Positions 1 to 64,000 are shown, numbered from the stretch's first letter. The stretch is 64,000 nucleotides of DNA from Takakia lepidozioides (GCA_030704615.1 CM060733.1:55056001-55120000), one strand, 5' to 3'. The notes: generated by a model from the letters alone, not told the origin. Program-made: numbers and translations.

Positions 1-269
1 AGCTCCGGCGATGGCGGAGCTCGGCCGAAGAAACGTGTGGATATTTCGAAATAACTAGTATCCTTGTATTTTCGTCTTAATATATATTTACATTATTTTG
101 TTTTTTTAGGGCTAGGGCTAAGCCGCCTCATTGTGTCCCTCTTTCGCGTCCAAGCTGTTTCTCTTGCCTGGTCGTTCTGCTGTGTGAGGCTCGCGCAGGA
201 ATTGTTTGCTGCTGCGCGCAGGAGCCACCATGGTACACTCAGATCCGATCTCTATGTTTTTTCGCTTTA

Positions 270-415
270 GAAGAACTAATGGGAGCGTTGTTACCCTTTG
301 AAATCTACTCCAGGTTATCAGGGCTGTCTTGAATCGTAGGAACAGTTTTTTCAAGTGCGTCCTTCCATTCTTCGCAAGGACCCCTCACTGCTAGACCTAG
401 AATCTCTGCCAAGGA
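270..415 (+). pseudogene. Degenerate exon-like fragment of unknown gene, homologous to 37600-37835 (-)
   Basis: gaactaatgggagcgttgttaccctttg...atcagggctgtcttg...ggaacagtt matches the reverse complement of 37700-37835. Both read RTNGxxVTL..QGCL..EQFF..xDP, here with a stop and a frameshift. Confidence 0.55.
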
Positions 416-429
416 TATTGTAGTGAGTT

Positions 430-1010
430 TGAAAGGTTTTGACAGTGTCAACCATTGAAGTCACCACTCCACCCTTAGTAGTCCTACTTGCTGACAAGTA
501 TAGACGTTGAAGGGCCAACCAAAATCCCTTGTCTTTACCACCATGGCGATTTGAGTTTATTTCACTGTATAACTGGTCCCAATATATTTTCTTCTGAAAC
601 CTGCTTACTTGCTGTTATCTTGGCGGATCTGGTAGTACCTAGCCCACCATTTTGCTTGTTGACTTTCAAATTGCGGCAGTCTTGTCTCTCGGCTATCTTG
701 AGTCTGATCTCATTGGTCCACCAATTAATAGCTCTACCGCAGACAAGTAGTGTCCTCCCAATGATCTTGTCAGCCACAGAGGAGATAGAAACTCTCCCAA
801 GAATCCACCTCTCTTTTGACATATTATTCAAGGTCGAAAGTTGAAGTTCTTTGGGACAGTTTATTTAACCGTCTTCCATTAGAAATTCAGCTCATCCTCA
901 CCAAAAGGCCCAATGGTATCATCCTATCGAAGACCTTTGTCCACCCAGGCATTGAAGACACCCAATTAGACCTCACCTTTGACAATAAACTTAGCACAGT
1001 TCAGCCGGCA
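430..1010 (-). mobile_element. Non-LTR retrotransposon (LINE) ORF2 fragment, endonuclease-RT linker
   Basis: Peptide VADKIIGRTLLVCGRAINWWTNEIRLKIAERQ (WW-x-E linker motif) followed by KGFWLAL; disrupted; ends approximate. Confidence 0.55.
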
Positions 1011-1084
1011 ATTTGATTGAGAGTAGGGGTCTATGTTCAATCATCACTTATGCTTTCCATATTGACATGTGTAAGCAACTGTAG

Positions 1085-1795
1085 GATGATGGTGGCCATG
1101 CGCGAGATTTCAGTGCGCTTTCATGCTTTGGGTTTGCGAAGATTGGTGCCATCTAGGGTGTTTAGCTCCGAGGATGTACCATCCGAGTTTGTGGACAAGA
1201 GGGTTGAGGACCTTGCTGCTAAGGTCTCAGAGATGAAGATTCAATTGGAGAAGGCTCAATTGAGGACGGAGAGGATGGCGAGGATGCTATCGTTTTATTC
1301 TACAGTCTTGACGGTTCCGCTTTGGGTGAGTGCGCCTCAACAATTGAAATGTATTGAAGTCTTTGTGTGTGTTTAATTTTGAACTCCACTTGTATTAATG
1401 TTTACGAATTGTGTTTCCAAATGCCCATAGGGTCAAGGAATCGAATTACAGCCAATCTCCGTCAGCTGACTTTGGGCAATCAAGAGTTTAGGAGGACCCT
1501 TGGAGTTGCTCTCAAAGTAAGACGGTTCCTCAGGAGATCCAATCTCAAATAATAGAAGATGTCGTATGACAGTAGTTTGAAGAGGAGCTTGAGTTTTATG
1601 AAGCTCATAAAATTTTCAAGCTCCTGTCGCACGACATCCACTATTATGATGAGTCCACAGTGGTAGAGGTACACCTGGGTTGACCATTCACAATCCATCA
1701 AGCTTTCATTGTCTGCTCGAGTCTTGATCACGCAAAGATCGAATATCAGTTCTACTCCGAGAGTGGAGAGCCAACTGCGGGTCCTACTGAGTGAG
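1085..1795 (+). pseudogene. Decayed coding-like segments of unknown identity (coiled-coil and acidic)
   Basis: Protein-like stretches (VEDLAAKVSEMKIQLEKAQ; FEEELEFYEAHKIFKLLSHD) broken by stops; gtgagt donor-like site near 1791. Confidence 0.3.
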
Positions 1796-1882
1796 TCAAC
1801 GTTTTATTTACTTCTATACATGTTTGCACAATCTTGATATGTGATTTTAATTATTTTGTAGAAGATGAAGGTCGTGGAGGGA

Positions 1883-2002
1883 ACCTATTGTCGAAATTTG
1901 TCAGTGGATGATGTGCAAATTGGAATGAGAACCTATTGTCGAAATATGTCAGTGGATGATGTGTAAATTGGAATGAGTGGATGATGTGCAAATTGGAATG
2001 AG
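1883..2002. repeat. Tandem duplication of about 49 bp (2 full copies plus 1 partial)
   Basis: cctattgtcgaaat[t/a]tgtcagtggatgatgtg[c/t]aaattggaatgag is repeated. Confidence 0.85.
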
Positions 2003-3042
2003 CGAACAGGAAACAAGAATCAAGAGCAAGAGTAGATGTTGAAGAATATTTCTAATTTTATTGCTGTTTAAGTATTGAAGTTGCAGGCACATATGGAGTA
2101 ATTGAAGGGCGTAGGTTCTGTGTCTCATTTTTGAAGGGCTCTACTATTTCCATTAACACTCTTACATTCATGTTTGTAACTTATGGATCTGCTCATGGCA
2201 AGTTTGTGAGAGGAGGGTTACAGAATCAAATGTTTTTGCATACCATGCAACAGATTTGGAGAGGAGACCCACTTGGACATGTAAGGGTTTGTTTGTGTGC
2301 GAGATTACGTTTGAAATGAGGGAGTGGATATGAATGTATGGTGAGTGCTTTTTGTCGATAATCATTTTGTTCACTATAGTGGAAAATGGTTGGGGTATAC
2401 TTTTAGATGTGCATTACAGATTAGCAATGAGAAGAATTTTTTCCTTTGCTGGAGTTTTATTACAGTATTATATATAATTTCTCAATTACTTGTATCTATT
2501 CAATGTTCAATTCTCTTTGGCAGACTACCTCATGCTGCACATTGCCAATTTGCAGACACCCAGTGGATACATGTACAACTCAATTGCTGAAGCAAACCAC
2601 AGATTAGTCCTTATTAAGGCTACATCCCAATCGGCCTACACCTACGGTCGAGCTATCTAAGGAAGACGTCTGCACCACTCAAGTCTTTCACTAAAGAACC
2701 GAAGTCAAATAATACAATTCTCAAAGTTTTAACCGTCAGGAGTCCACAGTGTGTGTGCAGCTTAGCACACTGTGCAGAGATCTATTGCAGAGAACAAAAC
2801 AGAGACTCATAACAAGCTAAAATATGATCATGCAAAATCAGTTACAAATGATTGCCTTCTACTAAAGGAGAGACGACAAAAAAGAGAGACCACAAAAAAG
2901 GAAGGTGGGGAATCAAGCAGAAAGAGAAGAGTCCAAGATCACTCATCGCCAGCGATACTGAGAATCAAAAAGCAATTATACAATTTACTGATGAAAATCT
3001 CACTGAAAGAGTTTTAGTAGAAGTGTTCTACAACCATCGTAC

Positions 3043-4111
3043 AGTCACGGACACAAGCCATGCAATGTATCGCTCGTCTTCATTGCTTTGACTACAACAA
3101 ACGATTCTTTACTTTCCGAAGGCCTGCACACATGCACATGGACACACAAGCTATTTGCCACACAACAAGCTCTCTTTCTCTATAGAACTTATTGAAACAA
3201 GTATAGAACACGCTATTGAGCTTTTTATGGTATACCCTCTTCTAGCCATCACATGCACTCATAGTGCTTCCTTCCATGGCCATAGTGCACCTCTTAGAGC
3301 TCCTAATCCAGCCCTGCACTTGCCACTTCCATAGACATGCTCTTCCCAAGCTTGGGATTGAAACCCCAACTCAAAGCATGCTCTACAAATACACTATTCT
3401 ACCCCAAAGAGAAATCAGATGTCTACCTCCACTCATAGCTCTCCTAAACTTGAAGTTGAAGACTCCCACAAGCTGAAACCATGCTCCACGCATGCACCGC
3501 TTGCTCCCTTAACACCCAAGCTCTTCTTGAACTCATCAAACCCTACAACACTTGCAGAACAAGAGCTTCTTCACAAGCTCTCAAACTTTCCAATGGGGCT
3601 CTCCTTGAAGACCTCCTCTTGTACATAAACCACACAAGGCTTTCTTCTTGCAAACCGTGCAATACCTTGTAACTTAAGAGTTATCTATCAAGCTCTCTTC
3701 CACACACAAGTGTTAACTATGCCAACACCTTGCACTCATAGATGTAAGCAGGTCTTCTTCTAGTGATACGGAAATGTTGAAAAGAGGAGAAACCACTCTA
3801 TCACGTTATATAAGTCAAGCCAATGGCACCTTTGCTAAATGACTCCACCATACAGACCTCACCCACTCTCCATCTCAAGTACTAGAGCTATGGCGGCGAG
3901 AGAGGCCTCGGGAGTCTCGACTAGAAGAAGACGAGCCTGCCTACGTCTCACGTGGAGATAACCTCCCCACGTCCCAAGTGAGATTCGCCACCTCACTTGG
4001 CACATGGAACCAAATGAAGTCCCAATGCCAACAAATTACAAATATAAATGTATAATGTCCTAATTAGCTAGAAATAACTATTTCTAATTAATCACAAACA
4101 AAACCATGACA
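3043..4111 (-). mobile_element. Gypsy LTR related to family B
   Basis: Starts TGTCATGGTTTT on the minus strand at 4111. 3795-4111 aligns with 11235-11555 and shares motifs with 9234-10200 in inverse orientation. Left end approximate. Confidence 0.7.
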
Positions 4112-4586
4112 CCTTGGTTAGAGGGTGGGCAAACTTGGCAAAGTCCTAATGAAGCGTCTATAATAAGAAGCCAGACCTAGGAAGGATTTGATACAATGTT
4201 TATCTTTAGGAATAGGAAAGCCCCAAACAGACTCAAGCTTGGCAGGATTAGGAAGCAAACCATCCTTGGAGAGGATATGACCAAGAAAGTGTAGCTCAGG
4301 CATGAATAATTCACACTTCTTTGGCTTCACTTTGAGGCCTGCAGTACGCAATTTGCTAAACACACGCTGCAGGTCAGTCAAGTGGGTATCAAAACTGGTT
4401 GAACACACATTGATATCATCAACATAAATTAAGGCACATTCCCAGCAAAGATTTCCCAAGACAATGTCCATGAGGCGTTGGAAGGTGGTGGTGACATTGC
4501 ATAAACCAAAGGGCATGGTTTGTATTGGTAATTGCCCATGCGACACACCAACGGGGTCTTTTCCTTGGCTGCTTCAGTGAGAGGAA
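4112..4586 (-). mobile_element. Old Ty3/Gypsy reverse transcriptase fragment
   Basis: PLTEAAKEKT..MPFGLCN..TFQRLMD..IYVDDINV..LGH..FLGLASYYRRFI; frameshifted. Confidence 0.9.
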
Positions 4587-5623
4587 TGTCGCGGGGCTTT
4601 TACTCACCCATCCCTTTGCTATCCGAGGCGGAAACTCCAAGATAGAAGAGTTGGAAATCTCTAAGTACTCAGCCCGCTCAGAACAATCAGTCATGACCTA
4701 CAGCTAGTGTATCATGGGGGTGTTTCATATTTGTTTTCCTTTCCGCATTCATGTTAGCTAGCTACCTTACTATTGATAATTGAGTATCAGTTTGCTCATC
4801 AATTCATCCATTCATTCCACAGCTTCACTCAGATCTCTCTACACAGTGTGATTGTATCGTATCAGTATCAGATTATGATTTATCAAGTATCAGGCCGAAG
4901 CCATTGTGTCTCTAATCTCCTCTACAATATCACTACAGCTTTGCATATAACAAGCATTTACTAATCATCTCTCCTCCTTCCCCGTGCTCTCCATGCTTGC
5001 TTTTGTTCTTGCTCTCCGCCCAATCCCCTCTCCTCCATGACCAAAAATTCTCCCCCTCGAGTCCTTCCAAGATTGATCCCCCTCGAGTGCTTCCAAGATT
5101 GATCCCCCCTTCTCCGTCCTTGCTTCTCCCTTTATCTTCCTACCCGTGGCTCTAACCGTTTTCCTCACTAACCGTCGTCCGTGAACTAACATGTTCCATT
5201 TGCAGGTGTTGTTCCCCACAGTCGTTCCCTGTCCTGCTCTCCGTTCCTTATGGTCGTGACAGCTGTGTCAAGCTGTGACTGGCTGTGACTGGCTGTGCGA
5301 CTGTGTTTGGCTGTGTCGGGCTGTGACTGGCTGTGTGGCTGTGTCGACTATGACGGGCTGTGTTGGTTGTGATGGCTGTGTCGGCTATGACGACTATGAC
5401 GGCTGTGATGGCTGTGTCGGCTGTGACGACTGTGACGGGCTGTGTTGGCTGTGTCGGCTGTGACGACTGTGACGGGCTGTGTTGGCTGTGATGGACTGTG
5501 TAACCCCCTTTTACAGTGTGCTGCTGTCACCCCTAAGGCTCCTGTTGATCTCAATCTGTGCAAAAATTAAGGGTACCCTACAGATCCCGTAAAAATGTCT
5601 AAGTCCCTGGCAGTCCTCTAACA
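4587..5623 (-). repeat. Family A 3' LTR containing a GGCTGTGAC-type minisatellite (about 5260-5500)
   Basis: tgtcgcgg...cctctaaca; homologous to 32275-33280, 34644-35675 and 43016-43998. Confidence 0.95.
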
Positions 5624-5662
5624 TTACCCCTTCCCCTCTCAAAAACCCGTGTCCTCACGGTT

Positions 5663-7191
5663 TTACTGTTTGGGATTAGCAAACCTTTGTGAGTGAGCAC
5701 CCTTCTGACGTTGAGAGTCTCGTGAAGGACTTTGTGTGCGAGCCCGAGGTCTGCCACTGGTTGACGGAGATGATTGAACACTACCTGGATATGTAAGGCC
5801 CTCTGGAGGCTGATATCGAGGTAATCTTTCAGGCATATGAGACCCCCGTCGCTTCTTTTCTTCCATCTGAATTGCATAGTCTTCTCCCATGTCAAAAGAA
5901 TCCCTCGAAGAAACAGTTGTATCAGAATCCTCATCGCCTCTCAGGTGTTTTGGTTGTCGAACTTTTGGTGGAATCCTCTGGGGCATACAATGTTGTCATA
6001 CCATGTCTGGAAGTTTATATTTAAAACTTGGTACAAACGCTGAACTGCAAAATTGGTGAAGACACTGAGCTCCTTGTCTGTCCAGGTGAGTGGGGTACCA
6101 ATGACTTGTGACTTGTTCAAGTATTTCCATGCCACATGTGCCTTAGAGAAAATATCATCAATGCCGAATTTCTGTGTTGACAAATTGTTCCAGGCTGCCT
6201 GAAACCATGAACGAATTTGAGAATCGTTTTGCATCATAACTTTTGGCTCATATAGGTACATATGAGGTGGCACTGAAGGTAAGACCCAATGATCCCCACT
6301 GGAATAACTCAGAAAGCGCGCTTGCATCTTTTGCTGCTCAATGTGATAACGTACTAGAAAACAAGCATCGTAGTATAATCCACATCCCATGACAATACTC
6401 GCTACCTCCTTGGTCTTGGTATAAATGAATCCATGTACAACTTGGAAGGCAATTAATTCCCTCAACATTGTACCTGCCTCATGTCAGTATTGTGCAAAGT
6501 GATGATCTTCAATTGGTCGATTGTTCGGAAGAACTTTAGTCCTAGTTGCAAATGGCAGCCAAATACGCATGATTTGGTAGTAATGTGCGAATGACTGCGG
6601 AGGACTAAATTCTTTCCAAGCCAAATCCAACATGATGGGAATTTGGTTGAAGGGAAGAATCATAGCCCTACTGTACTCCCTTGCAGCTGGAGTTTTAGGT
6701 GGGTTAAAAGCAGCATTGCCCCATACCTCATACTGTGGTGGCTGTGGTGTAGTTGTAGTAACAACAGGGTCAGCTATTGGCACAGTGACTTGTTGTGATG
6801 TTGGTGGCACTGGCTCTTGTACCATTGGCATCTCCTGCACCTCCTGTGAAGAAGACTGAAAAGCTAAAGTTCTCGCTTTTAAATAAGAAGCCATTAGCTG
6901 TTCATCAGGTACACAGACTCTCTTGTCGATATTTGAAGTGAGGTCCTCCACTTGAGTCTGCAGGCCGTCTATATCCTCCTGTAACTCTGCTATCCTACTA
7001 TAGACATTGTCTATAGTAGTTGTGGCAATGTTCTGCACTTGCAGCCTGAGCTCATTCATCTCGCTTTGGGTGAGCTTTCGTGGTGCTTTGCCCTCCACTG
7101 GCCCTTGTGCTAACCAGACCTGCATAAGGTGGTTATCCACCAAGTTGCTTGTGGTTCCTCTGAGAGTGTGCTCCTCTCTTTGTTTGTACAC
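5663..7191 (-). pseudogene. Family A extra 3' ORF (C-terminal part), disrupted
   Basis: Near-identical to the 525-aa ORF at 44008-45585. Split by a TGG>TGA stop at 6484 and a frameshift near 5980. Confidence 0.9.
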
Positions 7192-9233
7192 AAAGTTTTT
7201 AACTTGCCTTCATCAAACTGTTTCTTCCTCTTTATCTGAATTCTGGTCATATTATCAGCTGCATCAGCACGTACTTCTTCCACATGGTATAATTCATGTT
7301 TCCTGACCTTAATGGAATCTTGCAATTCCATTCTCTTTCCCCACTCCGTTCTCATGGTAGGTAACAGGAATTCCACTGGAAGTAAGGCTTCCATACCATA
7401 AACTAATTGGAATGGTGTATACTTAGTGGTGACTTTATATGAAGTCCTGTATGACCACAAAGCTGTCAACAGCTTTGTATCCAATCCGTTCTGTTTGCAT
7501 TGACTATCTTAGCCAAGATAGTACATAATATTTTGTTGGTAGCCTCTGCCTGTCCACTACCCTGTGGGTAATATGTTGTACTCTTCCTATGCACAATCAT
7601 GAATTCTTTAGTCAATAATTCAATGGTCTCATTAATGAAGTGACTTCCCTGATCACTGATAAATTCTAAGGGACAGCCAAATCGTGTAAGTATGTTCTCA
7701 TATAGAAACCTTGCTGTGGACTTGGCTGTGTTGTCCCTCAAAGCTTTAGCTTCCACCCATTTTGTAGTATAATCAGTGGCTGTAATTATGTACCAGTTCC
7801 GTGTATTCTTGGCTGGTGGGTTAATTGGTCCAACAAAGTCTAGTTCCCATTTCTGAAATGGTTCCGTAGGCATTGTAGGATGCAAGGCCATCCTTCCAGA
7901 TCTCTGCAAAGGTCCTAGCCTCTGACATTCATCACAACTCTGACAATACTCGTGTACATCTTTGAACAAAGTAGGCCACCAGTAACCTGCGAGTAGTAGC
8001 TTCCTACTGGTAGTCTCTTCTCCAAAATGACCTCCAGCCACTCCTTTATGAACTTCCTCCAAAACTTTATTTACTTCATGGTGGTACAAACATTGTTTTA
8101 GTACTCCATCAGGTCCTAGCTTATACATTCTGCTTCCTACCATAGTATAAGGTAAAGCTTTGATAGCGATTCTCTTCCTCTGCTCCTTACCATAACTAGG
8201 TGGGCATTGACCATGAGTAAGGTAGTATCTGATTGGCCACTGCCAATCTAACCATTCATCTGCACTTCCTTGCACCTCCATTACAAATAAACTCGCATCA
8301 GGTAACTGATCGTCCACTCCTGTGGCAGCCTCTCTTGTTGTTAGTCGTGACAAATGATCTGCCACAAGATGCAAACGGCCAGGCTTGTAAATAACTTCGA
8401 ACTCAAACTCATGCAAGATTATCAACCACCTCGCTATCCTTCCACTTATCAAAGGTTTGTTCACCAGATATATCAGAGCCTGGTGATCCACATAAAACAT
8501 AAACTTTCTTCCCAATAGATAATGCCTGAATTTCTTGACTGCATAAATCATTGCCAGTGCTTCTCTTTCAGTTGTGCTATAGTTCCTTTCAGCACTGTTC
8601 ATCAACCTGCTAGCATAGTACACAAGTGAATCTATATTTCCTGTAACATTTTGGGCTAACACCGCTCCCAACGCTTCTCCTGATGCATCGCAGTGAACGT
8701 GAAATACTACATGCCAGTGAGGGTTAATCAGCACAGGTGTAGTTGTTACTGACAGTGTAAGTTCCTCGAACGCCTGTTGACATTCAGCTGTCCAGGCAAA
8801 CACTGCATCTTTCTTCAGTAGCTTGCTCAATGGTGCTGCTATTTGTGCATACCTTTTGACAAATCTTCTGTAATAACTGGTTTGCCCAAGGAATGTACAC
8901 TTCTCTGGATTCAGGCCCAGACCTCTCATCCTGCATCTGGCCAAGCATAACTCCAATTTATGCAAGTGTTCATTCTTAGAGCTGTACACACTGAAATCAT
9001 CCAAGAACACCTGCATGAAATCATCCAGATACTCATGAAAAGATTCACTTATAACTCTCTGAAAGGTCGCTGGTGCATTACAAAGTCCAAAGGGCATGAC
9101 TTTGTATGCATAAGCACCCCAGTCTGTGATGAAAGCTGTTTTTCCTTGGTCTCCTTCTACCACTTGTACTTGATTATAACCACTGAACCCATCCATGAAT
9201 GAGTACATCTCATGGCCTGCTACAGTGTCCAAA

Positions 9234-11048
9234 CATCTTTCTCGAGTTGAGCCTCACCGCGCCTAGCTATGGCGCCGTAGTGTGGATTCCCCATGGCGTG
9301 GGGTGCACTTGGCTTGACTTGTATTTGAGTGATGAGTTTATATATGCATGAGTTATGCTTCAGCTTTGTGAGCTCGCATGAGCTTGTATTTGTATTCCTC
9401 TTCTTTATCACTCGAGAAAGATGAGCTCGTATCTGTGAGTGCCAGATATGAGTTAGTTGTAGCACTTGTGGTTTTTGCTTGAGAATGAGAGAAACCAGGT
9501 TGTTATGCAAGGAGCACCGTGGAGCTCTTGGTTGTTAGAAGCGGAGGCGATGTGGATTCGAGGTGGTAGACCTTGGCATTCGATCTTCAGCTTCAGAGAT
9601 GAAAGCACCATGCTGCAGGTAATTCCAGAGCACCTTGATGGTTTCAGATTGTGTACATGCATGAGCAAGCACGATTGGGAAGAGGACCAGTCAAGAGCAG
9701 GTTATAGTGGCTTTGGTGGCAAAGCTGAGAACTGGACTTGGGAATGCGAGCTTTCATTGTGTGAAGGATTGCAAGACCAAGCGAAAGGGCTGATTTGGCT
9801 TGGGGCAAATCAGTGCACTTTGTGGAGTATGTTGAGAGTGGGTTTCAATCTCGAGCTTCAGCATTGAGAGGGCTCTTGTCATGGCAAGAGCAGGGCTGGA
9901 ACAGGAGCTAAGAGGTGCGGCAAGGCCATGGAATGTGCACCTAGGGTTTCAGAGCTTGGAAGAAGAGCTCTTGCACCACAAGAGGAGTGTCTTGTGGCTG
10001 GAAATGTAAGCCTTAGGGTTTCAGGAGCTTGGCAAAGGTTGTGGAGTGCTTAGTCTTGTCTTAGAGAGCATCAATGAGCCAAGGAGCCAAGATAGGGGCT
10101 GATACCTCTTGTGTGAAGAGGTTGCATGCGTGGAGCATGTATTCAGCTCATTGAAGCTTCCATCTTCAAGCTTGGAGGGCAAGCAAGGGAGAGGGAAGGG
10201 GCTGGTTTCCCTGTAGAGCATGTGTGGAGCATGCTTTCAGCCTGTTGAAGGCTTGTACTTTCAGGTTTGGGAGTGCAAGAAAGGAAGGAAGGGGCTGGTT
10301 TCCCTGTAGGGCATGTGTGGAGCTGTGGCCTGTGGGGATGTGACGGGCTATGAGGGGCTGTGACAGGCTGTGTGGAGCTGTGGCCTGTGGGGCTGTGACG
10401 GGCTGTGACGGGCTGTGACACGCTGTGATGGGCTGTGAGGGGTTGTGACAGGCTGTGGCGGGCTGTGCCCTGTGCCCTGTGGGGCTGTGACGGGCTGTGA
10501 GGGGCTGTGGCCTTTGGGGCTGTGACCCCTGTGACCTGTGTAGGGCTGTGACAGGCTGTGCCATGTGGCCTGTGGGGCTGTGAGGGGCTGTGAGGGGCTG
10601 TGACAGGCTGTGGCCTTTGGGGCTGTGACCCTGTGACCTTTGTAGGGTTGTGACAGGCTGTGCCTGTGGCCTTTGGGGTTGTGATGGGCTGTGACATGTG
10701 GCCTTTGGGGCCGTGACTTGTGTAGGGATGTGACAGGCTGTGGCCTTGTGTAGGGATGTGACAGGCTGTGGCCTTGTGGGGCTGTGACGGCTGTGACCAG
10801 TGAGTTGTGTGGGCCTGTGCTGGTCTGTGGTGGCCTGTGTTGACCTGTGGACGGCCTGTGCTGACTCGTGGAGGCACAGGACTGTCTAAGGACTGGCATG
10901 TGGTCTTGAAGGCCAAATTTTGAAGCTCGTGGAGGGCGGTTTGAGGAGTATCTTCATGATATTTCCATGGTCATGCAAGTGAGGGAAGAGAGGAGAGGAA
11001 CAGTGTTGGGATGAGGGCATGTTGGGGTTAGGCATTGCTTTAGCTTCT
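9234..11048 (+). repeat. Long, truncated 5' LTR of family B with GGCTGTGA minisatellite (about 10300-10880)
   Basis: Identity to part of the 3' LTR; homology to the reverse complement of 3100-3900; low-complexity GGCTGTG repeats. Confidence 0.7.
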
Positions 11049-11555
11049 TGTCGTGCACCTAAGCATCGTGCCACAACATACATCGTTGTCCACCACACAA
11101 TCTAAGCACACAATCCTAGAAAGTTATACCACAATGGATAAGAGATGAGAAATGAGAGAAGTAGAAGACAATGAAAGCTCTCAAAGCATGAAGCAATCAC
11201 ATGAAGAACAAGCCCTAGTCCTTCCAAGTGAAATCCACTCTATCACATAAACTAAGTCAAGCCAAGGGCACCTTTGCTAAAGAAATCCACCCTACAAAGC
11301 CCTCAACACACTCCCTCTCAATACCTAGAGCTATGGAGGTGAGAGAAGCTCATGGAGGCTCAACTACAAGAAGATGAGCTCCTCAACACTCACAAGGGGA
11401 AAACCTATCTCCATGTCTCAAGTGAGGCTCGACACCTCACTTGGCATGTGAGACCAAATGAAGTCCCAACACACAAAATATAAATATAAATATCTAAAAT
11501 GTCCTAGTTAACTAGAAGTAGGTAATTCTAGATAACCATGACTAAAACCATGACA
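11049..11555 (-). mobile_element. Inverted LTR of about 507 bp from a family-B-related subfamily
   Basis: Minus strand TGTCATGG...GGTGCACGACA; its end matches the end of 18968-19472 (..GCACGACA). No TSD found. Confidence 0.8.
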
Positions 11556-12068
11556 TTATCTTCCTCGTAGTTTCCACCCTCTCATTAGGCCAAGACCTTT
11601 CCGTAGGTGGCGGCAAGAGTCAGTCCGGGTTTGGGCTGGGATGTCCTTGCAGGAGCAACACCGTGGAGTTGTTTTTGGTGTGGGGGAGTTGTCGTTCTGA
11701 TTTCTTGTGTTTGGATCCCCTCCATACCTGCATGCTTGACTGTGCCCCATGCTAGTTTTGTGTGGGCGCTTGTTTTTATAGGTGATTGGTCCGGATTTGA
11801 TCACCGGGCAGTCCTAGAGCATGCTGTCGATGGTGAGGCTGGAGTGATGACCAGCCAGACCATCATTGTTTCTCCTGTGGTGAGGTTGGAGGTGATGACC
11901 AGCCAACCATAGGAGTGCTTGCGGTGGATGCAGGTACAGGTGTAGGCTATGTTAGGAACCTAGTATTCCAAACCATAAGCCGCAACAGGTTCTCTACCCG
12001 GTTACCTTGTAGAGAGGGGGTTAGGGACATGTTCATGACCGGTTGAATGACAATTTGTCAAAACGGAG

Positions 12069-13500
12069 GTGCCACTAGTTGCTGGGGACAGTGCCGGTTC
12101 GAGCACTAGCGATACTAGTGGGTACACGAGACGAGGTGTGCGGCTTAGGCCACCTTCACCTCCTGTGTCTTCTACGGAAGGTTCTGATTCGGAATGTGAA
12201 TTAGGAGGACTCATACCGGCGGTGCAAGTTGTTTCCTTGCCATTGTTGTGGGACACAATGGAGGAGATGTATGGAGCTACCAAGGGGCCACGAAGGTACT
12301 CTGGGGCGGTGGGCACCATCGAGTTGGATGATTTTATCCAAGAGTTTGATAGTTGGTGTGATTTGCAGAAAATGCGCAATCCACAACTATTTACACCTTT
12401 CATGGCATGAAAGGGGCTGTTTCAGCACCTTGAGGGGCCGCCTATGGATGATTACCATGAGTTCAGGCGGGGGCATGAGGTTGAGATCGAGGAGTGGAGG
12501 ATGTATTGGTCACCCGACTATGTCTCCATCACTAGGGGCACTAGAGCCACGAGGGCAGTGGCTACACCTGCCGCTGCACCGGCAGCTTCAGCAAGCAGCA
12601 GTGGGACCAGTAGGACTGGTGGTACAGTAGCTACGACGTCCACCCAAACCACTACCGCACCAGCACTAGTACCCGTGCCTGCCTTCAACCCTGTTGTGGA
12701 GTTCTTCGAAGAGTTGAGAAGAAACTACCAAGGGGTGAGGACAGAGAAGTTGCAGAGCTTGCAAGAGTTCCAACGGAAGCCGACCGAGAGCTTGAGGGAG
12801 GCTTTCACTCACATGAGGCGCTTGATAAATGTAACCCAAGGGGTTACGGAAGCTCAGGCAGTCCAATTCTGGTATGGGATATTGGACAAGGAGCTGAAAA
12901 GAAGGGTGCGGGATGCAACTCTCCTACAAGCGGCCCAACCCACCTTAGCAAATGTGTTTTTGCTGGCAGAGCGGATAGAGCTCAACATGGTGGAGGAACG
13001 AGTGGTCATGGTGGGATTTGCTAAGGAGACACCACGGGGTAGTGGTGCTCCTAGCCAACCACTACCTCAACGTGCTCAAGGCAACAAGGGGGCTCAGGTG
13101 AAACTCAGGGAAGGGCAGAGATGACCTCAGATGCAGGTGTCTCTCCCTTCATTTGCTGGCTAACAACGGGCGGATGTGGTGTGCTGGACATGTGGAGGAC
13201 CCCATGTCAAGAAGGATTGCCCAGAGGGAGGCAAAGGGCCGGCACATGCACAGCCTGCATACTTGCAGTGTGGGCATTGTGGCAAGCACGGGCATGGAGA
13301 GGCCCTGTGTTATGGTTTGCATCCTGAGTTCCGCCCAGGCCAGTTCCAAGGGAACAATGGTGGCCGGGGGCGAGGTGGAGCAGCCCAGATAAAACGAGGT
13401 GGCCAGGCACGAGGTGCAGGCCAAGGGCAAGCTCAACATGGCCAAGGACGCGGAGGTCAGGGTGTTGACCAAGGCATGGCCAACCGGCTTCAGCAGCTAG
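12069..13500 (+). pseudogene. Family B Gag with two zinc knuckles
   Basis: YSG..ELDDFIQEFDSW; FQRKPTESLREAF; CWTCGGPHVKKDC and CGHCGKHGHGEALC. TGA at 12408 and a frameshift near 13100. Confidence 0.85.
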
Positions 13501-14199
13501 AGCATAGGCTCGCTACTATGGCTACAACTCAGGTGGTACCGGCTCCAAGGCCAGATGGTCCACCTCCTGCTCTTGAGGGAGGAGATATGGGAGGCATGGA
13601 ATTCATGTGCGGAGCAGCACTACCACTAGTGCAGGTGGAGTCTGCTGCAGCCGTGACTCGAGGAGCAGCACAAGTTCCTGAGCCACGAGGTGCAGAGGTG
13701 GAGTTGGATCCACAGCGTGGGGAGGCAAGCCGTCAGGCTAGGCTTCCTCAGTCATTCACATTGGCGGAGACAGTGTCGACGCCATCCATGGCACCTAGTT
13801 TTTGCCCGACTGTTACCGAGGCGGAGGTTACTATGCCATTGGGGAGAGCTACACGGGTAGCACCACTACCTAGGGTTGCCAAGGCTACGGCAGCTAGTGT
13901 GCTGCTAGGAGCGGCCACATCTGTGTGCCAGGCTCCATTGTTCTCGGGTACCATGATTGCGATGCCGGGGGTAAGACCAGCTGAGGTGTTCAGGCTGGCA
14001 GCTACACTTTGTGAGAGTGGGGAGGTTACTTCATCTTCTGCGGAGATAATGGGAGGTGTAGTGCCGGAGGGATCCTCGGATTTGAGGGTCAAGACTGCCA
14101 CGGTGGCGCCATGGCAAGCTGCAGCTGCCAGGTTGATGGAGCTGCCAGCTAGGCCAGCCATTGAGCGCGCCATGGTTACACCTAGAGTTGTCATGATAG

Positions 14200-14482
14200 A
14201 CAACCAGGATGGCATTTTCTGTTTGAGTGGACCGGCAGGCAAGACGTACCAGCCACTGCGGATCTTGTTGGACTCGGGAGCTCAGCCATTGATACTGGGC
14301 AAAGCTGCTATTACAGGCTTGGGCATCACGGAGGCGGATATGGAGCCTTGTCATTTCCAGATACAGACGTCTCTGGGAGGATCGAAGCAAGCTCGGGGCA
14401 TGACACGGCGTGAGTTGGCTATCAGACTACGGCCGGATCACTCTACAGATGGCTCAGTGATGCGAGCCAAGGCCATTGTGAG
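14200..14482 (+). pseudogene. Aspartic protease of family B (C-terminally truncated)
   Basis: ILLDSGAQPLILG, with DSG at 14271. Confidence 0.85.
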
Positions 14483-15130
14483 AGGTCGGGTCTGTTTTGG
14501 GAGATGGTGCGGGTTTTGCGCCACTTGCAGCTTCATCAAGCTGTATCTCCAGCATACATCTTGGAAAATGTGCCACTGATGAGCGATTCTCGGGCCAGGG
14601 TGATGGCCAGTGTGCATGAAGTCCGGTCGTGGCTTGGGTCAGCAGTGTTGCTAGATGCAGCTACAGTGGGGTCACGGGCTCATCGTCCACGGCTATGGTG
14701 GACTAACTTGATGCCACCCGCACTGCTCAAGCGTGCATTTGATGGGGTGCAGCAGCCAACACATCTCACAGTGGGTAGCATTCTGGACACAGGGAGGCAG
14801 TCTCAATGTGTGAGACACGATGACCATTCGCCTTTGGCAGTGGTCAACAAGGTGGGTCAACCACGAGCAGCATTACCTACACTGCTCAGCTTCCTAGGAT
14901 CGCATGCTTTTCGGGATAGTGGACCTGGCCTCCTGTGGGATGCTCAGTTGCAGCAGTTAGTGGAGCCTAATGCTGACGAGCGTGAGCGGGCAATGGGTTT
15001 TACCACTGGTACCACGGCGGTGTCGTCTCTTTCTGAGGCATCATGTCGTCAGGTGTTGGGGCAAGCAATGGATCTCAATTGCTTGACCTGGATTATCAGC
15101 TTGGCTATGGCTGAGCAACGCAGAGTGCAG
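14483..15130 (+). pseudogene. DNMT3-like C5 cytosine methyltransferase domain, motifs V-X (motifs I-IV absent)
   Basis: RSGLFWEMVRVL (V), YILENV (VI, 14564), DAATVGSRAHRPRLWWTNL (VII-VIII), ERERAMGF..GTT (IX), RQVLGQAMD (X). Order and wording parallel DNMT3 (FENV, AHRARYFWGNL, ERVFGF, RLLGRSW). Confidence 0.88.
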
Positions 15131-15519
15131 AGTACACTTCCCTCGATGGTCTCTCTGCCTACCGAGACGGTACAGGTAGTGAGTGGGGGCGAGCATGTGA
15201 GGACCACGGGGTGTAGGCATCCATGGCACACGTGGGAGGTGCTCGAGGTTCAGAGGGAGTTGGCAACCAAGGTGGCGGTGATAGATGAGGTTGGGGATTT
15301 TTCTCGGGTGGAGGGAGTCCTTGAGGATGAGATGATGGGGCAGGATGAGGCCTTGTCACTGACTGAGCAGGTAGGGAGTACTGCTCAAGAGGTTGCAACA
15401 TAGCAACCACTAGACGCGTCCTCTACCTCTAAGCCCACTGGACTTAAGGTTGCAGTTACGGAGGACAATTGGGAGCCTGACATTGGACCCATTGTCACCG
15501 GAGGAGAGAGACAACGTAT

Positions 15520-18300
15520 ACGGCGGTTCCTGAGGGCTTACAGGAACTGCTTTGCCTTCAGTTTGAAGGACTTGGGAGCACTGAAGGGTCAAGAGATCCG
15601 TATTGAGTTGGCCACTGACACGCCAATCTTTCGGAGACCCTATAGATACAGTGACATGGAGAGGTCTTTGATTCAGATGAGAACTCAAGATCTCTGGGAG
15701 GCAGGTTTGGTGGAGCTCTCTGGTGGAGAGTATGCTTCAGCCACAGTGATGCCAGCCAAGAAGGATGTCTATGGCAATTGGACGGAGAGACGTATGTGCG
15801 GTGATTACCGGCCTATAAATCGTCAGACCAAGTCCGATAAGTATGCCATGCCAACACCAGAGGAGATCTTTGATGCCATCGGGCATGCTAAGGTCTTTAG
15901 CACTTTGGATTTACGATCCGGATATCACCAGTTGCCAATCAAGGAGGCGGACAAGCAGAAGACGGCATTCTGGGGGATCAATGAGCACGGCAAGGATTGC
16001 CTATATCAGTGGCGGTTCTTACCATTTGGGCTTAAGAATGCTCCTGCAGAGTTTCAGAGAGTCATGGATAGGATTCTAGCAGGGGTGGACTTTGCTCGGT
16101 GCTACATAGATGACATCATCATCTTTAGTGTTACGGTGGAGGAGCATGAGAGACACCTTCAGGTGGTATTGGAGCACTTGAGAGCGCACGGATTGAAGTT
16201 GCATCCGGGGAAGTGCAAGTTTTTCCACAATCAGATTGAGTATCTGGGTCACATGATATATCCTGGAGGATTGGGGGTACAGCAGACTAAGGTAAATTCC
16301 ACGCCCCACCGATGTGAGCCGAGTTTGAGCTTTCATGGGGTTGGCAAACTATTATAGACGGTTTGTCAAGGGATTTAGTGCCACTGCAAAGGCTCTAACC
16401 AAGCTGACCAAGGTAGACCAGGAGTGGTAGTGGGAAGATGAGCAGGAACGAGCTTTTCAAGAGCTCAAGTCGAGGTTGACCTCGGTGCCTATCCTGAGAC
16501 AACCTATCAGGGGGTGTCCCTTTCAGCTGCATACGGATTGGAGCATGCTGGGGCTTGGAGCGGTGCTCACACAGGTGGATGATGAGGGAAGAGAGTTCGT
16601 AGTGGCTTATGCTAGCCGCTCTAATTACAGCTCATATGAGGGAGAGTGCTTAGCTGCAGTGTGGGCCATGGCACACTTCAGGTGCTATCTATACGGCAAT
16701 CTTTTCACCCTTGTCATGGATCACCAGCCACTCAAGTGGTTGATGGAGTCAGACAAGCTTACGGGGAAGCTTACGGGGAAGCTTGCACGGTGGGCACTCA
16801 TACTCCAGGAGTATGACTTTCAGGTTGTGCATCGACCGGGTTTGGTCAATCGGGATGCGGATGGATTGAGTCGCAATCCATGCACGAGCCAGCAGGATGA
16901 CACTGGAGCTCGGTGGCATGGTGAGACGGACGAGGAGATGGTGTCGGGATGGCACGCATCTGCATTTTTGTGTATCTTGGCATCGGGAGGTCAGGTTGGA
17001 CCTACAACAAGGATGACTGTAGACGGAGTGTCTGAGGACCCTAAGGCTAGTGTTGAGCCAGGTGGTGCCAGAGATATACATGAGGATTCGGCTGTGTTGG
17101 ACTACTTCCGCACGGGAGACACGGCAGCCACTGCGACTGCCAGGGAGAGGGATTGGATCCTGCAACGAGCCAAGAGGTTCAAGTGGGAGGGGATACACCT
17201 ACTTCGAGTGTGGGAGGATGGTCGGGTGAGGATTGTGCCTCACCCCACACAGCGTGCATGGTTAGTGCGGCATGCCCATGAGGAGTTGGGGCATTTTGGA
17301 ATGCGACGCACTCACAGTTTACTGCAGGGGCAGTATTGGTGGCGTGGTATGCATACAGAGGTGCAACAGTTTGTGGCTAGGTGCATGGTGTGTGACAGGG
17401 TGCGTGCTTCATTCAACGCCCCTACACCACAGTTGCATCCTTTACCAATCATGGGATTGGGCTACAGGTGGAGTCTTGACTTTGCAAGACCGTTGCCACT
17501 GACTATGCACCACCACAGATACGTGTTGGTGATGGTGGAGCACTTCTCCAAGTGGATTGAGTTGGTTCCATTGCCTGACAAGGCTAGTGAGGGGGTTGAG
17601 TATGCATTCTTGGATCGTGTGCTTAGCCGAATTGGTGCTCCAGCTGAGGTACTCACGGACCAAGGGAGATAGTTCTTGGGGGAGTTTCAGGCTTTGTGTG
17701 ATAAAGCCTTGATAGACCACCGCACCACTTCTCGGGATCATCCTGAGGCCGATGGCTTGATAGAGAGAGAGTTGTTCAGACGGTGAAGAGGGGTTTGTGC
17801 AAGTATGGCTTGCAGAAGGGACACCTAGGAGATTGGGATCTTCAGGTTCCTTGGTTAGCCATGGGCTACAGGTTCAGCAAACAAGCATCACTTGCCTCCT
17901 TCTCACCATATTTCCTTCTCTTTGGCCGAGAGCCGGATTTGCTTGCAGCCATTCTTAGGGACACTGCTCAAGTCCTTAACCTTGACGATCCGGACGTGTG
18001 GGTACATGCATGTGATCAGCGTGCAGAGTTGTTCAAGAAAGTCATGCCCATGGCTTTTGAGAACTTTGCCATTGCACAACACTGTGATACGTTGTATGCC
18101 ACTATACGTGGTGGAGGATATCGTCATGGGGTTCGGAGGTTTAGCCCTGGTGACTATGTTTATTTGCAGTAGACTGCTCCTATGACTCTGGATGTTACTG
18201 CAGGGCGTGTTATTCTGAGGGTTCAAGAGGTGTTGCCCTCAGGGGTCCTGATCTTGGAGGGTCAGGACGGCATGACTTGGAAGGACCATGTGCGTAATTG
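15520..18300 (+). pseudogene. Family B RT, RNase H and integrase
   Basis: LDLRSGYHQ, PFGLKNAP, YIDDII; HTDWSMLGLGAVL, DADGLSR; HEELGHFG..CMVC, SLDF, LTDQG. Several stops and frameshifts. Confidence 0.95.
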
Positions 18301-18373
18301 TGCACCATGTCACCTTCCCAATGTCGATGGCAGAGTTGACCCAAACTTGGCAGTGGTACCTGCAGGTTTGAGG

Positions 18374-18517
18374 TGCATGCTCTGTGGGTTTGCCAAAGGG
18401 GCAGCCACCATGCTGGTGTGTAATCGATGCTCAAGGGGTTGGCATATGGGATGCTTGACACCACCTCTTGAGAAGGTTCCTGATGGAGATTGGTTGTGTC
18501 CACACTGCTTGGGATAG
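18374..18517 (+). CDS. PHD finger (C4HC3) at the integrase C-terminus
   Basis: CMLC..MLVCNRCSRGWHMGCLTPPLEKVPDGDWLCPHC has all 8 zinc ligands and the conserved Trp. Confidence 0.93.
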   Translation, partial: CMLCGFAKGAATMLVCNRCSRGWHMGCLTPPLEKVPDGDWLCPHCLG

Positions 18518-18777
18518 TGGCAGTGGACATGACTGGAGGCAGCTAACAAGACATGGGAGGCCAAGCTCATAGGAGTCAATACATGAGATCCCAAGCTCAA
18601 GTTCACAGGTTGCAAGATGGCGACTAACGATGGGGCAACTCTTGCACCCGGCCTCTTGATCTATAAAGTTTGAGTGTAGTAGGGATAGTGGTGGAGGACT
18701 TAGTGAGGCTATGGTCACTATCACATCTTGTGGCTACCTGGACTTAGAGGGACCTAAGCACCAGCTAGGGGGGCGAT

Positions 18778-19472
18778 TGTGTGGACTAGTGACTGCCATA
18801 GTGGGCAGCATAGTGGCAGCCTAGTGACTGACTAGTTGTAGCCTAGTGGTTGGACTAGTGGTTGGACTAGTGGTGGACTAGTGATATACTAGTGTGTGGC
18901 GTGCACATGTGTTGTGTGGTTTTGGACAGCGATGTAGTTGTGTAGCGATATGTATGCGCACGACAGCTGTCAAGTTATTTTACCACTAGTGTGAAATTAA
19001 CTAGGAAATAGCTAGCTTTTACATATTGACATTCGGGATTGGCCCAAGTGTCAATCCAGGGGTCAAGGCAGATTTAGGCCCTGGAGTGGTTATCTTCACG
19101 GCAAGCGCGGGAGGCTCATCTTTCTCGAGTTGAGCCTCACCGCGCCTAGCTATGGCGCCGTAGTGTGGATTCCCCATGGCGTGGGGTGCACTTGGCTTGA
19201 CTTGTATTTGAGTGATGAGTTTATATATGCATGAGCTATGCTTAAGCTTTGTGAGCTCGCATGAGCTTGTGCTTGTATTCCTCTTCTTTATCCATTGTGT
19301 GGACTAGTAACTGCCATAGTGGGCAGTATAGTGACAGCCTAGTGACTGACTAGTTGTAGCCTAATGGTTGGACTAGCGGCTGGACTAGTGCTATACTAGT
19401 GTGTGGCGTGCACATGTGTTGTGTGGTTTTGGACAGCGATGTAGTTGTGTAGCGATATGTATACGCACGACA
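18778..19472 (+). repeat. Tandem 3' LTRs of family B (deleted copy 18778-18965; longer copy 18968-19472)
   Basis: 18778-18965 duplicates 19296-19472; both end GCACGACA. Confidence 0.85.
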
Positions 19473-19710
19473 AACACTTTGGCGAGGGCTTTCTTACCTT
19501 TAGGATTGAGATCAGGAACAGGTGGTGGTGCAATTGCAGCAACAACATCTAAGGGGCCATGTTGTATGCCTATGGCCTCTAGTCCAAAGCCAACTTGCCC
19601 TCTTGTATTTCAGCAATGGGTAAGGCAGTGATGCGAGCCAGGACCTGCCCTTTCTTAATTGTCACAGGGAAGCGCTCAGGGTTAGCAATTAGAATCTTGA
19701 CTTCTTGCCA
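19473..19710 (-). mobile_element. Old Gypsy pol segment (protease-RT linker)
   Basis: Minus-strand translation EVKILIANPERFPVTIKKGQVLARI...PDLNPKGKKALAKV is typical of the pre-RT linker. Confidence 0.5.
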
Positions 19711-20218
19711 CTAGAAGCATTCGTATCTTTTCCGAATCGACTGCATGTCCGCGACCACTCCGGGAACCACTTGGTAGTAAGCGGGACTACTGGAGAGTCG
19801 AAACAGACAATGTGGGCCCACGGGGGCATTTCGGACAACGGACAGAAGTGGGGTCAACGACTCCGGAGTCGTAGCAGAATTCCGGACTATTTAACGAATT
19901 GCGTAAATACATAAAATTTGAAAAAGCCAAAATTACAAGTGGTTGTAATTACTACACATGCGACTACAAATTTTTGGCAGCACATTTGCTGACGTGGCTT
20001 TAACAAAAAGATGTAAACAAAATGTGGCCTTGGGGGAATAGATATTTTAATACGTGTTGTCTCCACCTGGCAGAGACAGGAATGCAAGTGTTGCGTCGGA
20101 CATGGCGGGACGTGGGAATGCGAATCCTGACACGACAAGGCCTTCGTATACTGTGAGCGCGCGTAGTGGCTTCTCAGAAGGGTGTGACATCGGGGTCTTG
20201 GTCATTCAACATTTACAG

Positions 20219-21610
20219 AATGCGCTGGATGGAGGCACGATGGAGCGCGCATACGGGCATGCCCTTCTGGCATCAATTCCCAAGTATCCACGCAAGGTGA
20301 GGATGCTGAATTGGGTTTTTGCCCGTCTAGTTTTCTGACAGCATGCTTGAAACGTTCATAGTGCCATTGAGTGGCCTTGCAATAATTTGATTTGTAGCTG
20401 CTTTTCCATTTCACAAGTTATGAAGAAGGCGTCACAAAAGAAGATCGCAAAGACGTCAAGGCTGAAGGATATGCCCTTTGGTTGTGAACTACAATCATAT
20501 CATGCCAAACCCCATTTTCCCCACGCAGATGAGGGAGACATTCTGCATTTGCGAGTAGTGGGACTTAATTCCTTGCTTTAGCTTGAAGGCAGTTGTGACA
20601 CCAGAGAAACTGGAAACTACCTCCAAGAAAGTTGAAACTCGCAAGATAGTCATGTATTCGTCTCATTATCTCCAAACTGGGATTCCGAGTTATCAGCCGA
20701 CCCTTTACATGTGCGCTGGATGGAGTATAATTTTGGTTTAGGCATTTCCTACCACCAGACGTTCGCTTCTCCAATTTTTACATTTAAGGATGTGTCTGTG
20801 TTTATGGCACTCTTTCTCCCAATGAGGCCTGAGTACCCCCTGTACTTGCAAGAATTTGATGTGTAGCTGCTTTTCCCTTTCATAAGTTATGAAGAAGCAG
20901 TCACAGAAGAAGATCGCAAAGAGGTCAAGGCTGAAGGCGTTCATTAATGGTTAGGATTCTAAAATCATATCATGCCAAACCAGCTTTTCCTGACGCAGAT
21001 GGTGTCATGAGACATTTTGCGATTTGCGCGTAGGTGGACTTAATTTTGATGTTGACTTGAAGGCAGTTGTGACCCCAGAGAAACTGGAAACTACCTCCAA
21101 GAAAGTTGAAACTCGCAAGATAGTCGTATATCAATCTCGTCATCTCCAGCGATTCCGAGTTATCATCTGACCCTTTGGATTCGGACTGCATGGAGTATAA
21201 TTCTGGGTTAGGCATTTCTTGCCACCACACGTTGGCTTCTCAAATTTTTGCATTTAAGGAGGTCTCTGTGTTTATGGCACTCTTTCTCCCAAGGAGGCCT
21301 GAGTACCCCTTTTACTTTCCCGCAATTTGATGTGTAGCTGCTTTTCCATTTCACAGGTTTTCGAGAAGGCGTCACAGAAAAAGATCGCAAAGAGGTCAAG
21401 ACTAAAGGCGTTCATTAAGGTTGTGAACTACAACCATGTCATGCCAAACCAGCTTTTCCCGTCGCTGATGGTCTCATGAGACATTCTGCATATGGGAGTA
21501 GGTGGACTTAATTTGGATGTTGACTTGAAGGCAGTTGTGACACCAGAGAAACTGGAACCTACCACCAAAAAAGTTGAAACTTGCCAGATAGTCATGTATT
21601 CGTCTCGTTT
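20219..21610 (+). pseudogene. RPL27: 60S ribosomal protein L27 fragments, later exons tandemly triplicated (about 470-bp unit)
   Basis: Exon 20219-20296 DGGTMERAYGHALLASIPKYPRK|gtgag. KKIAKRSRLKAFIKVVNYNHVMP at 21357 (copies at 20418 and 20887). LDVDLKAVVTPEKLETTSKKVETRK near 20580, 21050 and 21515. Confidence 0.88.
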
Positions 21611-21649
21611 TCTCCAAACTGTGATTTTCAGTTATCATCCAACCCTGTA

Positions 21650-22930
21650 TGCATGATTTGTGCAGAGGCATGCCTAGATGAAGGAGTAGGGATACAGTGT
21701 GGGTCCAGATTCTTCCAACAGAGCCGGCCTTCAAGCTCCATATTACCTTTGATTCTCTGTTGGTTTTAGCTACAAGAAACCTGCATGGGTACATGTTCAA
21801 CTGGAATCTGCAGCAGCTGCGGCACAATTGAGCAAAATCAGGCGCTGCTAATGAAGGCACTTCCTTCGAGACCCAATTCACCATGTTTTTCCCTCTTGTC
21901 AGATCCTGCCCTAAATTTTATGGTTCAATTCTGCAAGTTAGCTGGTTGAGTGAACCTTTGATGGTTTGGAGTGACTTTGACATGATGCTTCCAATGAGTC
22001 AACAGGAAAGTATCCAGAAACAGGTGACACATACGAGGCAAAGCGGTGGAATGAACACTTTTGTGACCCTGGCAGTCAATAGTGGGACAATCAAGGCAAA
22101 TGGTGTATGCCTGTTGGATTGCAGAGAGTACCAGATGCAAGACAGCATAAGAACTAGTGTGATAAGTTGTGTTAGGTGTTTCCTAAAACAAATCTAGGCT
22201 ACCATTATCAGCTACAAGGCAAGGATGTACGCATCTTTTCTGCAGAGGCAGTGATACCTGAAGGAGCAGGGATGGAGTGTGGGTCCACATTCATCCAAGA
22301 GGGCCAGATTTCAAGCACAAGATTACCTATGATTCCCTGTGGATCAATAGCGGCAACAAACCTGCATGGGTAGATGGTCAAGTGGAAGCGCAACAGCAAC
22401 CGGCTCATATCTGGAAATCAGGCACTGCTAATGAAGGCACCGCGTTCAACACATTTCAGGCGCTTTTCCCCTCTTATCAAAATTGGCCCTAAAATTTCAT
22501 GTTCAATTCTGCAAGTTTGCTACTTCAGTTAATCTTTGACAGTTTGGAGTGACTTTGAAGTGATGATGCCAATGTCACAACAGGAAAGTGAGGGGAAACA
22601 GGTAACACAGACGTCGTCAAAGCTGTGGAATGACTTCTTTTCTGACCCTGGCAGGCAACGGTGGGTCAACCGAGGCCAAAGGGTAAATGCACGTTGAAAT
22701 ACAGAGAGTAGCACATATCCATTGAGCGTAGGAATAGTGTGATGAGTCTGAATTGGGTTTTTCCTAGAACAAATGAAGGCAGTCATTGTCAGCTGCTAGC
22801 ACCAAGGCAAGCATGTATGCATGATTTCTGCAGAGCATGGATAGCGAAGGTGCAGAGATAGAGTTTGGATCCAGATTCATCCAAGAAATGTACTGGGAAT
22901 GCAGATTTCAATATGATGGCGTGCTGCATC
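21650..22930 (+). repeat. Diverged tandem repeat of about 585 bp (2 full copies plus 1 partial) containing an exon-like segment
   Basis: tgcagag..gaaggag.agggat..gtgtgggtcca.att recurs at 21661, 22241 and 22829. Conserved frame RSRDxVWxxIxP..FK..ITxDSL. Confidence 0.75.
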
Positions 22931-24143
22931 GCGACATAAACTTGCATTTGACATTCAGGGTTAGGATTCATGCAATTTGGTGCTGGTCAGCCCTGCACAA
23001 TTCCTCTCCATGCGAATCATCTCTGCTTCCACAGTCTGGTTTCCAACGCTCACTGTTCTCTCTGACTGTGTGACAGCTGCAGCCTCATTGTCGGTCTGCT
23101 CTTGTGTTGCAGTCTCCGCGTTCACCTGCTGCCGTGGCCCTGTGTTCTCCATCAAACGATGCCTCGTCATTTTTTCTCTTGCTCTGAGTCTCTCTCTAAT
23201 TAAGGGAAATAAAATAAAGTGACTTCCTTCTCTTTCGTATCATAGAAGGAACCCTCTCCAGCTTGACTACCTCTCTCCCTCTAAGTGCGGAAACTAGAAA
23301 GCCAAAGTGACTCTCGATTTCTTGCGGAGTTGCTTGCGTTGGGGATTGTCTCTAGAAGCATCGGATTCCCTCTCGCATGACCATTACACAAATGTCATTC
23401 CCTTATTAGTGCACCTGCCAGCCATTAGTGGACAGCTGTTCGTCTGCAATGTAGTTATCGATGTCTGACGTGTGTCGCCCAAAATGAACGGCGTGTCGTT
23501 TATTTGAACGGTTTCAATAATTGAAAATAACAGCGACATATATTATAGATGAATATAACATTGCATATAAACAATTAGCTGGTCTAACTGCTCAGCCTCA
23601 GACAATGCCTATGCCATCAGAACCGTGGCACCGTGGAATAAAAATATGGGGCCATCTGGCGCACAATCTCAGACAAATAAATGTAAATGAACGAGTGTTT
23701 GATGACAAATTTTTGGATATCATACACATTCATCCTTGTAAGCCAACCCCACGTTCATTTCACAATTTGGACTTTCCAGGTGCGCATGATCAATTGATAT
23801 TGTTATGAAGATGCATTTACTTCATCTGCTATCCCACCCTCAGATCCTTTGGCACACTTCCAAGAAGTCAGCTGGTTATTATGTTTATTGATGAGGTTCT
23901 GAATAAAGGTTTAACAGCTACCGAAATTGCTCCTAGGGATACTCTGTCTACAGGGCCCACAAAAAAAGTAATTAAAATGGACGGCTGCAAGTCTGGAAGG
24001 AATAACAGAATGTGCACAATCATCGTGTGAGCTTTTTCCGCGATATTCTCTGCTCATTCTTCAATAGTGTTCTGGAGACCTCAGTCAACAGATTTCACTG
24101 AAGAGCTGCGATAGCAAGGCATCTTCGTACAAGAGGATGCAAG

Positions 24144-27100
24144 ATGGCTTCCTCTGAAGCGGAGTTCTTCTCTGACGACAAACCAGTGCCGTTCTCCAAG
24201 GAAACCCTTGACAATGGATTCACAATTGTTCTGGAACATGTCTTGGCTACCCGGTTTGAGCTTCAGAATGGCTCCATCTTCTTGGAAAAAGAGGTGTACG
24301 ATTTGGAAGGGAAGTTGTTGAAATACTCTTTCCAAAACCGTGATGAGACGGCTCATGTCAGCTAGTGGAGAGTATGTTCTGGTCGATACAGAGTACTTGG
24401 AGAGCCTCGGCAAAAGTCCCTTGGATCATATGTGACGCCCCGGACTGCAGCTTCAGTCGTTGAAGACAAGAGAGAACAGTTTGCAATGGACACCTTAGGT
24501 GTGATAATTTGAATTGCAGACACTTTCTTTAGTCTGGGGTTCATAATCAAAGCGAGTGGGAGGGTCTGGCGGAAAATCCATTTAAGCTTGGGACTGCCCC
24601 TCCACCGGCAAACACTTTCGTTTGCAAATTCTGCAAACTTGTGCCATCCTGCCTAGCGCTGTGCGGAGCAAGAATATACTATGTTGTCCACCGTTTGAAA
24701 ACAATGACAAGAGCTTGTGTGCATTTCGGTTTCCATAACCATCCTGTCTCGAAGGGGGATTACAGGGAGAGTGTTGAGACAATATCGAGGTTGATTAAAC
24801 AGGAGTACGAGAGAAACCCATCCGCAACAACATCTGCAATTGCTCTTGGCGCAAGCAAGTCCTTCTTGGAAAGACATATTTTGAGTGAAGGGGATTCTGT
24901 GGGGACTAAACTTGACGGTGCAGCATTGGACCTTGTCATGGATCATTTCTCCACTTTGAGTTCACCTAACATTCGGCATCAGATCAATGCATTGAGAATG
25001 GGCTCTGGGATCAGAGGCTACATAGACAACAATTTGGAATTGAAACGACTGAGCAAGTACGACTACATCCAGGACAATGTTTTCCCAGGTCAAGGTGCCA
25101 TATTCAAAGTATTTCTTTTCAAAATGTCGACTGTTGGGGAGGGCAGTGGGGTTAGCCTCGTGAAGCGAATGCAGAAGACTGGGGACTTGCAGAATTATTT
25201 TCTTATGTTTGATCATGTGAAACGAGTGAAAGATTGGACGACAATGGCTTGTTATGTCTACGATCCAGTGTACCAACGAGTTATGACAATTGCAGTTTGT
25301 GTCATGCAATCCGAGGATATGGAATCCCAGAAGCTCATGTGGAATTCCCTGATACGTGTTATGGGCTGCCATGGGTTGCCATCTCCAAATTTCGCATCAT
25401 GGCGGATAGTGCTCAGGCGAATTTCAATGTTGTTCGAATTGTCTTCGGATGGGGCGACCCAAAAGTGCCAATCCCGGGAAGAGAGCGTACATGTCTATTC
25501 CATTGGAACAATCTCTGGAGAAACATACAAAGTCGGACATCAAACCAGAGATGCAGACTCAGGTGGTAAATTGTGCAAATAGCACAAAGATGCTAGAACA
25601 ATGAAGGAGGCGGATACTTTGTTCCACACAATTCGTTCCTGGTGGTTCTCTTCTGGAGCTACATCGCTTGAGAGTATGAGAGCATTGGAAGATTGGCTGG
25701 CGTTTTGGCACTTCCGGTACAGACAGTGAGGAGCAGCCATGACAATGGTGCGAGGCTTCTATTTCTTGCTTTATTCATACATTTACTTTCCATATTTTTG
25801 ACTCCTTGCTTTCTTTATGTTGTTCCCTGTGCATTGTTCTAAAGTGTGGTTCTTCACTTTGCAGAACATGTCCATTGAGGAAATGGCGGACATGCCATCT
25901 TGCAATTTGGCAGAGACTGTGCACAACACATGGTTGCAACAGTCTGGGAAACAAGGTCGGGATTTGTATGTGGCAACAACAGATGATTTGATACGTGCCT
26001 TGCAACAACAAACCCGATACCGTGATTTCTTGCGAGGTGGGGTTGGTGGCAAGGGTCCAGACAAATTGGAGGTGATGTTGCGTTTTGCAAACAGATATGG
26101 GGATCCAAGCAAGATAGCACGGGCGGTGAGCATGTATGCCCAGGGAACGCCACTTGTTTCTAGAGGTCCACATCTTGAAGGGGACGAGAGATTCGGCTCG
26201 TGTAAGAGGAAATTGAACACTCCACCTGGTTCGGATTCCGATTCGCACAGGGCAGACCGTGATAACTTCTCGAAGCCTCGTGTTCCCCTGCATGACAGAT
26301 CCATGTCCGGAACCTCCATTATGGAGGAACCTCCAACACGACGGCAGGCTCCAGCATCAAACAGTGCCACTGACATGGTGCAGGAGAGAAACAACCCCCT
26401 TGATGTACTTGAGTCCGCATGCCCCGACCACGTTTGGCACAAAGAACGCACAAGTGCAAGGTCTCGTGTGAAATGTACAGCGATCAGGGCAACTAATTTC
26501 AAGAAGTGCACTTCATCTATATCCAGAGGTGGTGCCCGGACTCCTGCTCCGACTTTCACGGGTTTGATGCGTCCATACGGTCAACCAGAAGCCAAGAACC
26601 ACAAGTTCAGGTTCTGCGCAGATGATTGTGGTAGATGTGTGCATGGAATTGTGCGTCCTTCCGTGGTGATGAAGCCAGCTCCTCCAACCGTTTGGCCCGT
26701 CAAGGTGGGAACACATCTCATAAGTCAGGAGATTGCAATTAATGCTGGAGGAGGCAGACTTTTCCCTTGCGAGACAACCCCAACTGCATGCATGTGCTAC
26801 ATGAGGTACATTGATCACTTCGACATCTGCTGTTCATGACAGGGCCTACGACATCATGGTTTCCAATTTCCCCAATTGCACATGTCCTAATTTTGTGAAT
26901 ATGCTATCAACCGGAGGCGACAACCACCCAGTTCTGGTTCTGCAGGCACGACATTATGACTTGCGTGTATGGAAAGCCCAAGTACGGCATACAAACAATG
27001 CCAGAGGCTCCCCCGGTGTGGCCGGTGGAACCAGGCTGCGATCTGAGTCAGGTTGAGGATGGTGCAGCGCACTGACGTCCCCAGACAACCATTTCCGCTT

Positions 27101-27559
27101 CCACAGCCTCCACCACCGACCCCTGTGAGAGCAAGAACAATGGGACACGACAGCTCTAAGCATCCTACACACCGTTGGGGGAAACCGAAGAGGCGGCGAC
27201 CTCCCTCAAAAGTGAACGAGACAAGGATGGGGAATGCACTTCGGATGAACTGTACAATCCAGAGCTCGACAGAAGTGCCCCCACCAGGATTCAGGCGTGT
27301 GTATCAGATGGCCACGGCGGGCTCAGCTGTTCGCAATGAGGTGTACACCATCACCATTTCAGAATTACCCACCTGCAATTGCACCGACTTCCAGATCATG
27401 GCGAACAAGGGGGCATCATACTGCCCTTGCAAGCATTTGTACTACGTGTACCTAAAGAGACTCCGTTGTAATTCCACAACTCATCACTTCATACATGCAC
27501 CAGGGTTGAGCCCCCAGGAGGTTCACACTCTTCTGAATATGGATCCAGGGGACCAGTGA
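24144..27559 (+). mobile_element. Mutator-like (MULE) transposase pseudogene copy 1: GCM-like Zn domain, DDE core, SWIM finger
   Basis: CKFCK..C..C..GFHNHP; MFDHVKR..MADSAQ..CLFHW..NLAETVH; C-terminal CNCTDF..CPCKHLYY. GT-AG intron 25748-25864; frameshifts. Confidence 0.8.
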
Positions 27560-27976
27560 GCTTGGCTTGCGGTCCACAAACAATGGTACGCCCATCCTTT
27601 TCGGATAGTAGAACTGTACTGCTGCCAGTACCTCAGACTCTGGCCACAGAAAGGTCCGACATATGTCTTGCCTACCAGTAACCTGTTTTGATCGAACTAA
27701 GATATTACTATATCGTTCACTTGTTTCCACGTGCATGTATTTTTGTATGTTGGAGGGTTCATGTTTTTCTGCTTTCCGAAAACTTGCTCTCCTCATTCGA
27801 CCTCCGACAAGGAAATGCGGCGCCGAATTTCCAAGTATCGTCGTAGGTACCCCCAGAGGCGGCCTTCGCCAACACCAAACCGCTCCGAAATTTCGCAAGT
27901 GCGAACCCTAATGCGGCACCCTATTTCCCAGTTCAGTTGCAAACCTTTCCCGCCGAATTCCCGAAGAAGACAGAAT

Positions 27977-30032
27977 TGTAAAGTACTGCAGACTGTATAG
28001 GTGCAGACTCCATTAGTTCAATCGCGGCAAAAGGACCGGCTATAGCATCCGGTCCACCCAGCCACCCGTGCTACAAATCAGCTTTTACGCGCATCCAGAT
28101 CTGCTCCAGGCGCCTGTACGCCATCATCCCTTCTCCAACCATCTTGCCATCTCCACGCACACATCATTAAATCCCTAGTCCTGGATCTCTTCATGCACGC
28201 GAGACTGCTCCATTTTACCTGCAACTGTCAGTTCGGCGATATTCTAGCAGTCTCTTGTTATTCCAAACTGGTTGACAGGTCGATCTTCGTTCCTAGCACC
28301 TAACAAATTCCCCCTCCCAAAGACAGGTCATTGTCCTCAATGACAGAAAATGAGGGGTAACTCAATGTCAATTCATTTTCCTCCTCCCAAGTAGCTTCTG
28401 TCTCTGGGTAATGCAACCACTTAATCAAATGTTCTTTCCAAGAACGGTTGCGTAGTGATGGGTCTGACATATACCTCCGGAGAAGGCTGACATGGAAAGT
28501 TTTATGGATCTTCCATGTTGGAGGTAGATCCAACTCATAGGCCACTGTGCCATGGCGTTCCAGGATTTTAAACGGGCCACAAAACCTTGGTGACAACTTA
28601 TAGCACTTGCCCAGTGTTAGATTGCTTCTTTTAGGTGTAACTTTCAAAAACACCATATCACCAATGGCAAATTCACGAAAAGTCTTGTGTTTATCAGCAA
28701 AGAACTTGGTCCGTTCTTGTGCAGCCTACATACTACGCTTCACCAGATCTAGGACAGAGTGGATCTCTTTGATTCTGTCATTCACACTCTGCACATTTGA
28801 TGGTGGCGTAATAAGCGAAGCAGGAGCCAAGCAATCTCGTCCATATAAAGCTTCAAATGGGCTCATGCCAATGGCACTATGGAAATGCTTGTTATAAGCA
28901 AATTCCACCATATACAGATATTGTTCCCAAGAGGACTGTCTTTCACCAACGTACATCCTCAACATATCTTCTATTGTACGGTTGGTCCTTTCTGTTTGAG
29001 CATCTGTTTCTGGATGAAAGGCCGTACTCAGTTTCACCTTGGTTCCCAATTTCTTGAACAAGTCAATCCAAAAATGACTTATAAACTTTGAGTCCCTGTC
29101 ACAAATAATCTCCCGAGGCAGACCATGGATCCTGAATATCTCTTTCATGTACAAGGATGCAACATTAGATGCCGTAGCACTCATCCTTGTAGGTATCAAG
29201 TGGGTTATCTTAGACAGCCTATCTACAACCACCATGATACTGTCATGGCCATTTCTGGTCCTGGGCAATGCCACAATGAAATCCATGCTAATGGATTCCC
29301 AATTCCATCCGGGAACAGATAAAGGTTGTAATAATCCAAGAGGTCTGACTCTCTCTGACTTCAAAACCTGACATGGGAAACATTATTTGCACATACTCTT
29401 TAATTTCTCTCTTCATACCTGGCCAAAAATAGTGCTTCTGTATTGACCAATAGGTTCTCTGAAAGCCCGGGTGTCCAGAGATTGGAATATTGTGACTGTC
29501 ATGAATAATCCGCAATCTCAAGTCTGGAATCAGGGGAACACACAGCCGACCATCATAAAATAACACCCCATCTCTCAAGAGGTATGGCCGGTACTTCTCT
29601 TTCTCAATAGAAGTTCTTTGGTCACGAGACAAACTCTTGAATGGCTCTTTGAAGAATTCATCGACCTCATACTGACCTTTAATGTCTTGAATTATAGTGC
29701 TACTGACGCATGAGACTACATTAGCTTGTAATGGTCTCATAGAAAGTGCATCAGCAATCACATTCTAGCATCCGGTCCACCCAGCCACCACGCCGTGCTA
29801 CAAATCAGCTTTTACGCGCATCCAGATCTGCTCCAGGCGCCTGTACGCCATCATCCCTTCTCCAACCATCTTGCCATCTCCACGCACACATCATTAAATC
29901 CCTAGTCCTGGAACTCTTCATACACGCGAGCTTGCTCCATTTTACCTACAACTGTCAGTTCGGCAATATTCTAGCAGTCTCTTGTTATTCCAAACTGGTT
30001 GACAGGTCGATCTTCGTTCCTGGCACCTAACA
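27977..30032 (-). mobile_element. Chromovirus-type Gypsy, deleted (integrase plus chromodomain between two LTR remnants)
   Basis: Direct repeats 28043-28305 and 29766-30032 start TGTTAGGTGC on the minus strand. PPT GGGAGGGGGAA. WESISMDF, KLSPRFCGPF, HLIKWLHYPETEATWE. Left end approximate. Confidence 0.9.
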
Positions 30033-30610
30033 CTTCTTCTCTATAGACTGACAGAGAATGTAGAGGGCCTGATTATCTCTCTTGATCCAGTCTGCGCGCG
30101 ATGCAGTGTTCGCAGGAGTGTCGGCGGGCTGAGCCTCAGTCCCATCAACGATGCTTATAAGCTCTTTCCCAAGAAAGATCGCGCGCATCCAAAACTGCCA
30201 GAGATGAAAATCCTGACCATTGAAACGATCGACATTACTGAACTCTCGTGAGTTTGCCATGTCTGGACACGACTCTTGACACAGGGAATAAACTAGACAA
30301 AGAAAAAGTTGGTCAGAGAATAAAGACGCTACAGTATGTACAACGGCCTTTACTCAGAGTAGACACACATGTAACAAGAAAGCGCAGTGCTAACCGGTCA
30401 CGTAAAGGCGCCCATAACCTAGTGGACTATACTGCAAACCACTGGAGAAACATGTGTACCTAGACTATTCCCGCATAAACTGAGTACTGTATTCCACACA
30501 GTAAGCCTTACATATAACTTAGTACCCAACAGTGGTACTAACACACTAACACATGAGATGCTAGCAGCAAACCGTGGTTCTAGCACACTCACGCTAACAT
30601 GCACACTCTA
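30033..30610 (-). mobile_element. Ty1/Copia 5' end: short LTR, half-tRNA-iMet PBS, gag N-terminus
   Basis: MANSREFSNVDRFNGQDFHLWQFWMRAIF..WIKRDNQAL (30260 downward). PBS GGTTATGGGC at 30419-30410. Confidence 0.85.
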
Positions 30611-30891
30611 GGAGGTACCCCACAGGTACCCTGACACTAATATATCTTCTCGAGAGAGAGACAATGCAAAAGCACACACGCTAGGCGGGAGATGGCAGCT
30701 CAAGAAAGCCATCTCAAGAAAGCCATCATGAGCTACCGTTTGAACTCGTTGCTTCCTCTCCACAAATGTCAACATCGTGCTGCACTGCATTCTATACTCA
30801 GTATACCGTATCAAATATTAGCACTACTACACTGTTAATAGAAAGAAGACATGAAATGTAGCAGAGATGCTGATGTAAATAAGCCGCGCAG

Positions 30892-32103
30892 GAAAGTAGA
30901 CGCATTATCACGTGAAGATGAGAACAAATTGTTGGCACATCCACTACACCATGCCACATTTCCTTATGGAGTTCACAAACAATTTGCATTTTTATTGTTT
31001 TGTAGTGTTTCTGATACGTGGCAATAGTGAGCTATATAAGCTTCTCTTCTGTGATTTCACTCTTGGACTAGACGATAAGGGGATCGAGTTTCTCAAGTAA
31101 GATTTGCAATTCTTACAATATTCATTTCAAAATCTATTGATTTGCTCAGGTTTTTTCCTAGGCATTTTCCTTTCTGCACTCCCAAAAATTGTATAATTTA
31201 ATTTAATTTCAATGTTGTTATTGATCTGCCGCAGGCATGATGTGAGGTAGAGCAAAAACTACAAGGCTTCTTTGAATTGCTTCCAAGATGAACACTTCAG
31301 ACCTCATGTATTATCTTATGATGCTGATGTGATTGCAACTTGGAAGGTTCTTGCACACCATATGCCTCCCGATAGTGCAGAAGGCCATTTGTTCCTATCT
31401 CACATAACTAATCCTCAGATGCAAGTGTGGTTCAAAACTGGTATAAATGTAGGAGAGAGCATAATCAGGGGCTGGATGAAACAAATGACGGAGGCAATTG
31501 GTATCACAGGAGATTATATGAACGAATCCGGGGGAGTCACGGCTATTTCAAGAATGGTTGTTGCACAAGTTCCACAGGGTGTGATCAGTACAGTTACGAG
31601 AAAAATGTGAAGACCCTTGCTCGTTATGATAGAACTTGTGTTAGTAAGCACCATGCCGCACAAGCTTTGGGGCGAGAGCCTCATGATGCTAAAACGGGGG
31701 AATAACAAACAATTGGAGATGTATCATAGAAATCAAGTTTCTCGTTCATTTCCACTTGCCTTATTTGATATCACCATTGCCTCCTACAAGTCTACAAGTG
31801 TTGTTTCTCATTTTGCTTTTGAACCTGTGAGTCAACCCATACGACGATCTGGAAATGAACTTACCAGTGATGTTCAATTGTTACATCCTCAACAAGTTGA
31901 CATACCTATTCCGGTACCACATATTGTACAAGTTTTTAGTGAGGAATGTTACAAGGATGGTGATCAAGTTGCAACCCATACAACTTCTACGACAAAACTT
32001 GACTCTTCAGCTATCCAACCAAACCCCTAGAGGCACAGATTTGGTGGAACAGTCTCAAGAAACATTTGAAGACTACATGAAGTTTTGGGATAAAGATCAG
32101 TGA
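30892..32103 (+). mobile_element. Crypton/DUF3504-type tyrosine recombinase pseudogene with intron
   Basis: DALSREDENKL..FLIRGNSEL..F..GLDDKGIEF | intron 31097-31234 | SKNY..LFL..WF..NVG..WMK..GITGDYMNESGGVTAISRM..VT..KNVKTLARYD (Tyr at 31625). Confidence 0.8.
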
Positions 32104-32274
32104 GCCTTGTATTGGAAGACCCAAGGTTAAGGCTAATAATTCATCGTTTGGTACTATAATTTTGTTGTCATCAACGGTACCTTCTAATATACCACTTGGT
32201 ACAGCAACAAGCAGCGTAGCTACAGTGTGAGCCCAGCCCCGTGAGCCTGGGAGCTGAGCTCACATTGTAGCTGC

Positions 32275-35200
32275 TGTCGAGCGGCTTTGACTCACCCATC
32301 CCTTTGCTATCCGAGGTGGGAACTAAGATAGAAGAGTTGGATATCTCTAAGCACTCAGCCCGCTCAGAACAATCAGTCATGACCTACAGCTAGTGTATCA
32401 TGGTTGTGCTTCCTGTTTGTACTCCTTCTTGCCTTCGTGTTAGCAAATTATCTTATTGTGTATACTTAAGCATCAGATTGCTTCAGTATCTATCAGGTTC
32501 CATTCACTCATCCATTCATTCCATAGCTTCACTCAAGTCTCTCTACATAATGTGATTGTATCGAATAAGTATCAGATTAAGATTTATCATGTATCAGGCC
32601 GAAGCCATGGTGTCTCTAATCTGCTCTACAGTATCACTACAACTTTGCATGTATCAAGCATCTACTGATCATCTCTCCTCCTTCACCGTGCTCTCCATCC
32701 TTGTTCCCGTTCCTGCTCTCCGCCTGATCTCCTCTCGTAAATGATCAAGAAGTGTTCTCCGTGAAGTGTCCTCCATGTCGCTGTTCTGCTTAATTTATCT
32801 GCAAGCTGTTCTAACCGCCTAACTAACTAACTGTCATCCAAGAATAAGTACGATCCCTCTGCAGATGTCGTTCCCACACAGTTGTTTCCTACCAATGATA
32901 ACCGTTCCCTATGTACGTTGTGACGGGCTGTGCCAAGTTGTATCGGGCTGTGACTGTGCCGAGCTATGACTGGCTGTGTAAAGCTGTGTCGGGCTGTGTC
33001 GTGTTGTGTCGGCTGTGACTGGTTGTGCGAAGATAAGTCGGGCTGTAATAGACTGTGACTAATTGTGATAGGCTGTGATTGACTGTGATTGACTGTGACA
33101 AACTGTGTAAGGCTGTGTCGGGCTATGTAAGACTGTGTATGGCTGTGACTGACTGTGCAACCTTGTGTATCACCCCCTAAGTCCGTGTTGGTCTAAGTCT
33201 ACCATCGTAAGTCTACGCAAAAATTAAGGGTACCCCCCAAAACCCGTAACATTGTCTAAGTCCCAGACAGCCCTCTTACATTATCCCTCTCCCTCTCCAA
33301 AAACCGTATCCTCACAGTTTACTGTTTAGGATCAGCAAACCTTTGTGAGCGAGCACCCTTCTGTCAGTGAGTGTCCCTTGGAGGGCTCTATGTACGAGCC
33401 CGAGCCCTATCACTGGCTGATGAAGGCGATTGAGCACCAAATGGAAATGTCTGACCCTCATGTGGTTGATAACAAGATAACCTCTCAAGCATAGGAGATC
33501 CCCGTCGTTTCTTCTCTGCCATCTGTAGTGCATAGTCCTCCGCCATGTCAAAAGGTTCCTCCGTAGAACCAGTAGTATCATAATCATCTCCCCCCCTGAG
33601 GTGTTTCGGTGGCTGAACTTTAAGTGGCTTCTCAGGAATTCTGCGTGACATACAGTGTTGGCCCACCATGTTTGGAAGCTTAAACTGTACTACTTGCATT
33701 AGTCACTTGCAAGCAAAATTAGTGTACTCCCTGAATTCCTTGTCCGTATAGGTGAGAGGTGTGCCAATGACTTTGGAACAGTGTAATTATTTCCAAGCCT
33801 CATGTCCCTTATAAAAAATATCGTCAAGGCCCAATTTTTCCTTGGTCAAGTTGGTCCAAGCCAAATTAAACCATGAACGAAGTTGGGAATCCTTCTGCAA
33901 CATGACTTTCGCATCATACAGATACATATGAGGTGGAACTGAAGGTAAGACCCAATGATCCCCAGTGGAATAACTCATAAATCTTGACTGCATCTTCGTC
34001 AATGTGATAACGTGCAATAAAACAAGCAACATAATATAATCCACAGCCCATGATCAAACTAGATATCTCCTTGATCTTGGTGTAGATGTACCCATGAACA
34101 ATTAATTCTTTTAGCATGGTGTCTGCCTCAGACCAGTATCTTGCAAAATGATGATCCTCAATGGGTCGATTGTTCAGAAGAACCTTAGTCCGAGTTGCCA
34201 CTGGCAACCAAATGCGCATGATCTGGTAATAATGTGCCAAAGACTGTGGAGGACTTAATTCATTCCAAGCCAAATCCATCACAATGGGAATTTGGTTTAA
34301 GGGCATTATAACTCCACTCGTTTAATGGACAACAACGCTATCACATAAACCAGTGTTGGTAACCAACTTGCTCTCCCTCTACAGGCCACTTGATAAATCT
34401 TTATCACTCCGATCTCCAGACCCCACTCAGGATCAGCTCATGCACTCTCTTAAGAATGTTTTCTTTGAAACCGTCTTGCAATTCCAAGAATCTCTGAAAG
34501 AATTGCTTGGACAATCTTTCTTTCTCAGTTCCACAAGGAATTTGATTCACATCAAATTCTTTAATTCTCCAACCACCATAATCCCACCAGATGCCTGTCA
34601 CATCCGGTTGCTTTTGACCCAGTTCCCCAGTATGGTCGCCAAATGTCGAACGGCTTCTACTCATCCATCCCTTCGCTATCCGAGGTGGGAACTCTAAGAT
34701 AGAAGAGTTGGATATCTCTAAGCACTCAGCCCGCTCAGAACAATCAGTCATGACCTACAGCTAGTGTATCATGGTTGTGCTTCCTGTTTGTATTCCTTCT
34801 CGTCTTCATGTTAGCAAATTACCTTACTGTTTATACTTAAGCATCAGATTGCTTCAGTATCTATCAGGTTCCATTCACTCATCCATTCATTCCACAGCTT
34901 CACTCAAGTCTCTCTACACAGTATGATTGTATCAAATAAGTATCAGATTAAGATTTATTATGTATCAGGCCGAAGCCATGATGTCTCTAATCTGCTCTAC
35001 AGTATCACTACAACTTTGCATGTATCAAACATCTACTGATCATCTCTCCTCCTTCACCGTGCTCTCCATCCTTGTTCCCGTTCCTGCTCTCCGCCTGATC
35101 TCCTCTCGTAAATGATCAAGAAGTGTTCTCCGTGATGTGTCCTCCATGTCGCTGCTCTGCTTATTTTATCTGCAAGTTGTACAGCCCGATACAGCTTGGC

Positions 35201-35675
35201 ACAGCCCGTCACAACGTACATAGGGAACGATTATCATTGGCAGGAAACGACTGTGTGGGAACGACATCTACAGAGGGAACGTACTTATTATTGGGTGACA
35301 GTTAGTTAGTTAGGTGGTTAGAATGACTGTGCCGAGCTTTGACTGGCTGTGTAAAGCTGTGTCGGGCTGTGTCGTGCTGTGTCGGCTGTGACTGGTTGTG
35401 CGAAGCTGTGTCGGGTTGTGATAGACTGTGACTAACTGTGATAGGCTGCGATTGGCTGTGACAGACTGTGTAAGGCTGTGTCGGGCTGTGTAAGACTGTG
35501 TATGGCTGTGACTAACTGTGCAACCTTGTGTACCACCCCCTAAGCCTGTGTTGGTCTAAGTCTACCATCGTAAATCTACGCAAAAATTAAGGATACCCCC
35601 CAGAACCCGTAAAATTGTCTAAGTGTACCCCACAGAACCCGTAGCACTGTCTAAGTCCCAGACAGCCCTCTTACA
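32275..35675 (-). mobile_element. Complete non-autonomous family-A LTR element (two LTRs, PBS, PPT, 5-bp TSD)
   Basis: LTRs 32275-33280 and 34644-35675. TSD GCTGC at 32270-74 and 35676-80. PBS TGGCGACCATACTGGGGAA (34641-34623). PPT near 33285-33298. The 1.36-kb interior holds the element's 5' internal part plus the extra-ORF end. Confidence 0.95.
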
Positions 35676-36939
35676 GCTGCAAAACGTGAGCTGAGCTCAC
35701 GCTTCAAGGAAGCGTGAGCGACACAAATCTGCTGGAGAAGCAGGCCCTATAGGCAAGGATTGCAGGAAGAGGTCCTATTACCGTGGACAAAACAAAGGGC
35801 CCGCCATGCACCATGTATGCAATGTCTGCACAAAAAGAGGAATATGAACATATGGCGGATTTGGGCTCGGATTGATTGTCACACGTTATTTCAATTCACA
35901 GAGAAAGACGCTTACAATGAATGACATGTGCCATTAGAAGTTTAGTGGGCCCTTAAGAAGGCTGCGAGTTTTGTTTTCTTGAATTGTGCCCGTTCTTAGT
36001 TGTTGTACTAGGGAGACCTCCTACTTGCCCGATAAAAAATAGTACATCCTGGCACTACAGTGCCACGTGCCATATCGACGCATCGCGAGGGACAAGAGTG
36101 TACGTTTCCTGGACCTTTCAAGTGTAAGTGTTATGCCATTGTCACGTAAGCTTTGGGCTTTCCCGCCATCGTTGCATGCTTTGGGCTTTTGCGCCATGGT
36201 TCACCTTGCTGCAAGCTCTCTACAGTTGCGTGCTCAATGCAAACAATGGCCTCTCCCTCGCGCTGGTCAATGCGGACTCCGCGGATCTCTTTATAAATGC
36301 GGAATCCACTGTCAGCAAATTAGGCATCAACTGTGAGCGCTCATCGCATCTTGCAGGGGCACTCGGGAGGCGCTGTTCGCCAGCGCTTTCCAGCTTCTCC
36401 GTGCGAGGCGCCATTTAGGCCCTCGCCGCTCTTGTTGACTTTGCTCATCTATCCTTGATCTTGAGTGCGGCCCTGTCTCCAGGAGGACAACGAATACATG
36501 AACGCTGCAGTTATTGCTCTCTTGTAGCTCTTTCTTTACTTTTCAGCACGTCAATTGTTGTTCCAGTAGGTAACAAGAGCGTGACACTCTCTCTCTCTCT
36601 CTCTCTCATGGAGCACGGCCTCTGGTTTTTTCCCTTTTATTCTGTGTAGGTGTACTGCAACTGTTCAACATGATGAGGAGCGGCTCTAGAAAACGTTTGG
36701 CATTCTCTAGCACCTTGGCCCGGAACTTGAGCAGGCGTCCATCGGATGCTGACAGGATACAGTACAGTGATCTTGAATTCTTGAACGATTTCACGTCCTC
36801 CGCAAGTTTTCGCTTATCAGGTGCAGTTGCGATTTGGTCACAAGCATTAGCTTTCTCGTGTGATGGTTGATTGTTGACTACAGGTGTTGTACAATCCATT
36901 ACTTCATCCTCCAAGTGATCAAACCTGATACAAGTTTAA

Positions 36940-37258
36940 CTTCAACTAGGTTTGAGATTATGAGAAGAATTGTGTCGGGGGTGAAGTAGTTGTACTTCAC
37001 CAACTGTGGTATTATCTGCTTGAAAACAACGACGTTTCTCTCCACAAGGTCGATTCGCGACTCTCCCCCTCTCTCTGCCTAGCTCCGGCTGTTACAATGC
37101 AGACGTCCGATCCCTCGGTTAACTTGTAATCTGTGTTCGCTGAAATTTTAGCCCTTGGAAGAAAGGAGGCTGCGTGCTGGAGATCAAGCATCTCCCCCCT
37201 TAGTTTCTCAGGTACAACATCCACCAAAGTAAGCTCGTCAGTCAGGTCTTGCGTTAGT
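36940..37258 (-). pseudogene. LDH: L-lactate dehydrogenase fragment
   Basis: [70 protein letters not shown]; frameshifted, both ends missing. Confidence 0.92.
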
Positions 37259-37599
37259 CAGGTCATTTTGGTACCTTCAGCCCCAGTGCTGGTCAGAACT
37301 GTCCGTCTTCAGAACTGTCCACTTTGGCATCTCGTACATTCTTTTTGTCCTGGACTTTGCCGCACTGAGAAAGTGGCAAGTTTGGGATGCCCCCTTGTAA
37401 CTCTTCCACACATGGCCATCTGTATTCTTCGATCTTGGTAGGAGCTAGGTGCTGAACTAAGCAAGCCAATGTTCTGTCATTTCGGTACCTTCAGCCCGAG
37501 TGCTGGTCATGGCGACGAGAACAGTCCGTCGATGCCACCATTTTCTCATTATTGGCACACAAACCTTGAATCCACTCATGTGTGTATCTGGTTGTAGTT

Positions 37600-37835
37600 A
37601 TGTTTCACCTTTGCCAGTCAATTCTGACCGTGGGTAGCTTCAGAGCACAACTGTTTCGAACATGAGACAAGACCTGACTTTCTTTGATTCTAGGGCTTTG
37701 TTCGTCATCTGCTTTGTTTGGGTCTCTTCTTGTGGAAGAATGCAGTAGAAAGAACTGTTCCTCTATTCCAAGACAGCCCTGATGAACAGGCCCCTCCTCA
37801 CAAAGGGTGACAATGCGCCCATTAGTTCTTCTGAG
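37600..37835 (-). pseudogene. Exon-like fragment homologous to 270-415
   Basis: RTNGRIVTLCEEGPVHQGCLGIEEQFF..RRDP; nucleotide similarity to 270-415. Confidence 0.55.
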
Positions 37836-37839
37836 ATTA

Positions 37840-38068
37840 CTGAAGCTGTAGAACATCTAAAGGGCTATAAAGCGTGGGCCTGATAACATTGTCAAGAAGC
37901 TAATCAAACATGGTGGCATCCTGTTGTAGAGGCCCTTGCCCTTCTCTTTAACCTTATTTGGAGGACTGAAGTGATTCCCTTTCATTGGAGAGAGGTTGTC
38001 ATTGTGAACTTGCATAAGAAAGGTGACAGAGAAGAGCCTGGAAACTATCGCGGCAGCACGCTTCACTG
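37840..38068 (+). mobile_element. LINE reverse transcriptase N-terminal fragment
   Basis: GPDNIVKKLIKHGG...IPFHWREVVIVNLHKKGDREEPGNYRGSTL. Confidence 0.85.
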
Positions 38069-39989
38069 CCATGTGGGTTGACAACTCGAAAATTTGAGCT
38101 TGCTACATTAAGCTGACCTGGAGGTTGCAGTGTCTAATGTCGTTTTTGGCTATTGTGAAGGAAACAGTTTCCTTCTTAAGATCGGCACTACCTATTGTCA
38201 ACACAACTTTAGCATCATATATGTCATGTCCATTCATGCTGATGGGGCTGATGGGTGCAAGGTTTCAGCAAATGTTCTCGGGAGCTGTAGTTTGTATTTG
38301 CAGAAGTAGGGTACAAGTATGATGTACGTGTTGACCTTCCCTTGGAGAGATTTTAGGCCCACAGTTTTCAAAGTGGCAGATGTGTTGAGGGGTGAAAATG
38401 GTAGCTATCTAGAATCTGTCTCCCTGTTTACCTCTCTCATTCAGATAAAGATAAGAGAGTATTGCAGCATGCTTTAGAACAGCTAAGGTGGTTGTTCAGG
38501 GCGAGTTCGGCTTACCACCCTTGAGTTGTTGATGTGATGAGTTCTGGCTGTGATGAGCTGGCTGCTCAGCTGCTCCCTGGTTTCTTTCACAGATCACTCC
38601 AAAATCTCCAGATTATAGACAAAAGCATGCACACAAGAGGGCTTGCACTGAAGTTGTTCCAGTAGGTAACAAGAGCGTGACTGACTCTCTCTCTCTCTCT
38701 CTCCCCCCCTCGCGGACGGCCTCTGTGAAGCCTGGAGATGTTATGGTATTTTCAGAGACTGCTCGTCCTTGGCAGAGGCATTCAGGTATGAAAACTAGAA
38801 ATACTAAGGCTGCCTACCTTCAACAAGCAGCTGTTTAGGCCTGGTATGTTAGTTCCTTCTTTGTTCCATAAAGACTTGGATGGATAGTAACAGGAAGATC
38901 CTAAAACATTGAGATCTGCTTAGAATTATGTCAGTTTCCTTGTTCCATCTTCAGGCAATATAAACTCCAACCTGAGACTCACATTCATTGAGTTTTGTTT
39001 ACTTGCGCAGCTCTTTGGGCAGGTGGGGCTGTCGCATTACCCACGTTGGGGATCTCATTTGTAGGCTGCTGCTCAAATCTGACATCGGTCTCACTGTGGC
39101 GTGTGACAGGCATCACTGATGTAGGTGTGGTGCATCTGGTATGGTGAATCTAACAGTCTTTGATGTTCTTACTTCGATGTTCTTACTCTGTTAGAATGGA
39201 GACAATCTGACTTGGCGGACTTAGGGTTGTGGAAGGAGAATTTCATTTTCAAACAGGGTGGAAGTTGGGTTTGGGCAGCAATCAGTTTTGTTGCTGGTTG
39301 CCAGTGTCTTTCCAGGCTGCCTGATTCTAGAATGAAAAACCATTGAGATGATTACAGGCCCTTTGGTTATCTCCATTCCAGAGGCCTATCTGTATGTATT
39401 AAGACTTGGCAGAGCAGTGAAGGTCTCTGAGCACTTGTGCGAAGAAAGGCCAGCTTCCAGTAGGTAGAAGTATGGTGAAAAGAGTAGAGGCGATTTTCAA
39501 GTACCTGAATCTAGGCAGGAAGAACTGACTGATGTGTTTTTGGACAAGTGCCTTAAACAATGCATGCTGTTCTGGCAATGCTTTTTTTGTTTTATTTCAG
39601 AAGAGACATTGAACTGCAATTTCAAGCCACTGTGGGTGGATGGGTTTTTCTGTGTGACGAACTGGTTTGTGCTTTGGTGATGGCTGGCAGCCATGTTTCG
39701 GGGTGAAAATGGTAGCAGTCTGTTATGTTTCAAACAATATGTGTCTCCCTTTCTACCTCTCTCAGATAAAGATAAGAGAATTTTGGTCACCTTAGAACAG
39801 CTAAGGTGGCGATTTACAAGTATCCATCATATTCATCAATATTCCCACATGAACTTTTCTGAACCTGTTCTGAGTCTGCAACAAGTGGAACAAGTGCAAT
39901 AAGTATCCCTTGGACACAAGATACAATACTTGAGCTTATTTTAATAGGTTGCTATCACTAACTGACCCAGCTGGGAAAAGGATCCTACG

Positions 39990-40590
39990 TTGATTTCTTG
40001 GTGGGATACGGAGGGAATTGTGAATCCGAAAAAAACTGCGGCCACGAAGTGAAGTAGGATCTGTGATATTGTTCAATTCGAAAGACGAGGATGATAATTG
40101 GATTCCCATGAAGGTGGAGAGTAACTCTTGGGTAGCATTGATGCCGGGTGGAAGAGGCAATCATGCTAAAGATTCATTGAAGCACGGCGGAACTTCTACA
40201 ACAGAGGGGGCGTACAAGGTGAAGGTGCTGAAGTTTCGTTTTGAAGGTGGATCCATAGTGGTATCCAAAATATGTGTTCAACATGCTTACATGCAACGGC
40301 AACTCAATTTGCCTCCAGATGCAACTTTCAGCAAAGGTGCTTGCAATTGTAAGATGTCTAAGATCCTCAAAAGTTTACACTTGAATTATGCACAATGGAA
40401 CATCAATATGATGAGGGTGGGGTTCTATTGCATACCTGTACCTTTCCACCTCTGAAGATTGGATTGATCTGAAGAGTATAATGGACGTTTTGTATGTGGT
40501 GCACACCGAAGTAGGTGAGGCTTGCCGCGGAAATCGAACGAATCTGGCGGAGCCCTATGCAAGGTGTCCCGCTGCAGAAGAGTGATGACT
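39990..40590 (+). pseudogene. Putative BAH-like domain gene convergent with MULE copy 2
   Basis: WVALMP..YKVKVLKF..CVQHAY..ACN | intron 40349-40433 (acceptor reads CAT instead of CAG) | YLYLSTSEDWIDLKSIMDVLYVV resembles the BAH C-terminal motif ELFLS..D.I....I. Confidence 0.45.
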
Positions 40591-43015
40591 TCTCCGTAGC
40601 CTAGTGTGGCTTGGTGAATGAATTGGTCTCTCTTATCGTCGCAGCACATAATTATAAGGTATATGTAATATTGATGCTTGCAGGGGACCCACTTCCCTCT
40701 CATGCCGAGAGCGCCCTAACTCATTGTTACAAAATCCGAACAAGTGCACGTAGGGAAATTCCCCACAGTAACCTGATATTCTTTGCCATGAAGAACCGAG
40801 CCAGTAGACAACACTATGTAAATTCGTCCATATCCCGGGGCCGGGACTTCGGTGATACGAGTCACCCGAGCCTGCAAAATTCTAGCCGATTCCATCTTGC
40901 AATCGTGATCTGAACCCGAAGCGACACGGCGTGGGAGTCGGCACCGGGTGGAGGCATTGCCGAAGCATGTGGCACATCAGTGCCCAGAGTGCATGAGGGC
41001 ACCACCCAAGACCGTGCAAGACGGAACCTTCCCTCCTCCAGCATGCTTATCTCAGCTGATCATGACAACGACGTCCCAAGTTTCACAGGCCAAATTACGG
41101 GCGGATGGGGCTTATCACCGAAGGACAAACTGTTCCTTTGACGCATTGTGCCATATCGTCTGGGCAGAACCAAAACTTCCACTCCTTTGACTCCCCACTG
41201 TGATAAGGTCGGAACAACCTTGTGAATGTTGAAGCTGGAGTCCCCCTGGAGCCTTTGCATATTTTTTATTTGCACTTCTTGAAAGAGGGGGTCCAAATTG
41301 CCATGCAAGCCACTCTAGATCCAGGCGGGGTGCATTCTATATGCCACTCACTGTCAATGCAATCAGATTCATGCACCGAGGACACCACCTCCTCCTATGG
41401 GATTCCTACTGTTGTGCTTGCATGATTTGCACCTGCTCCACTGGAAGAGTACCCACATGGGAAAGGGCGGGCACATGACTTAGTCTGCACCGGAGACACG
41501 GCCTTTGGTACAGAGAAATTGACCCTGTCGAGGCGATGGGAATCTCCATCCGACCTTGGAGGAGTGTTCAATTTCCTTTTGCATGATCCAAATGTTTCCT
41601 CGCCTTCCAAATGGGGGACCCTGGATTGCAAAGGGGAGCCTTCAGTGCACTTGTTCAGAGCTCTCGTCATCTTCGATGGGTCTCTGGATCTGCTCGCAGC
41701 CCTTAGCATCAACAAAGTCTTATCAGGGCCCTTGCCTCCGCCCCATCCCATCAGAAAATTCTGGTATCTGGTTTGTTGTGTAAGTGCCCACACCATGTCA
41801 TCTGCAGTGGCAACATACAAGTCATGTCCTGCTTTGGTAGACTGCTACATCCAGGCGTTGTGAACAGTCTCCGGTGTGCCACCTGGTACATACGAGAGTG
41901 ACACACAGAAACACAGGACGGGGCAAGTTTGCAGAACCTGCACACAAAAGTATTGGTCTTGGGAGGGGCAAGCCCTGGTGTGAAAAGATTTAGGGCATCC
42001 CTTCCCACTCACTTTCGTTTGGTTTAGAGCTGTTTCTCAGGTGAGGGCAAGAAGTATTCAGGCACTTGCAATGTCCAACGCAAACCGACCTTCGAAATTT
42101 CAATCCAATGTCGTTGTGGATATTCGATGTTTTTGTCCTGCACCAAGGGTGTCCGTCATGTTTCTTGTCCATGCCCTACAGAAGCCCAGCAAGCCCAATG
42201 GAAGACGTGGGAGGGTTGAGCTCAAACAAAATGTCCCCATCAAACTCTGATGGCGCATATTGAATCCGCTGTTCCCGAAGGGACTCCCAAACAACAAAAC
42301 GCAGCTCGCTCTTGCACCCAGGCACCCCTGCAAGGGCTTTCAATTTCGGAATGACACTCGTTATCTCCTACAATTCGTCATCATCCGAGAATGGAGTCTG
42401 GACTGGCGGAGGAATCTCGGAAACATCCTCCGAAGACGAGTCTGAAAAAGTCACGAATGTAGTGGATATGCTCACCTCTTGTTTCAGATGCACTGTGCCC
42501 TTCTGCTGCACGACCGATGTTGTAGTGGCAGTGGTAACTATTGGTCCTGCTGATTGTCATCTCTCTTTTCCAAGGACCCGATATCTACCTAGGAGGACTC
42601 TCCACTTCCTCCCACACTCGTCAACCAACGGTTTCTGCAAGTGCCCAGAATCCAAATTCCCATCCTCGTCATATACCTCTTTTTGAACAAGCAGAGAACC
42701 CAGTTCTAGTGGGAATACTGTAACCAGCTCATCCTCATGAACAACTGCAAATCCATCGTCATCTGCAGTGGCAGTCAGTGAAAGACTACTTGCATTGGAA
42801 TGAAATCGAGCAAGTCTGTCTCCCTCCTTGGACATGTTTTCCTAGACTGAACCAAAGTTACAATTCACAAAGGATCCCCGAAGTGATAGCCCGTAATTTT
42901 CAAGAGGGGATCCACCTCAAATGAACTGAGGTGCACAAGGGTAGCACAGTCCCAATGACTGTAGGCAATGTACGCAACGGATTTTGGGGTTTACAATTTT
43001 GTGAAAGGATGACAT
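40480..43015 (-). mobile_element. MULE copy 2, DDE core deleted
   Basis: DGHPWCRTKTSNI..CVGHCKCLN..CRFCK joined directly to AETVHN..YVATADD..HLEGEETFGSCKRKL; SWIM PCKHQYY. Homologous to copies 1 and 3. Confidence 0.82.
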
Positions 43016-46000
43016 TGTCGCGCGGCTTTTACTCACCCATCCCTTCGCTATTCGAGGCGGAAACTCCAAGATAGAAGAGTTGGAAATCTCTAAGTACTCA
43101 GCCCGCGCAGAACAATCAGTCATGACCTACAGCTAGTGTATCATGGGGATGTTTCCTATTTGTTTCCCTTTTGGTATTCATGTTAGCTATCTTACCATTG
43201 ATAATTAAGTATCAGTTTGCTTTATCAATCTATTGGATTCCATCAGCTCATCCATTCATTTCACAGCTTCACTCAGATCTCTCTACACAGTGTGATTGTA
43301 TCGTAAAAAAATCTGATTATGATTTATCAAGTATCAGGCCGAAGCCATTGTGTCTCTAATCTGCTCTACAATATCATTACAGCCTTGCATATATCAAGCA
43401 TCTACTCATCATCTCTCTATCTTCACTTCCGTTCTTCATCTCTGCCCGATCCCCTCTCCTTCATGACCAAGAAGTCCTTCTCCGAATGATCTCCCTCAAT
43501 TCACCGTTTCTTCCCTTTATCTTCATATCCGTGGTTCTAACCGTTTCCCTCACTAACCGTCGTCTGTGAACTAACATGTTCCCCACAGTCGTTCCCTATC
43601 CTGCTCTCCGTTCCCTATGATCGTGACAGCTGTGTCAAGCTGTGACTGGCTGTGTGAAATTGTGACGGGCTGTGACTGGCTGTGCGACTGTGTTTGGCTG
43701 TGTCGGGCTGTGACTGGCTGTGTGGCTGTGTTGGCTGTGTCGGGCTGTGTCGGCTGTGACGACTGTGACGGGCTGTGTCGGCTGTGTCTGCTGTGACGAC
43801 TGTAACGGGCTGTGTTGGCTGTGTCGGTTGTGATGACTGTGACGGGCTGTGTTGGCTGTGTTGGCTGTGACTATTGTGACGGGCTGTGTAACCCCCCTCT
43901 ACAGTGCGCTGCTGTCACCCCTAAGGCTCCTGTTGGTCTCAGTGTTGGTCTCAGTCTGTGCAAAAATTAAGGGTACCCTACAGATCCCGTATAAGTGTCC
44001 TCACGGTTTACTGCTTTCGATTAGCAAAGCTTTGTGAGTGAGCACCTTTTTGACGTTGAGAGTTTCGTGGCGGACTGTGTGTACGAGCCCGAGGTCTGTC
44101 TCTGGTTGACGGAGATGGTTGATCACTACCTGGATAAGTGAGGCCCTCTGGAGGCTGATATCGAGGTAACCTTTCCGGCATAGGAGACCCCCGTCGCTTC
44201 TTCTCTGCCATCTGAACTGCATAGTCTTCTCCCATGTCAAAAGAATTTGGTGAAGAAACAGTTGTATCAGAATCCTCATCGCCTCTCAGGTGTTTTAATT
44301 TTCGAACTTTTTGTGGAATCATCTGGGGCATACAATGCTGTCCTACCATGTCTGAAAGTTTGTATTTTACAACTTGGTGTAACCGCTGAACAGCAAAATT
44401 GGTGTAGACACTGAGCTCATTGTCTGTCCAGGTGAGTGGGGTACCAATTACTGGTGCAGCGTGCAAGTATTTCCATGCCACATGTCCCTTATAGAAAATG
44501 TCATCAATGCCGAATTTTTGTGTTGACAAATGGTTCCAGGCCGCTTGAAACCATGAACGAATTTGAGAATCCTTTTGCATCATAACTTTTGGGTCATATA
44601 GGTACATATGAGGTGGCACCGAAGGTAATACCCAATGATCTCCACTGGAATAACTCAGAAAGCGTGTTTGCATCTTTTGTTGCTCAATGTGGTAACGTAC
44701 CAGAAAACAAGCAGCGTAGTATAACCCGCATCCCATGACAATACTTGCTACCTCCTTGGTCTTGGTATAAATGAGTCCATGTACAACCTGGAAAGCAATC
44801 AATTCCCTCAACATGGTACCTGCCTCGTGCCAGTATTGTGCAAAGTGATGATCTTCAATATGTCGATTGTTCGGAAGAACTTTAGTCCTAGTTGCCACTG
44901 GCAGCCAAATACGCATGATTTGGTAGTAATGTGCGAATGACTGCGGAGGACTAAATTCTTTCCAAGCCAAATCCAACATGATGGGAATTTGGTTGAAGGG
45001 CATAATCATAGCCCTACTGTACTCCCTTGCAACTGGAGTTTTAGGTGGGTTAAAAGCGGCATTGCCCCATACCTCCGGCTGTGGTGGCTGTGGTGTGGTT
45101 GTAGTAACCACAGGTTCAGCTACTGGTACAGTGACTTGTTGTGGTGGTGGTGGTACTGGCTCTTGTATCATTGGCATCTCCTGCACCTCTTGTGAAGACT
45201 GAAAAGCCAAAGTTCTGGCTTGTAAATAAGAAGCCATTAGCTGTTCCTGAGGGATATAGACTCTTTTGTCGATGTTTGAAGTGAGGTCTTCCACTTGAGT
45301 CTGTAGTCCGTCTACATCCTCTTGTAACTCTGCTATCCTACTATAGACATTATCTATAGTAGTTGTGGCAATGTTCTGCACCTGCAGCCTGAGCTCATTC
45401 ATCTCGCTTTGGGTGAGCTTTCGTGGTGCTTTGCCCTCTACTGGCCCTTGTGCTAACCAGACCTGCATAAGGCTGTTATCCACCAAGTTGCTTGTGGTTC
45501 CCCTGAGAGTTTGCTCCTCTCTTAGCTTGTACAATTCCAACTGCTGTTGTAAAGCCTCCATGCGCTTCGCCTGAGGTTCAACCAATTGCGCATAAGCAGC
45601 AAGTAGATTATTGGCTTCCTTCCAAGCCTTGTTATTGACGCGATTTCATTTCTATTGGCCATGATGGTTTGTTGCAACTCCACGATGTGCTTCTCTTGAT
45701 CAGCTTCAATCTGCCTGTATTGCTTGAAAGTATCTTCATTGCGACAGATTGTATTCTTCATATCGACAATGAGCTTCATTTGCTCAACATTCTCTTTTTC
45801 TGTCTTTGTACATTTTTCCGCTTGACTGTTTATTTCTTTTGTAGATTGGTCAAGCATAGTTGTAAATGTAGCACATTGTATCGCCATCCTGTCATGCACT
45901 GTCTGCAACTCCGTATGTAGTGCATTCACTTCTTGCAACTTGCTTTCATGCTGCACCTGCATTTGGTATAGCTGTTGCTTATGTGCTTCGTGCAACTGGT

Positions 46001-49000
46001 CTTGCGCGAGGCCTGCCTCAATCAATTGTTCCTTGGCCAATTGCAAAGCCATTTCTGTATTTCCCAAGTCCTGCTTCATCTTGAGAGTGACCTCTTCATC
46101 GACCTTGTTTGCACACTCAGTGGCTAGTCGAGCCTCAAACTCCTTCCTGAGTTCCTCTCTCAAGGATGTCAATTGGGTAATTGGAACATGGGATTTGACA
46201 TAAGTCCCCAACAAATTAAGTGTCATGCCTATGGAACTCATCAGCATTGCCTGTTGAGGGTCATCATGGTGAGGTTGCTGCTCTTCTTCCTGATCCTCAA
46301 CAGTGTGATGTCTCACTAACCATTCAGGCCATTGTCCCACCGGATTTTCTTCCTGAACTACTTCATCTATCACCGGTGCTACAGTGTCATGACCTTCCGC
46401 TGTGGTACCTCCGACACAGGTGTGTGTATTATATGCACCTCAGGATTTCCCTTGGGCAACTGTTGCACCTCTGGGATCTCTGTCTCCTTGACCAGACGAG
46501 AATATTCATAGAGAAGGTCCCCCTTCTCCATTTCTGCCACTATCTGTTCTGTAGTTGGAATATCTAACCCTTCTTTTTCCAAATCAATTATTTCTGGTTG
46601 AGCTGCATGGATAACTTGTGACCTTGTGACAAGTCGATCAGTTGGCTGTGGTGGTTGTGATACAGAAGTAACTTCCTCCTCCCTCTCTGAAGGTCCTGCT
46701 TCCAGTAATAGCATTTCTCTGTGCTGCTGTGCCCCTTCCTGACCATGAGCTTGGGAAACATTATCATGCGGAGTCCGTGAAGCCAGTGGATCCGCCACTA
46801 CAGTCTTTCCCCGTCTCTGCCTCTTAGTCTTGGGTTGCCCTGCTAGTCCACCCTCACTGTGTGAAGAGCCTTGCTCTTCCATTGCAGTTGTTTCCGGCTC
46901 AAACACTCCCATTTCCTTTCTTTCTTGCGCATCAAGTATGCCAGAATCAAGGATTATTTGAGCAATGATTGGGCCAGACACTATGATAGGAGACTTTGCG
47001 GTAGTACCTTGTAATCTTTTCATCTCCTCTACCAGTGCGTTGTACATAATGTCCGCCCATTGTACCTCTTGTCCCTTCAGGCCTTTGAGTATTTCCTCCG
47101 TGAAGGATCTGCTCAAATACTGTTGGTTCTGTTTCATGGCAATCAGAACGTTCAATACCTGGCCTACCTCTTTTAGCCCTGGGTACACAGCCTTGGTACA
47201 AGCATAACCCTGAGTTTTAAAGAAACTCCCTTCTTGGAATAAGTCCCCTATTTGCAGTCTTGCCCTGTGTTCCTCCACATGCACCTGACCTGCTGGCAAT
47301 CGAAACAATTGCTGGAGGTATAGGGGAGTAATCATTAATTCAACTCCCTTCACCGTTGTTGTTCCTGTCCTTGGCTCAAAGTTCTGCAAAAATTGTAACA
47401 TGTACTGTCTATGGTGTAGTGTCCAATCTAGGCTTTGCAATCCTTGCAATCTCAGCTCCTCCAGTATCTGTATCGCCTGTGGGGTAGCAATCGTTTGTTT
47501 CTGCAGAATTGTGGTGCTCTTCACCCTGATTTCCTCCATTCCTCTCACTCTCTTCATTTTAGACTCACAGAACTGTTTTGGCTGTAACAACTGCAGGAAT
47601 GCCTGTAGTGCACAAAGCATAAACGTATGGTTGCCGCAGAAAGCTATGGGTAATTTCTTGTAAGCCTGCGGGGCTTGCAAGCATCGCTCAAGAGAAAAGC
47701 TCCTCTCTGTCCTTTCGTGTCTATGCCACTGCGTAAGTAATATTGCGAGCGTATAGTCTGTTAGTTCCTCCATATTTTCCAAGCTATAGCATTGATGGTC
47801 TGTCCCGTCGAGACGCCCGTTACTCAGAACGACGCCGCCTCTTGCGCTCAATTTCCCTCCATTTTCTTGATCCTTTCTCTGGTTTTCTATTGGCTGTATC
47901 CGCTGTGACTGGATTTTAGATTTTATTTTCTTTAGTGGACTTTCCCTGTTGGATAGTCCACTAGGATCACACATGTGACAAGAATTCCGCTTTTCTGTAC
48001 TTGCCGTTCGTTCCGTTTCCCTTTTTCCGTATTCATTAATGGGCCCGCCTTTCATCCCTTTTGACGGCCGTTCTTGTCCTCTTTCTTTTTGACACCTGCT
48101 CTTGCACTTCCTTCTCGGCTGTGTGTCGCGCCCTGACCTCCACGTGTCTATTTTAAAGTAATTTCCGTTTTCTCTTCCGTCAGCCATTTTCCTGAAGTTA
48201 TTATGCGTCCACTTGTCACTGATTCTATGGATCGTGTAACTTTAGTAGGCTGTGTTGAGCTGTGACAGGCTGTGTCATACTGTGTTACGCTGTGATAGGC
48301 TGTGATGCACTGTGGTAAGCTGTGATAGGCTGTGACACGCCGTGGTAGGTTGTGATAGGCTGTGTTGCGCCGTGTTGGGCTGTGATAGGCTGTGTCACGT
48401 TGTGATGGGCTGTGATAGGTTGTGCTTTGCCTTGATGGGCTGTGATAGGCTGTGCTTTGCCTTGTTGGGCTGTGATAGGCTGTGTTTTGCCTTGTGGGCT
48501 GTGATAGGCTGTGTCACGTTTGTTTTGCCCTCCCTGGTCATATATGCTCGGCCTAGCGACAAGTGCTCCATACTCCGTTCGTAACATTGGTGCAGCCCGT
48601 GACTGCTCTTGCGGTTCAACATGCAAATCATGCTGCAAGGGTTTGTCATGGATACCACTGTACCCCTTCAACTTATTTGCATTGACTCTTCCCAGCATTT
48701 CTTTGTTAATGGTTTGTAACATGACGGTGTTGTTATCATACATCTTTTGTATGACATAAGGTCCTTTCCATGGTGATTTAAGCTTAGAAGCTTGAATCTT
48801 TCCTTTCTTCTGCAACCATAGAACCAAATCCCCCGTCTTAAAAGTCTTTAACTTGCCTTCATCAAACTGTTCCTTTCGTTTCATCTGAATTCTGGTCATA
48901 TTATCAGCTGCATCAGCACGTACTTCTTCCACATGGTATAATTCATGTTTCCTGACCTTGATGGAGTCTTGCAATTCCATTCTTTTTCCCCAGTCCGTTC

Positions 49001-50556
49001 TCATGGTAGGTAACAGGAATTCCACTGGAAGTAAGGCTTCCATACCATAAACTAATTGGAATGGTGTATACTTAGTGGTGACTTTATATGAAGTCCTGTA
49101 TGACCACAAAGCTGTCAGCAGCTTTGTATCCCAATCCGTTCTGTTTGCATTGACTATCTTAGCCAAGATAGTACATAGTATTTTGTTGGTAGCCTCTGCC
49201 TGCCCATTACCCTGTGGGTAATATGTTGTACTCTTTCTATGCACAATCATAAACTCTTTAGTCAACAACTCAATGGTCTCATTCATGAAGTGACTTCCTT
49301 GATCACTGATAAATTCTAAGGGACAGCCAAATCGTGTAAGTATGTTCTCGTACATGAACCTTGCTGTGGACTTGGCTGTATTGTCCCTCAAAGCTTTAGC
49401 TTCCACCCACTTTGTAGTATAATCAGTGGCTGTAATTATGTACCTGTTTCGTGTATTCTTGGATGGTGGGTTAATTGGTCCAACAAAGTCTAGTCCCCAT
49501 TTCTGAAATGGTTCCGTAGGCATTGTAGGATGCAAGGCCATCCTTCCAGATCTCTGCAAAGGTCCTAGCCTCTGACATTCATCACACTTCTGACAATACT
49601 CGTGTACATCTTTGAACAAAGTAGGCCACCGGTATCCTGCGAGTAGTATCTTTCTACTAGTAGTCTCTTCTCCAAAATGACCTCCAGCCACTCCTTTATG
49701 AACTTCCGCCAAAACTTTATTTACTTCATGGTGGTACAAGCATCGTTTTAGTACTCCATCAGGTCCTAACTTATACATTCTGCTTCCTACCATAGTATAA
49801 GGTAAAGCTTTGATAACGATTTTCTTCCTCTGCTCCTTACCATAACTAGGTGGGCACTGACCATGAGCAAGGTAGTATCTGATTGGCCACTGCCAATCTA
49901 ACCAGTCATCTGCACTTCCCTGCACCTCCACTGCAAAGAGACTCGCATATGGTAATTGATCATCTATTCATGTGGCTGGTTCTCCTGTTGACAATCGTGA
50001 CAAATGATCCGCCACAAGATGCAGTCTCCCAGGCTTGTAAACAACCTCGAACTCAAACTCGTGCAAGATTATCAACCATCTTGCTATTCTTCCGCTTATC
50101 AAAGGTTTGTTTACCAGGTATATCAGAGCCTGGTGATCCACATAGAACATAAACTTCTTGCCCAATAGGTAATGCCTGAATTTCTTCACTGCATAGATCA
50201 TTGCCAATGCTTCTCTTTCCGTTGTGCTATAGTTCCTCTCAGCACTGTTCATCAACCGGCTAGCATAGTACACAGGTGAATCTATATTCCCTGTAACATT
50301 TTGGGCTAACACCGCTCCCAATGCTTCTCCTGATGCATCGCAGTGAACATGGAATACTACATGCCAGTGAGGGTTAATCAGCACAGGTGTAGTTGTTACT
50401 GACAGTGTAAGTTCCTCAAATGCCTGTTGACATTCAGCTGTCCAGACAAACACTGCATCTTTCTTCAGTAGTTTGCTCAATGGTGCTGCTATTTGTGCAT
50501 ACCTTTTGACAAATCTCCTGTAATAACTGGTTTGCCCAAGGAATCTCCGTAGACTT
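43016..50556 (-). mobile_element. Gypsy family A copy 2: RNaseH-IN, full extra 3' ORF region, 3' LTR (runs into the gap)
   Basis: RH 49968-50556; IN 48285-49931 with KGPY; LTR 43016-about 43998, with the LTR start and PPT lost by a short deletion. Confidence 0.95.
44008..48187 (-). CDS. Family A extra 3' coding region (602+283+525 aa in abutting or overlapping frames): Athila-ORF/Transposase_32-like domain, coiled coil, unknown aromatic-rich domain
   Basis: QFLQNF..TVKGVELMITP..LFRLPAG..GQEVQWADIM..GPIIAQI; heptad-rich 45522-46200. Long stop-free frames on the same strand as pol. Confidence 0.75.
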
Positions 50557-51056
50557 NNNNNNNNNNNNNNNNNNNNNNNNNNNNNNNNNNNNNNNNNNNN
50601 NNNNNNNNNNNNNNNNNNNNNNNNNNNNNNNNNNNNNNNNNNNNNNNNNNNNNNNNNNNNNNNNNNNNNNNNNNNNNNNNNNNNNNNNNNNNNNNNNNNN
50701 NNNNNNNNNNNNNNNNNNNNNNNNNNNNNNNNNNNNNNNNNNNNNNNNNNNNNNNNNNNNNNNNNNNNNNNNNNNNNNNNNNNNNNNNNNNNNNNNNNNN
50801 NNNNNNNNNNNNNNNNNNNNNNNNNNNNNNNNNNNNNNNNNNNNNNNNNNNNNNNNNNNNNNNNNNNNNNNNNNNNNNNNNNNNNNNNNNNNNNNNNNNN
50901 NNNNNNNNNNNNNNNNNNNNNNNNNNNNNNNNNNNNNNNNNNNNNNNNNNNNNNNNNNNNNNNNNNNNNNNNNNNNNNNNNNNNNNNNNNNNNNNNNNNN
51001 NNNNNNNNNNNNNNNNNNNNNNNNNNNNNNNNNNNNNNNNNNNNNNNNNNNNNNNN
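50557..51056. other. Assembly gap (500 N)
   Basis: Run of exactly 500 N. Confidence 1.
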
Positions 51057-51998
51057 GTCATCAGCACTAGTGTCATCAGCAATGGTGGTGAGAGAAAGGA
51101 GGCATGGTGCCAGTTGGGAGCCTGGTCGGGTACCTAGGTCTAGGGGAGGAATCGTTGGGGGTTTGTGTCTCCGTCTGGCAGTCTGAGACCCGTGAGAAGA
51201 TGAGGGAGAGGACGTTGACAGACTGCAGATTGGGTGATCCAGAGTACTGACTGGGGACATACTCTCCTCCTCCTCGTACTTCCCAAAATAATCACAGCAC
51301 CTGTCTCCATTATCAGACGACCTCCCGGATCTATTTCTCATAATCTTCGACGCATCCTGTGAGAAGTTTGCTTGCTGTATATGCGACAATCTGGACTGCC
51401 CCACCAATCTTCGAAAGATCTTCTCAGGTAAATGGACTCCGATGGCCGGTAAGGCCTCCGGCCCAAGGCCACTTTCGATGCTAAACTGAGGTTCGGAATA
51501 CATCAGGCTACCGCTGTCGGGCCGACTGATCCCAGGAGGAGGGAGGAGAGGACCAAGGTACGGCTCGAAACTCGACACAGATTCTATTGGTTTCCCAGGC
51601 TCTGCCTCCCATTTGAACGGCACAGCACCAGCAGTTCGAAAAGGTGTGCTAGAATTACTGTTGGAAGAGACATCGGAAACTTGACGGCTGAAGAGCTGCT
51701 CGGTCTCATAATTTGCACAGTGGACCCCCATCAGGCTTGCTTGCAGATTGAGCCTCGCGACTGTGGTGCTCTGGCCTTCTTCGGCATTGGAGCCTGCCGG
51801 AGATGATTCATTTTTCCGAGTTAAGTGTCCCATCTGTGGCGATCTTGGATTTGAATTAGGTTGGGACAGGAGTGCAGGTTTTGGTTTCCCGGGTTGTTCT
51901 TCCCATTTGAAGGGGATGACGCCTGGAACTCCCACAGAAGCTGAATCAGAAAATTCCGAGAAATCCGATTGCCTGGCAGGCTCTGGCTCTGTGTTCAT
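51057..51998 (-). CDS. Plant DUF688-like Ser/Pro-rich protein, 3' end lost in gap
   Basis: ATG at 51998; two motifs GVIPFKWEEQPGKP and GAVPFKWEAEPGKP; uninterrupted frame; CpG retained. Confidence 0.8.
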
Positions 51999-53869
51999 CT
52001 TGGTGCCTTGGTGCACCCAAATGCTCACTTTGTCTGTTATATCTCTCTCTCCCCCTCCTGCGTCCAACCACGAATATAGAAATGGTACCTACTCAGTCTC
52101 TCTGATGCTATAAATTTATCACCAGCGCAGCATTTTACGAAGGAAAGCATATTGCTCAAGCCTCCCAGGATTCCAGTCCTGTCGAAAATCTAGTGTTCAG
52201 TACTGAGAATGGATTTCACAATCCGGTGTAGCAAACCGGGGATCAGCTCTTACCATATACATGCGCAAATTCAAAAATGTCGGTTGGGGTGAGCGACCGT
52301 TGCAGAATCCCACTGTCCGCGAAATTTCAATGGACAACTAGTTTTCGACTTCCAGAGCAACCTGCTTACAATCAGTCTTATATATCCCTGTGCCAGAAAA
52401 TCAGCAAACCCACAGCCCAATTGCATCCAACTATGACTACAGAAAGATCGAGATGAGACTGTCAAAAATAAGAACAACCCGTCTAAAAGCACAAATTTGA
52501 TTCCCGTATGCTACAGCAACAACAGCTCGGCTCTCTCGCATCGAACTAGGGTCAATAAAGCATATCTGTTTGTGGACCTTCCTTGTAAGTTCCTTGAACT
52601 TCCTTTCTTTCTCATAGCTACAGAAAGAAACACTCACGAAGCCCTGTGTTACTGTAACACAGCAACAATCGAAACAAGACAGACTTGTGCTGCCTTTTTA
52701 TGAGGGGGCGATGACATGAGAGGAGAGGAAAATGAGATATGAGCTGAAATGGAGAGGAGAGGAGAGAAGAGGAGATGAGGGAGGGGCTGCAGAGGCGCGG
52801 AGAAAGTCTCGGGGTGGCGCTCGACGTGCCCGGCCTTTGTCGGCGCTGCGTCATATTTATACATTCATCCACCCCTTTTCCAACCTATCATCCATCCACC
52901 CATTGTTCGCATGCGTATATCTATATGTAAAATGATATATTCTCTTTTTATTTTTTATTTTCTTAACATTATGATAAAGAAAATACAAATACAAATACAA
53001 ACGAGGAATAATGGGTTCTCTTCACGGAACATCTATAAAGTTTTTTGTAGTTTTCTAAATGGGACGGAAAGAACGAAAAGGAGCACTTGGAACTTTTCAA
53101 TTTGGAATCATTACAATTATTATTCTACTTTTATTTTTATCTATTTTTATCTTTAAATTGTCTGATCGGATCTGGTTAAAGGTCGTGCCATAAGTAATTG
53201 GAAACCCAAGTACTTACCAAGCACTTTTTAAAAGGTGACGTAGAACGGAAACCAAAGAACGTCTATTTGAGATTATTAAAATTATTTCTTAATGCTGTTT
53301 TTATTCCGAAGTTGTTGGACTGAATTTCTTCTCCAACTACTCACGAAACGTGACAAAAGACGGACACAGACGTGCTGCTCAAAAGGGAGCGGATGTACAC
53401 CGGCATTGACCGGGTGAGAGTTGGCCACCTTCAACAACCCCCATAAGTTAAATATCGTATATAGGTCCCGAAAGGGGGTAGCCGTGAGACCAAGTGACTC
53501 TTAGTTACACCGGCCTGGGCCGACATATTTTTTCTTATAAGAGAGACTACGCATCAAGTTCAACTCAATGGACCTTCCTCTTCTGTTTTGCCAAAGCAAG
53601 AGAGCCCATCCACGTTGGAGGCTTGTTATTAATTTTTTAATAAAGTAGTTTATAGGGGCACGTGTCCCCTTCCAAAAACAAGAAGAAAAAATAAACGGAT
53701 GAGGTATTTCAAATTGATACTAATTTTTATCTGTTTTTTTTTTTTTTTTTAAAGAACAGGGGACATTGGTATCACTTTAATGTGGAATTTTCGGTAGTAT
53801 TTTGGTAGTGTAGGAATCAGATCCTAAAAATAGGAACCATAAGTACGTATATCGAAAAGTTAATGGAAA

Positions 53870-54040
53870 TGAAATATGACGGAGCGCCGCACGCGCGGAA
53901 TCCCCGCGCTCAAACTGCGCGCCATTACAAACACGCGCGCGACACGCCGCGCGGTTGTCAGCGCGCTGCGCGGTGACCACACGCGCGGTTTATACGCCGT
54001 CGCGCAGTTTGGGAAGTGAGTTAAGTCAACCCTAATCTCC
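53870..54040. promoter_or_regulatory. CGCG-rich promoter segment with a telo-box-like motif
   Basis: Many [ACG]CGCG[GTC] boxes in about 140 bp; AACCCTAA at about 54028; lies between divergent genes. Confidence 0.5.
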
Positions 54041-54379
54041 AAATTTTTAGGATTTCGTTGTGGCAGGGACGGTCGTCGACTCGTCGTCCGTTGCTTGGAT
54101 GTGAATCATGTGATATAGAGCCCCCGGACGACAGCTGGACGAGTGGCAGGGTGCACGCGGCGGCCGTGGGAGGAAGAAAGACACGAATCCCCGTCGTTGC
54201 ACTAAGTATCTCGCACAGATTCTTAGCTTTCTCAATTCCATCATCGAAACACTTTGGAACTGAATTCGAAGACTCTGATGAGAGCTGCGAGACAGTCGGA
54301 TCCAGCTTACTACATGGTGGAGGAAGGATTCTGATCTGCACGGATCTTAGGGAGAGAGAGAAAGGAAGATAAGTTAGAG

Positions 54380-55529
54380 ATGGTGGGGGATGTGAAATCA
54401 GAGTTGAAGCCAGTGCATCGTGGGTCATGGAAGTATGGAGAGGGGGATTCGCCAGCGGAGAAATTGACAGAGGCCGGTAATCTTGCCGGCCAACAGTACA
54501 ATCTGGCGGCCCCTGAAGAGCGTGTGTACCGTGTTAAGAGTGAGAAATCAGGTGAGTATTTTCGAGACCTAAATTAACAATCCTCTGACAGGATTAACTG
54601 TGCCGGTATGTAGATTGCTTATGAGGTAATTGTTGGAGGTTCTTCCGGTTGGTTGCCTCTGCTCAATACAACTAACTGTTCAGTTCATTGAGTGTCGCCA
54701 AGTGCGTGTCGATTTTAAGCTCGGACATGTAAGGTTGATCAATGTGTCCTATTTCAAGCCAGAAACGCTCTTGACCCTTGAAACCCACTTTGGACGGAGG
54801 GGCCGGTGGGGAAAAGGACTAATACGACTGCATGATGCGGTGCCATATTTGGCCGCCTCAATGTAACGCAATTGGGACATATGATCTTCAGTCCCAAGGG
54901 ATGTGTACATACAGGGCGTGTTTTTACTTGTGGTGCCCAAAGTATTATCCTTTGAACTGTTTAGCATTTCCTTATGCGTGTGTCTATGGGTCTGGGCACC
55001 AGGGGAGCAACCGGAAGATGATGGCGAAGGCATGAAAGACGACTTGTCGATGAAAGATGGTGGAAGAGAACTAGAATTGGCACAAGGAAACTGCCCCCAA
55101 GACTCCATCAAAAGTGCTTTAGTCACTGGAACAGAAATTCCATATGCATCTGAATTTCCTGACCTAGATTCAGATGCAAATATGATGAAAACTGGAGCCA
55201 CTTGGGAACCAGGACATCAAAGTGTAGAAATTCCTGTTGACGGCGGGGAGCTAGAGAGCGAGCCTGCATGGCAATTGGGGGCCGCACAAGGAAATGGCCC
55301 TGGCAGTGGTTCCATGATGACAGAAAATGGGGTTGGGATAAATGTAGATTTAGACGAGGAGCCTGGGTGGCAGTTTGGACAGTCAGGTAGGGACTCCTCA
55401 ATCAGCTCAAGAAGAGAAATGGCCAATGCTAGCACGCCTCCATTTCATCGAATGCCTCACGAGGAGGTCCCGCAACCAAACGTTGATGAGTATCAGAGTT
55501 CAGATCATGGTACCAGTCTCACAGCTTGA
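54380..55529 (+). CDS. Two-exon gene for an acidic, low-complexity protein (about 232 aa) of unknown function
   Basis: Exon 1 54380-54551, GTGAGT intron 54552-55002 ending CAG, exon 2 55003-55529; the splice keeps the frame (..SEKS-G-EQPEDD..). Confidence 0.65.
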
Positions 55530-56108
55530 ATGTATGCTTGTTCCCTTGAAATTGAATCCTCGTTACTGACTGTGCTTGCTTGATCATCTGCTTCACTATA
55601 GTCCCATCATTTTTTGCAAGCGGTAAATAGTGAGGTTTTTTTTATATCAAAGCAGTATTGATTTGAATGCCTTGGTATGGGTTTTTCAAAACTCCTGCTA
55701 TTCATGCCAGTAAAATACCACACCTATAATATATTATTGATACCACCATGGTATTCAAATGTCAGATTCCCAAAATCAGTGTTTTCTTGGTATTGCAATC
55801 AGATGGGAGTAAGGACTCTATACCAGCACCAGTCTGGTATGCTGAAGTGTTGGCACCTCAACATGGTTGAAATTGAAACCTTGAAACCCTAAACGCCCAA
55901 ACGTTTTTTGGTGAAACTCCAAAAGAGAATCCAATGAACACTAAATGTAAGTACGAACTAATGCACACGCAAGAGAGCATGTTCAGTTTCCAGCATGTCA
56001 AATATTCCCCACCCCCTTCTCAATAGTTGCATGAATCAGGGTGACACCATGAGAAGGTTATTGGTTGTTGTGCAGCAATGAGTAGTCCGTTGGTAAGGTG
56101 GTTCAAAC

Positions 56109-57220
56109 CAGTGTTGTACCGGTTTAGATACCAGACCAATCTGGTATAATTTGGGAGAATACTTGGTCATATACCAGGACCAGGTTGGCATCAATTTTTT
56201 CATACCAGCCACAATACCATTAACCCCCCCCTCCCCTTGCGTCTTCCTCATTTACTCTGCTATGTATACTATACTGATTTATGGGAGGTATTTATGGGTA
56301 CATATGCCAACATATTTGTACTTATATATATTTATTTCTTTATTGTATTGTATTTGTTGGCTCTGTCCCGCAAGGGATAGTGGCATTGTGGAGACTTCTT
56401 GCCTAGGTAGAGAACGGAGAACTAGGCTTATCCATTAAGCCTAGAGAGAGATAGAGAGAGCCTAGTCATTTGAGGGTTGATGGGACCCGCAAGGGATAGA
56501 TGCATTGTGGAGACATCTTTAGGGAGAGAACTTGGCTTATCCATTAAGCCTAGAGAGAGAGAGCCCCTAGTCTTTAGAGGGTTGATGGGACCCGCAAGGG
56601 ATAGATGCATTGTGCATTGTGGAGACATCTTTAGGGAGAGAACTCGGCTTATCCATTAAGCCTAGAGAGAGAGAGAGCCCCTAGTCTTTAGAGGGTTGAT
56701 GGGACCCGCAAGGGATAGAGCCATAGTGGAGACTTCTTGCCTAGGAGGAGAACCACGCTTATCCATTAAGCCTAGAGAGAGAGAGAGCCTAGTCTTTAGA
56801 GGGTTGATGGACCCTCAAGGGATAGAGCCATAGTGGATACATCTTTAGGGAGAGAACTAGGCTTATCCATTTAGCCTAGTCTATGGAGGGTTGATGGGAA
56901 TGATTCATGAAGCCCTAGAAAAAGTATAAAACAACAACCACAAAATCACCAAAGGATAGAGCCTCTTGTGGCGGAGCCGCTTGTTTTCACTTGATACTTG
57001 CTATTTGATAAACTTGTTATTCAATGATGGCTTTGGAATGTACCAGAATTGATTATCTCATACCAGCTGGTATTGTGGTCAGGATACTCATACTCATACT
57101 AGTACCTGGAAAAAGATACATCTATTATTATATAGAGCCAGACCGGTATGAAAGTTTTGCTATTCGTCTAGTACCAGGTCCAGTCTGGTATGTCCTAAAA
57201 TTGATACCAGTACAACACGG
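56109..57220. mobile_element. Non-autonomous hAT element with an internal tandem array
   Basis: 8-bp TSD GTTCAAAC (56101-08, 57221-28); TIRs CAGTGTTGTACCGGT / ACCAGTACAACACGG; subterminal ATACCAG repeats. Confidence 0.9.
56365..56900. repeat. Tandem repeat of about 105-120 bp, about 5 copies
   Basis: gggttgatgggacccgcaagggatag..gtggagac..ggcttatccattaagcctagagagag.. Confidence 0.92.
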
Positions 57221-59062
57221 GTTCAAACGAGTGTTGGGTGGATATATGGCCACATATTAGATGTCATAAAGGTGTCCCCCTTCCCACCGGAAGGCAGTAG
57301 CCCTTTGGGGTTAAGAGACACCATAATTCACACTTGAAACATTTTTTGATTTTTTGATAAGGTGATGGTGACCATGATGTGTAGGGTTACATTCTAGATG
57401 GGTGTCTCTGTCACCCCATTCAGTGTTTTGTGTGTCACCCCAATGTCTCGTGTAACCTCCTCCTAATACATTTTATACTTGGTAAAATCTCATGACACCA
57501 ACTGAGAGTCACACTAATTGGAGCGATACTTCTTTCCATGTCACGCCTGTGTCAACCCATTGCATGTCAGCCCGCTTATTTTGAGTCCAAGGTAAAAAAA
57601 AAAATTGGGGTGGATTTGACGGGCCCTTCCCTACCTTGAAGGACCCGGCACGGTTGCTTGAATCCGACGAAAGTGCCATAGATCAAACCTTGCATTAGTT
57701 TTGTACATTATTCCCATTGTTTTGCCCTCAGGAAGGCCAATAACTTTTAGAAAAATGCCATCCATGAGAAGTGACCGTACAGAACCTGAGCTTCATGGAC
57801 AAGCTACCACCTCAAAAAATCTCAGACAAATCCACCAAATCCACTAAGTAAGTTGGGAGATTATTGTATTGATTTAGTAAGTTTGGTTTTCTATTAACAT
57901 ATAAGGTTCATTTTTTGACAGCGTCACATTCTTCAGTATATAACCCATCTGAAGAGTATGGTAGTTTTCCCTTGTACTAGTGGCCATTAGTCGAGGATGG
58001 CAGCCTTAACTGTCACTTGGAACTTTGCTGTAAGCTCAATCCATAATGAGTCTAGCAATTTGCAATCATCCACCCGAAAGTTCACAGCAATGGAGGGCCA
58101 CAGCTATTTGGTAGCAAAGTCTGTTTTGCTTGTCTTCCATACTTTTTAAAAGAGTTGTTATGTACTACATTAACAATTTACAATGCATCAGAAAGCAAGG
58201 AATATGCTCATCTTCGTGCCCACAAAGAGTCGCTTAATCATAAAAAGGTTGGCAGTCTGCTAAGAACTTCAGCCTCATACCCAACTCAGGTCTCATAGCT
58301 CAATCACTTTTGAGAGAGAGATGTTGGCAAAGATGACGAACCAACAATGATTGAGTCCCTGATGGGTATGATTTAGTATCATGTTTAGAGTTGAGTTAAC
58401 AAGCTGGTCCATCTCCACCAAGCAGCTCTCCATCTCTCCATCTTCTACCTATTCGAAGCTTGTAAGTTCAAAGCCTGGCAGCGCTAGCTTAAAATGCAGA
58501 AAATATACTTGAAGCCCATGAACGACAAAAAGAAATTTACACTGCAAAGAATTTGAGACCGTGACTGTGGGCCAGCCATGGCAAGAAACGGTCATAGCGA
58601 AGCTTGAGCAACTCAAGCACTCTTATTCTCACGAGGCAGAGACGAAGCTACTGCTTTGTTGATACCGCATGAAGACTAGACAACTGAATGCAGCTCAACA
58701 AAAGCAAAGCAGAAACTCGTGACCCGAAGGGCGGATGAAGTCGGATAATGATCTTAAGAGAGTTTGATATATAGAATGGATGATTATGGGATGTGTGCGT
58801 CAATTCCGTGTTAAATCAATTAACTTTGTAATTAGAATATAGTAGATAGCTTAAAATGAGGTGTATCAATTTCCATCGCGCTCATCTTTCCCACTCAACA
58901 TTCAAGTTTGATTCTAAGGGACACGGGTCAGGATCATTTGAGAAAATTATAGTTTAATGTTTCCATACTTGGTCTACGGTCCAAGAATTGGTCCTCCAAA
59001 TTACATGTTTTCCTTTCTTGGTCCCTAGACCAACAATCTCCCACCATAATCAACACCACTTA

Positions 59063-59490
59063 GAGCATCCCCGCTCTACGCCTCTATGGACCCCTGCACC
59101 CATACTTCTTGTATACAGGTTCAGATTTCCCTGCAAACGCACCACACCCTTGCCCCGCTACCGTATACACCATTAAGGGCGGACACTGAACTGCCTCTTT
59201 TTCACTAAATCCGTGCACGATATTCAGCGTCTTGAACCCGTTCCGCAACCGAGTCGTCCCGACCATGGATATGTCAGAGCGTGCCAGCAGCGTTTGAAAA
59301 CCCTCCCAGAGCGTATGAGAACGTCGTTGGGAACTCCAGCAAGGCAAGGATATAGGATACAGGGGTGTAATGAGGGACAAGGGTGTGGCTACGAGCAGCC
59401 GACCCCTTCACACACCTTTCAAGAGTCCTGAACCAACCTCTTCAAAATAAGCATAGAGGGGCCATTTCAGTGAGAAGGGTGGGGATGCTC
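59063..59490. mobile_element. Tourist-like (PIF/Harbinger) MITE
   Basis: TTA TSDs (59060-62, 59491-93); TIR GAGCATCCCC / GGGGATGCTC. Nested in an older inverted-repeat element (about 58965-59626, ctacggtccaag / cttggaccgtag). Confidence 0.85.
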
Positions 59491-60254
59491 TTAGACGCCA
59501 TGTCATTCCTAACTTTGTTGGTCTTGGTCTGTAGTATAAAGCCAACATGACCAAGGAAATACCCTCGACTGATTATCCTTGCATTTTGAATTGGTCTTGG
59601 GCTTGGACCGTAGTCTAAAGTGCCCTAATTAGTGGTGGTTTAGTTACAGTTTTATTTGGAACTTTGAATTGTGGACAGAAGAATATTTATGTTTTCTTGG
59701 ATGTATCCCAATTGTCCCTTCCCATTGTGTTTGAGATGCCTGAGATTTTGTCGCTAGAGTTGTAGTCACTGGATTGTGAAAATTTTGTTGGTTCTTAGTC
59801 ATCTGGTGGTGGTTCTCCCCCTGTAACACTTCCGGCCCCTTTGTTTTGCATTTTGGACTCCCTTCCTTTTCCACCAAACAAAAGAAAGAAAATGGAGGCT
59901 AAGATTGAGAAAAGGCTCACCAAGAGAAGTCCATGAGCAAAGCTAAACATAAGAACTGAATGAATGAATGATCTACCTACCCATCTAAGGAGGCAAGTGA
60001 AGAGAACAGACAACAGAACCCATTCCGAGTATGCCGGTGGGGTTTGGGATTGAGGCAATGGGCTTTGGTCTTGAGTACACCTTGATTCTTTCGGTAGCAC
60101 CAATGGACATCTTTGTCATCTGTGTTTCATTCTCATATAATGTGTCCACAACCATCGCCTAAACTTAGATCCGGCACTATTCTACGATTATTCTACTGTG
60201 GAACGTTTGAACAGTAAGCGGCATATATTTTCATCCATCTATCCTCATTTCCAT

Positions 60255-60485
60255 AATTTTTTATTTGTATTTTTTCCCTTAAACGGGAACACCCGGAGCG
60301 ACCGCTCACAAATCAGGCACCTTCATAATAGTTAGAGGAGAAAATAACCTCTTTCATAATAACCTCACCGAGCCCAAGGCTCAAGGGACATGGGGAGAAG
60401 ATCATGACAACAGACAAGGTAGCAGGATTTGAACCCAGAATCACCTAGGTAATACTCAATGCTCTATCCAACTGAACTACTGCCT
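60255..60485 (-). mobile_element. tRNA-derived SINE
   Basis: Minus strand: A box TAGTTCAGTTGG, B box GGTTCAAATCC; 3' tail cctgatttgtgagcggtcgctccgggtgttccc plus A-rich end. Confidence 0.75.
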
Positions 60486-61004
60486 GGTGGTTACTTTTTT
60501 GGCAAATGTGGGGCTTACTTAGACCTTGGCCGTAAGGATTGTCCTAGTCTCTGTTTTTTTGTTTGTTTGTTTTATAGAAAATGGAGCAACTCCCTCCCTG
60601 CATGCTGGGAGTTCATTTAGTGCGAAACGGTAGTGAGGTGAATTGGCGACACCACCTTAGGAGGGCAAATCCAAGGCTCAGCTTTCTTATGATCAGTCTA
60701 ACTAAGCGCAAGAGGGGTAGTTTTTAAGGACTAACACAATTTTAAATAAATCTGGACTAAAGTTTGGTCCAGAAATAAGGAGAAATATCTGAATATGTAT
60801 TTTTTTAAATCATTTAAATGAATTTAAATGGATCATTTCAAATATAAATATAAAGATATAAATAATTGTTTGTCTATTAATATATAATATGAGCAATAAA
60901 GAAACATTATGTATAAACTTCAGGAGAAAAAGCATTTTATTTGGCTCATAAAGTAAGTTCCACTGTTCACTCGACGTTTAGTAAGAGTTGAATGAGATAC
61001 CAAT

Positions 61005-61329
61005 AGTCAGTAGCTCAGTTGGTGAAGTGCACTGAGTGCCACCCAGATGATTATGGGGTCAAATCTTGCTACTTACCAGTGTGGTATGTTCCACGCTTAA
61101 GGGATTCTGCTCACGTTTATCACTTAAAGCGTGAGTGTGCTCACGTGAACTACTCACACAGTAGCTTCCCGGGTGGTGTCCCATTCCAACGCCACATGGC
61201 GGGATTACTGTGAAAGAGGTTAGACTATTAAGGTGGCCTGATTTGTGAGCTGTCGCTCCCAGGTGTTTCCATTACATTAATATAAAATTTATTTATTAAA
61301 ATTTATATTTAATTTATTATAAAATTATT

Positions 61330-61364
<35 letters not shown>
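61005..61364 (+). mobile_element. tRNA-derived SINE, same head and tail as 60255-60485
   Basis: TAGCTCAGTTGG..GGGTCAAATCTTGCTAC; tail cctgatttgtgagctgtcgctccc; poly(A) 61336-61364. Confidence 0.78.
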
Positions 61365-61366
<2 letters not shown>

Positions 61367-61609
61367 GGGTGTCAGGTGATAACTCGCTTCATGATCCGCG
61401 GCCTGATGGATGATTGGAGCACCAGTCATATTTGTAACCGTGACTGAGCTTGTGAAGGCCGTTACTATGTAACATACAAAACAAATCAATCAAATATGTG
61501 AGCAAAACATGGCACAATGACACAATACCATGAAATGAAATAAAAGACAATGGGGAGACATTGATGATAAACAACCAGGTTTTATTTCAGAACCATGTCA
61601 ATTTGAGAG

Positions 61610-64000
61610 GGGGTGCTATTCTGTGAGCCCAGGAAACCGTGAGCCCAGCACAGGCTCACGCCACGTCAGCATGCATACAGGGCCTATTACCGCGGGTTGA
61701 TGAGCCATTTCCAGGGAATGCAGACTGGATGTGTTACATCCATTGTATCCATTCTTTCTATCCATTGCATCCATTTAGACGTTATCAACATACCAAGCCC
61801 CTGCATTGGAATGTGCCTACGTCGTGAGCAGGTGCACACTCACATCATTCAAAGCGGATCCCTGCGAAATCTTTTCTTACTCACCACCCTTGTGAACATG
61901 CCAGGTATGTGCGGGAGCATCATGGATGTTCACCAGAATTGAGAATGTCTGAACGCTCTTTGATCATGTGGACTTTATCATGATGGATTTACCAAGCATT
62001 CTTCTAGCAGGAATGGTTTGGAGACCAACGAGCAAATGATGCGAGAATGCTCTATCCGAACCAAAGACGTTTGTTTGTTTTTGCAATGCACACAAGCCTG
62101 TGAGCTCCGCAAAACACTAAATAGATTGAAGGAACAATGCGGGCGGCATGCAACCCCCATCTCCAACGATAGTTTGTTCCCATGAATTTGCATCTCACGC
62201 ACACATTGCAAACATGACAACATGGACACACAACCATCCCATTTCAAAATTGGCCCCGAATGAAAGCAAAAGAAAACTTCATATCAAGTGTTACAGTCAT
62301 CAGAATCAGTATCGACTCCTGTGTTATGTCATCCACAAAGATTCCGGCCCTAACACCACGTCTTCTACCACGGCCGTCGATGGTTGGACTGCGAGTGCCA
62401 TGAATGGATATGCTTGCTGCGAGTGCCTCCGCATAGACAGGTAGGACGTAAGACTGAGGAGGACTTGAAAGAAGTCCAAAAAGGTGTGATAGCCCTGGAG
62501 GGTCAGTGGAAGCACGCGGACTCCTGCACAAGTGGACAAAAACCAATTTTGAACACAATGATGCAATGCACAAGTCCAACGAAGAGGATATCTCCCATGT
62601 GCACTTTGCCTTAAGAATAGTGATTTTGGGTATTGAAACAACAATGCAAGCATCCACATGTTGAACTTACTCACAGGCAAAGTCGTCATCCAGCTCGTTG
62701 TCGGAAGTCTCCCCTGTATCAATATCAGCGGGTAGGGGCTTCGGAAGGACTTGAGAAGTATGTCCACCCAAACCCATCAGGAGGTTCTTGTAAATCTCGG
62801 CATCCCCTTCAATCCCAAAGAGATATCGCGCACTGGCCTTGCAAGCGTGGTACGAGGCACCTGCAGTGGAATACAATGAAAGAAACAGACATTGAAGACA
62901 CATTTGGAACGGTGGGAAGAGCTGAAAATGCAAGGGGCAAGCCCTGGGGTGAAGGATTCAGGGGCACACCTTCCCACTCACTTTCGTTTGGTTTAGCGCT
63001 GTTTCTCAGGCGAGGGCAAGAAATATTCACGCACTTACAATGCCCAACGCAGACCGACCTTCAAAATTTCAATCCAATGTCGTTGTGGATGTTCGACGTT
63101 TTTGTCCTGCACCAAGGGTGTCCGTCATGTTTCTTGTCCATGCCCTGCAGAAGCCCAGCTAGTCCACTAGAAGACATGAGAGGGTTGAGCTCAAACAAGA
63201 TGTCCCCATCAAACTCTGCTGGCACGTATTGAACCCGCTGCACACGAAGGGACTCCCAATCAACAAAACGCAGCTCGCTCTTGCACCCAGGCACCCCTGC
63301 GAGGGCTTTCAATTTCGGAATGACACTCGTTATCTCCTGCAACTCGTCGTCATCCAAGAATGGAGTCTGCATTGGCGGAGAAATCTCAGAAACATCCTTC
63401 GAGGACGAGTCTGGAAGAGTCACGAATGTAGTGGATGTGCTCACCTCTTGTTTCACATGAACTGTGCCCTTCTGCTGCACGACCGATGCTGCAGTGCCAG
63501 GGGTAACTACTGATCCTGCTGATTGTCTTCTGTCTTTTCCAAGGACCCGGTATGTGCCTGGAAGGACTCTCCACTTCCTTCCACACTCGCCAACCAATGG
63601 TTTCTCCAAGTGCCCAGAATCCAAATTCCTATCCTCGTCATACACCTCTTTTTGAACAAGCAGAGAACCCAATTCCAGAGGGAACACTGTAACCAGCTCA
63701 TCCTCATGAACAACTGCAAACCCATCGTCATTTACAGTGGCAGTCAGTGGAAGACTACCTGCATTGGATTGGAATGAAATCGAGCGAGTCTATCTCGCTC
63801 CCTGGACATGTTTTCGTACACTGACAGAAAGTTACGATTCATAGAGGAATCCCCAAACTGATAGCCCGTAATTCTCGAAAGGGGATCCACCCCAAACAAA
63901 CTGAGGTAAAAAAGGATAGCAGTGACCCAAAGACTGCGGGCGATGCATGCAAAGGATGTAGGAATGACATGCACCGAACTTTGCAGACAGCCACACTGAG
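61610..64000 (-). mobile_element. MULE copy 3 (N-terminal GCM-like region) with putative terminus and cargo
   Basis: 62900-63930 aligns with 41940-42960. Terminal-like motif gctattctgtgagccc..gtgagccc at 61614. Confidence 0.78.
61815..61935 (+). pseudogene. PLS-type PPR motif fragment
   Basis: EQVHTHIIQSGSLRNLFLLTTLVNMPGMCGSIMDV matches the PPR pattern G.QVH..I..SG...N.F...LVNMY.KCGS..DA. Confidence 0.65.

Follow-up and report, generated by a model that had tools for sequence, protein, structure and literature searches.

Gypsy retrotransposons that carry a DNMT3-type cytosine methyltransferase are already known, but only from one alga, Klebsormidium nitens. Its element, KnitGypsy-Dnmt3 (de Mendoza et al. 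2018, PMC5890265), resembles the one described here in its Gypsy domains, in a Dnmt3-like domain within the polyprotein and, as far as the accessible parts of that paper go, in a DIRS-like repeat layout (Fig. 4c legend) and purifying selection. It differs in its algal host and in an enzyme that shares the ORF of the reverse transcriptase (RT; review file), whereas the present family lives in land plants and has the enzyme in the Gag frame by virtue of a conserved stop. The available text and supplements contain no occurrence of “PHD”, and we found in them no description of the element's ends, its target duplications, its priming sites or the way it integrates. SymbioDIRS-Dnmt3 and other split-direct-repeat elements of the DIRS order, treated in the same source, likewise have an A-coding-B-A-B organization and a Dnmt3 domain in Pol, but use a tyrosine recombinase, in contrast to the DDE integrase, TG...CA ends and 4-bp duplications found here (PMC5890265). 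EpiLTRs of Cymbomonas and Euglena are also LTR elements with a DNMT and a chromatin reader; in the accessible part of the preprint they differ by a DNMT4-related enzyme, DAM and a chromodomain, and its authors separate them from streptophyte Gypsy-DNMT3 (bioRxiv 10.64898/2026.05.21.726589). Chromoviruses of the Tf1/Sushi group and Tcn1 share self-priming in place of a tRNA and a histone reader after the integrase, and Tj1 a stop between gag and pol, but as described in the sections available they have a chromodomain rather than a PHD, ordinary LTRs and no methyltransferase (PMC6317226, PMC4600332). Selgy and Phygy, for which the REXdb paper mentions neither PHD nor methyltransferase, are set apart by description. 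In the published literature, Repbase aside, we found no report of the land-plant presence, the PHD, the stop or the mechanism discussed below.

Here we analyse a 64,000-nucleotide stretch of Takakia lepidozioides DNA (the window), which holds what is, by its encoded domains, a decayed Ty3/Gypsy retrotransposon of the KnitGypsy-Dnmt3 kind. It spans 9234-19472 in the order gag, protease, DNMT3-like methyltransferase, RT, RNase H, integrase, PHD (Table 1). An earlier sequence-only reading had drawn the element too narrowly, at 12069-18517, and had rightly called the copy dead; premature stops lie in Gag/protease, RT/RNase H and integrase. Observed directly are the order of the domains, the conserved stop, the A-internal-B-A-B arrangement with its TG...CA ends, the 4-bp duplications, and where the primer site and purine tract lie; the circle intermediate, RNA and proteins are likely products, predicted from DNA sequence. 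Taken as a whole, the account in which a Gypsy element of this kind makes its methyltransferase at the Gag level, reads through a stop and likely integrates from a circle appears to us moderately probable.

Table 1. Features of the element and its surroundings, numbered from the first base of the window
Feature	Position	Strand	Basis or remark
Repeat A1, last 176 bp only	9234..9409	+	97.7% identity to 19117-19292
Primer-binding-site position, likely self-priming	9410..9426	+	complementary to stretch within A
Long 5' region	9427..12257	+	contig depth of same order as coding part
Nested solo LTR of another family, outside element proper	11049..11555		TG...CA, imperfect 4-bp duplication
Gag + aspartic protease	12258..14481	+	48% identity to Marchantia P0004 residues 1-708
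Deletion junction with frameshift	14481..14482	+	alignment to P0004, distance comparison, sister contigs
C-terminal half of DNMT3-like C5 cytosine methyltransferase, motifs V, VI, VIII, IX, X	14483..15130	+	
Conserved in-frame TAG, then CAA CCA; ORF1 end, likely readthrough site	15401..15409	+	
RT + RNase H	15404..16880	+	PF00078, PF17917
Integrase (HHCC zinc domain, DDE core, C-terminal part)	17240..18172	+	PF17921, PF00665
C4HC3 PHD finger, ORF2 end	18374..18517	+	PF00628 E 2e-10
Polypurine-tract-like run immediately 5' of B1	18766..18775	+	same run before B1 in loci
Repeat B1, ends ...GACA	18776..18965	+	vs B2: 8 mismatches/179 aligned bases, one 11-bp indel
Internal B/A junction, palindrome GACA-GC-TGTC, likely integrase attachment site	18962..18971	+	
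Repeat A2, 325 bp, begins TGTC	18968..19292	+	
Repeat B2 + element 3' end (...GACA)	19294..19472	+	one extra base at A2/B2 joint

The element is Gypsy by its proteins, and its ends are non-canonical. Protease, RT, RNase H and a DDE integrase follow each other as in Ty3/Gypsy, and the best solved match to the window RT is that of Ty3 (E 8e-38; caulimovirus 6e-28, retroviruses 1e-11). The TG...CA ends and the target duplication (4-6 bp in Ty3/Gypsy) are both present, perfect 4-bp duplications flanking all six distinct full-length insertions among the metagenome loci surveyed below; the window copy ends in CA, its 5' end is gone and its own duplication is unreadable, and locus L048 begins TA. Two identical terminal LTRs are absent, the repeats being split and permuted (A...B-A-B) in the DIRS-like A-coding-B-A-B layout of KnitGypsy-Dnmt3. 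Three other assignments were rejected: the DIRS order (PAT/Ngaro), given an rve integrase in the window and its relatives and no recombinase family in profile searches; the chromoviruses, given a PHD rather than a chromodomain after the integrase; and Troyka, with CG...CG termini, a 3-bp duplication and animal hosts against TG...CA and 4 bp here (PMC12440569).

The first ~149 bp of A1 are missing where a neighbouring Gypsy fragment abuts. Within the 5' region, ~10-bp units form a tandem array at about 10300-10830, and a short upstream frame begins at 12051. Sister contigs connect 11046-11048 directly with 11559-11571 across the nested solo LTR, which partly matches 3790-4111; these joints limit the insertion to 11049-11555, so that 9410-11555 is not a single inserted element. 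Gag (PF03732, E 0.002), with two zinc-knuckle-like motifs, and the protease (PF13650, E 0.1) together contain three premature stops, and the protease end is missing. RT/RNase H is broken by two premature stops and, near 16300, a frameshift; the integrase likewise has two premature stops, with its frameshift near 17765, and is 76% and 65% identical to intact P0115. At the 3' boundary, summed contig depth, which is not copy number, falls past 19475 from 7e5 to 3e3 in contig set X1 and from 1161 to 0.04 in X5.

Between protease (LLDSG near 14265) and RT (PF00078, E 1e-33), in the pol orientation, the sequence-only reading had located C5-methyltransferase motifs V, VI, VIII, IX and X, and these hold at its positions: the motif V region LFWEM from about 14492, ENV at 14564-14572, HRPR at 14681-14692, and EPNADERERAMGF and GQAMDLN ahead of 15130. 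Its description of the domain as DNMT3-like also stands, with DNMT3A (E 4e-22), DNMT3C and DNMT3B leading the profile matches to solved structures before DRM (1e-8) and bacterial enzymes (6e-6); DNMT3A comes top by profile and fold, a ranking made by these two measures, the second of them with a model of modest quality (mean pLDDT 56). In the PF00145 search it had proposed, relatives with the whole domain scored above the cut-off, and the window remnant fell below it (E 0.074, 12.9 bits against 22) because a deletion at 14481/14482 took ~840 bp comprising the protease end, the linker and motifs I-IV. Marchantia P0004 aligns to the window over residues 1-708 and 987-1243 with nothing between, the distance from protease to motif V is 254 nt in the window against 1054-1110 nt in 32 of the 37 loci measured, and sister contigs in sets X1, X4 and X5 depart from the window sequence at this very point and continue on both sides of it. 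In intact relatives the motifs run I-X and the catalytic PC, ENV and RxR-type motifs are retained: an unrearranged, Dnmt3-related methyltransferase in a Gypsy polyprotein, as in KnitGypsy-Dnmt3.

The proposal of a land-plant lineage is upheld by records from Marchantia, Calypogeia and Sphagnum, at up to 73% identity, which carry the methyltransferase, whole in the first two; the window remnant shows 69-73% identity with the top-scoring proteins of Marchantia and Calypogeia. Six Marchantia ORF1 proteins of 1248-1281 aa keep FGG, PC and ENV. Across 75 metagenome loci, counting for each domain those with room for it, RT was present in 48/52, integrase with PHD in 20/21 and motifs I-IV in 59/63, the last count being biased upward since motif IV was itself one search pattern; all six domains occur in 12 loci. 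As a single Sphagnum-type family supplies most loci and several insertions are represented by two assemblies, these counts overstate independence. Between families the methyltransferase shows pN of 0.18-0.41 against pS of 0.61-0.86 (pS near saturation), and its distances correlate with those of RT (Mantel r 0.64, 0/999 permutations, 71 rows). Of 18 elements with the window's domain order, 17 fall into one clade both in the RT tree and in the methyltransferase tree. In another architecture, found in 21 of the 24 long relatives covered by a scan, the methyltransferase lies between RNase H and integrase. Two Klebsormidium RTs, not tied to the published elements, are 43-46% identical and in a quick RT tree fall outside the window's clade. 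Neither an initial metagenome scan with one protein as query nor a scan of viral contigs returned relatives, and an Atlas search contributed no more than a small cluster of Streptophyta DNA methylases, along with phage methylase clusters of equal score.

On these sequence comparisons the methyltransferase is a fixed part of the family. That an ordinary Gypsy element might instead have picked up a host DNMT3 fragment once, by capture or nested insertion, or that the assembly is at fault, is suggested by a remnant that alone lies under the Pfam cut-off and begins at a frameshift. This idea is refuted, and left a negligible probability, by dozens of loci and named genomes of bryophytes in which position and order stay the same, by the sister contigs reaching past the deletion in both directions and by the 540 clusters matching at E<=1e-30.

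The TAG at 15401-15403 is a conserved feature and not damage: a stop followed by CAAC occupies the same position in 39 of 40 in-frame copies, the window included, and the relatives' ORF1 proteins terminate there. It is kept in three families whose methyltransferase-RT linkers measure 396, 441 and 459 nt; relatives P0113 and P0109 are without it. The sequence-only reading had overlooked its conservation. CAR-YYA is the consensus for readthrough. No Met follows immediately after the stop in the window and in L010, while the Sphagnum-type context is CAA CCC, an incomplete CAR-YYA, with a Met three codons 3' of the stop. RT, RNase H, integrase and PHD are likely produced by readthrough. The methyltransferase closes ORF1 together with Gag and protease, and the PHD closes ORF2, ~3.3 kb downstream past the stop; the former is therefore likely made at the Gag level, apart from the PHD, and separate mature proteins are expected.

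This arrangement bears on what the PHD may do. The earlier report of an intact C4HC3 finger at the integrase end proved correct (PF00628 over 18374-18511), and the nearest solved PHDs are CHD4, KDM5B/5A PHD1, ATXR5 and PHF21A, with ING, BPTF and TAF3 absent among the 60 best solved matches. The CHD4, KDM5 PHD1, PHF21A and ATXR5 fingers are specific for the unmodified H3 tail, and in sequence ours resembles such readers. PHDs that read H3K4me3 place a Trp of the aromatic cage two positions ahead of the zinc His; the window and nearly all loci have Gly there, so that by sequence the finger is not of the H3K4me3-reading type. It would, with a probability slightly above even, tether the integrase to H3 tails unmethylated at K4. 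The same likenesses and the missing Trp, together with the second architecture, in which both domains share a frame, would also suit the mobile reader-plus-writer unit of the earlier reading, with the PHD guiding the methyltransferase in the way known for ADD within DNMT3. Against that unit stand the separate ORFs, the conserved stop, the intervening RT, RNase H and integrase, and protease processing, which would split the domains and allow contact only in trans within the integration complex; we consider it improbable.

A methyltransferase packaged at the Gag level would methylate new cDNA, a proposal to which we give an even chance. Methylation of the element's own cDNA had been suggested before and gains no direct backing here: in yeast the Klebsormidium domain was inactive, according to the accessible part of that study (PMC5890265), and CpG observed/expected is 0.48 in the element and 0.25, 0.37 and 0.44 in three other LTR elements of the window, a comparison that yields no excess CpG loss as a trace of self-methylation. 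Both results, and the place of the domain beside the integration machinery in relatives of the other architecture, favour a retained enzyme that targets the insertion site, host chromatin or RNA, or binds nucleic acid without catalysis. Intact copies nevertheless keep the catalytic motifs, the window's clade has the domain in the Gag frame, fitting action within the particle, and DIRS-borne Dnmt3 domains methylate CG, as that source reports from yeast for SymbioDIRS (PMC5890265), leaving such a non-cDNA role with somewhat less than even odds.

The split repeats and priming signals are the most unusual part of the element and had also gone unnoticed. The A-internal-B-A-B copies have TG...CA ends and an internal CA-NN-TG junction, whose 2-nt spacer recurs in 10/10 loci and the window (two decayed copies have TA); in the sister contigs, the sequences that follow 18965 and those that precede 18968 are mixed. 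The A2/B2 joint is flush in 8 of 9 loci, with a 19-nt insert in L048. Immediately 3' of A, all 17 bases of the primer site can pair with 19114-19130 in A2, against at most 13 in 500 shuffles; in the loci, complementarity of 13-15/15 occurs in 4/12, with the site ~28 nt 3' of TATAAA, and the match does not exceed shuffles in the remaining 8/12. This complementarity is present in two families whose sequences differ. The polypurine tract lies immediately 5' of B.

RNA would very probably start inside A1, its 5' end priming reverse transcription, and self-priming is known in Tf1 and Tj1 (PMC4600332, in the part available). With a polypurine tract before B and a primer site after A, the cDNA is likely BA-internal-BA: plus-strand priming before B would, with high probability, make B+A the true LTR and leave the CA-NN-TG site internal. 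The cDNA ends would then be joined, giving the A2/B2 joint, and integrase would cut the left B/A junction to yield A-internal-B-A-B, a step we hold with modest confidence. Copies of the form A-internal-B would be dead-end by-products or B1-B2 recombinants. As far as the accessible accounts go, in foamy virus the integrase cuts each strand of the palindromic LTR-LTR junction just 3' of CA (PMC1180852), and HIV-1 2-LTR circles can supply integration (PMC4372172). Retroviral 2-LTR circles thus also present a palindromic CA...TG to a DDE integrase, but their junction arises by end joining, on a side route (PMC1180852, PMC4372172), whereas the window element encodes it internally, where it would be a regular attachment site.

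A symmetric circle has two identical B/A junctions, and cutting the other would give A-B-A-internal-B. This mirror form was found in 0/16 loci with a visible 5' end (13 distinct insertions), an asymmetry that the circle model leaves unexplained. It would be accounted for if an extra template jump regenerated A-internal-B-A-B, either with RT recopying B onto the right end or with an RNA that itself includes B2, and integrase acted on linear DNA; the mostly flush A2/B2 joints also agree with this. Yet the joint consists of exactly joined BA-internal-BA ends with no remnant of primer site or purine tract, and the L048 insert and the window's extra base resemble end-joining scars, so that a template jump is possible but doubtful. 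For the end-joined circle we add a tentative and rather unlikely extension: opened at its encoded junction, it would be the regular substrate of an old green-lineage Gypsy branch, Gag-packed DNMT3 would methylate the arriving DNA, methylation might also set the junction to be cut apart from its identical partner, and the PHD would lead to H3K4-unmethylated chromatin.

The land-plant family extends the range of Gypsy-borne DNMT3. Its anatomy implies a DDE integrase using an internal attachment site, a route considered marginal in retroviruses. Lacking paired terminal LTRs, such elements are likely missed or misannotated by LTR-finding pipelines, even though the family looks very abundant in the window's host. 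Why retrotransposons keep cytosine methyltransferases has been a question since 2018, the single algal assay of the Gypsy type having given no activity; the Marchantia genome contains multi-copy ORFs with intact catalytic motifs, annotated as hypothetical proteins, which makes the question testable with existing genetics and methylome data. Element-borne domains may add to bryophyte methylomes and inflate counts of DNMT3 genes.

The window copy carries every domain that the sequence-only reading had listed, from gag through to the PHD finger, by sequence reading and Pfam, and it is dead, as that reading held, with a deletion, seven premature stops and three frameshifts. Alignment to the Marchantia protein P0004 places about 280 missing residues between the protease end and a point just past motif IV; the gap from protease to motif V measures 254 nt in the window, where 32 of the 37 metagenome loci measured have 1054-1110 nt. 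Since contigs of sister copies diverge from the window sequence on both flanks of 14481/14482, many sister copies lack this deletion.

In the PF00145 search that had been proposed for the methyltransferase assignment, the remnant itself reached only E 0.074; used as a query it recovered 69 longer proteins. The best relatives (69-73% identical) are encoded on multi-megabase contigs of Marchantia polymorpha and Calypogeia fissa, and gene models of Sphagnum rank lower. Among solved structures, DNMT3A was the best match to a 17-sequence profile (E 4e-22), followed by DNMT3C and 3B, DRM (1e-8) and bacterial enzymes, and DNMT3A was again the top structural match of a modest predicted fold (pLDDT 56). 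FGG, GWPCQG and ENV are kept in six Marchantia proteins of 1248-1281 aa encoded by ORF1 (gag-protease-methyltransferase). Between-family pN was 0.18-0.41 for the methyltransferase and 0.13-0.22 for RT, with synonymous sites near saturation.

An alignment search of metagenome contigs yielded 75 loci, dominated by one family and including several insertions assembled twice; part of one locus (L002) is identical to a protein of Sphagnum fallax. The order gag-PR-DNMT-RT-RH-IN-PHD is kept across these loci. Sister copies with the motifs that the window has lost, which the earlier reading had proposed to look for, were present: of 63 loci with enough sequence to show them, 59 carry motifs I-IV (motif IV as one search pattern); RT was found in 48 of 52, integrase plus PHD in 20 of 21, and all six domains in 12. 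In a quick RT tree the window falls beside Calypogeia, Marchantia and Sphagnum-type elements in a 16-row clade (SH-aLRT 96), and vertical descent fits, since Coleochaete (RT 67% identical) and then Klebsormidium (43-46%) lie successively outside this clade. Presence in land plants rests on the named genomes (Marchantia, Calypogeia, Sphagnum) and not on the window's host. The Coleochaete scutata protein P0116, a complete RT-RH-IN-PHD frame with this 67% identical RT, comes from a transcriptome of this charophyte, a hint of an expressed copy.

The methyltransferase profile retrieved 540 clusters at E<=1e-30. RT and methyltransferase distances are correlated (r 0.64). Of the 18 elements that share the window's domain order, 17 group into a single clade in both trees (FastTree, midpoint-rooted). 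Of 24 long clusters scanned, 21 place the methyltransferase after RNase H and before integrase, and a gene model from Monoraphidium, a chlorophyte, has the same arrangement. This order was also seen in 53 of 67 proteins with both methyltransferase and PHD; it marks a larger sister group that keeps the PHD (P0058, P0239, P0246, P0248 and others), with a Tudor-like domain in P0241 and a G-patch in P0286.

Among 51 copies with a methyltransferase end and RT start, 40 are in frame. A stop followed by CAAC (TAG 31, TAA 8) occupies the same place in 39 of them, among them the window; L043 has two stops there. The stop is common to three families despite linkers of 396, 441 and 459 nt, ORF1 proteins of Marchantia and of the Calypogeia cluster terminate at it, and intact ORF2 proteins (RT-RH-IN-PHD, about 1030-1100 aa) are common. 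The window context, CAA CCA, matches the UAG-CAR-YYA readthrough consensus. From these sequences we infer that ORF2 would be expressed by stop readthrough, with the methyltransferase then expected at Gag level and the PHD at Pol level. Against it speak the Sphagnum-type copies, which read CAA CCC and have a Met close by, and P0113 and P0109, which lack a stop altogether.

The terminal repeats are split, giving A1-internal-B1-A2-B2 on self-comparison of the window, and the complete layout recurs in L048, L049/L050 and L054. Contig depth falls sharply past 19475, with mixed flanks behind 18965 and before 18968. Elements start with TG and end with CA, and perfect 4-bp duplications flank all six distinct full-length insertions, three A-internal-B-A-B and three A-internal-B. 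A 2-nt spacer separates B1 from A2 in the window and in 10 of 10 loci, and is GC in 6 of these 11, giving GACA-GC-TGTC; A2 and B2 abut directly in 8 of 9 loci, L048 has 19 bases between them and the window has one. A purine run lies directly upstream of B1. Sequence 3' of A1, where no TGG-type tRNA site was found, pairs with a site inside A at 17 of 17 positions in the window; among 12 loci, four show 13-15 of 15 and eight do no better than shuffles. Copies with a single A and a single B comprise L017, L060 and L074, whose ends are both visible and bear the perfect 4-bp duplications, as well as L019, L025 and L033/L035; lacking a 3' copy of A, such copies should not replicate. Reversed B repeats upstream of gag (L003:5864-5976, L009:5874-5986) and an A repeat with no primer site after it (L007:1677-2014) are possibly rearranged or nested copies.

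Conventional LTR reverse transcription primed at these sites would produce BA-internal-BA cDNA, as established retroelement biology leads one to expect, and the inserted form would arise when the ends of this molecule are joined and the left B-A junction is then opened. Foamy-virus integrase cleaves both strands of such palindromic junctions behind CA (PMC1180852), linearisation and integration of 2-LTR circles are possible for HIV-1 (PMC4372172), and Tf1 is an established case of self-priming (PMC4600332). Of 13 distinct 5' ends, 0 showed the mirror product; this asymmetry is the weak point of the joined-ends model, and it keeps a template-jump origin of the inserted form a live rival.

Elsewhere in the window, GCTGTGAC-rich tandem arrays resemble those in the element's 5' region (10300-10830). 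Another Gypsy family has long post-integrase frames (545, 305 and 620 aa) with no confident Pfam match. Two further related frames, one with a SWIM-like CxC...CxH motif, probably represent a DNA transposon. A 500-N assembly gap (50555-51054) interrupts a gene of the plant-specific DUF688 type.

Features of the window, with positions and strand
Feature	Position	Strand	Remarks
Repeat A pair	9234-9409 = 19117-19292		self-comparison
Repeat B pair	18776-18965 = 19294-19472		self-comparison
gag	from 12258		
Protease	near 14265		
Methyltransferase motifs V-X	14483-15130		
RT, RNase H, integrase	between methyltransferase and PHD		
C4HC3 PHD	ends 18517		
Other GCTGTGAC-rich arrays	5254-5531, 32951-33261, 35304-35624, 43621-43901, 48219-48500		
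Other Gypsy family	44011-50555 and 5944-9233	-	two related copies
Related frames	24533-27559 and 63064-63789	+ and -	without Pfam matches
Chromovirus integrase fragment	28303-29764	-	with SH3 and chromodomain
DUF688-type gene	51140-52088	-	E 1e-10; relatives 29-47% identical

The element is real and of the kind described as KnitGypsy-Dnmt3 in Klebsormidium, a Gypsy body that was noted to carry DIRS-like repeats (de Mendoza et al. 2018, PMC5890265); the available text of that paper contains neither "Marchantia" nor "PHD". As far as their accessible portions go, Sarre et al. 2025 and a 2026 preprint (bioRxiv 10.64898/2026.05.21.726589) mention streptophyte retrotransposon DNMT3 through citation, and their trees may include bryophyte copies; PHD fingers are known in other transposons and TE fusions (PMC8557442, bioRxiv 2021.11.30.470311). 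The land-plant family, the stop and the junction had no account in the mainly open-access literature searched, Repbase apart, and all three were absent from the accessible parts of PMC11982613, PMC6453930 and PMC10952607.

For an enzyme at Gag level, cDNA methylation would be the simplest role; against it stand the element's CpG o/e of 0.48, above the 0.25, 0.37 and 0.44 of three other LTR elements in the window, and the inactivity in yeast of the Klebsormidium domain (PMC5890265). CpG is depleted and CHG is not in window 12258-18517 and L010 (o/e 0.2-0.5 and about 1-1.3), and CHG is depleted too in the Sphagnum-type loci L004 and L054 (o/e 0.4-0.9), which hints weakly at different types of methylation in the hosts. 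The PHD fingers of solved proteins nearest to that of the element are those of CHD4, KDM5 PHD1, ATXR5 and PHF21A, which read the unmodified H3 tail, and the PHD would thus be predicted to target insertion to H3K4-unmethylated chromatin.
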